A stretch of 43,596 bases of DNA, from sequence record PX871048.2. One strand, given 5' to 3'. The translations under genes were made by a program, and so were the position numbers. This DNA comes from a phage. The notes below the pieces were generated by a model, which saw only the letters and a list, made by a program, of their open reading frames with translations, was not told the origin of the DNA and did no database searches. Positions within the stretch are counted from its first letter, which is position 1, and every line of letters starts with the position of its first letter. Positions 1 through 43,596 of the stretch are shown here, one piece after another.

Positions 1-2337
1 ATGGCTGATGTAGCTAGTTTAGTTGTAAAGGTATCAGAGCAAGGCGCGAAAGCTACATCTGACCGCCTTGATAATCTCTCCAAGTCGGCAAAAGTAGCAG
101 GGGCAGCCGTAGCTGGCCTCGCTTTCATCGTCGCCGCTACCGCGTACAAGGCCGCACAGGAACTGGTAGACTCCCAACGGCAACTGGACAAGATGTCCGC
201 CAGCCTGAAAACGCTAACCGGAAGCACGCAGGGTGCAAGACAGGCGTTAAGCATCCTGCAAGACTTCGCGCGCGACACTCCGTATGGCCTTGAACAGGCG
301 GTGGAGGGATTCCGCAAACTTGTGGCGCTTGGTCTTACACCGTCAGAAGAAGCGTTGCGCTCCTACGGAAACACCGCCGCCGCTATGGGTAAAGACCTAA
401 ATCAGATGATTGAGGCCGTTGCGGACGCCAGTACATTTGAATTTGAGCGCCTTAAAGAATTCGGCATCAAGGCCAAGCAAAACAAAGACGATGTTGAATT
501 TACATTCCAGGGCACTACTACGGTGGTTAAGAAGAGCGCTGCCGACATCGAGCAATACCTGCTCAACATTGGTAACGTAAACTTCGCGGGGGCTATGGCG
601 GACCAGGCCAACACACTTAACGGGGCCATCGCCAGTGCCAGCGATTCCTGGTCGCAGTTAAAAATGACACTGGCTACCAGCCTTGATGTTGGTGCTCTTG
701 CGGGGCCTATCCGGTACATCGATGATTTAATCCAGGAACTTAACGCACAGGTAGCATCCGGTGAACTCGCCGCCGAGATGCGTATGTGGGGTGTCATCGC
801 GTCGGAAGTAGGAAGCGCGATAGAGATGTCGTTCGATGCGGCATTTGGTTTCGTAGGTGATGCGATAAATGGACTTAATGAACTTTGGGATTTTAGCAGT
901 AAAAGTATCACCGACAGCGGCGAACAAACGGCGACAACCATCGCGGAATCAGCTGCCGATGCGCTCGATTTCATCGCAGAAGAATTTACCGCGATGGAGC
1001 GCTTCTTTGAAGATATGGTTAAAGGGGCACAGGGCGCCGGGCGACTAGTGAAAGCAGCCTTCACACCGGGGGAATCTGTAGACGTCGCAAAAAACATTAA
1101 CTTCCAGCTGGGTATGGCACTGGATACTCAGCGTGATGTTGCGGACCTGACCCGTAAAAGTTTCCGCGAACAGGTGGAGGCCCAGCAAAATATTGTCGCG
1201 CTTAAACGCGCAGCATATGACATCGACAAAGAAGCCGCTAAGGAAGAAGGGCTTAGTAAATTTAAGGTAACTGGTACTGGTGGCGGGTCCGAAGATGATA
1301 ACGCTAGCGCAAAAGCCGCCAAGAAAGCTGCGGATGCGTTCGAGCGCCAGAAGAAAGCCGCTGAGGATTTCTACTACCAGTCGATTCATCTCAATGATGA
1401 CGTATTCCAGAAAATAGAAGCCAACCAGGAACAGCAGTTAACCAAGCTACAGGAGTTTTACGGCAATCAGCTTCTTAGCGACCAGCAATACGAAAACGCC
1501 AAAACTCAGATTATGCTGGAAGCGGATACTGCTCGCCAGGAGGAACTCGCTAAGCGAGAGAAAGAAAGGCAGGAAAAGAACCAGAAAGGCGAGGACTTCA
1601 TGGCTCAGATTATGGGCCAGAACGCCGCTGAGCTTGAGCTTCTGGAGATTCAGGAGCAACAAAAACTTGACGTTGCAGACAAATACCGCGAACAGAACCT
1701 TATTAACGAGGAGCAGTACCAAGCAGCGGTTAACGCGATAAATGACCAGTACGCATTGAAACGCGCCAACGCGACAGGTAATGCTTTCGGGATGATGGCG
1801 GATAATATTAAGTCGTCTCTCGGCGAAGCGTCTACGGCGTACAAAGCGTTTGCTATCGCCCAGGCCACCATAGCCACATACACATCCGCTATAGAGGCAT
1901 ATAAGTCCGCGTCCGCGATTCCTATTGTCGGCTGGGTGCTCGGCCCGGTGGCTGCTGCCGCAGCCGTAGCAGCGGGTCTGGCGAACATTGGTAAGATTCG
2001 CTCCGCACGTGAACAGGGGGGTAACCTAGCCGCCGGTCAGTTATCTACCATCGCAGAACGAAACAAACCAGAAGTTATCATGCCAGCAGGCGCATCGCGT
2101 GTTCGCACCGCACAGCAAATGAAAGAGATTATGGGCGAGAACGGCAACAAGTCAGGCGGTGACAGCGTTACAATCGTCAACAACACCACCGGACGTGTTG
2201 ATTCCGCCGTTACAGAGCGTGACGACGAAGGGCGGTTACGTGTTATCATCAGCGAAACAGTATCGGCGGCGTTACAAGACAGCAACAGTGCAATCTCTAA
2301 GTCACGCCGTGCTACACGAAACCAGCCGGGGTATTAA
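1..2337 (+). CDS. tail tape measure protein
   Basis: 778-aa ORF, long A/E/K/Q-rich coiled-coil-like stretches, internal hydrophobic segment GWVLGPVAAAAAVAAGLANIG, sits between putative chaperone ORFs (window end) and tail genes. Confidence 0.8.
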   Translation: MADVASLVVKVSEQGAKATSDRLDNLSKSAKVAGAAVAGLAFIVAATAYKAAQELVDSQRQLDKMSASLKTLTGSTQGARQALSILQDFARDTPYGLEQAVEGFRKLVALGLTPSEEALRSYGNTAAAMGKDLNQMIEAVADASTFEFERLKEFGIKAKQNKDDVEFTFQGTTTVVKKSAADIEQYLLNIGNVNFAGAMADQANTLNGAIASASDSWSQLKMTLATSLDVGALAGPIRYIDDLIQELNAQVASGELAAEMRMWGVIASEVGSAIEMSFDAAFGFVGDAINGLNELWDFSSKSITDSGEQTATTIAESAADALDFIAEEFTAMERFFEDMVKGAQGAGRLVKAAFTPGESVDVAKNINFQLGMALDTQRDVADLTRKSFREQVEAQQNIVALKRAAYDIDKEAAKEEGLSKFKVTGTGGGSEDDNASAKAAKKAADAFERQKKAAEDFYYQSIHLNDDVFQKIEANQEQQLTKLQEFYGNQLLSDQQYENAKTQIMLEADTARQEELAKREKERQEKNQKGEDFMAQIMGQNAAELELLEIQEQQKLDVADKYREQNLINEEQYQAAVNAINDQYALKRANATGNAFGMMADNIKSSLGEASTAYKAFAIAQATIATYTSAIEAYKSASAIPIVGWVLGPVAAAAAVAAGLANIGKIRSAREQGGNLAAGQLSTIAERNKPEVIMPAGASRVRTAQQMKEIMGENGNKSGGDSVTIVNNTTGRVDSAVTERDDEGRLRVIISETVSAALQDSNSAISKSRRATRNQPGY

Positions 2338-2340
2338 CCA

Positions 2341-3723
2341 ATGAGTGATTTGAGATTCCCTATGTCCCTTCGACCAATAGTGTCGAAGGGGTACTCCCAA
2401 ACGCGAGGGAGTAATATCTGGCGTACAGAAGTGCAAGGCGGCGTTCCGCGTCAGGGCCGAGACACATACTTCGAACCGGTGCCGATTAGCGTTACCCTGG
2501 TTGTGTCGTCACTAGGCCGCCAGGCTTTCTATAGCTTTCTGAATAACATAGACGGCGGGGCGTCTTCGTTCATCATGCCTCACGATACCGGTTTAGGTAT
2601 CGAAGACCACCAGGTTCTTATTACGTCTGATATTAGCGATAGCACTGACGATGGTAAGAACTGGGTGATTACGTTCACTGCTACGGCAGAGAGAACAGCG
2701 ATTCAGGAAGATACATGCTTTACGAAGAATCTGCCAGATTTGTTCGGTTGCTACGGCGATTATTTAGGTAGTTTTCTGAAAATATACGCGAACTATGAGA
2801 CTACGTTCCCGCGCATCTGGAGCGATGAAGGGCCCGCAGGATACCCGCCGATTAACCTTCTGGCGTCCGCCCTGGATAGCCGCATTGTGTACGACGGGCC
2901 GCAGGTTTATTACATCAACCGAAACGGCAATCTTGTGCAGTCCGCGGCTAATGAATGGCCTCTTACGTTTATTGATGGTGTCGCTGTCGGGCGTGTGCCG
3001 CCAGAAGGTGCCTCGCGCAATTTGTACATAAATTCGGAAACATGGGCAACTGGACTCCAAACATCTGTGCGGAATAATGCCGAAGTATCACCTCGCGGCG
3101 ATATAACTATGGCGGAAGTCACTGCGACAACTTCAAACTCTGAGCATTTCGCTAACGACAGGGCAATAGGGGTGCAGCAAGATGAGCTGTATTCATATTC
3201 AATATTTGTAAAAGCCGCTAGCGACCCACTAAACCTTTACCTAAGGGTGACAGCGGGCACCGTAGCGAGCACAATGTTCAACCCTGTTACTGGCGCATTT
3301 GTCGCGAACTTAGGAGTTAATTTTGTATCAAAAAATGCCGTTAGGGTTTCCGAGGACACATATAGGGTAACAATGGTCTTCCGGGCTGGCGCAACTAGAA
3401 ACTCTGTTATCCGTGTGCAGCTTGCATCTAGTGTGTCCCCAATATTCGCGGGTACTGGGGGAAATGGCATTTATGTATGGGGGGCGCAGTTAGAGAAATC
3501 GGCAAATACTACCAGTTACATACAGACATCAGCTATTGCAGGAGATAGAGTATCGGCATCGGCAAAAGTAGTAATGAGCGGCGCAACGAGCATTGATATT
3601 ACCTATTCCGATGGTTCTGTGGTAAACGTTCCGTCTGTTAACGGCTACGCCACCATTCCGCAGGCCGATTCTGCGTGGGGGAGTAAATATATCACTCGCA
3701 TTGATTTTAACGTGGACGGTTAA
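2341..3723 (+). CDS. tail structural protein (position suggests distal tail protein)
   Basis: 460-aa ORF starting 4 nt after tape measure stop; synteny only. Confidence 0.5.
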   Translation: MSDLRFPMSLRPIVSKGYSQTRGSNIWRTEVQGGVPRQGRDTYFEPVPISVTLVVSSLGRQAFYSFLNNIDGGASSFIMPHDTGLGIEDHQVLITSDISDSTDDGKNWVITFTATAERTAIQEDTCFTKNLPDLFGCYGDYLGSFLKIYANYETTFPRIWSDEGPAGYPPINLLASALDSRIVYDGPQVYYINRNGNLVQSAANEWPLTFIDGVAVGRVPPEGASRNLYINSETWATGLQTSVRNNAEVSPRGDITMAEVTATTSNSEHFANDRAIGVQQDELYSYSIFVKAASDPLNLYLRVTAGTVASTMFNPVTGAFVANLGVNFVSKNAVRVSEDTYRVTMVFRAGATRNSVIRVQLASSVSPIFAGTGGNGIYVWGAQLEKSANTTSYIQTSAIAGDRVSASAKVVMSGATSIDITYSDGSVVNVPSVNGYATIPQADSAWGSKYITRIDFNVDG

Positions 3724-3726
3724 CTT

Positions 3727-4242
3727 ATGAGCCAGGAATCAGTAGAAGCCGCCTATCGCCGCAAGCTGGCCTCAAATCCCGACGGCGAACTGGACTACAT
3801 TACTCTTGAAATAACGCACCCGCTTCTCTCGAAGCGGTGGTTGCTTGTGCGCGGGACGTCTGACCTGACGGCAACGTTAGAGACCGGAGAAGTAGTTACG
3901 TTTGAGGCCACACCAATGGAGGCTAAAGGGGCCGCCAACAATAACGACATGGACCAGCGGTCGTCGTTCGCATTACCTGATATTGGTAACCAGTTAGATG
4001 ATGAGATGGACAGGATACCACCGGATAATACGGTGTTGCCTAAGTTTATATTCCGCCGTTTCGTCAGCACAGACTTAACCTATCCAGCGGATGGGCCTGT
4101 TGTTTACGAATTGCAGTCGATAAACCAGGAAAAGGGGATATTCACAGCTGACGTCGGCGTCCCTATGTTGAACCAAAGAGCCACCGGTGAACTAATGACC
4201 CCTTCGGTAATCCCATTGTTGCGTGGTGTTTTGTCTACATGA
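3727..4242 (+). CDS. minor tail protein
   Basis: 171-aa ORF tightly packed in tail operon. Confidence 0.45.
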   Translation: MSQESVEAAYRRKLASNPDGELDYITLEITHPLLSKRWLLVRGTSDLTATLETGEVVTFEATPMEAKGAANNNDMDQRSSFALPDIGNQLDDEMDRIPPDNTVLPKFIFRRFVSTDLTYPADGPVVYELQSINQEKGIFTADVGVPMLNQRATGELMTPSVIPLLRGVLST

Positions 4243-4604
4243 ATATTAATTCTTATACTGGGTTGCCGTACGATTTTCGCCGTCGTAATTGCTGGCACCA
4301 CGTGCGTAACGTTCGTACCGACGCTGGTCTTTTTACGCCAGAGTTTAACGTCGCTTCACCAACACAGATTAACGACGCCTTCGAAGAAGGCCATAAAGAC
4401 ACTAAAGGCCTCGTACGCGTAGAAACTCCGCAAAACTTCGATGCCGTGCTGATGGCGACACGGCACAGAAACCGTGTAATCTGGCACGCTGGCGTATATT
4501 ATGATGGTATGGTCAGTCATTGCGAGTTAGCAAGTCGCCAGGTACGGTTAGACCGACTGGAAGACTTGCGCGAAACTTATGCGGAGATAGAATTTTGGCG
4601 CTGA
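4239..4604 (+). CDS. tail assembly protein, possibly NlpC/P60-like (Cys/His motif NCWHH)
   Basis: 121-aa ORF overlapping neighbours by 4 nt; Cys and His residues spaced like a small peptidase domain; weak. Confidence 0.35.
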   Translation: MNINSYTGLPYDFRRRNCWHHVRNVRTDAGLFTPEFNVASPTQINDAFEEGHKDTKGLVRVETPQNFDAVLMATRHRNRVIWHAGVYYDGMVSHCELASRQVRLDRLEDLRETYAEIEFWR

Positions 4605-6184
4605 TATTACATTACACCCGTAACGAAGACGGTACTTTTGACCGCAAACGGTATAACGTACCTCCGATGGAATACGTCGTTGCTAACATCCCAGACGGGG
4701 TACCTGTGCGTATTTACCGCGGCGAGATTGGTGATGATACAGACGTAACGGAAAACTTCGAAGCGCTGAAAGAAGATGACGTTTTCCATATCATCGAGGG
4801 CGCTGGCGGCGGTGGTGGTTTTCTTGGTAAACTCCTGGACCCTTTGGGTGTGCTTAAATTTGTTACCAAGTTGATTTCTCCGTCGCAGAAAACGCCTAAA
4901 ACGAGTTTAGCGAACCAGCAGGCGGAGTCTCCAAACAACAGCCTGACGGACCGAAACAATAAACCGCGTCCGTATGAACGGTCGTATGATATTTGCGGCA
5001 GGGTCCAGACTATCCCTAATGACCTCATGACTACGTATAAGGTCTTCAATGACGCAGGTGTGGTAGTCGAATACGGCTACTATGACGCCGGTCGTGGGTA
5101 TCTTGATATTAAAGCCGAAGACATCACCGACGGCGATACTAAAGTGCAGGAGATTACAGGAACTTCTGTAGCGGTATACGCCCCATTTACATCCCCTAAC
5201 AATACAAATACGCCTCAGCTTCTGGTGGGGGACCCTATCAATCAGAATCTGTACATAACTATTGCCTCGAACGAGGTAGATGGGGCCGTTCTTAAAGCGC
5301 AGAACGATATCAGGGTTAATCCCAGTGATACCGGTGAGATTTCATTGCAGGGGGCAACTGGTGTCGTCCGCGATAACACTGGCGACTCTGCTTTCTCTGA
5401 GATTTTATCGGTTGGGGACATAGCTGTTTTTAACCTTATTCTGGTAAAAGACGTGGCTAACGTCAGTGGTAGCTATACTGTTACATACGTAGATGACTTT
5501 GAGGTAAGAGTAGCCGCCGGAGGGGTGTTGTCAGAATGGCAAAAATTGCCATCGGGGTTCACTCCTTTAACGCAAGGTACCGAAGCATGGATTTCACCGT
5601 CGAACACTTACGATAAGTCGTTAACGGACTGGACTACTTTAAACCGCCTGGAAGTTGAACGCGTAGTAGCCAACATCGCGGCCGCGAATGGTATGTATAA
5701 AGACAACGGCAGTAAATTGCGCACGTCGGTAACTGTCGAGCTTCAGTATCAACTCCTTGATGAAACTGGCGTGCCGTACGGGGATGTTTACTCAAAACAG
5801 GCCGTTATATCAGGTCGTTCTGCGGATTACACAGGTGTTACTATTTACGCCGACTTGCCCATGCGGTCGAAAGTTAGGGTACGGGCCCGCCGTGTTACTA
5901 ACCTTGACCTTAGTTTCGAGGGGACCGTGGTAGACGAGGTTTCCTACATCAACCTTTATGGGCAGGTACGCGACACTACACCGCATTACGGCAACCGTAC
6001 TACCGTGCACTCCGCACGTAAGCGGTACGCGACACTACACCGCATTACGGCAACCGTACTACCGTGCACTCCGCACGTAAGCAGACGCCGCGGGCCGCGG
6101 AGATTAAGCAGCCGCAACTACGTATGGTTGCCACAGAGATGGTGTACAAATACCTCGGCAACGGCGTATTCGACACGGTTATGA
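4520..6184 (+). CDS. large tail-tip / host-specificity protein, N-terminal part; frame broken by 59-bp tandem duplication
   Basis: ORF reads in frame through repeat copy 1 (..TTVHSARK) then enters out-of-frame sequence and stops at 6184; true start probably TTG about 4595 or ATG 4667 rather than 4520. Confidence 0.55.
   Translation: MRVSKSPGTVRPTGRLARNLCGDRILALILHYTRNEDGTFDRKRYNVPPMEYVVANIPDGVPVRIYRGEIGDDTDVTENFEALKEDDVFHIIEGAGGGGGFLGKLLDPLGVLKFVTKLISPSQKTPKTSLANQQAESPNNSLTDRNNKPRPYERSYDICGRVQTIPNDLMTTYKVFNDAGVVVEYGYYDAGRGYLDIKAEDITDGDTKVQEITGTSVAVYAPFTSPNNTNTPQLLVGDPINQNLYITIASNEVDGAVLKAQNDIRVNPSDTGEISLQGATGVVRDNTGDSAFSEILSVGDIAVFNLILVKDVANVSGSYTVTYVDDFEVRVAAGGVLSEWQKLPSGFTPLTQGTEAWISPSNTYDKSLTDWTTLNRLEVERVVANIAAANGMYKDNGSKLRTSVTVELQYQLLDETGVPYGDVYSKQAVISGRSADYTGVTIYADLPMRSKVRVRARRVTNLDLSFEGTVVDEVSYINLYGQVRDTTPHYGNRTTVHSARKRYATLHRITATVLPCTPHVSRRRGPRRLSSRNYVWLPQRWCTNTSATAYSTRL
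5965..6082 (+). repeat. perfect 59-bp tandem direct duplication (5965-6023 and 6024-6082)
   Basis: two adjacent identical 59-nt copies; flanking bases differ; 59 is not a multiple of 3. Confidence 0.9.
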
Positions 6185-7206
6185 CACCGAATACTCAGGC
6201 GATTCAGTCCTTAATCCGTCTTGCCCGCGACCCGGTAGTAGGTAATCTCAACCTAACCACATCCAATATGGACAAGTTGTTAGCGACTCAGAACGAGATA
6301 GAAAACTATTTCGGTAACGCAGAGGCTGGTCAATTCTGCTACACTTTTGACGATTATAAAATGACTATGCAGGACATAATCAGCACAATAGCCGACGCTA
6401 TTTTCTGCACACCATATCGTAAAGGGCAAGACATATTACTGGATTTCGAGCGCCCTCGTATGGGGCCGGAGATGGTATTCACCCACCGCAGCAAAACTAC
6501 CGCGGCGGAGAAGTGGACGCGCACGTTTAACGACGCACAGGTATACGATAGTCTCAAGTTTTCATACATCGACCCAGATACTAACGTCAAAGAGACTATT
6601 AGCATCCCGGCCGAAGGAGGTGTTAATACCGAAACGTACGACTCTAAGGGTATCCGTAACTATCGACAGGCGTACTGGGCAGCTTATCGACGTTACCAGA
6701 AAAACTTGTTGAAGAAAGTCACGGTGTCCTTTACGGCGACAGAAGAAGGAGTTTTTGTGCTGCCTGGTCGCGCAATAAGCGTCGTTAAAGGTTCGCGCGT
6801 AGCGCCTCAAGACGGCTATGTTGTTGCCGTTAATGGTCTTACTCTGACTTTATCACAGCCGGTTACTTTTACCCCCGGAGACGACCACTCATTGATTCTT
6901 AAGAAGCGTGACGGTGGTGTTCAAAGTGTTGCCGTTGTGCCCGGAAGCCACGACCGTGAAGTGGTTATGCTCTCTGCGCCTCAGGAGGCGATATACACAG
7001 GGAATAGCGCACTAAAAACTGAGTTTTCATTCGGCAACGAAGCAAGGCATAATGCTCAGATGATTCTTGTTTCTACAGTTGACCCTGGAGACGACAGAAC
7101 GGTTAAGATTACTGGGATTAACTACGAAGCAGATTTCTATAAATACGACGGCGTCGCACCTTTCGGTAGCGGTTTCTCCGGCGGATTCAGCAACGGTTTT
7201 AGTTAA
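6064..7206 (+). CDS. large tail-tip / host-specificity protein, C-terminal part (starts inside repeat copy 2)
   Basis: 380-aa ORF; its frame equals the frame of the upstream ORF if one repeat copy is deleted (..HSARKQTPRAAEIKQ..). Confidence 0.55.
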   Translation: MHSARKQTPRAAEIKQPQLRMVATEMVYKYLGNGVFDTVMTPNTQAIQSLIRLARDPVVGNLNLTTSNMDKLLATQNEIENYFGNAEAGQFCYTFDDYKMTMQDIISTIADAIFCTPYRKGQDILLDFERPRMGPEMVFTHRSKTTAAEKWTRTFNDAQVYDSLKFSYIDPDTNVKETISIPAEGGVNTETYDSKGIRNYRQAYWAAYRRYQKNLLKKVTVSFTATEEGVFVLPGRAISVVKGSRVAPQDGYVVAVNGLTLTLSQPVTFTPGDDHSLILKKRDGGVQSVAVVPGSHDREVVMLSAPQEAIYTGNSALKTEFSFGNEARHNAQMILVSTVDPGDDRTVKITGINYEADFYKYDGVAPFGSGFSGGFSNGFS

Positions 7207-7218
7207 AGAGGACTCTAT

Positions 7219-9033
7219 ATGTCAAGCGGATGCGGTGACGTTTTAAGCCTGGCGGATTTACAAACCGCCAAGAAACACCAGATTTTCGAAGCCGAGGTTA
7301 TCACCGGTAAATCCGGCGGCGTTGCTACGGGTGCCGATATTGATTACGCAACCGATGCTGTTACAGGGCAAACCCAGAAAACACTCCCCGCCGTGTTGCG
7401 TGATGCCGTATTTACTCCGGTTGCGTGGGATTTCTCTACAGGCGGTACGTTAACAGTTAATGACCGCAACAAAGTGGTTTATGACCCGGTGAGCAAAACG
7501 TGGTACTCGTATGCAGGTACGTTGCCGGTTGTTGTCCCGGCATCGTTTAACCCGGTTGGTAATGCTAACTGGAAGCCACAGACCGACCCTGACTTACGAC
7601 AGGATTTAGCGGCTACTACCGCGCAGAAAGGAGCAAGCCTTGTCGGATATAAATCACCAGTAGCAGGCTCCGTAGCTACGACCTTGCAGTCAAAAGAATC
7701 GGAATACGTCTCTGTGTATGACTTCGGGGCGAAAGCTGAACCCGGATTTGATAATGCCACGGCATTTGCATTAGTAAAAACTGCCGCGGAAGCAGGTATT
7801 ACAATTTTGTTCCCAGCTGGGACTTATGAAACATCATCCGAGCTTACATTCACGTCAGCAGTTAAACTTGTGGGTATGCCTGGTACACGTATTAAGATAA
7901 CTGCACCAGGAAAAGCTCATGTCATGTGCATTGACCTTCGCGGCCCAGTTGGTGATTACTGGGGTTACGGGGTGCACCTGGAAAACTTCATTCTTGACGG
8001 TAATGGTAATGCGGTAGATGGATTATCTCTGCGCGGTGTTATCTCATCACGCTTTGTTAATATACGTGCTACTAACGTTACTCGTGCCGGTTTACATCGT
8101 TGGTGGACTCAATTATGTACCTTTGAGAATTTCCAGTGCTCATCTAACGTTGAAGCATTTACTACTACACCTGTTTACGGAATCCTCACTGACTGTGAGT
8201 TTGATACCGGAAATGACCGTGGAAGCTCTGCAGATACGATTACTAACCCAGAAATAGAGCATGTATCCGGTACAGGCATATGTGGGGTGTTTGAGTCAAA
8301 CTCCGTATACATAAACGGTACATCTGAAGGTAATAATATCGGAATAGCTTTCGGTAATACTGATAGCCGAAACCAGTCTGTTAGTAATACTGTAATAGGT
8401 ATGGACCTTGAGGTTAACACGGCTACAGATATTCTACTTTATTCGAACACCTATGCTAACGACTTCATTGGTTTGAAGGCAGGATATAACTCTCCTAGCA
8501 TCCAGGTACAAGGTTCTTTTGGGAATAAGTGGCTTGGCGGTTCATGTGCTGGTATTGATTTTTATAGCGAGTCCCATGATAACAGAGTGTATGGTGTTTC
8601 ACTGTTAGGCGAGGGGGCTGTAATAACAGATGCGGGGAGCCGCAACAAATACACTGATTGTTTTAATATTTCTACAGCAGCGGTCTCTGTATCAACAAAC
8701 CCTTACCCAAACCGCGGTAATAATGTTCTTGCTGCGAATGCCACCGCAACGATTGACCCTTACCGAGATAATCTTACTGTTGTTACCGCAACAAGTAGCC
8801 CTATTAATATTGTGTCCTCAACTACACCACTGGACGGCGCAAGAATGGATTTGGTAATCCATAATACAACTGGGTCGGATACCTTAGTTATCAACTGGTC
8901 TTCTGCGTTCAGGGTTGCTGGTTTTACAGCCCCCGCTGCCGGGAGACATCGTGGTATTTCCCTGGTCTATGATGCCAACTATGGCTACTGGTGTGTTGTT
9001 GGGATGGCAACGGCTGACGCAGTTAGCGTATAA
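7219..9033 (+). CDS. tailspike / tail fiber with pectate-lyase-like beta-helix (putative depolymerase)
   Basis: 604 aa; RBS AAAGAGG upstream; N-terminal anchor-like region then SVYDFGAKAEPGFDNATAF..LFPAGTYE typical of right-handed beta-helix glycanases; from memory. Confidence 0.7.
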   Translation: MSSGCGDVLSLADLQTAKKHQIFEAEVITGKSGGVATGADIDYATDAVTGQTQKTLPAVLRDAVFTPVAWDFSTGGTLTVNDRNKVVYDPVSKTWYSYAGTLPVVVPASFNPVGNANWKPQTDPDLRQDLAATTAQKGASLVGYKSPVAGSVATTLQSKESEYVSVYDFGAKAEPGFDNATAFALVKTAAEAGITILFPAGTYETSSELTFTSAVKLVGMPGTRIKITAPGKAHVMCIDLRGPVGDYWGYGVHLENFILDGNGNAVDGLSLRGVISSRFVNIRATNVTRAGLHRWWTQLCTFENFQCSSNVEAFTTTPVYGILTDCEFDTGNDRGSSADTITNPEIEHVSGTGICGVFESNSVYINGTSEGNNIGIAFGNTDSRNQSVSNTVIGMDLEVNTATDILLYSNTYANDFIGLKAGYNSPSIQVQGSFGNKWLGGSCAGIDFYSESHDNRVYGVSLLGEGAVITDAGSRNKYTDCFNISTAAVSVSTNPYPNRGNNVLAANATATIDPYRDNLTVVTATSSPINIVSSTTPLDGARMDLVIHNTTGSDTLVINWSSAFRVAGFTAPAAGRHRGISLVYDANYGYWCVVGMATADAVSV

Positions 9034-9037
9034 AACT

Positions 9038-9064
9038 AAGGCCCCGTCTGGGGCCTTTTTTTTT
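9038..9064 (+). terminator. rho-independent terminator (GGCCCC-GTCT-GGGGCC plus T9)
   Basis: GC hairpin followed by T-run directly after tailspike stop. Confidence 0.75.
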
Positions 9065-9202
9065 CTACTCTTCTGATAACTTCTCCAGTACAAACGCCAG
9101 TTGCGCGTTGGCGGCGTCTCTTTGCTGCCGTAATCGTAGGACCTCTTCTTCAAGTTCCTTGATACGTTTTTGCAATGCTGGAATCGGGGCTATGATGTTC
9201 AT
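9065..9202 (-). CDS. small coiled-coil protein (45 aa)
   Basis: ATG overlaps stop of upstream minus gene as ATGA; below track size cutoff. Confidence 0.3.
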   Translation of the reverse strand: MNIIAPIPALQKRIKELEEEVLRLRQQRDAANAQLAFVLEKLSEE

Positions 9203-9384
9203 TTCTTACCTTCGCTTTTCTTGAAACTGCGCTTTATATCCGGCGGAGTGTAGCATCGTGAATTTTCGTACTTACCGTCCGAGCTTACCAAAACAAAGCT
9301 GTTGCCGTCTTTTGATATGTACTCGATGGTGAAAGTATTGAATGAATGTACGCTGTATATTTCGTCTCCAACATTAAGTTTCAT
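9199..9384 (-). CDS. hypothetical protein
   Basis: 61-aa ORF, 4-nt overlap with helicase gene. Confidence 0.4.
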   Translation of the reverse strand: MKLNVGDEIYSVHSFNTFTIEYISKDGNSFVLVSSDGKYENSRCYTPPDIKRSFKKSEGKK

Positions 9385-10811
9385 TTCTTACTCCTACGTT
9401 TCATGTAATTAAGCAGCTCTTCCTGTACAGATTTCTTCTCATCTGTACGCGCGGCAACAACCTCGTCCAGCGTGTCTTTAGCAACGATGTGATAGAGAAA
9501 CACCGGGCGCTCGTGGCCTGCCTGTTTCTGGCGGACCGGGCCTATACGCTCGACAACCTGCAAATAGTGCTCAAGGTTCCAGCCTTGCGAGATGAACGCC
9601 AGATGATGTCCGCCATCCTGTAAATTCAAACCATGCCCGGCTGACGCAGGGTGTACGCATAAGATTTCTATTTCGCCGCGGTTCCACGCTTCCATCTGCT
9701 TATTACCCTTAGCACCTTTGGCAAACGCCTGTGCTTGCGGGAATCGTTTAAGGATGCGCTCCAGTTCGTGCTTGAACTGATAGGCTACCAGTAGCGGCGC
9801 GCCCTGTAACTCCTCAACAATTGACTCCAGCGCATCCAGTTTCGTGTCGTGCACTTTCTCCCAGTCTTTTGTCGCTTCTCCGTCTGGTCCCGACACATAT
9901 ACGGCACCGGATGCAATCTGCAAACACTTCGACGTCTTCGCTGCCGCGTTAGCTGCCTCAACTTCTCCGCTCTCCAGTTCCGCAAATAACTTCTCCTCCA
10001 TATCTATGTACGCCTGACGCGCTTTCTTCGGCAGGTCGATTTCAACAGGTACGATAACCGGCGCTTCGCATCCGAACCACTCAGCGGCGTCAATCGTGAG
10101 ACTGATGTCCTTCATCTTCTGGTGGATTTCAGTATCCGCACCCGGGCGGGCGTGGTACTCACGTGCCATAGCCGATTTGCCTTTTTGCACCGAGTTAAAC
10201 CAGCGGTCGGTGAATGCCGTGTACGATGAACCAAGTCGCTCGCCTGCGTCGATAAACCAGTTCTGCCCCCACAGGTCTTTGAGGCCGTTTGGCGACGGCG
10301 TACCTGTCAGGTTAATGAACCGCTTAACCTTGCCGAACGCCACTTTGCTGAGTGCCTTCGCGCGCTTGCTGCCGCCAGAACGGCTACGGAAAGATTTAAG
10401 TTTCGTGCTTTCATCGGCAACGATAACCGTAAAAGGCCAGTCGTCTTTGCCGTAGTAGTCAATCAGCCACTCGATAACTTCGTAGTTCGTACACACTACG
10501 TTAGCATCCGACTCCAGCGCCGCGATGCGGCGCTTCTCTGAACCAGTCGCATCGACGACACGCAGACAAGGGAAGTTCCAACGTGCCTGTTCCGCGGGCC
10601 ACGTACCTGACGCAACACGTAAAGGGGCAAGAATTAACACTCGGTCGTCGTCATTAAGTTGCCCATTACGGAACAGTCGATTGAGAACCCACAACGTTGA
10701 CCCCGACTTGCCGCTGCCCATCGAAGCCCAAATATTACAGCGAGGGTGCCGCAGCATGAACGAAGTCATGAGCTTTTGGTACTCTCGACGGATAAATTTA
10801 GACATAATCAA
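9381..10811 (-). CDS. SF2 (SNF2/DEAD-like) DNA helicase
   Basis: Walker A SMGSGKSGST, Walker B VIVADEST, 476 aa. Confidence 0.75.
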   Translation of the reverse strand: MIMSKFIRREYQKLMTSFMLRHPRCNIWASMGSGKSGSTLWVLNRLFRNGQLNDDDRVLILAPLRVASGTWPAEQARWNFPCLRVVDATGSEKRRIAALESDANVVCTNYEVIEWLIDYYGKDDWPFTVIVADESTKLKSFRSRSGGSKRAKALSKVAFGKVKRFINLTGTPSPNGLKDLWGQNWFIDAGERLGSSYTAFTDRWFNSVQKGKSAMAREYHARPGADTEIHQKMKDISLTIDAAEWFGCEAPVIVPVEIDLPKKARQAYIDMEEKLFAELESGEVEAANAAAKTSKCLQIASGAVYVSGPDGEATKDWEKVHDTKLDALESIVEELQGAPLLVAYQFKHELERILKRFPQAQAFAKGAKGNKQMEAWNRGEIEILCVHPASAGHGLNLQDGGHHLAFISQGWNLEHYLQVVERIGPVRQKQAGHERPVFLYHIVAKDTLDEVVAARTDEKKSVQEELLNYMKRRSKK

Positions 10812-11002
10812 CCCTTAACGTAGAGCACCAGCTCTTTACGCCCGAACGCCGTAACGTTACCCGTTACATCTTCGATAACCAGTTTACCGTTCGACTCGAC
10901 GAACACCGTATCAACGGCAACCGGACGTCGGGTCTTAACGTTGAAAATCATGTCGCCCGGTACGATGTCACGTGCGGGTTTGCGGTCATATTCGTGTTTC
11001 AT
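10808..11002 (-). CDS. hypothetical protein
   Basis: 64-aa ORF overlapping helicase start by 4 nt; RBS AAGGA. Confidence 0.45.
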   Translation of the reverse strand: MKHEYDRKPARDIVPGDMIFNVKTRRPVAVDTVFVESNGKLVIEDVTGNVTAFGRKELVLYVKG

Positions 11003-11041
11003 TTCTCAATTCCTTATAGTTAAGGCCCCGAAGGGCCTGTA

Positions 11042-11296
11042 TTAGTTAGATAATTCGCCTTGAACTTGCTTAATAAGTTCTCTGGCCGTTGTGAAGTCTA
11101 CGGACAGCCCTTTAGCGACGTCTTCCGCAAGCACCTTGTGGCCAACTGACCCGAAGCCCAGGATACGGTTTACTTCCGAAACCTTCATAGACCATGAGTA
11201 ATTAACTGACGCCCCTGTGTATTTACCGATACGAACAGATGAATCGATTGAACCAATAATCATGGTGTTTACTGACAGTTGAAGTTCGATAGCCAT
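11042..11296 (-). CDS. hypothetical protein
   Basis: 84-aa ORF directly downstream of minus promoter at about 11331-11359. Confidence 0.45.
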   Translation of the reverse strand: MAIELQLSVNTMIIGSIDSSVRIGKYTGASVNYSWSMKVSEVNRILGFGSVGHKVLAEDVAKGLSVDFTTARELIKQVQGELSN

Positions 11297-11297
11297 T

Positions 11298-11612
11298 TTA
11301 TAATTCCTTATATTGTTGAGGTATGTGCTTACTATAATAGTCTGCTATTAGGGTGTCAATCTGTTTTATCGAACCAACGACAAAAACATTCGCGCCACGT
11401 TTACGCATCCGCTCGTGCTCGCGTAACTGGTGTGGGTCTGGCTTCGTGCTTTCATCTTTCTTAACCTCAACGAACCAGATGATGCCGCCGGGGAGGATTA
11501 CCAACAGGTCGGGCGCTCCGTTTCGGCCCTCATACACTATCTTACGAACGAGGCCCCCCAGGGCCTCGAATCGGTCTTTCGCGTATTTCTGTACGCGGCC
11601 CTCTTTAGTCAT
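11298..11612 (-). CDS. VRR-NUC domain nuclease
   Basis: PD-(D/E)XK-like GAPDLLVILPGG..VEVKK motif; start taken at ATG 11612 (MTKEG), coupled to upstream micro-ORF via ATGA. Confidence 0.6.
   Translation of the reverse strand: MTKEGRVQKYAKDRFEALGGLVRKIVYEGRNGAPDLLVILPGGIIWFVEVKKDESTKPDPHQLREHERMRKRGANVFVVGSIKQIDTLIADYYSKHIPQQYKEL
11331..11359 (-). promoter_or_regulatory. sigma70-type promoter, class II (TTGACA-17-TATAGT) with AATAG-N4-CTATT palindrome in spacer
   Basis: minus-strand reading TTGACA CCCTAATAGCAGACTAT TATAGT. Confidence 0.55.
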
Positions 11613-11761
11613 GGGCGTAGAACCCAAGTAAGGAAAGCCCCTCCTAGAACGGCAACACCGACAAACTTAAAGAACAGGCCATAACAGAACATCGTGGCTA
11701 TTCCCGCCCCGAGTAACAGTGCAAGCATGGTTACTATTGCCCAAAATACAAACATTGTCAT
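11609..11761 (-). CDS. small membrane protein (50 aa, two hydrophobic segments)
   Basis: ATGA overlaps at both ends; hydrophobic; below track cutoff. Confidence 0.4.
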   Translation of the reverse strand: MTMFVFWAIVTMLALLLGAGIATMFCYGLFFKFVGVAVLGGAFLTWVLRP

Positions 11762-11847
11762 AATACACACCCCTCACGTTTCGTGTGCTCAATCCCGCAG
11801 CGCGGACAGATTCGACAGTCTTCTTCATAGAACCAGTAGATTTTCAT
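11758..11847 (-). CDS. 29-aa peptide with C-x2-C-x2-C motif
   Basis: ATGA overlap with both neighbours; MKIYWFYEEDCRICPRCG.. Confidence 0.3.
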   Translation of the reverse strand: MKIYWFYEEDCRICPRCGIEHTKREGCVL

Positions 11848-11975
11848 TCCAGCACCCACAGATAAATTGCGATGAACATACCTAATACGGCTACAATCAT
11901 GCCGTATTGGCCCTCGTGACAGTAGACACCGGCGGCAAATCCCGCCAGTACTGTGATAATCAGTTTACTTAGCAT
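11844..11975 (-). CDS. small membrane protein (43 aa)
   Basis: start overlaps last codons of polymerase gene; hydrophobic. Confidence 0.35.
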   Translation of the reverse strand: MLSKLIITVLAGFAAGVYCHEGQYGMIVAVLGMFIAIYLWVLE

Positions 11976-14238
11976 AACGGTACACCTCTCCCCCAGCCCA
12001 TGTTAACGGGAACCCTTCGGCCCACTCAGGTAATGAGCATAGCAGGTCACCCATCTCTTTAACCGTGTACTCTGGCGTGTCTGGCGTTTCGGCAACACAT
12101 TCGTCATGTACGTGGAGTACAATTGGGTAGCCCGCCGCCTCGACCGTCAGGAGTCCGTTAACCAGTAAATCACGGCACAACGCCTGGATGATGTTTTCAC
12201 ACAATTTTCCGCCGTGTGTGTACAAAGTTGTCCACTGGCGGGTGGTCTGATTTTCGCCCTGGTATTTAATGCGAACGTTAGTTGTTACACGCCCGTCCTC
12301 GTCGGTCTCTTTAGTGACGCTTAAGCCTATGCCAGGGTAGGACATGATGCGCCCCGACGGCAGCTCCACGCACAACCACCAACCTGGCACAAAGTTACCT
12401 TGTCTGTCTTTCTCCTTAGTACGCCAGATGCGAATAGCTCTGTCGCCGTTGGGGCGGACTCTGGCCCCCGCCCAAAACTCTCGTCCCGGATTTCTAATTG
12501 CAGCAATCACCGAATCCTTAAGGTCGTTCCAGAATTTCACTGTTTCCGGATGGGCCTCACGCCACATGCGCTTGATAGCATCGCAAGTGCGCCAGACTTC
12601 TTTAGGCAGCACATAAGAGGCCCGTTCATCCTTTTTACCGGGTTTTGGGGGCCGCTTAGCCTCCTGAATCCGCGCCCATTCATAGCCTCGGGCAGTGGCG
12701 GCCCATATATGGTCAGGGAATGTTCCCCGCATTGTCTCCGTCATTTTAAAGAGGTCCAGCCCGTAAGTTTTAGCCATAGTCATGAAGGCCCCCACGCCCC
12801 CCTCGTAGCCGAGGCCGAGCTCGCAACATTTCCCGACCTGTCGCAGGTCTTTACGGGTGGCTTTCAGTTCTATGGGGTCCATACCAAACATCTTGCCCGC
12901 AGTGGCGCAATAAATATCAATCCCCGCGCGGAACGTCTCAAGCGCGGATGTCTCCCCCGCGGTCCAGGCCAACCCGCGCCCTTCTACGTTTGAGTAGTCG
13001 GCAACGAGCAACTTATTACCCTTTTCAGGGATGATGCAACTGCGAACAGTCGAGGCTGTCAGCTTGGATACGTCGAAACGACGGTGCGCCCGACCCTTTA
13101 GCAGCAGATTGATGCCGAACGATAGGGGGTTGAGACGACGGTTCCAGTCTTCGTCGGACTCCCACGGCTGGCGCACAAGTTTCTTTTCCTCGTTAGTCGG
13201 GTCGTCGTGGTAGTACCCGCGCGACAGGTTCTGCGGTTGGAACCCTTTACCCGCAAATCGTAAAGTGCGCTTTGCCCCACCGTACTGGATGCAACCGCGG
13301 CGGCGGCCGTCTTTGGACCGTCCTAGCAGGAGCGGTTTGTATTTTGTCGACGCCGTGGAGGCCGCGCCGAGGCGCATCTCAATGATTGTGCGCGCATCGT
13401 CAGGTAAGTCGTCGTCCTCTAGCAAACCTTCGAGCGTTGCTTTCTGTGCATTATAGATATTGTAGGCCGGTGCCAGCTCCCGAAGGATTGGCAGGAAGTC
13501 TTTACCCGTTAGCTTCCCGCCAAATTTAGCCCTGGCCTCGTTTTTTAGCTCTTGCTTGTGGCGTTCAACTGCTGCTACCGCCGCCTCAGCAAGAGCCGCA
13601 TCAACAAAGAAGCCTCGGTCGTTGATTAACTGGTCAAGTTCAAGTACACGGTCCTCGAAATCGGAGTTACCCCAACGTGGCAGCTTATGGAAGACTTCAC
13701 GCATCGCTGTGATGTCGCTCACGGCATACTTGATGAACAGGGCCCACTCGTCAGGGTGAGTTTCTGCGGTGTAGCGGCGGATTTTGTAGTTCTTCGGCGT
13801 CGGTTTAGAGAAACGCTTAATCAGCGCCTTGCCGCGTTTATCTTTTGCATTGTCGGCGGATACGCCCAGCACTTCGCACAATGCGTCAAGTGACCCCGGC
13901 AGCGCGTGACGAAACGCCCAAATCATCGTATCAATGGTGTTGCTTACCGGAATATCAAAGTCCCAGCAGTGCTTCATGACGAGCCTGTCGAACATTGAGC
14001 CGTTGTGCCACACCATCTTAATACGACTGTTTGGCTTAACCAGGCGGCGCAAGGCGCGATGCAAATCCCCCGGCATGTCGCTGCCGTCAGTGCAGTCCCA
14101 TACCTGAACAGGCTCGTCATCAAAAGCATAGGTGCAGATGAGCACTTCGGTAGTCGGGTGTTCGGCGTAAGCATAGGAGCCGACTTTCTTCAAATCGGCT
14201 TCGGAGAAGGTTTCAAAGTCTAAGAACAGATAACTCAT
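11965..14238 (-). CDS. family A DNA polymerase with 3-prime-5-prime exonuclease domain
   Basis: Exo I motif LDFETFS; polymerase motif A LLVADYSNVEGR, motif B RQVGKCCELGLGYEGG, motif C HVHDE; 757 aa. Confidence 0.9.
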   Translation of the reverse strand: MSYLFLDFETFSEADLKKVGSYAYAEHPTTEVLICTYAFDDEPVQVWDCTDGSDMPGDLHRALRRLVKPNSRIKMVWHNGSMFDRLVMKHCWDFDIPVSNTIDTMIWAFRHALPGSLDALCEVLGVSADNAKDKRGKALIKRFSKPTPKNYKIRRYTAETHPDEWALFIKYAVSDITAMREVFHKLPRWGNSDFEDRVLELDQLINDRGFFVDAALAEAAVAAVERHKQELKNEARAKFGGKLTGKDFLPILRELAPAYNIYNAQKATLEGLLEDDDLPDDARTIIEMRLGAASTASTKYKPLLLGRSKDGRRRGCIQYGGAKRTLRFAGKGFQPQNLSRGYYHDDPTNEEKKLVRQPWESDEDWNRRLNPLSFGINLLLKGRAHRRFDVSKLTASTVRSCIIPEKGNKLLVADYSNVEGRGLAWTAGETSALETFRAGIDIYCATAGKMFGMDPIELKATRKDLRQVGKCCELGLGYEGGVGAFMTMAKTYGLDLFKMTETMRGTFPDHIWAATARGYEWARIQEAKRPPKPGKKDERASYVLPKEVWRTCDAIKRMWREAHPETVKFWNDLKDSVIAAIRNPGREFWAGARVRPNGDRAIRIWRTKEKDRQGNFVPGWWLCVELPSGRIMSYPGIGLSVTKETDEDGRVTTNVRIKYQGENQTTRQWTTLYTHGGKLCENIIQALCRDLLVNGLLTVEAAGYPIVLHVHDECVAETPDTPEYTVKEMGDLLCSLPEWAEGFPLTWAGGEVYRYAK

Positions 14239-14253
14239 TATTTTGACCCTTAG

Positions 14254-14276
14254 TAAAAAGGCCCAATAAAGGGCCT
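14254..14276 (-). terminator. hairpin plus T-tract (partial terminator/attenuator between SSB-like gene and polymerase)
   Basis: AGGCCC-AATAAA-GGGCCT followed on minus strand by TTTTT. Confidence 0.5.
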
Positions 14277-14296
14277 TAATTAAACAGATTCAGATA

Positions 14297-14929
14297 TTAA
14301 CCACGGCGACGACGTTCGCGGCGCGGTGCTTCATCTTCTTCGTCGTCTTCCAGGTCGTCGGTGCTCGCTACTACACTGGAGCCGCCGAAGCGTTTACCTT
14401 CGCCCATATACTTGATGCCGAGGATGGTAGCGCACAGGTTTTTCCAATCTTTGTGCCACCATAATTCTACAGATACGTTTGCGATACATCCGCTATATAC
14501 CTGCTCGCCTTCTATTTCTTTCCCGTCGATGTTGAAATCAGGCTCGGTTTGTTTTTCACCTTTAGCCGATGTCATAATCACCGGTTGGCGGTTGTTTGTA
14601 GCGCGGAAATACAGACCTTCTTCAAAATCCTCAATCGGATTATCTCGCATTGCCAGGTCACGTACACAGCACTTGTCCGCGTGGTGGTCTACGCCGTAGT
14701 TGGCCTTCATCCATTTTTCAGCCGCAGCGGTCCCGATCGCCTCTGTTACAACTTCCAGTGCGGTGTCGTAAAGCGCGTCGATTTGAGGGTGGTCAGGCTG
14801 CATAAGAACCGTAACCTGGTATTTGCCTTTAATCAGTTTACCGGTTTTCTTGTCCTCAGAGTCGGCAGCACGTTCAAATACGTTAACCCATGCAGTGTTT
14901 ACTCTACGCAGATTCAGTTTAATACCCAT
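14297..14929 (-). CDS. ssDNA-binding protein-like (DUF2815-type) with acidic C-terminal tail
   Basis: 210 aa, C-terminus DDLEDDEEDEAP; usual neighbour of Cas4-like exonuclease and PolA in phage replication modules. Confidence 0.55.
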   Translation of the reverse strand: MGIKLNLRRVNTAWVNVFERAADSEDKKTGKLIKGKYQVTVLMQPDHPQIDALYDTALEVVTEAIGTAAAEKWMKANYGVDHHADKCCVRDLAMRDNPIEDFEEGLYFRATNNRQPVIMTSAKGEKQTEPDFNIDGKEIEGEQVYSGCIANVSVELWWHKDWKNLCATILGIKYMGEGKRFGGSSVVASTDDLEDDEEDEAPRRERRRRG

Positions 14930-14987
14930 CGTGATTTCTCGCTTTTAAGTTTCGTTTACTCCGGGAACTGCCCGGCCAGTGATTAGA

Positions 14988-15016
14988 AATATAATAGCTA
15001 ACTATTCAGGTGTCAA
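14988..15016 (-). promoter_or_regulatory. sigma70-type promoter, class II (TTGACA-17-TATATT) with AATAG-N4-CTATT palindrome
   Basis: minus-strand reading TTGACA CCTGAATAGTTAGCTAT TATATT; leader contains hairpin CCGGGAACTGCCCGG. Confidence 0.55.
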
Positions 15017-15279
15017 CCCTTCCAGCCAGTTATTTTCTCAACTATCAGTACGTATTCGAAAGGCCACTCCAAATTCTGTACCCATTTAATTTCCTTTGTC
15101 GAGTCCAGTTGCTCGGGGTCTACCGTTTCATACTTAATCGCAACGTAGACCGTGAGTGGGAGAAGGATAATTAGAAGCGGCACTAACATTGCCCAGTAAC
15201 AAACAAATGCCACAAACCCACCAAAAACCCTGAACGTTTTACGAATCATTCCAAATCCTCCTCTGTTACCTGATTCCAC
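15013..15279 (-). CDS. small membrane protein
   Basis: 88 aa with two hydrophobic helices (FGGFVAFVCYWAMLVPLLIILLPLTVYVAI). Confidence 0.45.
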   Translation of the reverse strand: MESGNRGGFGMIRKTFRVFGGFVAFVCYWAMLVPLLIILLPLTVYVAIKYETVDPEQLDSTKEIKWVQNLEWPFEYVLIVEKITGWKG

Positions 15280-16496
15280 TCAGGCCGTTTGTCGTCTGCC
15301 GTTGTGACACATGGCGCGCCTGGCTTACGGGTAATAAACGGCTCAAGCGCGGCCATCTCATCCGCCGAAAGAACTTTTGCTGCCTCCGTAGGGGACATCA
15401 ATACCTCTTTTTTGAGAATGTCGCCGTGTGACACTTCAATCGCATCGGCATCTTTCCACGCACGATTACCTGGGCGGCCTTCAACGAGTTTGTACCCCGG
15501 CACTTTCTTACCAGAATACAAAGCGGCGGCCATAGCTTTCTCAACCTTGTCGATGTGCTGGCGCAACAACGGCAACTTCTCATACTCAGCTACGAGTTGC
15601 TCAGGCGTAAGTTCCAGTGCAAAGTCGTCCTCCAGTTCTTCCGCCAGCACCGCGTTAACCGTCTTTGTACGCGCGGCGCACTGTTCAGAGAACCGGCACC
15701 ACTGGCAACCATCGACCGACGGCTTGAAGTCCGACGCTTTAAGGTTCTTCTTGCCGCGGAAATAGGCATCAAGAGCTAACAGCGCGCGTTTGCGTGCGAA
15801 CTTAGCGAACAGTTCCAGACCTTCAACCGAGATGTCCCACTCCGACGCACCCCCAGCGTACGGCTGGAAGATGACCAGACGAACAACTGTGATGTTATAT
15901 CGTCTCTTGAGGCGGCGATAAACACCGAGAGCGTATAGCATAAGCTGTTTGTTTTCTTTCGCTTCGACACGATGCCGTCCGGTTTTCAGGTCACCAATAA
16001 TGAGCATGTGCGCGTCGGTGTTCGCCAGTTCCTGAACAGCAACAAGGTCGGCGGTTCCGAACGTCTCAACGCCTTCATACCCAGGATGCAACACCTCAGT
16101 GAGATTTACGCGCATTTCTAGCTTGGCGTAAGTCGCTACATCGATAATCGCTTTGCAGTAGTCGGTGTGCTTGCGCACCTGCTCAATCATGTCGGCCGTA
16201 ATCAGTACCGCGCCTTTCATAGGGCTGATTAGAGCCTTAATCTGGCCTTTACCCTCGTCCAGCACGTAAGCACCTACTTCACGCTCTAACGGCAACGCAG
16301 TGCCTTTGATGTACTGGTTTAGATGGACCTCTGCTATAGTGTGGCACGCGGTTCCCGTAACGGCGGATTTACCAGATGTATTAGGAATATCTTTTTCACA
16401 GGCCAGTGATGCGGCACAACTCAGCCACTTTTTAGCCCCAGACGGCGACAGCAGGGCGTGCACATCGTTATTGCCGCCGCGTTCCTTTAAAATCAT
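15246..16496 (-). CDS. PD-(D/E)XK exonuclease, Cas4/RecB-like (DUF2800-type) with C-terminal Cys cluster
   Basis: IIGDLKTG..VEAKENKQLMLYALGVY nuclease motifs; C-terminal CQWCRFSEQC; start set at ATG 16496 (MILKERGG) with GGAG RBS. Confidence 0.7.
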   Translation of the reverse strand: MILKERGGNNDVHALLSPSGAKKWLSCAASLACEKDIPNTSGKSAVTGTACHTIAEVHLNQYIKGTALPLEREVGAYVLDEGKGQIKALISPMKGAVLITADMIEQVRKHTDYCKAIIDVATYAKLEMRVNLTEVLHPGYEGVETFGTADLVAVQELANTDAHMLIIGDLKTGRHRVEAKENKQLMLYALGVYRRLKRRYNITVVRLVIFQPYAGGASEWDISVEGLELFAKFARKRALLALDAYFRGKKNLKASDFKPSVDGCQWCRFSEQCAARTKTVNAVLAEELEDDFALELTPEQLVAEYEKLPLLRQHIDKVEKAMAAALYSGKKVPGYKLVEGRPGNRAWKDADAIEVSHGDILKKEVLMSPTEAAKVLSADEMAALEPFITRKPGAPCVTTADDKRPEWNQVTEEDLE

Positions 16497-16765
16497 GCTC
16501 TGTTCTCCCACTGGTCGATTAAATGTCGTGTCTTGTGGCCGCAATGTAAGGCCCATCCATACATCGACTCGAAGACATAAAAGTCAGGTTTGGCGAATGT
16601 CGTGCGCTTAATCTGCGACACGTGACGGCCTATATCTTCAGGGCGCGGTACTTTGCCTAAGTACGCCATCTCTTCCATCTGGTGTGCACCGGACGGCGCA
16701 CGCAACAGCCATAGCGCCTCTGTGTTATCCCGCCTGTCCACGGCGCGGTAGAGTTGGTAAATCAT
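16493..16765 (-). CDS. hypothetical protein
   Basis: 90-aa ORF, ATGA-coupled to exonuclease gene. Confidence 0.45.
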   Translation of the reverse strand: MIYQLYRAVDRRDNTEALWLLRAPSGAHQMEEMAYLGKVPRPEDIGRHVSQIKRTTFAKPDFYVFESMYGWALHCGHKTRHLIDQWENRA

Positions 16766-17004
16766 TCGGCGTCCCTCGCTTCCAGCATTGCATCAGCCAT
16801 GATGTACGCCTTTTGCGCTACTTGCGCGGTGTTCCCTGCAGCTACAGGGTGAACTGCATCCGCTGGGTAACTAGCAAGCCACCCTTGAAGGGCTTTAGCC
16901 GCGAAATAATCGCGTAATGTCATGCCATCTTCCGTAGTCCAATCTGAGTTGAAGCCCACGTTACCCAACATAGGGAAAGCCTGTCCGCCTGTATTTTTAC
17001 GCAT
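16762..17004 (-). CDS. hypothetical protein
   Basis: 80-aa ORF, RBS GAGGG. Confidence 0.45.
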   Translation of the reverse strand: MRKNTGGQAFPMLGNVGFNSDWTTEDGMTLRDYFAAKALQGWLASYPADAVHPVAAGNTAQVAQKAYIMADAMLEARDAE

Positions 17005-17047
17005 AATTCCGACCCTCAGTTAAAGCGGCCCGAAGGCCGCGGGATAG

Positions 17048-17512
17048 TTATTCTTCTTCGAAATACTTGTTCTTGATTGCCGTCAGGCGTTCCAGGTATT
17101 CGGCCAGGTCTTCGTCTTTAATCGCGGCAATCTTCATCTTCTTACCGGTGAACTCTTCCAGCAGTTCGTCAGAATCATCACACGCGGCGTCGCTAGGGCC
17201 TTCGTTGATCGCATCGTCGATAGCCTGAATCTGGTCGCGCAGAGACTGGTAATCGACTTCTTCTTTCTCTTCTTCCGGCTCTGGCGTTGGTTCCTCTACT
17301 TTAGCTTTACGCGGCTTGCGTTTCGGCTTCTCTTCTTCTTCTGCCGGTTTAGTGTCAACGATGTCTTCACCTTCGACCGGGATTTCTTTTGTTGCAACAG
17401 TAGGCGTGATTGTTGCAGTTTCAGCAACGACAACTTGTTTCGCACTGTTCGCGGCAATCAGTTCATGCGCAACTACGAAACGTTCCAGTAATACTAAGAA
17501 TTTCTCTAACAT
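17048..17512 (-). CDS. acidic protein, first gene of replication operon
   Basis: 154 aa, E/D-rich with basic KPKRKPRKAK patch; RBS GAGAGGAG; downstream of promoter at about 17544-17572. Confidence 0.5.
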   Translation of the reverse strand: MLEKFLVLLERFVVAHELIAANSAKQVVVAETATITPTVATKEIPVEGEDIVDTKPAEEEEKPKRKPRKAKVEEPTPEPEEEKEEVDYQSLRDQIQAIDDAINEGPSDAACDDSDELLEEFTGKKMKIAAIKDEDLAEYLERLTAIKNKYFEEE

Positions 17513-17543
17513 TATTTATTCTCCTCTCGTTTGGTATGTGCCA

Positions 17544-17572
17544 ACTATAATAGCGAACTATTCACTTGTCAA
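17544..17572 (-). promoter_or_regulatory. sigma70-type promoter, class II (TTGACA-17-TATAGT) with AATAG-N4-CTATT palindrome
   Basis: minus-strand reading TTGACA AGTGAATAGTTCGCTAT TATAGT; divergent from HTH regulator gene. Confidence 0.6.
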
Positions 17573-17591
17573 TGGGCTTTTCTAAAATAAT

Positions 17592-17605
17592 TAATATGGT
17601 ACTAT
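17592..17605 (+). promoter_or_regulatory. imperfect operator copy (AATAT-GGTA-CTATT) overlapping -10 TACTAT upstream of HTH gene
   Basis: shares TACTATTCA core with class I promoters; weak -35. Confidence 0.4.
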
Positions 17606-17636
17606 TCACATATCAACTAACTAAGGAGTAATTGAC

Positions 17637-17852
17637 ATGCAACCATCTGAACTAGGCATCCGTGTAGAACAGCGCCGTAAAGAACTCGGTATCTCTCAGC
17701 GCCGTCTGGCGGTCCTGACCGGGGTTTCCCAGGGCGCAATTAACCAGCTTGCGCTCGGTGTAACTCAGGACGTCCGCCCGGCGACGCTGTTTAAACTGGC
17801 GGAAGTGCTGCAAGTAGACGCCAAGTGGCTGGCGTTCGGTGAAGGGGCTTAA
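17637..17852 (+). CDS. XRE-family (Cro/CI-type) helix-turn-helix transcriptional regulator
   Basis: 71 aa, LGISQRRLAVLTGVSQGAINQLALG HTH signature; RBS AAGGAG; divergent from replication operon. Confidence 0.8.
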   Translation: MQPSELGIRVEQRRKELGISQRRLAVLTGVSQGAINQLALGVTQDVRPATLFKLAEVLQVDAKWLAFGEGA

Positions 17853-17868
17853 CGCCCCTTTCTTTTTA
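17841..17868 (+). terminator. rho-independent terminator (AGGGGC-TTAAC-GCCCCT plus T-run)
   Basis: hairpin spanning stop codon followed by TTTCTTTTT. Confidence 0.65.
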
Positions 17869-17869
17869 C

Positions 17870-20137
17870 CTATTCCAAATCCTCCTCTGTCACTATCAGC
17901 ATTTCATTCGGCTCGTATATTGTCTTCGGAATCTTGTTATCCGTTATCCTGGTATTAAGCCTGTAACGACCAGGGATTATCTGATTGTTTTCGTCAGTAC
18001 CCGGAACAAGATACCCGGCCTCGACCATTTTCTTAATCTTCCCTCGCTCTATGGCTTCTTTGGAGTTAAACGCCTTCGCATTGGGGTCGGACTGTGCGAG
18101 CTTATTTGCGGCGGCTACCGTGATACCTTCGTTGCCGTTGTAGGTTCCTTCCGCCAGTTCAAACGCGGCCAGTATCGTGGCCTCGGAACTGTTGACGGCG
18201 TTCTCTACGGTTTTACGTACGTTTTCTTTACCTTCCTTTGTTAGCCCTTCTTCGCGCTCTTTTTCCTCGTCGGTTTTGAACGGTTCGAAACCCCACGGCA
18301 TCAGCACAAGCGCCTTGTGTGGTTCAGGCAGGTCGAGGTTTACTATTGTGCCGTATTCCTCTGTGCTACCGAGGAACTCAACAGCGCGGTACTCTTTCGG
18401 CGGCGGCGCTTCACGGAACTGTACCGACTCAAGCACCATACCAACCGTCTTCTGTTGAGGCCCGTGCTTAAATTTCGAGTGGTATACGTTTATCTGGCGG
18501 TCGGTCGCGCGTTCAATTGTCAGTTCCACGTCGACGCCAGCATACAGCGCCCCACTACCACGGGCTTTCTTTCCACCCTTCGGCGTATGGTGAACAACGC
18601 CTACCGCGGCTTTAGTCGCGTCACGCACTTCTTTCAGGATGGCGATAACTTTACCCATGCCGATTGCCGTTGATGAGCTGTTCTCGTCGAACTTATCAAT
18701 AGTCAGTGCCAGGGTCTGGTTGAGGGTGTCAAACGCGACCATGCCAATTGGCTCGTCGCCAGCAGTTTCGCGCATTAACTTAATCAGGCTCTTCAGTTTG
18801 CCGACTTCGCCCATATCGATGACATGTACGTAATCTTTACCCTCTGCGCCGTATTTAGCAGCGAGCGCGTCAATACGTGTACGTGTGGCCGCGCCGCCCT
18901 CACCGTCGATATAGAAGTGGTGGCAACGCTGCGTATCAGCTCCCGCAAACCGGTATCCTGCGGCGCTAAGGTACATCATCCCCAGTGTATAAAACGATTT
19001 GTACGTGCCAGATTCCCCGACGATATCCCAGATACAATCTGATGGCATGTACCCTTCAACGACGAAATCAGCCTTTACCGGTTCCGGTAACTCATCCTCC
19101 TCTGAGTCCTCGTCGTCTTCCAGGTCGTCGAGGCTGCATGAAACTGATTCACGCGCGCCCCAGCCAATTGCCTCAGCGACTTCACTGAACGGCAGCCCAG
19201 TCGCATCGCACGCATACTTCCACACCTCTTTCGGTGACATGCCTTCGGTTGCCGTAATGTCGGTGTCGTGAATCATGGTTACGTTAGGCGCTTCATATCC
19301 TTCGCGTGGGAAGCACAGCAGGAAGTCGTCCGGGCGCGGGGTAGGGTCACTGTAGTTTTCGGCGTGTTCTGGTGTGGCTGGCATTTTCAGGCCGCGGGGC
19401 GTCAGGACTCCGCCGTACTCGAACGCCAGTGCTTCGAACGCATCAGTAAACGCTGTGCGCAGTTCTTCCGGTATCTGGTAGTCAGATGCGCTGCTCACCT
19501 CGTAATCCGGGGTGCCTTCCAGTAACTCGTCCGGGTCAATCAGGTCGTTGCGGCGCGACCAGATAACGGTAGCGCCGACAGGAGGCAGGTACATCGGCTG
19601 GGACAGGGTAAAACCGCTGCGGTCGGCGCCCATGCCCTTGAAGAAGTGCTCCAGCAGACCGTGGCGGACGCGGATGATATCACCGCCTTCTACCGGGCGC
19701 GCCAGCGGCATGACGACACGGAAACGCGGCGATTCGTCAGTGTGCGATGCCGTAGTGTACAGGCACAACGCTACACGACTGCGCTTAACCAGACGCACAG
19801 CCTCCTGATACTCTTCCGGTGTTGCGCTGTCGAAGTCCAGATACGCCAGCGACGATTCGCTTACAGACGCGTCACAACGGTAGAAGAAGCCTTTACGCGC
19901 TTGCTTAAAGTCACCGGTTTCCGGGTCTTTTACGGTGCTGTGCGTTGAGTCGCACGCGGCGGTAATGTAGCCCGGCGCGGTCTTTGGGTTAATCCCGTCA
20001 CGAACAGCATCTAGCGGCTGGATTAACTCTTTCAGGTCGTCCAGTGTTGCCGTGTGCGTGGTTCTGACGTTTATATCCTTTTTCTCCGCCCGCGCGTTGC
20101 GACGAGACCATGAATAGGATAAAATTACATCGGACAT
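17870..20137 (-). CDS. DNA primase / replicative helicase (primase-polymerase-like N-terminus, RecA-like ATPase C-terminus)
   Basis: 755 aa; Walker A-like GESGTYKS; RBS GAAGGAA. Confidence 0.65.
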   Translation of the reverse strand: MSDVILSYSWSRRNARAEKKDINVRTTHTATLDDLKELIQPLDAVRDGINPKTAPGYITAACDSTHSTVKDPETGDFKQARKGFFYRCDASVSESSLAYLDFDSATPEEYQEAVRLVKRSRVALCLYTTASHTDESPRFRVVMPLARPVEGGDIIRVRHGLLEHFFKGMGADRSGFTLSQPMYLPPVGATVIWSRRNDLIDPDELLEGTPDYEVSSASDYQIPEELRTAFTDAFEALAFEYGGVLTPRGLKMPATPEHAENYSDPTPRPDDFLLCFPREGYEAPNVTMIHDTDITATEGMSPKEVWKYACDATGLPFSEVAEAIGWGARESVSCSLDDLEDDEDSEEDELPEPVKADFVVEGYMPSDCIWDIVGESGTYKSFYTLGMMYLSAAGYRFAGADTQRCHHFYIDGEGGAATRTRIDALAAKYGAEGKDYVHVIDMGEVGKLKSLIKLMRETAGDEPIGMVAFDTLNQTLALTIDKFDENSSSTAIGMGKVIAILKEVRDATKAAVGVVHHTPKGGKKARGSGALYAGVDVELTIERATDRQINVYHSKFKHGPQQKTVGMVLESVQFREAPPPKEYRAVEFLGSTEEYGTIVNLDLPEPHKALVLMPWGFEPFKTDEEKEREEGLTKEGKENVRKTVENAVNSSEATILAAFELAEGTYNGNEGITVAAANKLAQSDPNAKAFNSKEAIERGKIKKMVEAGYLVPGTDENNQIIPGRYRLNTRITDNKIPKTIYEPNEMLIVTEEDLE

Positions 20138-20195
20138 GTGTATATTCCTTCAGCAAGTAATTTAGCCTCGGCGTTCACCGCGTCGGGGCTTTCTT

Positions 20196-20486
20196 TTAAC
20201 GTTTAGCCAGACATTCCATTAAATGTGAATATTTTCTGTAATAGCAAGGAACTAAATCACACCCAAAATAATGATAAACATAAGCCAAGTGGTCAGTAAC
20301 ATCTATAGCGGCTGACATTGTGCTAAGACGGCGAAGGCTAATCAACTGTAATTCTTCCGTAATGCAAAATGGTTCATACGTATCAAGTTTGCAAGAAACG
20401 TTAAAACACAGAGCATAGCCGTCTTGTGCGGAGTAGACCAGAAATGCGCTGTCGTTCTCTTTATCGTGAAAAATTACACCTTTCAT
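20196..20486 (-). CDS. hypothetical protein
   Basis: 96-aa ORF, ATGA-coupled to upstream HTH gene. Confidence 0.45.
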   Translation of the reverse strand: MKGVIFHDKENDSAFLVYSAQDGYALCFNVSCKLDTYEPFCITEELQLISLRRLSTMSAAIDVTDHLAYVYHYFGCDLVPCYYRKYSHLMECLAKR

Positions 20487-20653
20487 TTCACATTCTCCTT
20501 AACCCACGCTTCTACTTTATTTCGGTCAAACGTACCCGGCATACGGCGGCCCATTACTTTAACGCTGCAATCAGGAAACTTCCCGCTTTTAATCCAGTTA
20601 TTTATTGTCTGACGAGTAACTCCGATTAATTCTGCAACCTCGTTTATAGTCAT
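20483..20653 (-). CDS. AlpA/excisionase-like HTH DNA-binding protein
   Basis: MTINEVAELIGVTRQTINNWIKSGKFP; start set at ATG 20653 with AGGAG RBS (track start 20743 rejected). Confidence 0.55.
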   Translation of the reverse strand: MTINEVAELIGVTRQTINNWIKSGKFPDCSVKVMGRRMPGTFDRNKVEAWVKENVK

Positions 20654-20758
20654 TTCACGATCTCCTGTGTAAGATGTAGTGAAGTATAAAGCGGTAACTT
20701 TGTAAAAGCAACCAAAACAACACACAAAGCCACTAAGATACAAAAGATGCTACTGGGA

Positions 20759-20787
20759 TTGACTTTTACTTAAAAATGTGCTAAGCT
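20759..20787 (+). promoter_or_regulatory. promoter TTGACT-17-TGnTAAGCT (extended -10) driving structured element A
   Basis: same hexamers, spacing and TGn as the promoter at about 33037-33065. Confidence 0.45.
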
Positions 20788-20891
20788 TCACTGAGCTTGT
20801 GAGATATCGCAAGCGACCGCGGAGCGGCAGGGAACGCAACGCGTGCCATTAGGCACTTGAGTGTAGTTCCGCTGGCGCTTTCGGAAGGGCC
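20782..20891 (+). ncRNA. candidate structured RNA element A (paralog of 33060-33168)
   Basis: about 75 percent identical to copy B with conserved blocks GAGCTTGTGA, AAGCGACCGCGG, TTCGGAAGGGCC and a covarying hairpin GTGCC-ATTA-GGCAC vs GGAC-GTAA-GTCC; no ORF. Confidence 0.35.
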
Positions 20892-21066
20892 AAAGTCTAT
20901 TGTTAATCCCGCCTAAATACCCAAGTCACTGATAATTAAAGTTTCTATAGTTGCCGTAAGCGAGGTAGAGAGTACTTCACTCCGCTGTGGTGGGCTAACG
21001 CCCACCCACTGCGTTGCGTACTCTTTTAAGAAACGAAAGAATCACAACGGCAACGTAACTATTCTC

Positions 21067-21095
21067 TTGCACACCCCAACATAATAGGATACTAT
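21067..21095 (+). promoter_or_regulatory. sigma70-type promoter, class I (TTGCAC-17-TACTAT) with AATAG-N4-CTATT palindrome over -10
   Basis: TTGCAC ACCCCAACATAATAGGA TACTAT; identical 33-mer at 42676-42707 on minus. Confidence 0.65.
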
Positions 21096-21129
21096 TCACT
21101 TATCGAAACGAGACAGAGGAGTGAGGGTT

Positions 21130-21321
21130 ATGTTTAAAAAGGGTCAGTTGGTTAAAAGTGCCGACGGTAAACACGGCATAATTGAATTAAAATCATCTTT
21201 ATTTCCCGGGCAGTACGTAGTGACTGTGCAAAAGGTGAGAGGTGTAAATTCGAAAACATACGTAGCAGAGAGGAACTTAGAACTCATCGGCAACAATTTT
21301 AAATTCAAAGGGGCGAAGTGA
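21130..21321 (+). CDS. hypothetical early protein
   Basis: ATG with GAGGAG RBS; 63 aa. Confidence 0.5.
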   Translation: MFKKGQLVKSADGKHGIIELKSSLFPGQYVVTVQKVRGVNSKTYVAERNLELIGNNFKFKGAK

Positions 21322-21521
21322 TGGAAGAATTATTTGAAGAACTGAAACATCATAAACTGGAGAAAGTACATTTCCAGGTAAACAGGTACGAGGTTGTTAT
21401 TTTAGATGGAAAAACAATTATCACAGATTCTGCCAGGAGAATGCTTCATATTCTACGCTTCATACGAACGGCATCGAATCATGATGCTCGTGCCTACGAC
21501 TCTGAGGGAGGTTGCCGTTAA
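21321..21521 (+). CDS. hypothetical early protein
   Basis: ORF in track, start ATG 21321. Confidence 0.45.
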   Translation: MEELFEELKHHKLEKVHFQVNRYEVVILDGKTIITDSARRMLHILRFIRTASNHDARAYDSEGGCR

Positions 21522-21712
21522 TGAGAATTCGTATAACTGATGTTGATTATGTTCCGCCGCCGGATTATGGCGACCCTTCGTTACGTGACTTCGGTATCTC
21601 AGTCGGAGATGAGTTCGAGGTCACATTCAGTAATGTTTATGGTCACCTAGTTGAACACCGTGGCGAGGAACTGTTAATACGCGACCGTGAATGCGAAGTT
21701 CTGGAGGACTAA
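21521..21712 (+). CDS. hypothetical early protein
   Basis: ATG 21521 with GGAGGGAGG RBS. Confidence 0.5.
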   Translation: MRIRITDVDYVPPPDYGDPSLRDFGISVGDEFEVTFSNVYGHLVEHRGEELLIRDRECEVLED

Positions 21713-21715
21713 GTT

Positions 21716-21859
21716 ATGAGAGAAGCATTCGAACGGTGGGCGGTAGTCGAGGGTCTGCCGGTTAACAAGGGTTCAAAGAAAGAGTACCTGAATGTTAAGA
21801 CGCGTCTCGCGTGGCGGGCGTGGAAAGCTGGTGTTTTGTTTATCGCGAATCAGAGGTGA
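21716..21859 (+). CDS. hypothetical protein (47 aa)
   Basis: tight spacing between flanking genes; below track cutoff. Confidence 0.35.
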   Translation: MREAFERWAVVEGLPVNKGSKKEYLNVKTRLAWRAWKAGVLFIANQR

Positions 21860-21862
21860 GAT

Positions 21863-22057
21863 ATGAGCGAGTGGGTTAAGTGTAGTGAGCGGATGCCGAT
21901 GGCGTGCCGTGACGTAATAATAACCGACATGGATATGGTTTCCAGAGTGGCATGGTTCAACGATAGAAATGACGCCTGGTATGTCACAGGGGTTGGGTGG
22001 TTTTCACGTGATGAAGTGACGCACTGGATGCCGTTACCAGAGCCGCCTGATGTGTGA
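21863..22057 (+). CDS. DUF551-like phage protein
   Basis: ERMP..VTHWMPLPEPP C-terminal signature; from memory. Confidence 0.55.
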   Translation: MSEWVKCSERMPMACRDVIITDMDMVSRVAWFNDRNDAWYVTGVGWFSRDEVTHWMPLPEPPDV

Positions 22058-22099
22058 TGTTATATTGTAACAATAGTTTGGGATTTTACTGAGTGACTT

Positions 22100-22130
22100 A
22101 CGCTGCTACACAGCAGCGTATCATTTTTCT
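22100..22130 (+). terminator. rho-independent terminator (ACGCTGCT-ACAC-AGCAGCGT plus T-run)
   Basis: 8-bp stem then TCATTTTTCTCATTTTT. Confidence 0.6.
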
Positions 22131-22190
22131 CATTTTTGTTCTATTTCACCAAACGCAACAATCGAAGCGACTATTGCAGGAGATGCAATA

Positions 22191-22364
22191 ATGGTTACTA
22201 AAGAACAGGCCGAACGACTAATCACGTTAATCGACACGATGATTGATGTGAAAACCGATTCAGCAACGGCAACAGAGGAATCCAGTACCTGGTCGCTTGA
22301 AGAAAGAGAAGCAGAAGCGGAGCGCGAGTTACAGGCGTTCATCGATTCAATAACACACCAATAA
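22191..22364 (+). CDS. hypothetical protein (57 aa)
   Basis: AGGAG RBS 6 nt upstream of ATG; replaces spurious antisense track ORF 22130..22381. Confidence 0.4.
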   Translation: MVTKEQAERLITLIDTMIDVKTDSATATEESSTWSLEEREAEAERELQAFIDSITHQ

Positions 22365-22371
22365 AATTTAC

Positions 22372-22400
22372 TTGCACACACAGATATAATAGACTACTAT
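22372..22400 (+). promoter_or_regulatory. sigma70-type promoter, class I (TTGCAC-17-TACTAT) with palindrome
   Basis: TTGCAC ACACAGATATAATAGAC TACTAT; leader begins ATCGAAACGAGAGGAG. Confidence 0.65.
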
Positions 22401-22429
22401 TCAGTTATCGAAACGAGAGGAGAGAGAAG

Positions 22430-22567
22430 ATGGGCTGGTACGGTAGCTGGGCATTAGGTGAACTGGTAGACGCTTACGAAATAATGGGTAGCACTTCGGT
22501 GTGCGACGGTGACACTAAATCGCTGCTAGTCGGGGTCGATGAGAAAAGGGGTGAAGACGATGAATAA
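22430..22567 (+). CDS. hypothetical protein (45 aa)
   Basis: first ORF after promoter, RBS GAGGAGAG. Confidence 0.4.
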   Translation: MGWYGSWALGELVDAYEIMGSTSVCDGDTKSLLVGVDEKRGEDDE

Positions 22568-22715
22568 TTTCGTGGTGCAAGCAATGTACGCTGAGGAAAT
22601 GGCAAAAAGTATGTTAGAGCAAACATTACATTTCGCTAAGCTGCAAGGGTTCGACGTACAGACAGTAGGCGACGAAATAGTATTGACCGAGAAGTCGGAG
22701 AACGGCGATGAGTAA
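22560..22715 (+). CDS. hypothetical protein (51 aa)
   Basis: overlaps neighbours by 8 nt each side. Confidence 0.35.
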   Translation: MNNFVVQAMYAEEMAKSMLEQTLHFAKLQGFDVQTVGDEIVLTEKSENGDE

Positions 22716-23184
22716 CAACGACGCAGTAATCGAGTTCCTGCTTAACCAACTACGGCAGCAGTTAACTAACAACCCGTACAAGCAACAGTGCGAAGACCTG
22801 GCGCATGAGGTGCTGTCACTTAAGAATCAGTTACGTGACGCGTCGGAGCTGGTGGCTGAGTTACAGAGCGAGTTACAACATCAGATTGACCTGGCGGCAG
22901 GCGTGTATAGATGGTCTACCGCGCATTTCGACGAGAAAGGTAAAGTCTTCAAGGTCGAGAGTGGGGTTAAGACAGAGCAATCCGGTTGCCGGAAGGAAGA
23001 TACCCAGGGATGCGAGCATGATTGGGTGCTAGATGAAAAAGGGGACTACTTCATTTGCGCTAAATGCGGTAAGCAAGAATCGGAATTGAGCGATTGCCAA
23101 CACGCTAATACCGTCGGTTTGCGCAAAGGCTTTGCGCCGGGTTTTACTAAAAAGTGTCTTGATTGCGGGGCTAAACTGAAATGA
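22708..23184 (+). CDS. zinc-ribbon protein (two CxxC pairs)
   Basis: 158 aa; CAKCG..CLDCG. Confidence 0.5.
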   Translation: MSNNDAVIEFLLNQLRQQLTNNPYKQQCEDLAHEVLSLKNQLRDASELVAELQSELQHQIDLAAGVYRWSTAHFDEKGKVFKVESGVKTEQSGCRKEDTQGCEHDWVLDEKGDYFICAKCGKQESELSDCQHANTVGLRKGFAPGFTKKCLDCGAKLK

Positions 23185-23384
23185 CCAGCATCTTATTTAT
23201 CTGGGTACTGTCCGCAGGCCAGATGCACCTGGCGGCATCAGAAACGTTTTACTCGATGGAGGCGTGCCAGTCAGCAGCACGCGCCGCAGAGAACGCGCAC
23301 TTTCTGTTTCAGGGCGATAAGCCCGACGATTCAGAGGTACGCGCTATCTGCTCACCTAAGCGACTTGGTAAACAGGAGAAGTGA
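23181..23384 (+). CDS. hypothetical protein with N-terminal hydrophobic segment
   Basis: 67 aa, ATGA overlap. Confidence 0.45.
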   Translation: MTSILFIWVLSAGQMHLAASETFYSMEACQSAARAAENAHFLFQGDKPDDSEVRAICSPKRLGKQEK

Positions 23385-23386
23385 TT

Positions 23387-23659
23387 ATGGTACAGAGATA
23401 CGATTTAAAAGAAGACTGTGTTACAGGGCATATTGACTTAGAGAAAGACGCAGACGGTGACTGGGTGCGTTATGGGGACTACAAGGAACTGGACGGCAGT
23501 TTCCAGGACTACATAACCGCTACGGACATGGAAATCGAGGGGCTTGTGTCAAGACTGGCAGAAGTAAACGCTGAGTTACAGAAATACAAAGACCAGTTCC
23601 CGGATTACGTCGAGTGCGCGAACTGTGGGTCAATTACACATGTGGAAGGGGTGGTGTGA
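23387..23659 (+). CDS. hypothetical protein (MVQRY paralog 1)
   Basis: start ATG 23387 after GGAGAAG RBS. Confidence 0.5.
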   Translation: MVQRYDLKEDCVTGHIDLEKDADGDWVRYGDYKELDGSFQDYITATDMEIEGLVSRLAEVNAELQKYKDQFPDYVECANCGSITHVEGVV

Positions 23660-23841
23660 TGGTACAGAGATATGAAGTTAGAGGGAGTGAAATTGGAAGT
23701 GGCGCGGATTGGGTCGCGGTCGTTACCTATGCGGATTACGTAAAACTTGAGCTTAAGTTACGTAGGCTTGCCAAACAGGTGATAGACCGCCAGTGCGACT
23801 GGAAGACGTATGAATTAGCGCGCGAGATTCTCGACCTATGA
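23659..23841 (+). CDS. hypothetical protein (MVQRY paralog 2)
   Basis: starts ATGGTACAGAGATA like the preceding gene; start moved to 23659. Confidence 0.45.
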   Translation: MVQRYEVRGSEIGSGADWVAVVTYADYVKLELKLRRLAKQVIDRQCDWKTYELAREILDL

Positions 23842-24131
23842 GCCTCGCAACTGACATCCTGAAACGAAGCGGCCTTACGCCGCTATCACCGAGAGCGAAC
23901 ACCCGGATATACAAGCGCCGCCGTAATTCGCTATACTCTGAGATTCAGGCCAGACGCAAAGCTGTCCGAGCCTGTGGATTCCAGAACGGGAAGGCCGTGA
24001 ACCTCGGTGAGTTTAAAACAAAGGAACGCGCCGCAATCGCTAATCGGCTATTTAATTACTGGAAATCGCTGGGGTACGATGATATTCCGACGAAACCGCA
24101 GAGACGGCAATACATCTGGAGACACAAATAA
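23838..24131 (+). CDS. basic protein, function unknown
   Basis: 97 aa, K/R-rich. Confidence 0.45.
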   Translation: MSLATDILKRSGLTPLSPRANTRIYKRRRNSLYSEIQARRKAVRACGFQNGKAVNLGEFKTKERAAIANRLFNYWKSLGYDDIPTKPQRRQYIWRHK

Positions 24132-24206
24132 ACCGTTATTAGGATAATTCCTACCCGTGGTATCCTCCAGTTACTGCATACTTAATACGCACCTGGAGGA
24201 TTCATC

Positions 24207-24515
24207 TTGGATAAATTTACTGAAACAGTGACAGGCTGGCTTCTGGCTGCCGCGCTAGCCGGAGGGGTAATCGGGCTACGACAACATAAGTCCGCTATTT
24301 CCGGCCCTATCGACGGATTCTGCTTTATCGCAACTGGCTTCACTTGCGCTGTATTTGGCGCACCTCTTGCCGCTCAATGGTTTGGAATCACGGGCGACCG
24401 TGAAATCGCTGGCCTGGGCTTCATTATCGCTATTCTCTGGATGCCTATCTATTCCCGTCTCTCCGGTATCGTTGCCGGAGAATACATCGCGCGTCGAGGA
24501 GGCACAGATGAATGA
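24207..24515 (+). CDS. putative holin (three predicted TM segments)
   Basis: TTG start after GGAGGA RBS; 102 aa; immediately upstream of endolysin. Confidence 0.55.
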   Translation: MDKFTETVTGWLLAAALAGGVIGLRQHKSAISGPIDGFCFIATGFTCAVFGAPLAAQWFGITGDREIAGLGFIIAILWMPIYSRLSGIVAGEYIARRGGTDE

Positions 24516-24780
24516 GTTATTCTGGTTCGGCGGTATGCTGGCAATCGGGGGTACATCGCTGTTTAATGTGTACCATCCCAGCGTTGATGACGGGCTGTTC
24601 GGCCGGGTGCTCTATATCCTGACTGCTATCGTCTGCGCCGCCGGATGTATCCACCTGTTACAGGGCAGCATGTCACCAACACTGCCCGAGACATTAATCA
24701 CATTAGTTGCGCTACGCCAGATTCGCCAGGCGTGGTTATCGTACGGAGGACATAAGCGTGTCTCGAAACATTTCAGATAA
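24508..24780 (+). CDS. putative second holin/antiholin (two TM segments)
   Basis: ATG 24508 after GAGGAGG; 90 aa membrane protein between holin and endolysin. Confidence 0.45.
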   Translation: MNELFWFGGMLAIGGTSLFNVYHPSVDDGLFGRVLYILTAIVCAAGCIHLLQGSMSPTLPETLITLVALRQIRQAWLSYGGHKRVSKHFR

Positions 24781-25243
24781 TGGATTGCATTTCACCGCTG
24801 CGTTCGAGGGATTCCGCGGGACTGCGTATCGTGCTACGCCTAACGAGAAGTACCTTACCATAGGCTACGGTAATTACGGCCCGCATGTTAAGGCGGGGCA
24901 AACCATCACGCCGGGGCAAGGCCTCCTGTTACTGAATCGCGATATGGCTAAGGCCGTAGCTGCGGTTGATGCAGCAGCGCACCATTCGCTTACACAGGCA
25001 CAGTTCGATGCAGTGTGCGACCTGGTGTATAACGCAGGTGCCGGCGTGATTGCCGCTACCACTGGTACGGGTAAGGCGCTGCGCACAGGCGATATTGCGA
25101 CGCTGCGGGCTAAGCTAGCGCTGTTCATAAACCAGAACGGCAAACCGCTACTCGGCTTGCGTCGCCGTACAGCCGGGAGACTGGCATTATTTGACGGTAA
25201 ACCGTGGCAAGAGGCTGAGGCTATTGGGAGGGCTGTTAAATGA
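24758..25243 (+). CDS. endolysin, GH24 phage lysozyme family
   Basis: FEGFRG..YLTIGYG and C-terminal LGLRRRTAGRLALF resemble T4/P22-type lysozymes; GTG start 24758 after GGAGGA. Confidence 0.7.
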   Translation: MSRNISDNGLHFTAAFEGFRGTAYRATPNEKYLTIGYGNYGPHVKAGQTITPGQGLLLLNRDMAKAVAAVDAAAHHSLTQAQFDAVCDLVYNAGAGVIAATTGTGKALRTGDIATLRAKLALFINQNGKPLLGLRRRTAGRLALFDGKPWQEAEAIGRAVK

Positions 25244-25370
25244 TGGACGAATATGAAGGCGTTTAGTAAACTTATCCCTACGCTGCTTGTGCTTGCATAC
25301 TAAGCCCCGGTAAACCTGAAGCAGCAGCCCAAGCGGTGGAGACTGCGTAGGGTTCAGGGGCTTATGACCG

Positions 25371-25402
25371 AAACCCGGACCGCGAATCCGGGTTTTATTT
25401 TA
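25371..25402 (+). terminator. rho-independent terminator (ACCCGGA..TCCGGGT plus TTTTATTTT)
   Basis: hairpin plus T-run after lysis genes. Confidence 0.7.
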
Positions 25403-25475
25403 CCAATTGACACCTAAGACTAATCCGACGATACTTAAATCACCTCCTGTTCTATCCCTCTGCTCTCCAGTTTTA

Positions 25476-25509
25476 TCCCGGCCCTGACCCAGCCGGGATT
25501 TTTTTTATC
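25476..25509 (+). terminator. second rho-independent terminator (CCCGGC..GCCGGG plus T9)
   Basis: tandem to previous terminator. Confidence 0.75.
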
Positions 25510-25528
25510 CATTTTCTGCTATGACTAG

Positions 25529-25557
25529 TTGACTATTACCCTCGACCCTATTATATT
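25529..25557 (+). promoter_or_regulatory. sigma70-type promoter TTGACT-17-TATATT
   Basis: consensus-like hexamers; leader begins ATCGACAACGAGA like the leaders at 21067 and 22372. Confidence 0.55.
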
Positions 25558-25590
25558 TACTCCATCGACAACGAGAACGGAGTAGAGAAG

Positions 25591-25668
25591 ATGAGTAACT
25601 TCCATAACGAACATGTGATGCAGTTCTACCGCAATAATCTGAAAACTAAAGGAGTGTTTGGAAAATGA
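25591..25668 (+). CDS. hypothetical peptide (25 aa)
   Basis: GGAG RBS; ATGA-coupled to next ORF. Confidence 0.3.
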
Positions 25669-25814
25669 AAATCACAGATATCGAAGCATTCAAAGACGCA
25701 CAACTGATGGCACGTATCGCCGTTAGTAACCTTAGTAGCAGTATCCCCGCTGACGCGTTCTGGTTCGCTGCGATGCAGACACTTAAAGCAGCATATGCAG
25801 GAGAGAAGAAATGA
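25665..25814 (+). CDS. hypothetical protein (49 aa)
   Basis: ATGA overlaps at both ends. Confidence 0.35.
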
Positions 25815-26008
25815 AAGTTAAAGCAGCTAAAATTCTCTGGTTACCCGCCCTTGACTATGTGACAGAGGGTAAAGTGTATGACGTATACAACCCGAAAACT
25901 ACTGGTTTTGGTTATATAGTTGCCGATGACGGCTGTGATATTTACATAGACTTTGGTAGCGATGAAGGTGATGGTTTCCACGGCGTTAAATGGGAGATTG
26001 TCGAATGA
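25811..26008 (+). CDS. hypothetical protein
   Basis: 65-aa ORF in track. Confidence 0.45.
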   Translation: MKVKAAKILWLPALDYVTEGKVYDVYNPKTTGFGYIVADDGCDIYIDFGSDEGDGFHGVKWEIVE

Positions 26009-26160
26009 GCGAACAAACACCAATCAGCCAACCGTTACGAGTAGGCCGTAAAGTCAGTCACATCCCGTTCCCGACACGCGAGGAACTGATGAAACGTAAC
26101 AGTTTCCCGGGACCGGACAAGAACAAGTATCTCAATCGCATGTGGGGAGAGAAGAAATGA
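26005..26160 (+). CDS. hypothetical protein (51 aa)
   Basis: ATGA overlap with upstream and downstream genes. Confidence 0.35.
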   Translation: MSEQTPISQPLRVGRKVSHIPFPTREELMKRNSFPGPDKNKYLNRMWGEKK

Positions 26161-26393
26161 CTGACCGTGAATACGAAAAGATGATGGTAGAGGCTGTTAA
26201 CGGCGGCATAGACATCAGCCACGTGATGCACGTCCTGAATACTAAAATCGCTGTAGCGGAGCAAATGGTTGAGTCGCTTTATGAGACGCGCCGTGAACTG
26301 ATTAACCGCTTCAACCTAAATAAGGGGCGCGCTATTTCTGATGATTTCGATGGTGATTACCGAAATGGTGATTTTTATGAGGGAGCCGAATAA
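26157..26393 (+). CDS. hypothetical protein
   Basis: ATG 26157 (MTDREYEK) after GGGGAGAGAAG. Confidence 0.45.
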   Translation: MTDREYEKMMVEAVNGGIDISHVMHVLNTKIAVAEQMVESLYETRRELINRFNLNKGRAISDDFDGDYRNGDFYEGAE

Positions 26394-26632
26394 TGCCTAA
26401 AATCACAATCGCATCGCTGGAGCGCCGTATTCTGGTGCTTGAGTCAGAGAAACAGACGTTAGGCGGGCAACTGTCAATTAATGGTGAGTTTCAACTGGAG
26501 GCGTTTAAGTTGTTGCTTGATAAGTTGAAAGCGGACGAAAAGCCTTGCGAGCACGATTACTACCTACATGTGGTTGGTGGATTACATCGGGCCACGTGCA
26601 TCAAATGCGGTAAAGCGTATGGAGTCGCCTAA
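26393..26632 (+). CDS. zinc-ribbon protein
   Basis: CEHDYYLHVVGGLHRATCIKCG. Confidence 0.45.
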   Translation: MPKITIASLERRILVLESEKQTLGGQLSINGEFQLEAFKLLLDKLKADEKPCEHDYYLHVVGGLHRATCIKCGKAYGVA

Positions 26633-26801
26633 GCCGGTAGTTATTGAGGGCGTCCTGTGGAAACCTTACTCGGTTAACCACATCGACGCCGACGGGAAGA
26701 AGTTCAGCTTCTACATTTTTGCAATTAGCCGGGAGCACGCCGCTTGTGTGGTAGACGATATACGAGAAACGGCGTGGCTTGGTGATGAGATAGTGGGGTA
26801 A
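26617..26801 (+). CDS. hypothetical protein (start uncertain, 26568 or 26617)
   Basis: ORF in track, alternative internal ATG. Confidence 0.35.
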
Positions 26802-26805
26802 GAGT

Positions 26806-26889
26806 ATGAGTCTAGAGGTGGTTATCGGTCTGGTTGGTCTTAGTTACTTCGTTGGGCTGTTGGTCGGGTTTATGTGGGGTAGATACTAA
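26806..26889 (+). CDS. small hydrophobic peptide (27 aa)
   Basis: single TM-like segment; TAATG overlap with next gene. Confidence 0.3.
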   Translation: MSLEVVIGLVGLSYFVGLLVGFMWGRY

Positions 26890-27170
26890 TGGCACGCACT
26901 GTTGCATCGAGATTCACTGATATTGAATCTGCGATAGAAGAAGCTGTTTATAGCAAATTCTGTAACCCCTCTGCGACCCATAACTATGGGGTTATTATTA
27001 AATACGGCAAGTTTGAAATCAGGAGAGTGCGCGCCGGTCGTCCGCACGAGTTTTTATGGACCACAGAAAGCCTCATCCCGCGATGCCACGTTTACACAAG
27101 CGGTGCACATACGATTTTTGTAGACCTGGACAAGAAAGATATTACTGTCACTAAAGGAGAGACAAATTGA
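26889..27170 (+). CDS. hypothetical protein
   Basis: 93-aa ORF. Confidence 0.45.
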   Translation: MARTVASRFTDIESAIEEAVYSKFCNPSATHNYGVIIKYGKFEIRRVRAGRPHEFLWTTESLIPRCHVYTSGAHTIFVDLDKKDITVTKGETN

Positions 27171-27403
27171 TTACCAGCATCCCTAAACTGATCGAAGAGT
27201 ACGGCAATATGTCTGAGACATGCCGACAAACCGGCATCAGCGAAATGACGATTGCGAAGTACCGCAACGACGTGAACTGCGAGCGACATGTAATTTATAA
27301 CAACCGTCTGATGACACACGTTAAGACAAGCCCGGTGTTATTCACGCGCCGTGGTATCACTAAAACTGAGCAACGCATTGCTAAAGAGGAGAGCGGGGAA
27401 TGA
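27167..27403 (+). CDS. HTH DNA-binding protein, candidate late-gene regulator
   Basis: NMSETCRQTGISEMTIAKY HTH-like segment; last sizeable gene before the late-operon control region. Confidence 0.4.
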   Translation: MITSIPKLIEEYGNMSETCRQTGISEMTIAKYRNDVNCERHVIYNNRLMTHVKTSPVLFTRRGITKTEQRIAKEESGE

Positions 27404-27501
27404 AATTGCTAATCATCCCTAACGCTTGGGCTATCGCTGTAGCTAACGACCACTACGGCGGCGACGGTAAAAGAGCACCGCGACACGGCCTATATAACTG
27501 A
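27400..27501 (+). CDS. hypothetical peptide (33 aa)
   Basis: ATGA-coupled; below cutoff. Confidence 0.3.
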   Translation: MKLLIIPNAWAIAVANDHYGGDGKRAPRHGLYN

Positions 27502-27504
27502 TAC

Positions 27505-27530
27505 AAGCCCTCTACGGAGGGCTTTTCTGT
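27505..27530 (+). terminator. rho-independent terminator (AGCCCTC-TACG-GAGGGCT plus T-run)
   Basis: hairpin then TTTTCTGT. Confidence 0.6.
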
Positions 27531-27542
27531 ACATCCCGCCCA

Positions 27543-27624
27543 ATCCCCTTATATAATCCCTTTAGACGCGCAGGGCGCGTCTGGTGCGCTCTGATGGTCA
27601 GACGCATATGCAAGGGGATTATAT
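27543..27624 (+). promoter_or_regulatory. late-operon control region: TATAAT-like box, 10-bp inverted repeat ATATAATCCC/GGGATTATAT flanking perfect hairpin AGACGCGC-AGG-GCGCGTCT
   Basis: symmetric structure immediately upstream of small terminase start. Confidence 0.4.
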
Positions 27625-28171
27625 GAAGCTGAAACTCAAGCAGCCATCGCCAGAGGTGGTGCAAGCTGCACATGAAGAAGCTGTTAGCGCAAACCGTCGC
27701 CGTAAACGACCGCGCGGTGAACAGAGCCTTTATCAATCGTCCCGTAATTCCGCAGCGTTGTGGGACACGGACTATTGCGACGAATTGATTCGTTTCTTCG
27801 ACCGCACGTCATGGGAGGCTATGCCGACCGGTGCGCACGGAGACTACAAAGCAGTCATTGCGGATAAACCGCCATCACTGGCTCGCTTCGCCTTACACAT
27901 CGGTGTCACTATCCCGATTATTAAGCTGTGGCTGCGTGAGATTCCGGCTTTCGCAGAAGCCTATGAAACTGCACAGGCGCTGGAAGAGGCGTATTTCACC
28001 GAGACCGGGGCCGCCGGTATCTCGGCTACGTTTGCCGCCGCGAAGCTGGGCCTCGGAAAAGAGAAACCAGTTGAATCAAGCGAAGAAACTGCACCTACTG
28101 AGATTATTTTCAGTGTTGCAGAGCCCGTGGGTAAAATCGTAACAACGAATATGGGTGAGGTAGAGGAATGA
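27623..28171 (+). CDS. terminase small subunit
   Basis: 182 aa directly upstream of and overlapping large terminase; RBS AAGGGGA; start 27623. Confidence 0.55.
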   Translation: MKLKLKQPSPEVVQAAHEEAVSANRRRKRPRGEQSLYQSSRNSAALWDTDYCDELIRFFDRTSWEAMPTGAHGDYKAVIADKPPSLARFALHIGVTIPIIKLWLREIPAFAEAYETAQALEEAYFTETGAAGISATFAAAKLGLGKEKPVESSEETAPTEIIFSVAEPVGKIVTTNMGEVEE

Positions 28172-29418
28172 GTATTCAGCTATCCGCCCCGCAGGCACTG
28201 TTCCTGAATTGCGATAACAAATACAAGGCCTATGTCGGCGGCTTCGGCAGCGGCAAGACATTTGTCGGCTGTCTGGACCTGCTTACTTTTATGCTAAAGC
28301 ATCCCGGTACGCGCCTCGGTTACTTCGGACCAACATACCCGGCCATCCGCGACATCTTCTACCCGACATTCGAGGAAGCGGCTAACCTGCTCGGCCTCGA
28401 TGTTCTGGTTAAATCCGGAGATAAAGAGGTTGTTGTTACCCGCGGTAAGACGGTGCTCGGAACTGTTATCTGCCGCTCGATGGATAACCCCGGCTCGATA
28501 GTCGGCTTCAAAATCGCGGCTGCGGTCGTGGATGAGCTGGACGTATTGAGCCGCGAGAAAGCTGAGCTGGCGTGGAACAAAATCGTAGCCCGTATGCGTC
28601 TTGTTATTCCTGGCGTAACCAACCACATCTCTGTAACCACGACGCCGGAAGGGTTCAAGTTCGTCTACGCCAAGTTCAAAGAGAATCCGACACCGAGTTA
28701 TTCAATGGTGCAGGCTTCCACTCACGAGAACGCGCGGTTCCTGCCGCCTGACTACATTAGTTCGCTGACCGAGACTTACCCCGCGCAACTGATTAACGCG
28801 TACCTGAACGGGGAGTTCGTCAACCTGACATCCGGCAGCGTGTACTACGCCTATGACCGCCGTAAGCATCGCAGCAAAGAGACAATTCAACCGGGCGACA
28901 CGTTGTACATCGGGCAGGACTTCAACGTTACGAAGAACGCCAGCGCCGTGTATGTACAGCGTAAAGATGGCTGGCACGCGGTGGCGGAACTGAAGGGTCT
29001 GTTCGATACGCCAGACACCGTGCGTGTAATTACTGAGAAGTGGAAGTCCCAAGGACACCGCATCGTCGTTTACCCCGACGCCAGCGGCAAGAACCGCAAG
29101 ACAAACTCGGCATCAATCTCAGATATCGCATTACTCCAGCAGGCCGGTTTTGATGTTCGCGCTAAACCAGCCAACCCTCCGGTTAAAGACCGTGTTTTAG
29201 CAGTGAATACCGCGCTGGAAAAAGGTAAGCTGTGGGTTAATGACCACTTATGCCCGGAGATAGCCAAGACGCTGGAGCAGCAGGCATACGACGATAACGG
29301 AGAGCCCGCTAAAGACGGCGTTATCGACCATATGGCGGATGCTCTCGGCTATCCTGTAGTTTACGAGATGCCGGTGGTTAAACCAGTAATCAACATCCCG
29401 GTGACTTTCGCACTTTAA
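28168..29418 (+). CDS. terminase large subunit
   Basis: Walker A GGFGSGKT, Walker B AAVVDELD, nuclease-like C-terminus; 416 aa. Confidence 0.85.
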   Translation: MSIQLSAPQALFLNCDNKYKAYVGGFGSGKTFVGCLDLLTFMLKHPGTRLGYFGPTYPAIRDIFYPTFEEAANLLGLDVLVKSGDKEVVVTRGKTVLGTVICRSMDNPGSIVGFKIAAAVVDELDVLSREKAELAWNKIVARMRLVIPGVTNHISVTTTPEGFKFVYAKFKENPTPSYSMVQASTHENARFLPPDYISSLTETYPAQLINAYLNGEFVNLTSGSVYYAYDRRKHRSKETIQPGDTLYIGQDFNVTKNASAVYVQRKDGWHAVAELKGLFDTPDTVRVITEKWKSQGHRIVVYPDASGKNRKTNSASISDIALLQQAGFDVRAKPANPPVKDRVLAVNTALEKGKLWVNDHLCPEIAKTLEQQAYDDNGEPAKDGVIDHMADALGYPVVYEMPVVKPVINIPVTFAL

Positions 29419-29430
29419 GAGGATTATTCA

Positions 29431-30903
29431 ATGTTAACTATGAACGGTCAGAATCAGGGTGTTAAGACAAAACACCAGGAATGGCTGCAGCACTTCAATA
29501 AATGGCAGAAGGTTCGCCATGCTCTGGAAGGCGACCTTATTCGCTATCTTCGCAACGTCGGGAAGAATGAGCCTGACCCGACCTACGCGGCCCAGCGCCA
29601 GGAAGAATACGAGAACGGCGCCATCTGCTACAACTTCACCAAACGTACCCTGGCGGGGATGGTCGGCAGCGTTATGCGTAAAGACCCCGAGCAGATTATC
29701 CCGCCTGAACTGGAGTACCTGTTGCGCAACGCCGACGGTTCCGGTGTCGGGCTGTGGCAGCACGCGCAGGATACGCTAATGGAGATTGACTCAGTGGGCC
29801 GTGGCGGGTTGCTGGTGGACGCCCCGGAGACAGCCGCAGCAACGGCGGCAGAGCAGAACGCAGGGTTGTTAAACCCGGTCATCGCATTCTACACCGCAGA
29901 GAACATCATCAACTGGCGGCTGACACGCATCGGTTCAGTTAACCGCGTGACGATGGTCGTGCTGCGCGAGGCATGGGAGTACTCAGAACCTGGCGCGGAA
30001 TTTGATACCAAGTTCGGCGAGCAATACCGCGTCCTTGACCTGATTGACGGTCGCTACCGCCAGCGCATCTATCGCTTCGATGCCGAAGGTGGCGCTCAGG
30101 ATGAAGTAATCGAAATATTCCCGGAGCTTGGCGAACAGTTGCGCGGCAAAATCCCGTTCACGTTCATTGGGGCAAGCAACAACGATGCAACCATTGACGA
30201 CGCACCTTTGCTGCCGTTGGCTGAGCTTAATATTGGGCATTTCCGCAACAGCGCGGACAATGAGGAATCCAGCTTCGTTGTAGGGCAGCCCACTCTGTTC
30301 ATCGCCCCTGGCGAGAACATGAGCGTGGAACAGTGGAAAGAAGCCAACCCTCACGGCGTGCGCATGGGGTCGCGCTCAGGCCATAACATCGGTTACGGCG
30401 GCAACGCGTTTCTGGTTCAGGCCGGAGAGAACAACCTCGCCAAACAGAACATGCTGGATAAAGAGAATCAGGCCATCCAGATTGGTGCGCAGCTTATCAC
30501 GCCGACGCAGCAGATTACCGCTGAATCAGCCCGCCTGCAACGTGGCGCTGATACATCCGTAATGGCAACCATTGCGCGTAACGTAAGCATGGCATACACA
30601 GAGGCGTTGCGTTGGGTGGCTGCTATGCTTGGGCTGCGTGAAGGCACGGAGATTGAGTTCAAACTGAACATGGAGTTCTTCCTGCAACCGATGACGGCGC
30701 AAGACCGCGCACAGTGGATGGCAGACATTAACGCTGGTTTACTGCCAGCAACCGCCTACTACTCCGCGCTGCGTAAGGCCGGGGTAACTGACTGGACCGA
30801 CGAGGATATTCAGAACGCTATCGAAGACGCACCGCTGCCGTTAGGCGCCGCTTCTCAGGTAGCAGGAGAAATTCCGCAGTCGGCGCAGCAACAGCAGGAG
30901 TAA
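29431..30903 (+). CDS. portal protein
   Basis: 490 aa immediately after large terminase. Confidence 0.7.
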   Translation: MLTMNGQNQGVKTKHQEWLQHFNKWQKVRHALEGDLIRYLRNVGKNEPDPTYAAQRQEEYENGAICYNFTKRTLAGMVGSVMRKDPEQIIPPELEYLLRNADGSGVGLWQHAQDTLMEIDSVGRGGLLVDAPETAAATAAEQNAGLLNPVIAFYTAENIINWRLTRIGSVNRVTMVVLREAWEYSEPGAEFDTKFGEQYRVLDLIDGRYRQRIYRFDAEGGAQDEVIEIFPELGEQLRGKIPFTFIGASNNDATIDDAPLLPLAELNIGHFRNSADNEESSFVVGQPTLFIAPGENMSVEQWKEANPHGVRMGSRSGHNIGYGGNAFLVQAGENNLAKQNMLDKENQAIQIGAQLITPTQQITAESARLQRGADTSVMATIARNVSMAYTEALRWVAAMLGLREGTEIEFKLNMEFFLQPMTAQDRAQWMADINAGLLPATAYYSALRKAGVTDWTDEDIQNAIEDAPLPLGAASQVAGEIPQSAQQQQE

Positions 30904-30936
30904 AGAAAAAGGCCCCTTAAGGGGCCTTAGTTTTAT
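30904..30936. terminator. bidirectional terminator (perfect palindrome AAGGCCCCTTAAGGGGCCTT flanked by A/T runs)
   Basis: serves + portal gene and convergent minus moron gene. Confidence 0.7.
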
Positions 30937-31178
30937 CGCACTCTCATAAATAGCTTACCTTTGCGTTGCAACAAATCCATACCGACAGCACCTTCGCCAG
31001 ATTTGTTCGGACGGCGCATTAAACTAAAGTTCCATACTCTAGCTTTTGAAGCATCTTTCGCATTGCACACCCAAAGTCTACCATTTTCTCTTAGGTCAAA
31101 TAAGTCCGATATACTGAGATTATTAACCGGTATGAAACCGCCAATGAACTCACGTTCGCAACTAGGTAATTCCTGCAT
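30933..31178 (-). CDS. moron-like hypothetical protein (81 aa) antisense within late module
   Basis: own class I promoter and AGGAGGG RBS, own terminator. Confidence 0.5.
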   Translation of the reverse strand: MQELPSCEREFIGGFIPVNNLSISDLFDLRENGRLWVCNAKDASKARVWNFSLMRRPNKSGEGAVGMDLLQRKGKLFMRVR

Positions 31179-31203
31179 ACACCCTCCTGTTTAAGTTAAC
31201 TGA

Positions 31204-31232
31204 ATAGTACCCTATTATATTGGTGTCTGCAA
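31204..31232 (-). promoter_or_regulatory. sigma70-type promoter, class I variant (TTGCAG-17-TACTAT) with palindrome
   Basis: minus-strand reading TTGCAG ACACCAATATAATAGGG TACTAT. Confidence 0.6.
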
Positions 31233-31276
31233 ATATTATTTTTATGCGTTACACTGGCGATACTACAGGAGGGCAT

Positions 31277-32320
31277 ATGAGCTTACTTACATCCCTAATT
31301 AGCCACCAGATATGGCTACAACGCACCGCATCCGGCGAGGTGAAAGACCTTGCGCCGTTCATTCAGGAAATGCGGGACGAAATCAAACGGCAGGTGTTGC
31401 TGTTCGGCGACGACGGTCGCAGCACCGCGCGACTGAATAAACTGTTACGTGACCTCGAAGAAGCACTGACCGGGCTTACAGGCGACTGGCAAACGAAGCT
31501 GACAGAAGACCTAAAGGAACTGGCGGCGTATGAGGCCGAGTGGAACGTGAAGACACTGACGACTAACGTTAACGCGGAATTTGTTACGCCTACCGCCGAA
31601 CAGGTGTGGGCCGCTGCCGAGTTTCAGCCCTTATCATTAAGTGACAAGCCCGTTGATTTCGCCAAGCTGATGGATGGCTGGGGTGAAACAGAAGTATCGC
31701 GACTGGTAACTGGTGTTAAGATGGGTTTCGTTCAAGGCCAAACCACACGGCAGATTGTTAAAAATGTCGTTGGCGCTGGCGGACTGGCGGACATCTCTGA
31801 GCGCAACGCAGCTACGGTAACCCGCACCGCGCTGTCGCACATATCCAACGAAGCACGCAACGAGACGTACCGTCAGAACGACGACATCATCGAGAAATAT
31901 GAATGGGTATCGACGCTTGACAGCCGTACCAGTACGATTTGCAGAGCCAGGGACGGAATGACGTGGGAAATCGGTAAGGGGCCGATGCCCCCCGCCCATT
32001 TTGGCTGCCGAAGCACCACAGCACCTGTAATCAGTTCAGAATTCGACTTCCTCGATAAAGACGCAAAACGTGCAGCTAAGGGTGCGGACGGCGGAACTCA
32101 GGTAAGCGTGGACACCTCTTACTACGAGTTCCTAAAACAACAACCGGCATGGTTTCAGGATGAAGCACTCGGTCCTGTTCGCGGTAAGATTTTCCGCAAC
32201 AGCGGTATATCGCCGGAAGAGTTTCGCGTAATATCTGTAGATGGTTTCGGGAATCCGCTTACGCTTAAGCAGATGGCGGAACTCGATAAACGTGTTGCTG
32301 ATTATCTGAAAGGGGAATAA
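31277..32320 (+). CDS. head morphogenesis protein (Mu F-like minor head protein)
   Basis: position after portal; CxxC-like STICRARDG..HFGCRST; RBS CAGGAGGG. Confidence 0.6.
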   Translation: MSLLTSLISHQIWLQRTASGEVKDLAPFIQEMRDEIKRQVLLFGDDGRSTARLNKLLRDLEEALTGLTGDWQTKLTEDLKELAAYEAEWNVKTLTTNVNAEFVTPTAEQVWAAAEFQPLSLSDKPVDFAKLMDGWGETEVSRLVTGVKMGFVQGQTTRQIVKNVVGAGGLADISERNAATVTRTALSHISNEARNETYRQNDDIIEKYEWVSTLDSRTSTICRARDGMTWEIGKGPMPPAHFGCRSTTAPVISSEFDFLDKDAKRAAKGADGGTQVSVDTSYYEFLKQQPAWFQDEALGPVRGKIFRNSGISPEEFRVISVDGFGNPLTLKQMAELDKRVADYLKGE

Positions 32321-32781
32321 TGATGGGCTTTTTCAAAGTAACTGACGTACCTTCGCGTCGCGTTGTCCAGTTTGCTCGCGTGTCTGGCTCCGGTGAGAAC
32401 GTGGTGTCTATTGGGGACGAAAGTGTACTAGGTACGCCAGTAGATGATATGCCGTTTGCAGATAAGACCGGTATTGCGCTACCCGCCGCGGGGATGCTTT
32501 ACGAGATTCCGTATCTGGCTGACGCCGGCGACGTGTATTTCTCTGTGCAACCGCAGGACACGGAACTGGCAGACGGCAGCGCAACTATCACTGTCGAAGT
32601 TAAGGCGGGCAAAGCACCGTATGCGCTGACCTGGTACAAAGACGGGAAGGAAGTGGTAAATGCCCCTGAAGAGGCCTTGTCTCTGACAGTTAATGCGGTC
32701 GGCGAATACTTCGTTAAAGTTACTGATGCCGATGGTGTGGAGGCTGTTAGTAAAGCGGCGAAGGTCATTAAGCCAGAATAA
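32320..32781 (+). CDS. Ig-like domain protein (possible capsid decoration)
   Basis: C-terminal YALTWYKDGKEV..GEYFVKVTDADG resembles Ig-like domains. Confidence 0.45.
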   Translation: MMGFFKVTDVPSRRVVQFARVSGSGENVVSIGDESVLGTPVDDMPFADKTGIALPAAGMLYEIPYLADAGDVYFSVQPQDTELADGSATITVEVKAGKAPYALTWYKDGKEVVNAPEEALSLTVNAVGEYFVKVTDADGVEAVSKAAKVIKPE

Positions 32782-32784
32782 ACT

Positions 32785-32810
32785 GAAGCCCCGTTAAGGG
32801 GCTTTATTTC
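32785..32810. terminator. bidirectional terminator (AAGCCCC-GTTA-AGGGGCTT)
   Basis: hairpin plus T-rich tail; also ends the convergent minus small gene. Confidence 0.65.
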
Positions 32811-32819
32811 CATCAGAGT

Positions 32820-32915
32820 TCACCATTCCCCTCTATCTGCATCCTCAACCCCGCTAATAGCCCACACAAACAATCCTAAATTAACCAGTAACACAAATGA
32901 AATTGCTATCATCAT
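32820..32915 (-). CDS. small membrane peptide (31 aa), moron
   Basis: GGAGGTGG RBS then ATG; single TM; track start 33005 lies upstream of the promoter so internal ATG used. Confidence 0.45.
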   Translation of the reverse strand: MMIAISFVLLVNLGLFVWAISGVEDADRGEW

Positions 32916-32941
32916 AACCACCTCCACTAGGCATTTACTGA

Positions 32942-32970
32942 ATAGTACGCTATTATGTTGGGGTGTGCAA
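32942..32970 (-). promoter_or_regulatory. sigma70-type promoter, class I (TTGCAC-17-TACTAT) with palindrome
   Basis: minus-strand reading TTGCAC ACCCCAACATAATAGCG TACTAT. Confidence 0.65.
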
Positions 32971-33022
32971 ACTATTTGTTTACGTATTCCAGTTATTCCG
33001 CTCAATTGTAAATGTTGGAATA

Positions 33023-33038
33023 AACTATTCGAATAGTT
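33023..33038. promoter_or_regulatory. perfect 16-bp palindrome AACTATTCGAATAGTT (reversed half-site order) overlapping -35 of element B promoter
   Basis: exact inverted repeat. Confidence 0.5.
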
Positions 33039-33065
33039 GACTTTTCACTAAAAATATGATAAGCT
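33037..33065 (+). promoter_or_regulatory. promoter TTGACT-17-TGnTAAGCT driving structured element B
   Basis: same architecture as 20759-20787. Confidence 0.45.
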
Positions 33066-33168
33066 CCACCTGAGCTTGTGAAGTATGAACAAGCGACCGC
33101 GGCGCGGGCAGGTAACGGAGCGGGACGTAAGTCCTGAGTGTAGTTACGCTGACGCGTTCGGAAGGGCC
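33060..33168 (+). ncRNA. candidate structured RNA element B (paralog of 20782-20891)
   Basis: conserved blocks and compensatory stem changes relative to copy A; no ORF. Confidence 0.35.
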
Positions 33169-33243
33169 GTACCCTATTGCTTGTGTAAAAAGTAACTGGT
33201 TTACTGAGATTACGCCGTTTCTATGTTTAAATGATAAGGACTA

Positions 33244-33272
33244 GCGCCCCGCTTTATGGCGGGGCTTTACTT
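33244..33272 (+). terminator. rho-independent terminator (GCGCCCCGC-TTTATG-GCGGGGC plus T-rich)
   Basis: hairpin between element B and spanin start. Confidence 0.55.
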
Positions 33273-33289
33273 ATCGAGAAAGGAGAAAC

Positions 33290-33676
33290 ATGAATCTTAA
33301 AGCAACTGTCGTAGCGGGGGCATGTTTCATCATCCTGGCTTACGCACACGGCATCTACCAGTACCGCAGCGGCTGGAACGAAGGCCGGGCTAATCTAGCT
33401 TCACAGCAACAGCGGAAAGCACAGACCGAGTTAGCGAAGAAAACACAACGGCAGCAGCAGGACGAATCGAAGGCCGCGGCCGCTGACAACGAAGGCAAGA
33501 CGAAATCAGAGGTAATTACCCGTGAAGTCGTTAAGTACATTAAAACGCCTGGCCGCAGCGTGTGCACTTTCGACGATGCTCGCGTCCTGCTCAAGTCCCG
33601 CGCCGTCACCAACGCCAATTCCATCCCCGGATACGACAATGATGCAGCCGCCGTGCAAGCTGGCACCGCCAAGTAG
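33290..33676 (+). CDS. i-spanin (Rz-like)
   Basis: N-terminal TM (ATVVAGACFIILAYAHGIY), Q/K/E-rich periplasmic segment, overlapping lipoprotein gene in +1 frame; RBS AGGAG. Confidence 0.65.
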   Translation: MNLKATVVAGACFIILAYAHGIYQYRSGWNEGRANLASQQQRKAQTELAKKTQRQQQDESKAAAADNEGKTKSEVITREVVKYIKTPGRSVCTFDDARVLLKSRAVTNANSIPGYDNDAAAVQAGTAK

Positions 33677-33785
33677 CGACGCGGACGAGGATTTGGCTAT
33701 CGACGTTCAGAACGCCGAATGCGTACGGCAACTGAGACTGAAAGTGTTCATGTTGCAGGATTACGTGAGGAATATTCTGGAATAG
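33522..33785 (+). CDS. o-spanin (Rz1-like outer-membrane lipoprotein)
   Basis: GTG start after GAGGT RBS; signal peptide with lipobox LAS-C; Pro-rich mature part; overlaps and extends past the Rz-like gene. Confidence 0.65.
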   Translation: MKSLSTLKRLAAACALSTMLASCSSPAPSPTPIPSPDTTMMQPPCKLAPPSSDADEDLAIDVQNAECVRQLRLKVFMLQDYVRNILE

Positions 33786-33867
33786 TTGCCTTGCATGTTG
33801 GAATAATTTATTCTTGACATGTAAATCCGGGTGGCCCGGGTTCCAACGTCCAGGGGACATACTGACT

Positions 33868-34569
33868 ATGAATCGTTTTTTACGTTATCCGTTCCAGGAA
33901 GAAGCTGGGGCAGAAGATAAAGCCGGTGGCGGTGGCGCACCGAAAATGTTCACCGCTGAAGAAGTTCAGGCGCTGATTGAGAAAGAAGTCGCCGGGCTTA
34001 AGGCTAATCAGGAAGCGTTGCTGGCGGAGAAGAAAGAAGCCGCTCGCAAAGCAAAAGAGGCCGAAGAAGAACGGCAGCGCGCACACCAGGAGGCGTTAAA
34101 AGCCGCTGGTAAGATGGACGAGTTCGAAAAAACGATTCGTAGCCAGTATGACCCGGTGTTAGCCGAGAAAGATGGTCGCATCTCCAGAATGGCAGAGCGC
34201 ATCCTCGGCAGCGAACGTAAAGCGGTGTTAGGCTCTTTCGCGGGTGACTTTATCACCCCGGAAGCAGTGGACATCCTGGCTCCGTTCGTTAAGACTGAGT
34301 TTGAAGGCGATGACGTGGTTACTAAGTTTGTCGGCGCAGACGGCAACGTAATCACGACTGACCCGGAACAGTTCCGCAAATACCTGCGTGAACACAAAGC
34401 GTTTTCGCATTTGATTAAAGCAAATGCAGCTTCCGGCGGCGGGGCTTCCGGTAGCAAAGGCGGCGGGGCCGCACCAGCGTTTAAAGACATGAGCGAAGCG
34501 GAGCGTTTAGCTCTGTATAAATCGAACCCTGCCGAATTTGAACGGCAACTTAAAGCCCTGAGGAAATAA
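33868..34569 (+). CDS. scaffolding protein
   Basis: 234 aa, charged helical A/E/K-rich, immediately upstream of major capsid gene; start ATG 33868. Confidence 0.55.
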   Translation: MNRFLRYPFQEEAGAEDKAGGGGAPKMFTAEEVQALIEKEVAGLKANQEALLAEKKEAARKAKEAEEERQRAHQEALKAAGKMDEFEKTIRSQYDPVLAEKDGRISRMAERILGSERKAVLGSFAGDFITPEAVDILAPFVKTEFEGDDVVTKFVGADGNVITTDPEQFRKYLREHKAFSHLIKANAASGGGASGSKGGGAAPAFKDMSEAERLALYKSNPAEFERQLKALRK

Positions 34570-34571
34570 TA

Positions 34572-35621
34572 ATGGCAATTACCACTATCGGCGATATCGT
34601 AACTGGCAACATCCCGGTCCTGGCGTCTTACATGACCGAGGACCCGGTAGAAAAAACCGCGTTCTTCCAGTCTGGTATCCTTACCCCGACTCCGTACGCT
34701 GCCGAGATTGCTCGTGGCCCATCCAACGTCGCTAATATTCCTTTCTGGAAAGCGATTGATACCTCTATCGAGCCAAACTACTCGAACGACGTATATCAGG
34801 ACATCGCTACCCCGCGTAACGTGCAGACCGGCGAGATGATGGCGCGCGTTGCGTATCTGAACGAAGGTTTCGGTCAGGCAGACCTGACTGTAGAACTGAC
34901 CAGCCAGAACCCTCTGCAATCCGTGGCATCTCGTCTGGATAACTTCTGGCAGCGTCAGGCGCAACGCCGTCTGATTGCTACCGCGCTCGGTCTGTACAAC
35001 GACAACGTAGCTGCTACCGACGCATACCACGAGCAGAACGACATGGTAATCGACGTGTCTGCTACTCTGGGCTTCGACTCCGGCGCATTCATCGACGCTA
35101 CCCAGACTATGGGTGATGCGCTGATGGGCAACGGCGGCGAAGTGCTAGGTGCTATCGCGATGCACAGCTTCGTTTATGCGCAGGCTCGTAAGCAGCAGCT
35201 TATTGACTTCATCCGCGACGCCGACAACAACACCATGTTCGCCACCTACCAGGGCTACCGCGTGATTGTTGACGACAGCATGACCGTAGTCGGTACTGGC
35301 CCGGGCCGTAAGTTCATCTCCATCATCTTCGGCAACGGCGCTATCGGTTATGGTGAAGGCAGCCCGTCCAACCCGCTGGAATACGAACGTGAAGCGTCTC
35401 GCGGCAACGGCGGTGGTGTAGAAACCCTGTGGACCCGTAAGACCTGGTTGCTGCACCCACTGGGCTACAGCTTCACCAGCGCAGTAATCACTGGCAACGG
35501 CACCGAGACCGTCGCACGCTCCGCTTCCTGGCAGGACCTGGCGAACGCCTCCAACTGGAACCGTGTGGTTGAACGTAAGCATGTACCGATTGCCTTCCTG
35601 GTAACTGGTGTCGGGGCTTAA
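34572..35621 (+). CDS. major capsid protein
   Basis: 349 aa after scaffold, followed by strong hairpin; high-expression codon look. Confidence 0.7.
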   Translation: MAITTIGDIVTGNIPVLASYMTEDPVEKTAFFQSGILTPTPYAAEIARGPSNVANIPFWKAIDTSIEPNYSNDVYQDIATPRNVQTGEMMARVAYLNEGFGQADLTVELTSQNPLQSVASRLDNFWQRQAQRRLIATALGLYNDNVAATDAYHEQNDMVIDVSATLGFDSGAFIDATQTMGDALMGNGGEVLGAIAMHSFVYAQARKQQLIDFIRDADNNTMFATYQGYRVIVDDSMTVVGTGPGRKFISIIFGNGAIGYGEGSPSNPLEYEREASRGNGGGVETLWTRKTWLLHPLGYSFTSAVITGNGTETVARSASWQDLANASNWNRVVERKHVPIAFLVTGVGA

Positions 35622-35635
35622 GGTTAAGCTATAAT

Positions 35636-35660
35636 CGAGAGGGACTTCGGTCCCTCTTTT
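35636..35660 (+). terminator. hairpin terminator/attenuator (GAGAGGGAC-TTCG-GTCCCTCT plus T-run)
   Basis: after capsid gene. Confidence 0.6.
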
Positions 35661-35680
35661 CATTTACTAAGAGGTAAATT

Positions 35681-35980
35681 ATGGCCAAGACCGGAAAAGG
35701 CTTGCCGCGCAGCCTTCAGAATGTCGATTTCGGCGACTTTGATATCCCTGTCGCACCAGCTACTACCAGCGTAGTTGGTGGCGTTAAAAAGTCAGCTACT
35801 GTAGCCGCACCAGCGGCCATTACCGCTGGTGCGGGGGTGCAGTCCGCCGCCGCTCCGACTAAGGAAGAGTTCGATGCTCTTGTTGCGGAGTACAACAAAC
35901 TCCGAACCGATGTTACCGCGCTGCGCACTACCGTAGCAAATCTGTTGACTGCGCTTAAAAACGCTGGAACTGTAAGCTAA
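35681..35980 (+). CDS. hypothetical head-associated protein
   Basis: 99-aa Ala-rich ORF, RBS AAGAGG. Confidence 0.45.
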   Translation: MAKTGKGLPRSLQNVDFGDFDIPVAPATTSVVGGVKKSATVAAPAAITAGAGVQSAAAPTKEEFDALVAEYNKLRTDVTALRTTVANLLTALKNAGTVS

Positions 35981-35992
35981 AGGAGCTTAAAA

Positions 35993-36346
35993 ATGGTTGA
36001 TGTAATTAAACGCCGCATTACCGGTGTCTCCGACGACTCCCCTGCCGATGGTCAGGTAGAAATCGACATGGCGAATATCTCGCCAGCATCTTTTTCTACC
36101 GCGCTTGCGGCTACTACCGCGGTTACCGCACCTAACGCGTTAACCCTTACCGTTGCGGTAACTGGCGGTCTGGCTCCTTATTCCTACCAGTGGTATAAGA
36201 ATAACAACGCCATCGCAGGCGCTACCGAGGCTACGTACACCAAGGCCACTACTGTTGCTAATACCGACTCCGGCACGTATAAAGTGGTTGTTCACGATGT
36301 GTATGGTAATATTATCTCCAGCAGCACTGTAGCAACTGTGTCTTAA
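35993..36346 (+). CDS. Ig-like domain protein
   Basis: PYSYQWYKNNNAIAGATEATYT..DSGTYKVVVHD resembles Ig-like fold motifs. Confidence 0.5.
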   Translation: MVDVIKRRITGVSDDSPADGQVEIDMANISPASFSTALAATTAVTAPNALTLTVAVTGGLAPYSYQWYKNNNAIAGATEATYTKATTVANTDSGTYKVVVHDVYGNIISSSTVATVS

Positions 36347-36382
36347 TACAACGGCCCTTCGGGGCCGTAATAAGGAAAGGTC

Positions 36383-36562
36383 ATGGCAGATAATTATGTA
36401 ATCCGCGAAAAGTACACCCACGTTGACGTTGTTGACGGTCAGGTGATGCCTGTTCGCGGTGTTGTAGAAGCGGAAGAACTGGTTGCAACACAACCGGACA
36501 ACGAAGAAGCGCACAACAACGGCGGTGGTACTAAGCGTCGTCGCCGTAAGTCAGAGGAATAA
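36383..36562 (+). CDS. hypothetical protein (59 aa) with basic C-terminus
   Basis: RBS AAGGAAAGG; below cutoff. Confidence 0.35.
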   Translation: MADNYVIREKYTHVDVVDGQVMPVRGVVEAEELVATQPDNEEAHNNGGGTKRRRRKSEE

Positions 36563-36565
36563 TTT

Positions 36566-37078
36566 ATGCCGCTAATCGTGGAAACGGGGGCAATCGTCCC
36601 GAATGCTGATTCGTACATCTCACTAGCGGACGCCCGCGCGTTAGCGGCTAATTATGGCCTTGAGCTACCGGAAGACGATACCGCTGCGGAAGTAGCTTTG
36701 CGCAACGGCGCTACTTATGTCGGGCTTGCAGAACCTCAGATGTGTGGTCGCCGTGTGTCCGCCGAACAGTCTCTCGCATACCCTCGCACTGGCGTGACGT
36801 TGAATGGGTTCCCTGTAGCTAACAACGCCATTCCAAAACAGGTGATTCTTGCGCAGGTAATCGCTGCCGCTACGTATGGCGCGGGGACTGAGGTACGGGC
36901 TAACTCAGACGGGCGCTCCGTGCAGACTGAGCGTGTCGAGGGCGCGGTAACAGTGACCTACTTCAACAACGGCAGCAGTGGTGCTACGACCGCGATTACC
37001 GCTGCTGACGACGCCTTACGCCCGTTACTGTGTGGCGGTCTTAACAATGGCTTCTCGTTTAACGTGTACCGGGGTTAA
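36566..37078 (+). CDS. head-tail connector (gp6-like adaptor)
   Basis: N-terminal YISLADARALA resembles head-tail connector proteins; synteny. Confidence 0.45.
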   Translation: MPLIVETGAIVPNADSYISLADARALAANYGLELPEDDTAAEVALRNGATYVGLAEPQMCGRRVSAEQSLAYPRTGVTLNGFPVANNAIPKQVILAQVIAAATYGAGTEVRANSDGRSVQTERVEGAVTVTYFNNGSSGATTAITAADDALRPLLCGGLNNGFSFNVYRG

Positions 37079-37080
37079 AA

Positions 37081-37695
37081 ATGGCGAAGACTAAAACAGA
37101 GATATTTACGCTAATCGGATCCGAGCTACCCGACAACACAACCGGGCTTATCACGCCAGCGAAGTTACGCGGGGTGCTAACACAGATGGCGGACTCGCCT
37201 ATTTACGCCACTCCCGGTGTTAAAGAGGTTGAGGTACTACGCGCGGCATCTACTGTCGTCCAGGCCCCGTCCGCGGTTGATACCGCGTTGCAACTAACCT
37301 TCGGTGCCGCGCAAGGTAGCACCGCTGACCCGGTTATGATTAACGCGGTGGGTCTGGTAACTTTCAATACCGCGGGCAACTATGCCGTTCGCATTAAGCT
37401 ACAGGCCGGGAGAACAGGGGCTAGTGGCACGTCTATTTTGTTATCGCGCATTCTGGTAAACGGCTCGCAATACGGCTCACCGGCAGCTACGAAACTGGTT
37501 AGCGCGGAAACCACCATCCCTATTGAATCCCGAGTGGTGATTAACCCAACAGCGGGGCAAACATTTGCCGTTCAGATTATGCGTGACAGCGCCGGGACGA
37601 ACTTCGGCGGCGTATACCCGCAGGCCGCAACCGTAACCGCGTGGGGTACAGCGCCTTCAGCATTACTGGTTATCTCGAGACTGGAGGCCGCGTAA
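37081..37695 (+). CDS. structural protein (head-tail joining region)
   Basis: 204 aa, synteny. Confidence 0.45.
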   Translation: MAKTKTEIFTLIGSELPDNTTGLITPAKLRGVLTQMADSPIYATPGVKEVEVLRAASTVVQAPSAVDTALQLTFGAAQGSTADPVMINAVGLVTFNTAGNYAVRIKLQAGRTGASGTSILLSRILVNGSQYGSPAATKLVSAETTIPIESRVVINPTAGQTFAVQIMRDSAGTNFGGVYPQAATVTAWGTAPSALLVISRLEAA

Positions 37696-38054
37696 TGAGC
37701 ACCGCCTTTAGTAAACGTATGCAGGGCGTGGGTACACGACTACTAACCAAATTCGGCAGCACGGTATCTCTGGTTCGCGCTGGCTCGAAAGTGTGGGATG
37801 AAGTTCTCGGCGAATACATCTGGACCGCAGATGAGGTGCTGCCGTTGAAAGCAGTACCTGTTCCGGTTAACGCGGGCTTGGTTAACGGTACGACGATTCA
37901 GGCCGGAGACATGATTGTTAAAGCGGATTACAGTGTAGTTCCTAAGATGGAAGACAAGGTGCAATTCGGCGGTGAGCAGTGGTCGGTAGTAGCCATCGAG
38001 AAGAAGATGGTTAACGATGACGTTGTGGCTTACTTTATTCAGGTGAGAAAATGA
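37695..38054 (+). CDS. head closure / neck protein
   Basis: TAATG overlap; RBS GGAGG; 119 aa. Confidence 0.45.
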   Translation: MSTAFSKRMQGVGTRLLTKFGSTVSLVRAGSKVWDEVLGEYIWTADEVLPLKAVPVPVNAGLVNGTTIQAGDMIVKADYSVVPKMEDKVQFGGEQWSVVAIEKKMVNDDVVAYFIQVRK

Positions 38055-38446
38055 GTTTCGCGCTTGATGTATCTAAGTTCGTCGAGAAGGCGAAGAAGAA
38101 TCCCGAGAAGGTGATGCGTCAGGTGTCTATCAAACTGTTTTCCGCTATTATAAAGGCGAGTCCGGTGGACACTGGGCGTTTTCGTATGAACTGGATGGCA
38201 TCTGGCGGAACTCCGGCTTCTGGAACTACAGATGCTACCGACAAGTCCGGCAACACTGCAACCGGGAATGTCACAAATTTCGTACTGAAAGCCGCAGACT
38301 GGAAGGAGTTCACGCTGACCAATAACCTGCCGTATGCGCAACGGCTGGAGTACGGTTGGTCACAACAGGCCCCAGCCGGGATGGTCAGGACTAACGTGTC
38401 TCGCTTCCAGCAACTAATTAACGAAGAAGCCAACAAGGTGAAATGA
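38051..38446 (+). CDS. tail completion / neck protein
   Basis: 131 aa, synteny. Confidence 0.45.
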   Translation: MSFALDVSKFVEKAKKNPEKVMRQVSIKLFSAIIKASPVDTGRFRMNWMASGGTPASGTTDATDKSGNTATGNVTNFVLKAADWKEFTLTNNLPYAQRLEYGWSQQAPAGMVRTNVSRFQQLINEEANKVK

Positions 38447-38859
38447 TGGGCTACTTTGAGGACTTAACAAAAGCGTTTGACGTGCCGCTGGTATCGTTCG
38501 GAACCGCCAACGGCATCAAGGTTGCGCTTGAAAACATCGACGCGCCAACGTCAACCAATACCCCGTATCTGGCAAGTTACATGTTGCTCGCTGATACGGA
38601 GCAGGCGGATTTGTTCTTCACGGAACAACGCTCAGGTGTTTATCAGGTCGACATTAACTACGCATCGGTGAAAGGTAGCGCGCCAATCAATAAAATGGCA
38701 GACTTACTTAACACGGCATTCAAAGCAGGTAAGTCATTTTCACGTAACGACATCTGCGCCGAGGTTCAATCGGTTAGCCTGGGGCCACTGATTGTAGAAA
38801 ACGGATGGGCCAAACGACCATTGTCAATTAACTTTATTGCATTCACCAAGAGGCTGTGA
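38443..38859 (+). CDS. tail terminator-like protein
   Basis: 138 aa immediately before major tail gene. Confidence 0.4.
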   Translation: MMGYFEDLTKAFDVPLVSFGTANGIKVALENIDAPTSTNTPYLASYMLLADTEQADLFFTEQRSGVYQVDINYASVKGSAPINKMADLLNTAFKAGKSFSRNDICAEVQSVSLGPLIVENGWAKRPLSINFIAFTKRL

Positions 38860-40028
38860 ATATGGCTACAACTCCTTTTAAGGGCGCGAATACCGCGCAA
38901 TTCTATGTGGCGGAAGTGACCCCGGGCGTAACACCAAGTAACCCGGTATGGTCGCCGTTGCGCAACACTGGCGGCGTTCCTGCGGTAACCCGCGATGCGC
39001 TGACCTCCAACGAACTGGACGGCAGCCGTGAAACTACGTCCATCCGCACTGGTAACAAGCAGGTCAGCGGAGAGTATGCCATTGAGCTTAGCTCCCGTAG
39101 TCAGGATGATTTCCTCGCTGGTGCGATGACATCTACGTGGCAGGATGGGGTAGAGATTACGGGTGCAGAAATTACGGTCGCCCCCGTAGGTAAAACATTC
39201 ACCCGCGCCGCTGGTAGCTTCATTACCGACGGTGTAGAAGTTGGCGACCTGATTGCGTTCACCGACTTAACCGGCGACAACGCAAAACCGTTTATCGTGA
39301 CCGCGGTTTCTGCTCTTGTAGTTACGGGCGCGGGCATTCAGCACACGCTGACAGCAGAGACTGTAACCACCGACGCTAAAACCGGCGACAAACTGGAAAC
39401 CGGTAACGCATGTAAGACGTTCTCCATCCTGACATGGTTCAAAGGACAGTGCGGGAACCCTGACGCGTACATGTTGACCAAAGGCGTGGAAATCTCCGGT
39501 TTCACCATTGAACAGGCCGTAAACGCGATGGTGACAGGCAGCTTCCCGTTCATCGGTCTGAGTCAGGAAATTCTTTCCACACCGCCAGCAGGTTCTGATT
39601 TCTCTCAGGTGACGTTTACTGATGAGCCGTTCTCCTCTGTAGATGTGTCTGTGTTCGACGGTTCTACGCCGTTGCGTTGCGATACTCTGACCATCACCAA
39701 CGACAACGGCGCATCTGCTCAGTTCGAACTCGGCAACAGCAGCGTTGCGTTCGTGGAACGAGGTCGCGCGGCTAACACCTTCTCCATCTCCGGCAAGCTG
39801 TACGACATGGCGATGATTCAGAAGTTTATCAACGAACAGCAGGTAGAGATTAACTCTATTCTGGCGGGGGTAAACGGTGCTATGTCTTTCAGTTTGAAAC
39901 GTGCCGAACTTACGGCGGTCACACCAGAAATATCTGGCCCGGAATCAATTACCCAAAGTATAGAAGGGCAGTCCACAGGCAATCAGTACCAGTCGTCTAT
40001 TGTTATCCAGCGTATCACCTACGCATAA
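38856..40028 (+). CDS. major tail (tube) protein
   Basis: 390 aa, last gene before strong terminator. Confidence 0.55.
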   Translation: MNMATTPFKGANTAQFYVAEVTPGVTPSNPVWSPLRNTGGVPAVTRDALTSNELDGSRETTSIRTGNKQVSGEYAIELSSRSQDDFLAGAMTSTWQDGVEITGAEITVAPVGKTFTRAAGSFITDGVEVGDLIAFTDLTGDNAKPFIVTAVSALVVTGAGIQHTLTAETVTTDAKTGDKLETGNACKTFSILTWFKGQCGNPDAYMLTKGVEISGFTIEQAVNAMVTGSFPFIGLSQEILSTPPAGSDFSQVTFTDEPFSSVDVSVFDGSTPLRCDTLTITNDNGASAQFELGNSSVAFVERGRAANTFSISGKLYDMAMIQKFINEQQVEINSILAGVNGAMSFSLKRAELTAVTPEISGPESITQSIEGQSTGNQYQSSIVIQRITYA

Positions 40029-40032
40029 AACT

Positions 40033-40056
40033 AAGGCCCCGAAAGGGGCCTTTTTC
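40033..40056. terminator. bidirectional terminator (AAGGCCCC-GAAA-GGGGCCTT plus T-run)
   Basis: ends + late operon and minus accessory island. Confidence 0.75.
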
Positions 40057-40263
40057 TCACTCACTTTTGAATGGCATTTCGTAGAAGTTAGTTAACTGAC
40101 CTCTGTCACTCCGTTCTGTCATCTCTTTTGTCGCCTCTTCCTTGCTACCTACGGCGTAAATATCAACCCACTCATCCCATTCTTCGTCATATACGCGGAT
40201 AACGTATATTGCCCCCATTGTGCCTTCACGCATTTGGGTAAATCCCCAGGATTCTATTGGCAA
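40057..40263 (-). CDS. hypothetical acidic protein (start uncertain)
   Basis: 68-aa ORF, last gene of minus island. Confidence 0.4.
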   Translation of the reverse strand: MPIESWGFTQMREGTMGAIYVIRVYDEEWDEWVDIYAVGSKEEATKEMTERSDRGQLTNFYEMPFKSE

Positions 40264-40795
40264 CCGTGGCCGCGGTTAATGTAATCTCACCAGGAATGAT
40301 GGCGACGTCATGGCATACTACCCCATCAATATCGTACAGGTAGCCACGGCTATCCCCGTCAAACGTGTAGCCGTCTCGGTGCAAGCGGACGATTCGCACG
40401 TCATGCCCAGCGGCGACGATAGGGGCAACTTCACTGGCAAACCCACCGTCGGACACCACAAAAACTTCGTCGCCGTCAGGCAAGTTTTCAGCGAGATACT
40501 TACCGAAATAATCATTGCCAAGTACAGGCTTAATGAATTGCTCCGAGATAGCAATCATGAACTGACGTCGCGACAACCCATTAAGGAAACATTCTGGCTT
40601 TTCTTTCCGTGCCCGGTCGTCGTAGCCGTCGAGAAATTCGTGGTAAGCATCCGGGCCTAACGCTGCCCGAGCAATATTGAACATTGGATTCTTGAAACTG
40701 GTAGTTCCTTTCGCAAAGCCCATTTCTACCATCGCCATAGCAAGCGTGTCTTTCCCGCAACCCGCAGGGCCATTAAGGATAATTACCTTAGCCAT
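40226..40795 (-). CDS. P-loop nucleotide kinase, dNMP kinase-like
   Basis: Walker A LNGPAGCGKDT and VSDGGFASE..VRIVRLHRDG resemble T4 gene 1-type dNMP kinase; from memory. Confidence 0.55.
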   Translation of the reverse strand: MAKVIILNGPAGCGKDTLAMAMVEMGFAKGTTSFKNPMFNIARAALGPDAYHEFLDGYDDRARKEKPECFLNGLSRRQFMIAISEQFIKPVLGNDYFGKYLAENLPDGDEVFVVSDGGFASEVAPIVAAGHDVRIVRLHRDGYTFDGDSRGYLYDIDGVVCHDVAIIPGEITLTAATVANRILGIYPNA

Positions 40796-41280
40796 TATTT
40801 ATTGCTCCCGTGTGATTTTAAGTGTGTAGAGTTCCCGTTACAGTCGTATTCAGTAACCGCGTGCGTAGTGACTCCTAAGCCGCGGAAATGCTTAATCACC
40901 GCGGGCGAGTCGTCGAATGCGCACAATATTCTCTCCAGCCCGATAGCACGCAACACCTCTTCTTTAATTACGATGTCTTTTCTGTTGTCGTGTTTGCTGC
41001 GCATGATTAGCTGATAAAATTCGACGCGGTGGCGCTGCAGCCACATTCTGGTTTCTTTTTCTGCATCATCACTGCGGCCCGTTAAAATAATAACGGCATA
41101 GCGACGATTAAGGGCGTTACACAGTTCGATGTTATCTTTAATGGGCGCGTCATCTTTGCAGGCCATGTTAAAAGGCTTCCACGCCCATGTTTCGTTGTAG
41201 TTATCTTTCGGTAGCAGGTGTAAACGATGAGTACCGTCCGCCAATGTCCCGTCTAAATCGAAAATCACAATATCTTTCAT
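40795..41280 (-). CDS. HAD-superfamily phosphatase
   Basis: N-terminal FDLDGTL motif plus downstream ILTGR and FDD motifs. Confidence 0.6.
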   Translation of the reverse strand: MKDIVIFDLDGTLADGTHRLHLLPKDNYNETWAWKPFNMACKDDAPIKDNIELCNALNRRYAVIILTGRSDDAEKETRMWLQRHRVEFYQLIMRSKHDNRKDIVIKEEVLRAIGLERILCAFDDSPAVIKHFRGLGVTTHAVTEYDCNGNSTHLKSHGSNK

Positions 41281-42407
41281 CCCAGCATCTCCGGTGAAAT
41301 AGTTAAACGTGCAACCTCACCATATTCGGCGCTATAAGTAATTACATTTGCACTGCGCCCTGACATCCAACCGCCGCGTGAGGCATAGGCGTCTTTAGCC
41401 GCTAAGGTTCGGTGTTGCTCAACAATCATGTTACGGCTTTCTACAATCTTCTGATGGTGCAGGTGGCCTACGTGGGCGTAGCTGTAAACACTCTCTCCGA
41501 ACGCTTTGCGGAACTTAGCAATCATTACCGGTTCGATAGCGTCGAATCGTGCTTTATGCCCGTGATGGAAGAACAGCGTCGTTTTGCCGTGTTGCACCAT
41601 CTTGTAAACATCCGGCGACGTATCGACGAACACACGAGGCTCATTGTCGTACAGCGTGCTGAACATCTCAGCCAGCCAAATCATTCCGCTTTCGTCGTGG
41701 TTCCCTTGCACGATAAGCAAGCGAACATTTTTATGCTTAACGAGTGCCATATCAACAACACGGCGGACCATACGAATCATGTAGCGGACCAGTTTCTGAT
41801 AGCGCGTGTCCGCGTCAAGAACATGACCACTCGCTGGCGTAACCGCATCCAGGCTATCGAAGTGTGCAAGGTCACCTAGCAGATTAATAACACCCGTTCC
41901 TGCATCCGGCGCTTTCTGAAACGCAGCATCGAACCAGCGAGAGAACAGGTCTTCCGCAATCTTCATATCCCAGTCGTCGCCGCTCTCGTCGGCCCAGGCC
42001 AGCATACCGAGATGGAAATCAGACACAGTGTAAAGGTTGAGTAGTTTATCGTCGCGTTTAGCGCGGGCGGCTTTAACAGGCGCAACTGGCGTAATCTCTG
42101 ACTTCATGCCTTCGATTACGGCTTTCATCAACTCGACCTGACGTTCGGCGTCAGTGTCTGTCTTAACCCATTGCAACTTAGTGTTGCCGGACTCATCCAC
42201 CAGGGACGACGTCCCTTTAATCTTGTAGCCGTCAGGAACAAGGTGACTAACGTCACGCCCGTGACCCACGCCTTTCTTGGCCAGCTTCGCTTTACGGATA
42301 CGAATAACGCGGTCTGAGATGCCGTATTTACGGGCAATGTCGATATTCTTCATCCCGGCGTTCAATTCTTCCTGTAACTGTTCGTCGGTTATTTTCTTCC
42401 GGGCCAT
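41277..42407 (-). CDS. calcineurin-like metallophosphoesterase with N-terminal HTH
   Basis: DFHLG, GDLAHFD, GNHD, HHGH, GHLHH motifs; N-terminus IDIARKYGISDRVIRIRK. Confidence 0.6.
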   Translation of the reverse strand: MARKKITDEQLQEELNAGMKNIDIARKYGISDRVIRIRKAKLAKKGVGHGRDVSHLVPDGYKIKGTSSLVDESGNTKLQWVKTDTDAERQVELMKAVIEGMKSEITPVAPVKAARAKRDDKLLNLYTVSDFHLGMLAWADESGDDWDMKIAEDLFSRWFDAAFQKAPDAGTGVINLLGDLAHFDSLDAVTPASGHVLDADTRYQKLVRYMIRMVRRVVDMALVKHKNVRLLIVQGNHDESGMIWLAEMFSTLYDNEPRVFVDTSPDVYKMVQHGKTTLFFHHGHKARFDAIEPVMIAKFRKAFGESVYSYAHVGHLHHQKIVESRNMIVEQHRTLAAKDAYASRGGWMSGRSANVITYSAEYGEVARLTISPEMLG

Positions 42408-42445
42408 GCTTATGTCCTCATGTGTAGGATTTGTCCTATACTAGC

Positions 42446-42637
42446 TTACTTCTCGTTAACATTCGAGTTGCAAGCCCAGATTAAAATAAAGACCCACGGC
42501 AGCAGAGCCCAGCCAAGAAACAGGTTAGCCATGAATATTGCCAACTTCGCTTTATGGCCACGCATATGGGCTACTAAAAACGGGATAAAATAAACTAAAA
42601 CGATAATGATTAAGAAGAACATAGTAATGCCAGTCAT
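42446..42637 (-). CDS. superinfection-immunity-like small membrane protein
   Basis: YFIPFLVAHMRGHKAKLAIFMANLFLGWALLPW matches the conserved pattern of Imm-type proteins; RBS CAGGAG; own promoter. Confidence 0.55.
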   Translation of the reverse strand: MTGITMFFLIIIVLVYFIPFLVAHMRGHKAKLAIFMANLFLGWALLPWVFILIWACNSNVNEK

Positions 42638-42675
42638 GGTGTAGCTCCTGTTTGAGTTAACATTGTTGGTGTAAG

Positions 42676-42707
42676 TGAATAGTATCCTATTATGTTGGGG
42701 TGTGCAA
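42676..42707 (-). promoter_or_regulatory. sigma70-type promoter, class I (TTGCAC-17-TACTAT), identical 33-mer to promoter at 21067
   Basis: minus-strand reading TTGCACACCCCAACATAATAGGATACTATTCAC. Confidence 0.65.
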
Positions 42708-42814
42708 GTAATGTGTTAGAATTATTTTGCGCCTAGTGTCGCACACGAAAAGCGGGTGGTTCCCGTCTGGCGCATTCACATTAACCAGTAACCTCTTAAC
42801 CAAAGGATTAAAGA

Positions 42815-43231
42815 ATGAAACTTTCTGATTTTTATTACGAAGCTGAGGCAGAAAAAGGCGCCCGTATGCCGATCCCACTGAAAGACGGCACCGATTCAGG
42901 GGAGTGGCTGAACGTTGTTTCACCGGAGGCAGACGTTGCCGTTAAAGCTATGAGGGCGTTTACACTTGCGTACCGCGCGGCATTAGGTAAATTGAAACCG
43001 CTTCGTGATAAATGCGAGGAACTGAAAGATTTCTCGGAATACAATATCAAGATGGAAGACGCCGCAACGGACCTTAACCGCCAGTTAGCGCTTGAACTGG
43101 TTAACGGTTGGAGTCTCGACGATGAATTTAATAAAGAGAACCTGAATACTCTTTTCTCACAATATAAACGACTCGCTGAACACGTTGTTGTTTTCCACAA
43201 TGAACAGCTACGCCAATTGCAGGAAAAGTAG
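42815..43231 (+). CDS. tail assembly chaperone (G-like)
   Basis: 138 aa directly upstream of tape measure gene across the window junction; RBS AAAGGA. Confidence 0.45.
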   Translation: MKLSDFYYEAEAEKGARMPIPLKDGTDSGEWLNVVSPEADVAVKAMRAFTLAYRAALGKLKPLRDKCEELKDFSEYNIKMEDAATDLNRQLALELVNGWSLDDEFNKENLNTLFSQYKRLAEHVVVFHNEQLRQLQEK

Positions 43232-43236
43232 ACGCG

Positions 43237-43596
43237 TTGCTCCAGTTTGCCCGTTGGAACTTCATAACCCGCCACAAACGGCGGGAGTTTGACAGTATCG
43301 CAGATGGGCATAAAGCCGCGCTAATTGCTATGGGGGCTATGCAAGACGCGCCGGAAGCAACGCAGGACACCGGGCCGGAATGCCCCCCTGAACTATTAAC
43401 CACCTTCGAGAAGTACCGGGAAATCAAATTTACCCGCCGAGTGGATGACGACGGCATCAAGATGTACCCGCGCGAACAGTTAAGATGGTCGGATTTAGTG
43501 GCATACAGCACCGTTTCAGGCCAGAATATAGGCATGTTTGAATCTGACATCATCATGAGCTTAGACGCTATTTTCGAGGGTAGAAACGATGGCTGA
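43237..43596 (+). CDS. possible -1 frameshift extension of tail assembly chaperone (T-like) or separate ORF
   Basis: -1 frame open from about 43204; AGGAAAAG lies just before the G-frame stop; ORF ends at last base of window. Confidence 0.35.
   Translation: MLQFARWNFITRHKRREFDSIADGHKAALIAMGAMQDAPEATQDTGPECPPELLTTFEKYREIKFTRRVDDDGIKMYPREQLRWSDLVAYSTVSGQNIGMFESDIIMSLDAIFEGRNDG

Follow-up and report, generated by a model that had tools for sequence, protein, structure and literature searches.

In the phage sequence PX871048.2 a small gene is read on the minus strand between two plus-strand late genes, the portal gene and a head-morphogenesis gene. How is such a gene expressed, how did it come to lie there and what might it do? 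The original prediction, made from the letters of the sequence, described it as an antisense moron driven by a promoter of early class. We followed up this proposal computationally, taking as the window the whole stretch of 43,596 nucleotides.

Setting of the locus

We assign the phage to Kagunavirus (Guernseyvirinae) on the basis of a megablast of positions 30400..31800 against GenBank phages. The search matched 206 records, nearly all of them Escherichia and Salmonella phages of the Guernseyvirinae, and the best matches, at 87-91% identity, were Kagunaviruses. These are lytic siphoviruses with genomes of 41-45 kb (PMC9825357, PMC11990801). The following features define the locus and its surroundings.

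28168..29418: large terminase gene, flanking the locus
29431..30903, plus strand: DUF4055 portal gene, flanking the locus
30933..31178, minus strand: ORF81, 81 aa, ATG start
31182..31188, minus strand: Shine-Dalgarno sequence AGGAGGG, 4 nt 5' of the ORF81 ATG
31233..31276, plus strand: slot-A frame 5' of the Mu-F-like start codon, including the AGGAGGG of the Mu-F-like gene itself
31277..32320, plus strand: Mu-F/SPP1-gp7-type head-morphogenesis gene (Mu-F-like), flanking the locus

An Ig-like 153-aa gene is also among the flanking genes. The portal and Mu-F-like genes are separated by 373 bp in this phage. We refer to this junction as slot A, and to the junction between the Ig-like gene and the spanin as slot B. 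The minus-strand ORF of 81 aa is present at 30933..31178 between the portal and head-morphogenesis genes, as predicted, and the strong RBS attributed to it corresponds to the AGGAGGG 4 nt ahead of its ATG.

GC content is 0.39-0.43 over the locus and 0.53-0.59 in the flanks; by gene it is 0.42 for ORF81, 0.57 for the portal gene and 0.53 for the Mu-F-like gene, with 0.51 for the genome. Deviating base composition is one criterion for a moron, and ORF81 deviates in this respect from both flanking genes. Together with relatives in which only 65-72 bp lie at the portal/Mu-F-like junction, this agrees with the view that ORF81 is an inserted extra gene.

Conservation of the ORF81 reading frame

Homologues of ORF81 occur in 12 GenBank phage records at 77-98% identity and in three Salmonella phage records at 36% identity. 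A large protein collection holds 18 ORF81 clusters and 6 more for the distant branch, and a word-indexed search returned close Kagunavirus homologues and nothing else. This genome has no second copy. The alignment contains 22 invariant columns, including M-R-x-P-N-K-S-G-x-G and G-K-L, and the conserved motif can be written as W-x4-(M/L)-R-(R/K)-P-N-(K/S)-(S/T)-G ... G-K-L.

An overlapping plus-strand ORF of 77 aa (30961..31194) is open in this phage and in its close relatives only, and the annotation of RP180 places a gene on the plus strand at the ORF81 homologue. It is nevertheless extremely improbable that the coding call is wrong and that this ORF is the true gene, or that there is no gene at all. 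Of four diverged homologues that we tested, three have one or two stops in the plus-strand frame, for which reason we reject this ORF as a real gene, whereas the ORF81 frame is open in homologues down to 36% identity. In the ORF81 frame, dN/dS is 0.06-0.08 against slot-B copies and 0.16 between two early-operon paralogues, far below 1; between ORF81 and the early-operon copies 44 of about 50 synonymous sites differ, which is saturated, and dN is 0.146. The RBS and promoter suit the minus strand alone. Judged by these comparisons, ORF81 is a real gene under purifying selection. The original prediction had named lack of coding conservation in relatives as grounds for abandoning it; the frame is kept open, with dN/dS of 0.06-0.16.

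Occurrence in related phages

ORF81 is found in three contexts. In the first, represented by this phage, it lies antisense in slot A; the exact protein is indexed in 39 metagenome/SRA assembly blocks, and all six places listed are antisense in slot A. In the second it lies antisense in slot B, as in RP180, GZMU_E2010 and LM08P2; no cultured isolate was found to have the gene in slot A. Of a 96%-identical protein, indexed in 86 blocks, all ten places listed are in slot B; a 98%-identical protein occurs in both slots. LM08P2 had appeared to be a slot-A carrier from the megablast, a reading that we rejected when the alignment put its copy in slot B. In the third context the gene is in sense orientation in an early operon, as the second gene behind a promoter of the type found at 21067, in NTEC3 and phiSD1. 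This paralogue, an old one, is 77% identical and has neither a promoter nor a terminator of its own. Similar copies, at 76-78% identity, are present in 590B and other records, and the distant TS6 branch occupies a comparable position upstream of the scaffold gene.

A survey of IMG/VR recovered 70 loci with the Mu-F-like protein. ORF81 is present in only two of these ~70 loci, both times in slot B, so the slot-A arrangement is a minority state. The comparison of presence and absence among relatives that had been proposed as a check yields filled junctions, empty junctions and junctions with other cargo.

The terminator

A hairpin follows ORF81 on the side of the portal gene.

30909..30928, both strands: hairpin terminator AAGGCCCC-TTAA-GGGGCCTT, 8-bp stem

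The folding energy of the hairpin with its context is -17.5 to -18.8 kcal/mol. The hairpin, which is placed slightly beyond the interval first proposed for the locus, was called on both strands, in line with the bidirectional terminator of the original prediction; of the two T-runs, TTTTTCTTT on the minus strand is better than AGTTTTAT on the plus strand. In the minus orientation the predicted terminator, a GC-rich hairpin and then the T-run, lies 4 nt past the ORF81 stop codon. On this strand it is the genome's standard module, ATAAAACTAAGGCCCC-N4-GGGGCCTTTTT, which is present in 3 copies and 1 variant per genome and also closes plus-strand blocks at 9040 and 40035. This orientation indicates that the terminator belongs to the ORF81 unit, while the portal gene is served in the weaker direction. 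The unit would accordingly be equipped with the terminator of its own that is expected of a moron.

A repeated, putative promoter module

Upstream of ORF81 lies one of several copies of a putative promoter module.

21067..21102, plus strand: promoter module copy, heading the first small-ORF operon, near the replication block
22372..22407, plus strand: promoter module copy, heading the second small-ORF operon, near the replication block
31197..31232, minus strand: promoter module of ORF81, slot-A variant, 36 bp, with -35 TTGCAG at 31227..31232 and -10 TACTAT at 31204..31209
32786..32970, minus strand: antisense cassette in slot B, with promoter at 32935..32970, an ORF for a hydrophobic peptide of 31-35 aa, and terminator AAGCCCC..GGGGCTT at 32786..32804
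42672..42707, minus strand: promoter module copy, driving a small membrane ORF and metallophosphoesterase-like, PNKP-type phosphatase and 189-aa genes

The promoter TTGCAG-17-TACTAT, predicted together with a palindrome, matches exactly at 31204..31232 on the minus strand, with a dyad over the -10; transcription of ORF81 would start near 31196..31199. The 12 specified bases are by themselves not significant (7 matches, 2.7 expected; 5 of 100 shuffles reached 7). Five of the 7 sites share the spacer and the +1 region as well, and give the 36-mer consensus TTGCACACCCCAACATAATAGGATACTATTCAGTTA. These sites (21067+, 22372+, 31232-, 32970- and 42707-) each have at most 6 mismatches, and no other site in this genome comes within 10 mismatches of the 36-mer. 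The identity that had been claimed with the early promoters has its counterpart in the recurrence of this module family at 21067 and 22372, before the small-ORF operons, and at 42707, before a non-structural operon. None of the five copies precedes a virion-structure gene.

The ORF81 promoter hexamers match the sigma-70 consensus at 7 of 12 positions, the -35 TTGCAG at 3 of 6, and this is why a generic sigma-70 promoter scan did not call the site. Because the 12-base pattern is not enriched and the generic scan is negative, the case for the promoter is made by the shared 36-mer and its comparative conservation. The module is conserved throughout the Kagunavirus genus, with hardly any variation at positions outside the hexamers. 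The TTGCAG variant and its UTR are confined to slot A, irrespective of cargo. The same repeated motif was found in fBC-Eco01 by PHIRE and labelled 'phage promoters' (PMC9825357); the annotation of that phage does not include the slot-A copy. On sequence grounds, a module that occurs in five copies per genome and at a suitable distance 5' of the RBS is a candidate promoter, with a sigma-70 match of just 7/12. The conserved spacer could reflect gene conversion among the copies and not the binding of a factor.

Since ORF81 lies on the strand opposite to the late operon, its expression must be independent of it, and we infer that this expression is early. A published Kagunavirus time course bins genes at 5-120 min and names four of them 'early', which is too coarse for the ORF81 locus (PMC12645636).

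A dyad shared among promoters

The palindrome of the original prediction is a short dyad, which we consider a candidate operator. A candidate regulator is encoded elsewhere in the genome.

31203..31216: dyad AATAG-N4-CTATT, overlapping the -10, candidate operator
17637..17852, plus strand: XRE/Cro-type HTH gene, 71 aa, HTH_3 E = 1e-12, candidate regulator

All five copies of the promoter module carry the dyad over the -10. This genome has 8 perfect copies; with up to one mismatch there are 12, against 0.99 expected, a number reached in none of 100 shuffles. In fBC-Eco01 there are 7 perfect copies against 0.05 expected. The three perfect dyads of this genome that lie outside the TTGCAC promoters are found in the spacer of near-consensus promoters at 11359, 15016 and 17572.

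Two dyads (17549 and 17593) precede the XRE-type HTH gene, which is a lone plus-strand gene and diverges from one near-consensus TTGACA promoter. The arrangement of HTH gene and dyads is also annotated in fBC-Eco01. In sequence terms, the dyad looks like a shared operator with an autoregulated XRE-type repressor. We hypothesize that the protein of 17637..17852 regulates the promoter class to which ORF81 belongs. The arrangement recalls early promoters controlled by Cro/CI-type HTH proteins, in that a short dyad lies over the -10 or spacer of several promoters and a small XRE-family HTH gene is divergent from such a promoter, with dyads 5' of the gene. It differs from them in that the phage is lytic and has no lysogeny module, and the pairing of protein and operator is here a guess.

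The three near-consensus promoters (TTGACA-17-TATAGT/TATATT) are directed leftward from 11359, 15016 and 17572, inside the replication block, and may be the true immediate-early promoters. If so, the class of the ORF81 promoter would be delayed or activator-dependent, and its weak -35 is compatible with such a class. ORF81 would then be expressed with the replication genes from a middle or delayed promoter needing a phage activator or a modified RNA polymerase, and the spacer and dyad would be the activator site. The poor hexamers (3/6 at the -35, 7/12 overall), the silence of the generic scan, the near-invariant positions outside the hexamers and the existence of near-consensus TTGACA-17-TATAGT promoters on other operons all speak for this possibility, which we consider rather unlikely. 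The same module heads small-ORF operons that resemble classic early genes, however, and the dyad also lies over the spacer and -10 of the near-consensus promoters, an arrangement more like that of a repressor operator than of an activator site. Moreover, no activator candidate was identified. Early expression is the reading that we favor.

Two cargo slots with a constant frame

In the IMG/VR survey, slot A is empty, with a junction of 65-72 bp, in about 23 of the 70 loci, and it is also empty in K1ind2. Six distant relatives have overlapping genes at this position. In the remaining loci the two genes are some 0.1-1.5 kb apart, and most of these intervals contain minus-strand ORFs. We found the promoter core in 11 loci in slot A and in 29 in slot B. 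Behind it, 23 cargo families occur over the two slots, most of them small ORFans, and 6 of the 23 are found in both slots. In this phage, slot B, which holds the cassette at 32786..32970, is the position where many relatives carry ORF81.

The ORF in slot A varies, with 81 aa in this phage, 93 aa in AMO_3701M, 94 aa in EF2-1 and 173 aa in fBC-Eco01 and in one of the IMG/VR loci. The terminator, the promoter with its UTR and the last 44 bp before the Mu-F-like start codon do not vary. These 44 bp (31233..31276) are common to all filled slot-A genomes regardless of cargo and unlike the empty-site sequence. The homology between slot-A and slot-B copies has exact limits, the -35 at one end and the terminator stem at the other, beyond which the sequence is specific to the slot. 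The 5'UTR is TCAGTTAACTTAAACAGGAG in slot A and TCATTACATCGAAACGAGGAG in slot B, whatever the cargo, and in this phage it joins the cargo-specific sequence at the Shine-Dalgarno sequence (31182..31188). At the other end, the cargo ORFs of this phage, EF2-1 and fBC-Eco01 share a TAA end 4 nt before the stem. Other cargo ORFs run into the stem and have their stop codon in the hairpin loop, ending in ...K-A-P-stop. Slot A of AMO_3701M has a UTR of the slot-B type, which implies that crossovers also occur inside the promoter.

Pfam searches of the slot-A inserts identified N6/N4 and D12 DNA methyltransferases, a Vut_1/YhhQ-type transporter adjoining an unmatched 244-aa ORF, a KilA-N protein (below the Pfam threshold) and a CapR/zinc-finger protein; some of these inserts come from more distant relatives that do not have the promoter core. 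The remaining inserts are ORFans. The label 'DNA polymerase III sliding clamp' on the 173-aa cargo corresponds to a sub-threshold match (17 bits, cut-off 27). The methyltransferase and transporter cargo is consistent with pre-replicative accessory functions.

In the empty sites of 65-72 bp a terminator is kept, and immediately before it stands a degenerate remnant of the promoter, TAATAGCATACTAT. The retention of these elements, and the tolerance of very different ORFs within one frame, might indicate that the transcription unit and not the protein is selected. A convergent antisense transcript and a two-way terminator would then insulate or tune the boundary between portal and head-morphogenesis genes, and the ORF would be incidental. 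We regard this as very unlikely in view of the strong purifying selection on ORF81 (dN/dS 0.06-0.16), its strong RBS and the retention of the protein in three contexts, one of them a sense position within an operon, where it lacks its own promoter and terminator. ORF81 is better understood as cargo within the frame.

The ORF81 protein

The predicted protein has a mass of 9.3 kDa, is basic (pI 9.9) and has no membrane segment. It has no match in Pfam, PHROGs, PADLOC or PDB sequences. Two distant family members, and no others, match the unnamed phrog_30617. An exhaustive HMMER profile search of 1.84 billion representatives gave 5 clusters, none of them informative on ORF81; it returned two new small, distant phage proteins on short contigs and one 3108-aa protein matched in seven short stretches, which we take to be a repetitive chance match. 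From these searches, the family appears to be an ORFan restricted to Guernseyvirinae-like phages.

An AlphaFold2 model from 17 sequences (pLDDT 81, pTM 0.69) predicts an alpha/beta fold with the element order H-E-H-E-loop-H-E, in which the invariant RPNKSG forms the loop preceding the last helix. Fold searches gave nothing significant, either with Foldseek against the PDB (best E = 1.9) or against BFVD (best E = 0.014, to uncharacterised phage proteins). The homology search and structure prediction suggested for the 81-aa product thus yield conserved homologues and no family or fold match, and its function can be approached from context alone. A homing-endonuclease remnant was considered and rejected, because ORF81 lacks a nuclease motif and evolves under purifying selection.

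From this context, ORF81 might act early as a host-takeover or counter-defence factor, and the invariant RPNKSG loop perhaps binds nucleic acid or another phosphorylated ligand; we hold both suggestions with low confidence. Alternatively, ORF81 may be a weapon against competing phages, that is, a moron of the superinfection exclusion or defence type. Morons classically bring such genes (PMC3594210), the promoter at 42707 heads a small membrane ORF whose counterpart is called a superinfection immunity protein in the fBC-Eco01 annotation, and four distant members of the ORF81 family have a weak PADLOC match to PDC-M02B (E = 0.0048). The protein of this phage itself has no PADLOC match, however, and it is soluble, basic and devoid of a membrane segment. 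Among the slot cargo elsewhere are DNA methyltransferases, whose action guards the phage against restriction. A role in phage competition is therefore quite unlikely, and we retain host takeover or counter-defence as the working suggestion.

Discussion

The locus is probably an accessory cassette of the moron type, about 330 bp long (~30905..31235), which occupies a cargo slot and combines two regulatory modules that the phage itself has in several copies, with early firing as the expected mode of expression. Sequence comparison shows that one module is the TTGCAC/G-17-TACTAT promoter with its AATAG-N4-CTATT dyad and the other the GGCCCC-loop-GGGGCC terminator. The cassette lies antisense in the portal/Mu-F-like junction, one of two late-region cargo slots in Kagunavirus. 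Promoter, 5'UTR, Shine-Dalgarno sequence and terminator make up a fixed frame, in which ORFs are exchanged precisely from start codon to stop codon. ORF81 is one such cargo, residing in slot A, in slot B or as an early-operon paralogue depending on the phage.

In the proposed mechanism, host sigma-70 RNA polymerase would fire the promoter ahead of the late genes and independently of the late operon. The terminator would block antisense read-through from ORF81 into the portal gene and, more weakly, stop plus-strand transcripts from the portal gene. Later shut-off might be brought about by a dyad-binding phage protein, for which the XRE-type HTH protein of 17637..17852 is the best candidate, by head-on late transcription, or by both. 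Judging from the breakpoints, cargo may move between slots and between co-infecting phages via recombination in the shared promoter/Shine-Dalgarno and terminator sequences.

By its sequence, the ORF81 locus would qualify as a moron (PMC3594210). Like the morons of lambdoid and HK97-type phages (Juhala/Hendrix; PMC3594210), it is an extra gene between late genes that are adjacent in relatives, with a putative promoter and a terminator of its own, deviating GC content and horizontal spread among related phages. In contrast to these morons, its host phage is virulent, so that there is no prophage expression, and the cassette runs opposite to the late operon. Its promoter and terminator are not imported but belong to the multi-copy modules of the phage itself, and ORF81 is also an ordinary early-operon gene in relatives.

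The apparent shuffling of cassettes resembles the PeSL (promoter-early stem-loop) system of T4-like phages, in which repeated motifs of a sigma-70-type promoter and a stem-loop flank small ORFans in variable regions, indels and replacements that distinguish close relatives break within these motifs, and the terminators keep early transcription out of the late virion genes (PMC2839356, PMC4122927). Here too, the motifs flank ORFans in hypervariable slots, with 23 cargo families, and breakpoints lie at the -35/Shine-Dalgarno region and at the stop codon/terminator, both between slots and between cargos. However, promoter and terminator stand at either end of the cassette and do not make up one composite motif of ~50 bp; they abut only in the 'empty' sites. 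There are ~5 promoter and 3-4 terminator copies per genome, compared with ~50 PeSLs, and the setting is a siphovirus with antisense cassettes in two discrete slots of the structural operon. The formation of circular excision products (mini-circles) is a further feature of the PeSL system. A strict PeSL definition does not apply, because promoter and terminator are separate cassette ends and not one motif in ~50 copies.

A more far-reaching reading is possible, which we put forward tentatively and believe to be the less probable one. The two slots would be dedicated sites with portable modules as recombination boundaries, a siphovirus counterpart of T4 PeSLs at which early genes are swapped ORF by ORF between co-infecting phages. 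ORF81 would be an early effector with a new fold, acting in anti-defence or host shut-off through its RPNKSG loop, and a single XRE repressor would shut the promoter class.

With the ORF81 cassette, the concepts of moron and PeSL reach a further phage group; current understanding is not overturned. The locus itself is a well-formed but fairly ordinary moron; of greatest interest are the putative shared operator and the system of two cargo slots. Kagunaviruses, a group of small lytic coliphages, are in development as chassis for therapy and synthetic biology, and recently joined the BASEL collection (PMC11990801). Insertions are naturally tolerated both at the portal/head-morphogenesis junction and at the one that follows the Ig-like gene, and each site provides a frame of promoter, RBS and terminator, which is useful for the engineering of payloads. 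The variable slot cargo, comprising methyltransferases and ORFans such as ORF81, provides a compact list of candidates for counter-defence or host takeover, and could help to account for the way isolates differ in their host range or in their sensitivity to restriction. Finally, the pre-late genes of the Kagunavirus genus may be governed by a simple regulatory switch, as the shared dyad suggests.

Cargo and terminators at the head-gene junctions

The antisense cassette that carries ORF81, the 81-aa minus-strand gene between the portal and Mu-F-like head-morphogenesis genes (slot A), shares its parts with other sites of the phage genome. Its terminator module is present in three copies, all located where genes converge, and its promoter module recurs in a second antisense cassette at the junction following the Ig-like 153-aa gene (slot B).

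9040, 30911 and 40035: terminator module, ATAAAACTAAGGCCCC-N4-GGGGCCTTTTT
32786..32970, minus strand: second antisense cassette (slot B), with the promoter module of ORF81 and its own terminator

The slot-B cassette is closed at 32786 by a variant terminator, AAGCCCC..GGGGCTT, and encodes a hydrophobic peptide of 31-35 aa (MMIAISFVLLVNLGLFVWAISGVEDADRGEW); at five further loci, slot B contains a related peptide of 33 aa. The ORF lying between promoter module and terminator, here termed cargo, is exchanged among relatives. Several cargo ORFs end in ...K-A-P-stop (L043, L048, L059 and L079 from IMG/VR, and L004, phage TS6). The last codons of these ORFs lie within the stem of the terminator (AAG GCC CCn), and the hairpin loop contributes their TAA, so that after recombination the terminator would also supply any incoming ORF with its end.

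The slot-A cargo of five related loci (L048, L100, L059, L033, L079) includes two methylases, one an N6/N4 DNA methylase and one of the D12 Dam type, a transporter of the Vut_1/YhhQ type adjoining a 244-aa ORF that has no match in Pfam, a KilA-N protein (sub-threshold match), and a zinc-finger protein of the CapR/treble-clef type. These genes suggest that slot A is a hotspot for anti-restriction and accessory functions in the relatives. At four loci (L035, L038, L057 and L006, phage K1ind2) the portal/Mu-F junction is 'empty', at 65-72 bp, and retains a terminator with the degenerate remains of a promoter (..TAATAGCATACTAT..) directly before it. From their sequence, these junctions look as if they were former cassettes that lost their cargo by deletion.

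Public annotations at the cassettes look unreliable in four relatives. In RP180 (L001, MK737937) the gene called at 3380..3733, over the ORF81 homologue, is on the wrong strand, and in phiSD1 (L003, 3001..3255) the homologue is named 'tail length tape measure protein'. The label 'DNA polymerase III sliding clamp' in fBC-Eco01 (L008, 3032..3553) stems from a Pfam match below threshold, and the EF2-1 cargo (L007, 831..1115) is named 'Efflux RND transporter permease subunit'.

The Mu-F-like gene has grown to 586-619 aa in some relatives, through an intein (PF14890) in L026 and L029 and a C-terminal ADP-ribosyltransferase domain (ADPrib_exo_Tox, PF03496) in L028 and L032. The terminase/portal junction is a further variable junction, holding an HNH_3 endonuclease gene in one relative (L014, 4249..4863).

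A shared dyad and its candidate repressor

Promoters of two distinct architectures, TTGCAC-17-TACTAT and the near-consensus TTGACA-17-TATAGT, carry a dyad over the -10 element or the spacer.

11336, 14993, 17549, 17593, 21083, 22388, 31203, 32941 and 42678: dyad, AATAG-N4-CTATT
40226..42707, minus strand: block within the structural region, with the promoter module of ORF81
17637..17852, plus strand: lone XRE/Cro-type HTH gene, 71 aa, within the minus-strand replication block

The dyad is in strong excess in the window, with eight perfect copies against an expectation of about 0.05 computed for fBC-Eco01, and is probably a single operator common to all pre-late transcription.

The block at 40226..42707 encodes a small membrane ORF, whose name in the annotation of fBC-Eco01 is 'superinfection immunity protein', together with a metallophosphoesterase-like protein (376 aa), a PNKP-type HAD phosphatase (161 aa) and a protein of unknown function (189 aa). 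The set may act in nucleic-acid repair or counter-defence.

The HTH gene is divergent to a dyad-bearing TTGACA promoter and has two dyads upstream of itself, an arrangement kept in fBC-Eco01 (its gene 052). The transcriptome study of the Kagunavirus K1B4 lists four early genes, one of them an HTH gene (PMC12645636). The XRE/Cro-type protein of the window is a candidate for a repressor that acts on the dyad promoters and also regulates its own gene.

Follow-up and report, generated by a model that had tools for sequence, protein, structure and literature searches.

The morons of lambdoid phages, in the concept of Hendrix and Juhala, are extra genes that are variably present between conserved virion genes, carry their own promoter and terminator, and often encode products that act at the membrane, as in exclusion; HK97 gp15 and the genes of the P22 sieA locus are examples. 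Superinfection exclusion in siphoviruses is also exerted by lipoproteins, such as Llp of T5 and Cor of phi80 and T1-like phages, and small inner-membrane proteins of ~30-50 aa (MgtS, AcrZ, CydX and SgrT) are known to modulate larger membrane proteins. The PeSLs of T4-type phages consist of repeated early-type promoters and stem-loop terminators that flank small genes of unknown function and appear to mediate modular gene shuffling between sites and genomes, and a few of them are located inside virion modules, beside hoc (PMC2839356, PMC4122927).

Here we analyse a locus that strictly belongs in neither the lambdoid morons nor the T4-type PeSLs, yet works like both, and these two systems are its closest analogues. 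The window is the whole phage record PX871048.2 (43,596 nt), and all coordinates refer to it. The phage is an E. coli phage of the genus Kagunavirus (Guernseyvirinae), a 43-kb siphovirus with a genome that shows ~92% identity to those of K1H, M01, Bas70 and others; in the window, a private perfect 59-nt tandem duplication (5965-6082), which can be either a real mutation or an assembly error, splits an 875-aa tail gene. The explanation that, on balance, we favour is that the locus is an optional accessory cassette, or moron, that entered a Kagunavirus genome in antisense orientation, with the Hoc-like gene as one neighbour and the spanin genes Rz/Rz1 as the other, and that the peptide encoded by this cassette in the window would act at the cell envelope.

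The antisense cassette and its surroundings

The sequence-only reading of this DNA had described an antisense moron inside the head gene cluster, with an early-class promoter and a ribosome-binding site followed by a 31-codon ORF for a membrane peptide, which ends at a bidirectional terminator. Reading the sequence again, we find all of these elements on the minus strand, and the placement within the head cluster is borne out by the neighbours, the Hoc-like gene lying on one side of the antisense cassette and the Rz/Rz1 and scaffold genes on the other:

31220-32320: MuF-like head morphogenesis gene
32320-32781, plus strand: Hoc-like decoration gene, convergent with the cassette
32786..32804, both strands: terminator hairpin AAGCCCC-TTAAC-GGGGCTT, 15 nt beyond the peptide stop
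32805..32984, minus strand: cassette-specific DNA (the 'moron'), comprising the promoter, the 5' UTR, the peptide ORF and a relic of a downstream gene start
32820..32915, minus strand: peptide ORF, with ATG at 32915, 31 codons (MMIAISFVLLVNLGLFVWAISGVEDADRGEW) and TGA at 32822-32820
32918..32925, minus strand: Shine-Dalgarno sequence GGAGGTGG
32947-32942, minus strand: -10 element TACTAT
32970-32965, minus strand: -35 element TTGCAC, separated from the -10 element by a 17-nt spacer
32939..32970, minus strand: conserved promoter-class motif of ~32 nt, TTGCACACCCCAACATAATAGCGTACTATTCA
32941..32954, both strands: inverted repeat AATAG-N4-CTATT, read from the sequence and overlapping the -10 element
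33290-33785, strand opposite to the peptide ORF: Rz/Rz1 spanin genes
33814-34569: scaffold gene, followed by the major capsid protein gene

The Hoc-like gene and Rz/Rz1 are separated by a gap of 508 nt in the window. The cassette-specific DNA is wholly missing from relatives in which the slot is empty, and its junction lies just after GGAATA (32990-32985). Searches for tRNAs and for Rfam families, both in the window and in 32700-33400, returned no match.

The cassette appears to carry its own copy of a repeated ~35-nt promoter, followed by a short 5' UTR (~20 nt) with a strong Shine-Dalgarno sequence. The GGAGG core of the latter lies 5 nt upstream of the peptide ATG, and this spacing is identical in the Golestan-type homologue, to which we return below. 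Two kinds of candidate signal in this area were rejected. The GTG and TTG starts further upstream, corresponding to products of 35 and 61 aa, have no Shine-Dalgarno sequence and are located upstream of, or within, the promoter and UTR. The promoter-like sequence TAGGCA-17-TATTAT on the plus strand (32928-32956), over the 5' end, is a chance match that is not conserved in K1H, Bas70 or other relatives.

The terminator hairpin is stable in both orientations, with folding energies of -13.9 kcal/mol (z = -2.9) when read on the minus strand and -15.5 kcal/mol (z = -4.3) when read on the plus strand, in agreement with its description as bidirectional. It is one of a repeated terminator family in the window and is common to the cassette and the Hoc-like gene, which ends 5 nt from it. 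The U-tract past the hairpin on the minus strand is weak in the window (CAGUUUAUU); the close relatives have UUUUAUCAUU. Because the cassette ends at this shared terminator, it would constitute an independent unit of transcription, without read-through into the late genes.

A repeated promoter class and exchangeable cargo

The hexamers of the cassette promoter match the sigma-70 consensus at 7/12 positions, and a generic promoter scan of the window did not report TTGCAC-17-TACTAT. The site stands above chance because its motif is repeated in the window: a 29-nt pattern taken from the cassette promoter has 7 matches compared to 1.08 expected, and none of 100 shuffles reached 7. There are five near-identical full copies of ~32-37 nt, at 21067(+), 22372(+), 31232(-), 32970(-) and 42707(-), and three more sites in the window retain just the ATAATAG..ACTATTCA portion. 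Each of the two plus-strand copies lies ahead of a run of small early-type ORFs, the copy at 42707(-) precedes an operon with an exonuclease, a polynucleotide kinase and a dNMP kinase, and the copy at 31232(-) precedes an antisense ORF in the portal/MuF interval. The motif is conserved genus-wide among the Kagunavirus relatives. This motif had been detected with PHIRE, in 7 copies per genome, and named a phage promoter in the annotations of fBC-Eco01 and Golestan (PMC9825357, PMC7203180), with the consensus tgAATAGTa-ccTATTat-T in fBC-Eco01 (PMC9825357), and the fBC-Eco01 record has a PHIRE promoter annotated at the place that corresponds to the cassette promoter.

The designation of the promoter as early-class holds by association only, through the copies of the same class that stand before small early-type ORFs and the DNA-metabolism operon; the cassette promoter is probably active and used early in infection. 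The embedded (C/T)ATAAT was rejected as a -10 element, because it lacks a suitably spaced -35 element and because the copies differ in the sequence upstream of it. The AATAG-N4-CTATT repeat is a possible operator, and its half-sites recur within a palindrome at 33023-33038.

The variability of the slot was surveyed in 30 IMG/VR relatives that were retrieved via the Hoc-like protein. The Hoc-Rz intergenic length in this set ranges from 339 to 1117 nt, with a constant block of 336 nt beside Rz. Eight of the 30 loci contain neither the promoter nor a cargo and have an intergenic region of only 339-343 nt, with the sequence ...GGAATAATAACAGGCGCTAAAAAGCCCC..., and the loci that bear a cassette have 507-1117 nt; promoter and cargo thus either co-occur or are jointly missing between identical flanking genes. 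With eight relatives devoid of both at the same site, the interpretation of the locus as a moron appears well supported. At least 12 unrelated cargos are found among the relatives in this slot (hereinafter slot 2), where the promoter and the Shine-Dalgarno sequence upstream of them are shared:

33-aa peptide, alone or together with a 114-aa lipoprotein
soluble proteins of 57, 67, 81, 83 and 94 aa
70-75-aa signal-anchored protein
173-aa clamp-like protein (phrog_3007)
242-aa N6/N4 DNA methyltransferase (PF01555, 6e-30)
sets of two and three genes

The window itself holds a sister antisense cassette in slot 1:

30933..31232, minus strand: sister antisense cassette in slot 1 (portal/MuF), with the promoter at 31232-31204 and an 81-aa ORF at 31178-30933

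The 81-aa protein encoded in slot 1 of the window is a slot-2 cargo in two of the relatives (L006 and L021). Including this protein, four cargo families are common to slots 1 and 2, in different genomes; the others are the 173-aa protein, a 61-aa protein and the methyltransferase. The promoter with its UTR and, at the opposite end, the terminator may be regarded as portable flanks between which unrelated cargos would be swapped, both from phage to phage and from one slot to the other.

According to the sequence-only reading, its proposal would be refuted if the promoter occurred without a conserved peptide. Strictly speaking, this is what is observed: the promoter is present in most genomes and the peptide in ~5% (2 of the 30 IMG/VR loci and ~15 of 330 phage records). 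As far as sequence comparison can tell, this distribution shows that the promoter serves as a general driver of cassettes, of whose many optional cargos the peptide is one; the rarity of the peptide beside the promoter does not show that the ORF is spurious.

Compared to the lambdoid morons, the cassette likewise is an extra, variably present gene between conserved virion genes and likewise has a terminator and a putative promoter of its own, recognized by its motif. With respect to the membrane-acting cargo that is frequent in those morons, homologues of the lipoprotein that partners the peptide in Golestan-type cassettes reside in the P22-type sieA locus. Unlike the lambdoid morons, the cassette runs antisense to the late operon, and its promoter is not an individual one but belongs to a class that is repeated throughout the phage genome; furthermore, the peptide shows no sequence similarity to known moron products.

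The parallel with the PeSLs is similarly partial. A repeated, conserved promoter is located directly upstream of variable ORFs, and cargo is shuffled between copies of the motif, as attested by the four families that occur in both slots. However, the cassette is found in a 43-kb siphovirus with ~5 copies of the motif, as opposed to ~50 in T4-type phages; its promoter, at 7/12, is not a consensus sigma-70 promoter; the only stem-loop in its motif is the weak 5-bp AATAG/CTATT repeat over the -10 element, in place of a stable G/C-rich one; and its promoter and terminator lie at opposite ends of the cargo instead of forming one composite element. Because it combines the lack of a G/C-rich stem-loop and the imperfect hexamers with a Guernseyvirinae genome, the cassette is an analogue of the PeSLs and not a member of this class. 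Nothing about it is categorically new, and the locus exemplifies, in an ordinary way, a phenomenon that is well known in phages.

The two antisense slots, together with the shared promoter class, would provide a route for the gain and swap of accessory genes (methyltransferases, membrane proteins and likely counter-defence genes) within the rigid structural modules of small lytic siphoviruses. The variability of the slots bears on the prediction of host range and exclusion behaviour of therapeutic Kagunavirus isolates, and the slot could serve as a natural 'landing pad' for engineering.

The peptide family and its lipoprotein partner

The peptide family is characterized by a length of 33 aa (...DADRGNGEL) and consists of two lineages, the K1H-type, which is stand-alone, and the Golestan-type. 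A DNA search for the ORF retrieved just K1H and the low-quality M01 and AMO_3701M records; the latter two, which were considered as a third carrier, were left out on account of indel-riddled sequence and fragmented neighbouring genes. At the protein level, a further 11 phages, all of the Golestan type, were identified, with a 33-aa peptide of 39-43% identity that is encoded at the corresponding place and has an identical start spacing. In a collection of ~15 billion proteins, the two types make up clusters of 8 and 14 variants, on ~50 and ~140 contigs, such that gene callers have called the peptide on ~190 contigs, with 22 variants in total; when the 61-aa TTG-extended ORF was the query, the large protein search returned the K1H-type cluster only. 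When 1.84 billion representatives were searched exhaustively with a profile, nothing beyond the two Kagunavirus clusters emerged; comparison of the peptide to Pfam, PHROG, PADLOC, NCBIfam and PDB gave no match, and a search of 5,426 complete E. coli genomes was negative. The sole 'plasmid' match is a Kagunavirus genome that was deposited as a plasmid.

Between the two lineages, silent sites are saturated (pS = 0.71) and pN is 0.30, with dN/dS of ~0.18; the differences at codon positions 1, 2 and 3 number 12, 8 and 19, respectively, and the two alternative frames of the ORF are closed by stops. The residues that are kept across the lineages are I5, S6, V8, V11, F16, W18, A19, S21, G22, D27 and G29. 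The Kyte-Doolittle maximum over 19 residues is 2.46, far over the usual threshold for a transmembrane segment, and is followed by an acidic tail. The low dN/dS and the hydrophobicity bear out the earlier proposal of a gene for a hydrophobic single-helix membrane peptide, the helix being a prediction. Judging by the pattern of substitutions, the ORF is a genuine coding gene; its product very probably inserts in the membrane and is predicted to consist of a single transmembrane helix with a short acidic tail in the inner membrane.

The ORF, which has no annotation in K1H, is very short, and most of the promoter-bearing genomes are without the peptide, as could be expected if the ORF were accidental and the locus produced a short non-coding or antisense transcript. 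We consider this to be extremely unlikely, given an open frame with matching start spacing in two lineages that are saturated at silent sites. Moreover, the predicted transcript ends at the hairpin, before the Hoc coding sequence, and therefore would be without an antisense target.

The 31-aa ORF is present in the window as originally described, but this length is private to the window and results from a single position:

32828..32831, minus strand: GGGG run with one G more than the GGG of the metagenomic contigs L047-L050, which alters and shortens the C-terminus

In these four contigs, the ORF is identical to that of the window except for the GGG, and its product is MMIAISFVLLVNLGLFVWAISGVEDADRGNGEL. 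The window tail reads ...GEW in place of ...GNGEL, which is kept in both lineages, giving 31 instead of 33 aa, with 29 of the 33 residues unchanged. The exact 31-aa sequence is missing from the ~15-billion-protein collection, and the extra G can be either a mutation or a homopolymer error. The chances that the frameshifted 31-aa allele remains active seem to us evenly balanced.

In cassettes of the Golestan type, the stop of the peptide ORF and the start of the gene for the 114-aa lipoprotein (lipobox LSGC) share 4 nt (ATGA), and in this sister lineage the peptide gene would be translationally coupled to the lipoprotein gene. Downstream of the latter is a possible 25-aa hydrophobic ORF, for which there was no match in Pfam, PHROG, PADLOC, NCBIfam or PDB. 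The lipoprotein is a member of an unnamed family, in which a GKNVALGVTGAFLIVPLFFMD core is invariant, and has no detectable similarity to known families in Pfam, PADLOC and NCBIfam; its AlphaFold model, with a mean pLDDT of 62.5, is too poor for fold comparison. Homologues with ~40% identity are encoded in P22-like prophages, directly after the ejection gene 16 and before mnt/arc, the place that in P22 is occupied by sieA, a superinfection exclusion gene. The peptide was not found upstream of these prophage homologues, and in CP088689.1, a Kagunavirus genome deposited as a plasmid, the lipoprotein is kept and the peptide ATG is changed to ACG. The peptide and lipoprotein genes are, from these arrangements, separable.

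The stop/start overlap can also be read to mean that the peptide sequence is unimportant and that the ORF is a leader that feeds ribosomes to the lipoprotein gene or regulates it, and is inert alone. The distribution of changes along the ORF is in line with this: its final 18 nt, with the lipoprotein Shine-Dalgarno sequence, are far more conserved (16/18 nt identical between lineages) than the diverged remainder. Nevertheless, we regard such a role as quite improbable, given that the low dN/dS and the pattern of conserved residues suggest that the protein sequence matters, that the lipoprotein gene has a Shine-Dalgarno sequence of its own, that the lipoprotein occurs without the peptide in the prophages and in CP088689.1, and that the peptide spreads alone.

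The start of the lipoprotein gene has left a trace in the cassettes that lack this gene. Past the peptide stop, the stand-alone cassette reads GGTGAACT.TGATGAAA(A)ATAA, that is, the lipoprotein Shine-Dalgarno sequence and first codons, abutting the terminator. In the window, this trace is as follows:

32811..32824, minus strand: relic GGTGA...ATG(G)AAATAAAG, equivalent to the lipoprotein Shine-Dalgarno sequence and start (ATGAAATA...), fused to the terminator

The simplest reading of this relic is that the cassette of the window and K1H is a deletion derivative of a cassette with peptide and lipoprotein, in which the peptide was retained.

The same relic, in which the lipoprotein Shine-Dalgarno sequence and start survive, is the starting point of the main rival explanation, namely, that the lipoprotein was the real effector and was deleted, and the peptide gene is a decaying remnant, neutral and damaged by a frameshift. 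The loss of the GNGEL tail through the extra G is compatible with decay, and so are the disruptive changes among stand-alone metagenome variants (W18R, G22E and a 7-aa duplication) and the presence of a second private frame-breaking lesion in the window, the 59-nt tandem duplication in the tail gene. We take this explanation seriously but, on the whole, consider it doubtful. The promoter, the Shine-Dalgarno sequence, the start codon and the entire transmembrane helix are intact in the window, where 29/33 residues are unaltered, and the stand-alone cassette is common, its main variant being indexed in 69 blocks of the ~15-billion-protein collection.

The divergence along the locus further argues against slow decay. 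When 10 K1H-type contigs are aligned, the average difference is 0.2% for the ORF, compared to 2.8% for the promoter/UTR, 7.5% for the terminator and 9.1% for the adjoining 3' coding region of Hoc. The contrast between the ORF and Hoc implies that the intact cassette has moved recently between diverged backbones; near-identity across backbones that are 9% apart alongside resembles recent horizontal spread. Such movement would fit better with a useful, or at least harmless, gene than with decay. Within the stand-alone clade, the 6 segregating sites represent too little variation to reveal selection.

Candidate roles at the cell envelope

Under the explanation that we favour, the peptide would be made early, by the host RNA polymerase, and would act at the cell envelope. 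The Golestan relative has no lysogeny genes (PMC7203180); with the host phage so described, expression would come in lytic infection and not from a prophage. The likeliest roles of the peptide would be to hinder the entry of the DNA of a superinfecting phage or to modulate a host membrane protein. An envelope or exclusion function, as such, is plausible, though we rate it as less likely than not; the lipoprotein homologues at the sieA locus lend it indirect support, which is positional and constitutes the single lead to a function.

Comparison to characterized proteins yields parallels in architecture and gene arrangement. In its size and in having one transmembrane helix with a short charged tail, the peptide resembles MgtS, AcrZ, CydX and SgrT; this is a comparison of architecture only, and there is no sequence similarity between the peptide and these small membrane proteins. 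Similarly to the situation with Llp and Cor, the Golestan-type peptide is paired with a small lipoprotein, behind an early-type promoter, in a lytic siphovirus; however, the lipoprotein is missing from the window. Searches of Pfam, PHROGs, PADLOC, NCBIfam and PDB gave no match between the peptide and the exclusion proteins SieA, Imm, Sp, gp15, Llp and Cor. Kagunaviruses reportedly rely on surface glycans, not on porins or FhuA (bioRxiv 10.1101/2024.09.12.612763).

Rather unlikely, in our estimation, is a more far-reaching scenario in which the peptide would represent a new family and act as an inner-membrane effector in its own right, carried in a recent recombination sweep across diverged backbones of the genus by protection of the infected cell from other phages or by the disabling of a host membrane protein or defence, and in which the flanks would be a dedicated system of cassette exchange for small lytic siphoviruses, like the PeSLs of T4-type phages.

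In size and hydrophobicity, the peptide also matches type I toxins, its gene adjoins the spanin genes, and the plus-strand TAGGCA-17-TATTAT overlaps its 5' end. It could accordingly be conceived as a type I toxin-like peptide with an antisense RNA, or as a holin/antiholin-type modulator that works with Rz/Rz1, but we deem both to be very improbable. Conservation of the plus-strand site does not extend to K1H or other relatives and there is no Rfam match, that is, a conserved overlapping RNA gene as in type I toxin-antitoxin systems was not found; in addition, the ~20-nt 5' UTR with its exposed, strong Shine-Dalgarno sequence is unlike the mRNAs of type I toxins. With regard to lysis, the peptide gene lies on the strand opposite to the spanin genes, which is at odds with co-transcription with a lysis cassette, and is preceded by a promoter of the class found at early and DNA-metabolism genes; there are no matches to lysis proteins in PHROG, and the relatives carry non-lysis cargos at this site. 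Because other phages put cytoplasmic enzymes in the slot, the position of the peptide gene is uninformative on lysis.

If active, the peptide would be among the smallest phage-encoded membrane effectors. At 33 codons, and in a phage group that is already in use in synthetic biology and phage therapy, it would be easily tested.

Paralogous non-coding blocks

We detected two paralogous non-coding blocks, both conserved genus-wide in Kagunavirus:

20759-21006, plus strand: conserved non-coding block, paralogue of block B
33037-33265, plus strand: conserved non-coding block B, paralogue of the block at 20759-21006
33085-33195, plus strand: 36-aa ORF within block B; several relatives have it annotated as 'hypothetical protein'
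33246-33265, plus strand: intrinsic terminator at the 3' end of block B, immediately upstream of Rz

Both blocks start at the 5' end with TTGACT-17-TGnTAAGCT (33037/33060 and 20759/20782, respectively), followed in each case by a GC-rich stretch of about 130 nt. The consensus fold of the two paralogues contains a long stem of 25 pairs, with 2 compensatory changes between them, and is capped by an apical hairpin whose structure is kept but whose sequence differs (GGGAC-GUAA-GUCCU vs GUGCC-AUUA-GGCAC). Neither block matches Rfam. The blocks may represent a cis-acting leader or an antitermination-type RNA that opens two rightward transcription units. The frame of the 36-aa ORF is not kept, with a net change of −1 nt in some relatives and indels in the paralogue; judging from these comparisons, this ORF is probably non-coding.

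Operator-like half-sites and additional promoter motifs

Several further features of the window were noted:

33023-33038: perfect 16-nt palindrome AACTATTCGAATAGTT, adjoining the -35 of block B
20483-20743, minus strand: gene for an 86-aa HTH protein
14991-15008, 17547-17564 and 17591-17608, plus strand: partial promoter-motif copies, ATAATAG..ACTATTCA, without the TTGCAC -35
30933-31232, minus strand: slot 1 antisense cassette, flanked by the portal and MuF genes, with an early-class promoter and an 81-aa ORF

The palindrome lies 53 nt from the promoter of the moron, and its AATAG/CTATT half-sites recur in all early-class promoter copies as the inverted repeat that overlaps the -10. These sites may serve a phage regulator as a shared operator. 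The three partial motif copies are located on the plus strand within the replication-gene region, which is encoded on the minus strand, and the copy at 17591 is followed downstream by AAGGAG and then ATG. The contents of slot 1 vary among relatives, and four cargo families are common to this slot and the Hoc/Rz slot; the 81-aa ORF showed no family match.

Tail-gene duplication and record quality

A perfect 59-nt tandem duplication (5965-6082) breaks a tail gene into two ORFs, 4520-6184 and 6064-7206, and removal of one copy restores a single 875-aa tail ORF. The unit is single-copy in all relatives examined, and the duplication represents a genuine disabling mutation or, alternatively, an error of assembly. 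In OR061069.1 (phage M01) and PQ474795.1, each 45,294 bp, conserved genes (head morphogenesis, major capsid) are broken up by many indels. These two records are unsuitable for frame-level comparisons.

The lipoprotein family

CP088689.1 ('plasmid pC16EC0033-2', 44,086 bp), submitted as a circular E. coli plasmid from a human blood isolate, is in reality a complete Kagunavirus genome. In its Golestan-type cassette, the peptide start codon is changed to ACG and the lipoprotein is intact. The lipoprotein family, which is unnamed and has no Pfam match, is characterized by an invariant LGVTGAFLIVPLFFMD core and two conserved cysteines. In the P22-like prophages L052-L055, from Citrobacter and relatives, a member is found at positions 2501-2872, following gene 16 at the site of sieA; its length there is 117-123 aa, compared to up to 160 aa elsewhere. 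The family is present also on a small Rep3 plasmid and in diverse bacteria.

Follow-up and report, generated by a model that had tools for sequence, protein, structure and literature searches.

A conserved structured RNA between a promoter-like sequence and the Rz/Rz1 spanin genes of Kaguna- and Jersey-type phages

The locus, its promoter and the palindrome

The window in this study is the whole stretch of 43,596 nt of sequence record PX871048.2, the DNA of a Kagunavirus-like siphophage (subfamily Guernseyvirinae), with K1H and similar phages of E. coli and Salmonella as its nearest relatives. The element described here has a Hoc-like head-decoration gene on one side and the Rz/Rz1 spanin pair on the other. 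The holins and the endolysin are found far away from Rz/Rz1, at 24207-25243, and thus the spanins are displaced. The features of the locus are as follows (positions are those of the window):

32786-32804, both strands: terminator-like hairpin, bidirectional, closing the Hoc-like gene and a minus-strand small ORF
33023-33038: perfect 16-bp palindrome AACTATTCGAATAGTT, centred at about -41.5 relative to the predicted start
33037-33042, plus strand: -35 hexamer TTGACT of promoter P(B), sharing TT with the palindrome
33057-33065, plus strand: extended -10 TGaTAAGCT of P(B) after a 17-bp spacer (TG 33057-58, TAAGCT 33060-65)
33074-33079 with 33089-33094, plus strand: 5'-terminal hairpin P1, GCUUGU/ACAAGC, 9-nt loop
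33097-33161, plus strand: long irregular hairpin with P2a, P2b, P3, P4 and internal loops
33162-33179, plus strand: 3' flank AAGGG, 8 variable nt, (C)UAUUG, with invariant ends
33180-33205, plus strand: linker starting with GCUUGUG..AAGUAAC, which repeats part of the 5' half of P1
33206-33298, plus strand: 3' domain, a nested hairpin of 93 nt masking the Rz Shine-Dalgarno (SD) sequence (33281-85) and AUG (33290)
33246-33272, plus strand: terminator-like apex hairpin of the 3' domain, a G+C-rich 8-bp stem (33246-33265) followed by TTTACTTATC (UUUACUU)
33290-33676, plus strand: Rz-like i-spanin (PHROG 2536, Rz-like spanin, E = 3e-54)
33522-33785, plus strand: Rz1-like lipoprotein o-spanin, overlapping Rz, with lipobox LASC in the ORF translation

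The earlier note had described P(B) as TTGACT-17-TGaTAAGCT and had ascribed the same architecture to a second copy of the element in this genome (copy A). This was confirmed, the promoter of copy A being TTGACT-17-TGcTAAGCT. The -10 hexamer of P(B) agrees with the consensus at 3 of 6 positions, and thus P(B) was not listed by a consensus scan. We took it as real because the -35, the TG and TA[A/C]GCT are invariant against a variable spacer in about 50 distinct loci (53 distinct loci for the hexamers and TG of the P(B) type); the Jersey-type counterpart is T[T/A]GACT-17-TGtTACGCT. P(B) is probably a sigma-70 extended -10 promoter, with a transcription start that is predicted, from the spacing only, at about G33072. 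In addition, a -10-like repeat is present at the transcript start (TAAGCT..5..TGAGCT in the Kaguna type and TACGCT..3..TACGCT in the Jersey type).

The perfect 16-bp palindrome with the overlapping -35 was found as previously described, the TT being common to the palindrome and TTGACT. A perfect 16-bp palindrome occurs by chance with a mean of 0.68 per shuffled window, and 50% of the shuffled windows contained at least one. Since the palindrome alone is not unusual, its meaning rests on the recurrence of the half-site. The half-site 8-mer AACTATTC/GAATAGTT has six exact copies in the whole window (15000, 17556, 21057, 33023/33031 and 33780), and all six adjoin promoters. The motif lies within the spacer of two minus-strand TTGACA-17-TATAKT promoters (at about 15010 and 17570), and it also abuts the -35 of P(B) and the -35 of a putative scaffold promoter at 33787-33815. 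The earlier description of the palindrome as the half-sites of a promoter family in reversed order thus holds for the motif, which is common to other promoters, but not for a fixed order, as the arrangement varies between promoters. The palindrome is retained in nearly all copy-B loci, and Jersey-type phages have GAATACTTTATTC instead. The motif is probably the operator, and the palindrome probably the binding site, of a phage regulator. Meanwhile, the minus-strand replication genes are interrupted at 17638-17850 by a plus-strand Cro/XRE-like helix-turn-helix ORF of about 70 aa, which is followed by a terminator. Its product is a candidate binder of the GAATAGTT motif.

Several other features of the genome were observed. 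A 31-aa hydrophobic ORF (MMIAISFVLLVNLGLFVWAISGVEDADRGEW; 32820-32915, minus strand) is divergent from P(B) and has an early-family promoter at 32940-32970 (minus strand). This stretch is common only to K1H/M01-like phages, and the ORF may encode a moron-like membrane peptide. Near-identical promoters of the family TTGCACACCCCAACATAATAG..TACTATTC (ACTTATCG) are located at 21067-21095 (plus strand) and at 31212-31232, 32950-32970 and 42687-42707 (minus strand). This family probably drives early units, and three of its promoters drive minus-strand units inserted among plus-strand genes. Furthermore, the intergenic region 25243-25665, 3' of the endolysin gene, contains a pair of terminator-like hairpins with T-runs as well as two strong promoter-like sites, of the form TTGACA-17-GATACT and TTGACT-17-TATATT, and is probably another transcription-unit boundary. 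The minus-strand operon 40226-42407 comprises genes for an SbcD-like exonuclease, a dNMP kinase and a polynucleotide kinase, the last of which is a hint of nucleic-acid repair. No connection between this operon and the structured RNA was found.

Fold and distribution of the core RNA

The core RNA, which takes up the first ~108 nt of the predicted transcript, consists of the 5'-terminal hairpin P1 and the 65-nt irregular hairpin, whose flanks ACCGCGG and UUCGGAAGGG are invariant. Within 33097-33161 (plus strand), the helices of the irregular hairpin are as follows:

P2a, CCG(C)GG/UUCGG with a bulged C, and P2b, CGCG/CGCG
P3, CAGGUAAC/GUUAC(G)CUG, with the purine internal loop GG/A between P2b and P3
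P4, CGGGAC-GUAA-GUCCUG, with the asymmetric internal loop GGAG/AGUGUA between P3 and P4

The fold was derived by hand and then tested on variants from GenBank phages, IMG/VR and metagenomes (about eight sequence classes). In the alignment, which was fitted to the model and therefore leans towards it, 94.4% of the cells pair and 14 of the 29 pairs show compensatory changes on both sides; when the partners were slid as a control, pairing dropped to 28-40%. For example, position 33103 covaries with 33156 (C:G, U:A or A:U), and at one P3 position U:A, A:U and G:C pairs all occur. In the Jersey type the whole of P3 is substituted by UCGCG/CGCGA and still pairs, and the sequence of P4 differs in every class with its pairing kept. 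P1 is lengthened to 8 bp in copy A (by U:G and G:C) and substituted by ACGCU-UUC-AGCGU in the Jersey type. In both lineages the predicted transcript begins at the base of the P1 stem, as is the case in stable RNAs. Furthermore, the same fold was the minimum free energy (MFE) structure in 10 of 11 variants folded independently, and also in the full-length leader from 33072. The core is indeed common to copies A and B, as the earlier note had it (77.5% identity over 147 nt, E = 7.5e-24).

Other pairings were also considered. An MFE pairing of CCACCUG with CAGGU plus a local hairpin was rejected in favour of the long-range model, because it needs nucleotides 5' of the predicted start and is not conserved. 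A local CCGC-GGN-GCGG hairpin is possible as an alternative fold, and ST20 has a compensating U:A there. When the GGAG/AGUGUA loop was read as a K-turn or loop-E, only the Jersey type fitted GAA/GUA.

On the 3' side, GGAAGGG-N8-UAUUG has constant spacing and a variable spacer sequence in the Kaguna A, Kaguna B and Jersey types, and no consistent pairing partner was found for CUAUUG or GGAAGGG. GGAAGGG-N8-AUUG resembles an SD and a start codon. However, a leader peptide was rejected: the AUU frame has stops in variants L007 (GAG to UAG) and L043 (UGG to UGA), and the reading frame differs between Kaguna and Jersey types. Nor is the frame conserved at its start, AUU being lost in L051 and L071/L072, and UUG in L059 and L071/L072. 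In addition, the repeat in the linker can pair with ACAAGC instead of P1 and does so in the MFE structure of the 114-nt copy-B context. The Jersey type repeats its own P1 5' half after UAUUG (GCUUUCAG; L061, 2900-2920). At locus B the repeat 3' of UAUUG is therefore found in both lineages, though their P1 sequences differ.

The results of the distribution analysis showed that Kaguna-type copy B is present in 181 phage records and the Jersey type in 269, about 450 Guernseyvirinae records in total, compared with about 455 records whose capsid protein is more than 90% identical. The element is found at this position in essentially every Kaguna- or Jersey-type phage. The diverged homologue at the same position in phage Jersey was found with model R1 (40.9 bits, E = 3e-11); its P1, P3 and P4 are substituted yet paired, and ACCGCGG, UUCGGAAGGG and UAUUG are retained. 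Klebsiella phage K21lambda1, with a capsid protein 44% identical, lacks the corresponding intergenic region. For a wider search, three degenerate DNA patterns were used in IMG/VR, one of them also in metagenomes and GTDB genomes, and all candidates were screened with model R1 or R2. In these three sources only Guernseyvirinae-like contigs passed. Among the pattern-search candidates, L177 and L193 were chance-level and L175 was a stray phage fragment. The latter (NZ_JACVEL010000048.1), a 738-bp contig of a Taishania pollutisoli assembly, has the same sequence as the Jersey-type leader of L066 and is probably phage contamination of that assembly.

Rfam 15 gave 0 matches in the whole window at gathering thresholds and only chance-level matches (≤16 bits) in 32900-33400 at E up to 10, and tRNA and tmRNA scans found nothing. 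The core is a new structured RNA family without an Rfam entry. We found no paper on this element, and the one gene-level Kagunavirus transcriptome (vB_Eco_K1B4) reports nothing on intergenic RNA (PMC12645636).

Variability is lower in the leader (pi 0.02-0.065) than in the Rz coding sequence (pi 0.06-0.13), and the non-coding region 33000-33290 as a whole likewise varies less than the latter. Nevertheless, GenBank records of relatives carry 'hypothetical protein' CDSs over the RNA (for example, Jersey gp08, Bas70-76 and Snoke gp056), which lie on different strands and frames between records and are probably mis-annotations. An ORF of 36 aa is present here at 33085-33195, so the element could be read as a small protein gene in keeping with those annotations. 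We consider this scarcely credible, because the ORFs do not agree from record to record in strand, frame or extent, copy A lacks an ATG where copy B has its ORF, 1-nt indels separate variants so that no ORF is conserved, and the helix substitutions are compensatory.

The hairpin over the Rz ribosome site and the second copy

The 3' domain (33206-33298, plus strand) is built of the following helices around the apex hairpin, and the nested hairpin has about 26-30 bp in total:

33206-33211, GAGAUU with AAUCUU, and CG with the UG of the Rz AUG: base helices
33217-33222, GUUUCU with AGAAAC (33284-33289): overlaps the Rz SD
33233-33238, GAUAAG with CUUAUC (33270-33275)

The Jersey-type 3' domain has the same architecture but is built from GUAU/AUAC, UAUACG/CGUAUA and GCCCGGC/GCCGGGC. 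Each type also has single compensatory changes of its own (L122, L073), and no other stretch of the locus varies as little as this domain (pi 0.02-0.03). Because its helices pair with the SD and AUG, the Rz ribosome site would be masked in read-through transcripts. The earlier suggestion that the region may serve to control spanin expression agrees with these results, as helices lie over the Rz SD/AUG in both lineages.

The hairpin noted before Rz does have its stem at 33246-33265, but it is not free-standing and forms the apex of the 93-nt nested hairpin. Similarly, its distance of 18 nt from the Rz ATG is true of the end of the element at 33272, whereas the stem ends 24 nt before the ATG. 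The U-tract 3' of the apex stem is weak in the Kaguna type (UUUACUU) and nearly absent in the Jersey type (UUAGCGU), and the U's of the apex are situated inside the larger conserved hairpin. Judged by these sequences, the apex hairpin is probably a leaky terminator-like site. With so weak a U-tract, the release of a discrete short RNA may depend on processing and not on termination. The nested hairpin together with the weak U-run would speak for translational control, perhaps with processing, and against a clean attenuator.

The attenuator reading of the earlier note was not borne out in other respects either. No mutually exclusive pairing of core and terminator, as in a riboswitch or attenuator, was conserved among the copy A variants, copy B and Jersey. 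Their terminator stems are unrelated and lie at different distances, 60-110 nt from the core. Because the hairpins differ among the copies and no alternative pairing is common to them, the core is not a sensor for the hairpin. In addition, the space between the apex hairpin and Rz is too small for another promoter, and thus the element at locus B is also a leader in any case.

The whole element might act purely in cis on the fate of the mRNA, the 5' hairpins guarding the spanin mRNA from 5'-end-dependent decay and the long 3' hairpin being an RNase III-type processing and translation-control site, with no effect in trans or on the polymerase. RNase III-type leader control is known in the lambda N leader and T7 mRNAs. 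The predicted 5' end at the P1 base, the compensatory changes that keep the nested hairpin over the SD/AUG, and the position of tail, hairpin and ribosome site as the most conserved part of the locus are all in keeping with such a leader. However, conserved internal loops over 65 nt, with invariant flanks, are more than a simple stabiliser would require, and copy A has the core but no adjacent ribosome site. We therefore regard a purely cis-acting leader as unlikely.

The features of locus A, all on the plus strand, are as follows:

20759-20787: P(A), TTGACT (20759-64), 17 bp, TGcTAAGCT (TAAGCT 20782-87), without palindrome
20793-20902: copy A core with P1, long hairpin and GGAAGGG..CUAUUG (111.7 bits)
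20969-21027: copy A terminator hairpin AGAGUAC...GUACUCU, then UUUU, with GUUUCU/AGAAAC flanks as in copy B
21067-21095: early promoter P2, TTGCAC-17-TACTAT, 3' of copy A, driving the rightward early genes

As copy A is followed by a terminator and then by the complete separate promoter P2, the early genes do not depend on it. Copy A was found in only 43 of the 181 Kaguna-type records, the other 138 having only copy B, and it is much more variable than copy B (74-99% identity). In K1H (L178, 3375-3600), a consensus promoter (TTGACA-17-TAAAAT) and an unrelated leader of ~190 nt replace copy A. This leader has its own GCCCCGC/GCGGGGC hairpin and is joined to the same tail, terminator and P2. The K1H-type alternative occurs in nine records (K1H, K1G and K1ind phages), and it seems that different non-coding cassettes can occupy locus A. 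Meanwhile, the B locus of L017 (2217-2334), with the palindrome upstream and a B-type tail, carries a core variant otherwise seen at A loci (compare L001 and L034), which suggests that the two loci, or different phages, have exchanged sequence by recombination or gene conversion. From the K1H replacement, the L017 variant and the optional presence of copy A, the promoter and core together appear to be an exchangeable cassette. Every copy or version ends in a hairpin of different sequence.

Copy A lies in a divergent region by the primase-helicase operon, at the minimum of the cumulative GC skew. This would suit a transcription-primed replication origin, in which a structured G-rich transcript forms a persistent hybrid like those of ColE1 RNA II or T4 origins. 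We consider an origin most improbable, since the universal copy B lies in the head-gene cluster without any skew feature, copy A is missing from most relatives, and the compensatory changes preserve RNA helices and not a DNA motif.

Proposed function and relation to known systems

The reading that we favour, tentatively and as somewhat short of probable, is a dual output of the locus: a stable structured RNA that acts via a putative partner, and a read-through, translationally masked spanin mRNA. Transcription from P(B) would start at about 33072, and the first ~108 nt would fold as the core. The next ~110 nt would form the nested hairpin, with a weak intrinsic terminator at its tip and its base on the Rz SD and start codon. 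One product would be a stable RNA of ~200 nt, ended at or processed in the long hairpin, which could act in trans; the other would be the Rz/Rz1 mRNA made by read-through, whose masked ribosome site would throttle spanin synthesis. The core would sense nothing for the terminator and would instead bind a protein partner from the host or the phage. The mobility of the cassette with its promoter, and the second copy at the head of the early region in some phages, would follow from such a partner-binding core.

No partner, seed or target for the core was found in the phage genome or in E. coli genomes. Its complementarity to the phage's own genome was at chance level only. A BLAST search of the core against 5,426 E. 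coli genomes gave no match, and host mimicry or a prophage origin was rejected on this ground. Likewise, no seed match was found in E. coli genomes by BLAST, which is blind to seeds of 7-10 nt.

The element belongs to a broad known kind, the promoter-proximal leader RNAs and sRNAs of phages, and its fold is new. Like protein-binding RNAs (6S RNA, CsrB-type RNAs, Y RNA and phi29 pRNA), it has its own promoter, high conservation and a conserved structure rather than a linear seed. Unlike them, it has no repeated GGA motifs, no open-promoter mimic and no loop-loop complementarity, and it shows no Rfam similarity. The lambda PR'-6S RNA-tR' system is similar to the proposed dual-output unit in its constitutive-looking promoter, its ~200-nt RNA ending at a terminator ahead of lysis genes and its read-through late mRNA. 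However, lambda 6S RNA has no conserved fold and is controlled by Q at a DNA site, whereas the RNA fold is conserved here. In addition, only the spanins follow the present element, the holins and endolysin being elsewhere. With regard to Q/qut, the -10-like repeat at the transcript start and the palindrome at -41.5 are present, and no Q-like protein was found among those scanned.

A processive antitermination leader of the put/nut kind is the other explanation that has to be weighed against dual output. The nascent core would make its own RNA polymerase resist the apex hairpin and later terminators, such as one after the capsid gene, with copies A and B each serving one of two long rightward transcription units. 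The put RNA confers terminator resistance on RNA polymerase in cis via the beta' zinc-binding domain, without proteins. The lambda PL leader contains nutL and an RNase III hairpin that masks the N ribosome site. Like HK022 putL and putR, the element is promoter-proximal, lies at the 5' end of the transcript upstream of terminators, has two stem-loops, occurs as two paralogous copies in one genome and has a -10-like sequence in or near it. putL likewise lies at the very start of its transcript, its distance from the promoter being fixed, and has a -10-like sequence with sigma-dependent pausing (PMC9378689). The core here has that fixed distance at all loci, its -10-like repeat recalls the sigma-dependent pausing at putL and lambda PR', and each of its two copies precedes a terminator-like hairpin and a long series of genes on the same strand. 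The downstream hairpins differ in sequence, as they would if the core acted on the polymerase rather than on the hairpin. Furthermore, the ~218-nt leader with its ribosome-site-masking hairpin resembles the lambda PL-nutL-N leader (~220 nt) in having an RNA recognition element upstream and a long hairpin over the ribosome site of the downstream gene.

However, the likeness to HK022 put in the two stem-loops is resemblance and not homology. Model R1 gave no match in the HK022 early region (22000-33000, E up to 10), and Rfam gave none there either, hence no put model was available for comparison. The element is ~108 nt versus ~70 nt for put, its second copy is optional, and its universal copy precedes lysis and head genes rather than early genes, in a virulent siphovirus rather than a lambdoid phage. 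Unlike the lambda PL leader, it lacks boxA and boxB, and the first ORF 3' of copy A has no arginine-rich product. Of the 20 proteins scanned, none was N- or Q-like. Three other points also speak against antitermination. Most Kaguna-type records (138 of 181) do with copy B only; the core at locus A is interchangeable with an unrelated leader, after which P2 follows; and a separate promoter-like site (TTGCCT-17-TATTCT, 33787-33815, conserved in Jersey) lies 5' of the scaffold and capsid genes, so that P(B) may serve only Rz/Rz1. We regard antitermination as possible, though rather doubtful. Its boldest form, in which the core would be a second, evolutionarily independent and self-sufficient RNA that reprograms E. 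coli/Salmonella RNA polymerase in cis, is improbable. If true, it would be the first anti-pausing or antitermination without a dedicated protein outside lambdoid phages, and it would act in virulent siphoviruses at a promoter feeding lysis and head genes.

Kaguna- and Jersey-type phages are among the most often isolated coliphages and Salmonella phages and are widely proposed for therapy and food safety. Their ~110-nt RNA is more conserved than the neighbouring genes, yet it is unannotated or mis-annotated in hundreds of GenBank records. Mutants can already be chosen from the covariation-supported model, from the natural A, B and Jersey variants and from the K1H replacement, and promoter, RNA, hairpin and ribosome site make up a compact, testable system of ~260 bp for spanin expression in virulent phages. 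The element also bears on the question of whether phages more widely use RNA structures to act on host proteins or on the transcription machinery, beyond the single example of put.

Follow-up and report, generated by a model that had tools for sequence, protein, structure and literature searches.

The two overlapping genes at 33290-33785 of sequence record PX871048.2 very probably encode a two-component spanin of the 'Jersey' family in the overlapped arrangement, a functional assignment that is drawn from topology, gene architecture and family membership. The window analysed is the whole record of 43,596 bases, the complete genome of a Kagunavirus-like siphophage (Guernseyvirinae), and 8,047 nt separate the endolysin stop codon from the start of the i-spanin gene. 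Both the spanin pair and this unlinked layout are already known for Kagunavirus-type phages. Kongari 2018 (PMC6139136; BMC Bioinformatics 19:326) describes 'Jersey' as the largest overlapped family of i- and o-spanins, with 27 members that include K1G, K1H, K1ind1-3, SETP3 and Jersey. As early as 2010, the K1ind3 record (GU196281) carried two 'putative spanin' genes in the homologous place, the second flagged 'overlapping gene'; these are 387 and 264 nt long, the same lengths as the PX871048.2 pair. The spanins of phage Jersey are annotated in the same way, as are those of phage Snoke (Texas A&M annotation, with the remark 'Contains Lipobox motif' on the o-spanin), and the 2019 genome announcement of the related phage Schulenberg reports spanins separate from holin and endolysin. 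The finding is thus correct but ordinary: phages of this group normally have this layout, and it has been published for them before.

The spanin locus is widely shared: 484 phage records match the 1.8 kb around it, and the E. coli phages M01, GZMU_E2010, RP180, SZH-1 and Bas70-76 do so at 94-99% identity. PHROG profiles identify the surrounding late structural genes, and the features of the two lysis loci and their neighborhoods are collected in Table 1. A tRNA/tmRNA scan returned none.

Table 1. Features of PX871048.2 discussed in the text, in order of position.
Feature	Position	Strand	Basis or remark
Tape-measure gene	1		PHROG profile
Second copy of promoter and leader core	20759..20896	+	Promoter 20759-20787, leader core 20810-20896; 78% identity over 147 nt
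Holin candidate 1	24207..24515	+	phrog_2359, E=1e-29
Holin candidate 2 (or antiholin)	24505..24780	+	phrog_2508, E=2e-33
GH24 endolysin	24707..25243	+	PF00959, E=7e-26; ORF as listed, start may differ
Terminator 1 after endolysin	25370-25396	+	Stem and U-tract, -14.4 kcal/mol
Terminator 2 after endolysin	25475-25499	+	Stem and U-tract, -13.8 kcal/mol
Small terminase	27584	+	PHROG profile
Large terminase	28168	+	PHROG profile
Portal	29431	+	PHROG profile
Head morphogenesis	31220	+	PHROG profile
Hoc-like decoration protein	32320-32781	+	PHROG profile
Palindrome GGAATA-N3-TATTC, upstream copy	33017..33030		Conserved
Sigma-70-like promoter	33037..33065	+	TTGACT 33037-33042, 17 nt ending TGn, TAAGCT 33060-33065
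Structured leader RNA core	33090..33173	+	Covariance model, 110 bits
GC-rich hairpin GCCCCGC/GCGGGGC	33246..33265	+	-17.9 kcal/mol; weak U-tract
Ribosome-binding site of i-spanin, AAGGAG	33280..33285	+	Conserved as AAGGAG or AAGGGG
i-spanin gene, 128 aa	33290..33676	+	phrog_2536, hydropathy, annotated homologues
Ribosome-binding site of o-spanin, GAGG	33509..33512	+	Inside i-spanin CDS, 9 nt before GTG
o-spanin gene, 87-aa precursor, GTG start	33522..33785	+	phrog_1267, phrog_5672, lipobox rule, Kongari 2018
Palindrome GGAATA-N3-TATTC, downstream copy	33800..33813		Invariant across Kagunavirus and Jerseyvirus
Scaffold	Listed ORF from 33814, likely ATG 33868	+	PHROG profile
Major head protein	34572	+	PHROG profile

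The product of the first gene begins with MNLK, so that Lys4 precedes the membrane helix, and continues with a hydrophobic stretch at approximately residues 5-23 and a charged, Gln-rich region that runs to the end. The Kyte-Doolittle 15-residue maximum is 2.21 at residues 5-19 and other hydrophobic segments are absent; by this rule-based hydropathy reading the protein has the single N-terminal membrane helix of a type II inner-membrane protein. A single-sequence AF2 model of low confidence (mean pLDDT 61, below 55 past residue 60) comprises helices at 3-84 and 94-104 and a disordered tail, and is helical across the membrane segment. The protein matches phrog_2536, 'Rz-like spanin', over its entire length (E=3e-54, residues 1-128 of 128), and weak profile links tie it to three other Rz-like spanin families, phrog_1152, phrog_8821 and phrog_214. 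It is 94% identical to its K1ind3 homologue and 63% identical to that of Jersey, and its one periplasmic cysteine, Cys92, is conserved in relatives. In a Pfam scan of both spanins with E up to 0.1, the lambda Rz (Phage_lysis) and Rz1 models were unmatched; the best match was DUF2514 (E=0.054, below the threshold of that model), and the rest were unrelated weak matches.

The second open reading frame, which is in the +1 frame because it begins 232 nt into the first, shares 155 nt with the i-spanin gene and extends 109 nt beyond its end. Its predicted precursor begins MKSLSTLKR-LAAACALSTMLAS-C23, with a positive n-region and an uncharged h-region leading to the lipobox L20-A21-S22-C23. The +2 residue is Ser24, and thus the Asp signal for inner-membrane retention is absent. 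The mature part contains 10 prolines in 65 residues, a Pro-rich linker, and Cys45, Cys67 and the C-terminal helix region are conserved, so that with Cys92 of the i-spanin the periplasmic cysteines for possible intermolecular disulfides, themselves predicted, are present in both partners. The protein aligns with phrog_1267 over residues 8-86, signal peptide included (E=1e-18), and over residues 41-87 with phrog_5672, a 47-residue family built from short calls. The lipoprotein call is rule-based. When a strict lipoprotein rule was run over the whole genome in six frames, three open reading frames matched, of which only 33522-33785 is credible: the other two were discounted because they lie on the strand opposite to the local genes and lack an n-region or a continuous h-region. 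Many GenBank records shorten the o-spanin to a 47-48-aa product that has no signal peptide.

To follow both frames across relatives, we gathered 51 related loci from GenBank and IMG/VR and confined the frame analysis to the 43 distinct sequences of equal length, leaving out the indel-bearing Jersey-type phages. The +1 frame of 33522-33785 is free of stop codons in 43/43 of these sequences, as compared with 6-11 stops in the +2 frame. Of these sequences, 41 start with GTG and 2 with ATG, always at the same position, and the Jersey-type phages outside the set have ATG there too. The GAGG that precedes it is conserved in all 43 and is annotated as a ribosome-binding site in phage Snoke. Codon-position variability is 0.27/0.21/0.59 in the part that belongs to the i-spanin only and 0.19/0.09/0.58 in the part that belongs to the o-spanin only, with third positions varying most in each part in the frame of its own gene, as in coding sequence; in the overlap the profile is flatter (0.30/0.26/0.49, i-spanin frame). 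The lipobox cysteine is kept in every relative despite a diverging signal peptide (LASC, LSAC, LSGC, LNGC, ITGC). Judged by these substitution patterns, both frames are under purifying selection. The open +1 frame, the conserved start and GAGG, the codon-position variability and the retained lipobox cysteine together argue that the gene is really translated into the long 87-aa form. One relative from IMG/VR (L041) is arranged differently: it has a shorter i-spanin, a different o-spanin N-terminus and an overlap of 14 nt only, a layout similar to that of the FSL_SP-031 variant, which is classed as 'separated' in Kongari 2018 (PMC6139136).

An earlier sequence-only reading of this DNA had proposed an Rz/Rz1-type pair, consisting of a product of 33290-33676 with an N-terminal membrane segment and a charged remainder, and an overlapping Pro-rich +1-frame lipoprotein with the lipobox LAS-C. 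The hydropathy profile bears out the first protein. The second is upheld by the lipobox, the n- and h-regions and the proline count, and the lipoprotein signal on which that reading had staked its claim is present by rule. Its choice of the GTG at 33522 as the o-spanin start is better than that of the many records that use an internal ATG at 33639. The label 'Rz/Rz1-type' holds for architecture and for the presumed function but does not hold for sequence family: since the Rz and Rz1 Pfam models are unmatched, the likeness to lambda is one of design.

The remaining lysis genes lie together in a cassette of two holin candidates and a GH24 endolysin, the latter devoid of an N-terminal hydrophobic segment, which is followed by two hairpin-U-tract terminators, each with a promoter-like site behind it (25407 and 25529). 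We found no membrane or lipoprotein signals in the small open reading frames downstream of the endolysin, and the genome-wide lipoprotein scan yields only 33522-33785 as a credible hit; a second spanin adjoining the endolysin is therefore absent. A unimolecular spanin of the T1 gp11 type was likewise considered and rejected for the 87-aa product, which ends in a charged, amphipathic region with no C-terminal hydrophobic segment, and no other open reading frame in the whole genome combines an N-terminal lipobox with a C-terminal membrane helix.

The place of the spanins in the head module is constant among relatives. The order Hoc-like gene, variable spacer, i- and o-spanin genes and scaffold is found in 50/50 loci that reach far enough upstream, the 51st ending before the Hoc-like position, and none of the 51 has an endolysin within 2.5 kb of the spanins. 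The major capsid gene follows the scaffold in most of these loci; six have a different scaffold/capsid type. In these six relatives, the same spanins precede scaffold and capsid genes of unrelated sequence, and the breakpoint coincides with the start codon of the scaffold gene. Phage Jersey has the same relative layout as PX871048.2, with holin-holin-endolysin at 41182-42221 and spanins at 7501-7996. More distant homologues occur in Dhillonvirus (Sodalis phage SO-1 gp05/gp06 and phiEco273; 33-54% identity over part of the i-spanin), where the spanins have the same place in the head module and a head morphogenesis gene, the spanins, sometimes an opposite-strand gene, the scaffold and the capsid gene follow one another. 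There, however, the start of the i-spanin gene overlaps the end of the head-morphogenesis gene, and a Hoc-like gene is not annotated between the two.

These comparisons agree with much of what the sequence-only reading had said about position. The pair does sit within the late structural module, between the gene it called Ig-like (here Hoc-like) and the scaffold gene, a place that all 51 related loci share; the holins and GH24 endolysin at 24207-25243 are indeed followed by terminators; and the rival spanin pair beside the endolysin that would have overturned it was not found in the downstream frames or the six-frame scan. Its description of the pair as displaced by about 8 kb is right in distance but not as a relocation, given a position conserved in Guernseyvirinae and Dhillonvirus. 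From this conservation the spanin position looks ancestral and not the product of a recent displacement, and a position so old and stable is better described as 'unlinked' than as 'displaced'.

We weighed three alternatives to the reading of the locus as a resident spanin pair. In the one that we consider least probable of all, translation would start only at the internal ATG at 33639; the resulting 47-48-aa product would not be a lipoprotein, and the pair would not be a canonical spanin. Several GenBank records (Bas70, phiWAO78-1) annotate this product, which has no signal peptide, phrog_5672 was built from such calls, and initiation at GTG is weaker than at ATG. Yet the 39 codons upstream of the internal ATG are open in each of the 43 distinct relatives, the GTG or ATG occupies the same 33522 position behind a conserved GAGG, the lipobox cysteine persists in every relative though the signal sequence diverges, and phrog_1267 aligns from residue 8; the curated Snoke, K1ind3 and Jersey records and Kongari 2018 (PMC6139136) also use the long form. 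It is very unlikely, too, that the pair has a job outside lysis, for example in superinfection exclusion, as a lipoprotein and its membrane partner, or as an assembly factor. Phage lipoproteins with exclusion functions are known, such as Llp of T5, the pair sits among head genes far from the endolysin, and the function of the Jersey family has been assigned from sequence features. Against these points stands the combination of a type II protein with an overlapped +1 lipoprotein, a Pro-rich linker and periplasmic cysteines, which is the defining signature of spanins (PMC6139136); the i-spanin is weakly linked to the three further Rz-like families, and the genome holds no other candidate for outer-membrane disruption.

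Also very unlikely is a recent insertion of the spanin cassette into the head module as a mobile, moron-like element, with 19-nt direct repeats as its footprint; we place its probability between those of the two alternatives above. The leader and spanins do lie between the repeats (33012-33030 and 33795-33813), a promoter and a hairpin belong to the cassette itself, and immediately upstream is a variable slot where extra genes occur. But all 51 Guernseyvirinae loci, and Dhillonvirus as well, have the spanins in this position, and no cassette-free related locus was found among the 51. The repeats were rejected as insertion scars: both are conserved palindromic sites beside promoter-like elements, and for this reason they look functional. 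The downstream palindrome, between the o-spanin stop and the scaffold, overlaps a promoter-like TTGCCT-17-TATTCT site. The exact motif GAATA-N3-TATTC occurs only twice in the whole genome, and six sites fit it with no more than one mismatch, where 0.97 would be expected by chance. The two GGAATA-N3-TATTC copies, both of them conserved in Jerseyvirus, stand on either side of the leader and spanins.

The reading as a Jersey-family spanin is also the closest fit among known systems. The PX871048.2 pair shares with this family its sequence family, the 155-nt overlap, Cys45/Cys67 and the place between Hoc-like and scaffold genes, and the secondary-structure elements fit; identity to phage Jersey is approximately 63-65%, and nothing material differs, the lipobox being LASC here and LNGC in Jerseyvirus members. 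For the Jersey family, Kongari 2018 (PMC6139136) reports two predicted helices and a linker in the i-spanin and, in the o-spanin, a Pro-rich linker, conserved cysteines at 45 and 67 and LNGC as a deviant lipobox. Lambda Rz/Rz1 is alike in pairing a type II inner-membrane protein with a +1-frame outer-membrane lipoprotein, in its periplasmic cysteines and in the presumed common role in the last step of lysis. It differs in that Rz1 is fully embedded in Rz, whereas the second gene here runs past the first, in that Rz/Rz1 come immediately after S and R within the lysis cassette while 8 kb intervene here, and in that sequence homology is undetectable with the Pfam Rz and Rz1 models. The LysB/LysC pair of P2 is overlapped as well, with an o-spanin gene that begins inside the i-spanin gene and extends beyond it, but it belongs to another sequence family and is part of the lysis cassette of P2. 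Precedents for spanins away from holin and endolysin are PseT.3/PseT.2 of T4, a separated pair, and gp18.5/18.7 of T7, an embedded pair whose genes lie between the two terminase genes; both are sequence-unrelated to the PX871048.2 pair. Kongari 2018 (PMC6139136) lists P2 among the overlapped spanin families and describes the T4 spanins as lying away from t and e.

The approximately 250 nt preceding the i-spanin gene are highly conserved and hold a promoter, a structured leader and a hairpin. The promoter at 33037-33065, which has an extended -10, is conserved in Kagunavirus and Jerseyvirus loci, and from its consensus motifs we infer that it heads a unit of leader, spanins, scaffold and capsid gene. 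The leader core forms one long irregular hairpin of helices P1-P2-P3, followed by an invariant UUCGGAAGG. With a covariance model built from ten Kagunavirus sequences, the alignment of the model matches has 95% of its cells paired and 11 of 23 pairs with changes on both sides (compensatory), compared with 27-42% paired in controls in which the 3' partners were slid by 1-3 columns; the alignment was fitted to the model, which favours structure. Different compensatory changes occur in each of the loci L007, L018 and L028, in the Jerseyvirus clade and in the second leader copy, and the G-U pairs in P1 fit a + strand RNA only. On this comparative evidence, the leader upstream of the spanins is a structured RNA backed by covariation. 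A 36-aa open reading frame at 33085-33195, annotated as a hypothetical protein in other records, was rejected as an explanation of the conservation: it has 1-nt indels in L011, L018 and L026, its ATG is missing in Jerseyvirus and in the second copy, and the substitutions compensate one another in the RNA.

Rfam covariance models run against 32500-34100 with E up to 1 were unmatched, and against 20650-21150 gave two matches far below threshold, neither of them on the leader core. The DNA pattern ACCGCG-N45-72-TYCGGAAGG, searched over IMG/VR, yielded at least 120 loci; the covariance model applied to 98 of the matches listed for this pattern recovered one, a Kagunavirus contig. The leader model was also unmatched in the SO-1 and phiEco273 loci. 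The 5' part of the leader has two alternative candidate pairings: it could form a local hairpin at 33074-33094, or it could join 33269-33283, beside the i-spanin ribosome-binding site, in a long-range helix. The GC-rich hairpin at 33246-33265, 25 nt before the i-spanin ATG, is 100% paired, with CG swapped for GC, UA and AU in relatives. Leaky termination, attenuation and RNA stabilisation are conceivable functions of this hairpin, which could limit spanin expression. A terminator-antiterminator switch between the P3 arm of the leader and this hairpin was rejected, as the alignments, compared by eye, show no joint change.

A second, paralogous copy of the promoter and leader heads the array that leads to the holins and endolysin. 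Its leader scores 74 bits (E=1e-16) against the covariance model, its promoter at 20759-20787 is near-identical to the one at 33037-33065, and a large hairpin with a U-tract follows near 20967-21030. Downstream, an uninterrupted + strand gene array consists of small genes and then holin-holin-endolysin. This second copy is present in a minority of Kagunavirus records (about 20 of 181 cover at least 80% of it), and phage Jersey has only the spanin-proximal copy. There is an outside chance that the leader is an undescribed cis-acting RNA module serving as the common control element of both separated lysis halves, a suggestion that we offer as tentative and on balance doubtful. Possible roles of the RNA are antitermination, RNase III processing, 5'-end stabilisation or action as a separate small RNA. 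The one Kagunavirus RNA-seq paper that we found leaves spanins and holins unmentioned, and the BASEL paper is silent on spanin expression.

The mechanism of lambda Rz/Rz1 is established, and by analogy with it the i-spanin would be held in the inner membrane by its N-terminal helix, with its helical domain projecting into the periplasm. The o-spanin precursor would be cleaved and lipidated at Cys23 and, because of the serine at +2, sorted to the outer membrane. Across the periplasm, i-spanin and o-spanin would then bind each other through their C-terminal parts, and Cys92 of the i-spanin and Cys45 and Cys67 of the o-spanin may form intermolecular disulfides. Once the holins had released the GH24 endolysin and the wall had been degraded, the spanin complex would fuse or disrupt the outer membrane. 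The spanins would be the first coding genes of a unit that comprises promoter, structured leader RNA, hairpin, spanins, scaffold and capsid gene. They stand outside the holin-endolysin cassette probably because in this lineage their place has always been in the head-morphogenesis module, directly before scaffold and capsid. As spanins would be harmless until the wall is gone, tight timing would be unneeded and synthesis with the late head proteins would suffice. Expression with the late structural genes or under the upstream structured element, as first proposed from the letters, is plausible.

The case illustrates that a reader given only the sequence can recognise an unlinked overlapped spanin pair and choose the correct GTG start. 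Kagunavirus and Jerseyvirus phages find use in therapy, in biocontrol and as synthetic-biology chassis, and correct o-spanin coordinates matter for genome editing or lysis engineering. The leader RNA is the sole part of the locus that could teach something new. If it controls read-through, processing or stability, for example through put-like antitermination or an RNase III site, both lysis halves would be co-controlled, and the leader could bear on late and lysis transcription in small virulent siphophages that have no known antiterminator proteins.

The spanin genes are directly preceded by a structured leader, in a stretch that other records call as a hypothetical protein of 36 aa, and a paralogous copy of this leader (copy 2) heads the operon that ends in the holin and endolysin genes. 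Each copy has a conserved promoter of sigma-70 type whose -10 element is extended and, after it, an irregular hairpin of ~85 nt in the RNA, a structure that covariation supports. An Rfam search with both copies returned no match. Phage Jersey and most Kagunavirus records carry only the spanin-proximal copy, whereas the window genome has two. The 5' end of the leader (33070-33094) can pair in two ways, either as a local hairpin (33074-33094) or as a long-range helix with 33269-33283, just before and partly within the i-spanin ribosome-binding site. The Jerseyvirus clade retains the two pairings although the sequence differs, and they may function as a switch or as a processing stem.

Exactly two copies of the palindrome GGAATA-N3-TATTC are present in the genome, one on each side of the leader and spanin cassette. 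Both adjoin TTGAC or promoter-like sequence and are kept in Jerseyvirus; the palindrome may be an operator for some phage regulator. Behind the endolysin gene, the lysis cassette ends in two strong intrinsic terminators, each with a good sigma-70-like promoter after it, so the cassette is predicted to close one transcription unit, with the next starting immediately after.

Coordinates of the features discussed (L-numbered loci in their own coordinates)
Feature	Locus	Position	Strand	Remarks
Promoter and leader, spanin-proximal copy	window	33037-33289	+	RNA core 33090-33173; motif and covariation
Promoter and leader, copy 2	window	20759-20896	+	RNA core 20810-20896; motif and covariation
Palindrome	window	33017-33030; 33800-33813
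Terminators and promoters after endolysin	window	25370-25560
Sigma-70-like promoter	window	25407		TTGACA-17-GATACT
Sigma-70-like promoter	window	25529		TTGACT-17-TATATT
Bidirectional terminator	window	32786-32804		between Hoc-like gene and leader
Shortened o-spanin call	L002 (Bas70)	2209-2352		window equivalent 33639-33785
Shortened o-spanin call	L001 (phiWAO78-1)	2201-2347		window equivalent 33639-33785
Variant spanin locus	L041 (IMGVR_UViG_3300045988_013393)	2501-3089
Dhillonvirus spanin locus	L174 (Sodalis phage SO-1)	2812-3253
Dhillonvirus spanin locus	L175 (phiEco273)	2986-3315

Many deposited Kagunavirus genomes call the o-spanin from an internal ATG, giving a 47-48-aa product without the signal peptide and lipobox, and phrog_5672 (PHROG) appears to derive from these shortened calls; the i-spanin is labelled 'hypothetical' in some. 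In the variant locus L041, the i-spanin is shorter (118 aa) and the o-spanin has an unrelated signal peptide (MTMNKLFLSAVIIGITGC) and the conserved C-terminus; the two genes overlap by only 14 nt, similar to the separated FSL_SP-031 variant (Kongari 2018). Distant homologues of the pair occupy the same head-module position in the Dhillonvirus phages SO-1 and phiEco273, where the start of the i-spanin gene overlaps the end of a head-morphogenesis gene. A covariance-model search did not find the leader RNA at either spanin locus, and the o-spanin is wholly unannotated in the phiEco273 record.

Upstream, the spacer after the Hoc-like gene ranges from ~320 to 1120 nt across relatives. In the window, the part between the Hoc-like gene and the leader (32786-33005) contains the bidirectional terminator and a slot of variable content that can accommodate a gene on the opposite strand. 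It is occupied here by a small ORF on the minus strand with a strong GGAGG upstream, whose product is likely a 31-aa membrane peptide (MMIAISFVLLVNLGLFVWAISGVEDADRGEW); in phage Snoke, a sliding-clamp-like gene takes its place. Downstream, six Kagunavirus-like contigs (L015, L018, L022, L029, L033 and L035) keep this Hoc-like gene, leader and spanin pair and differ in the scaffold, which shows about 40% identity or a short match only; beyond their o-spanin genes, nothing matched the major capsid protein. The breakpoint coincides exactly with the start codon of the scaffold gene, a pattern suggestive of mosaic exchange in which capsid genes are swapped and the conserved intergenic region acts as the junction.
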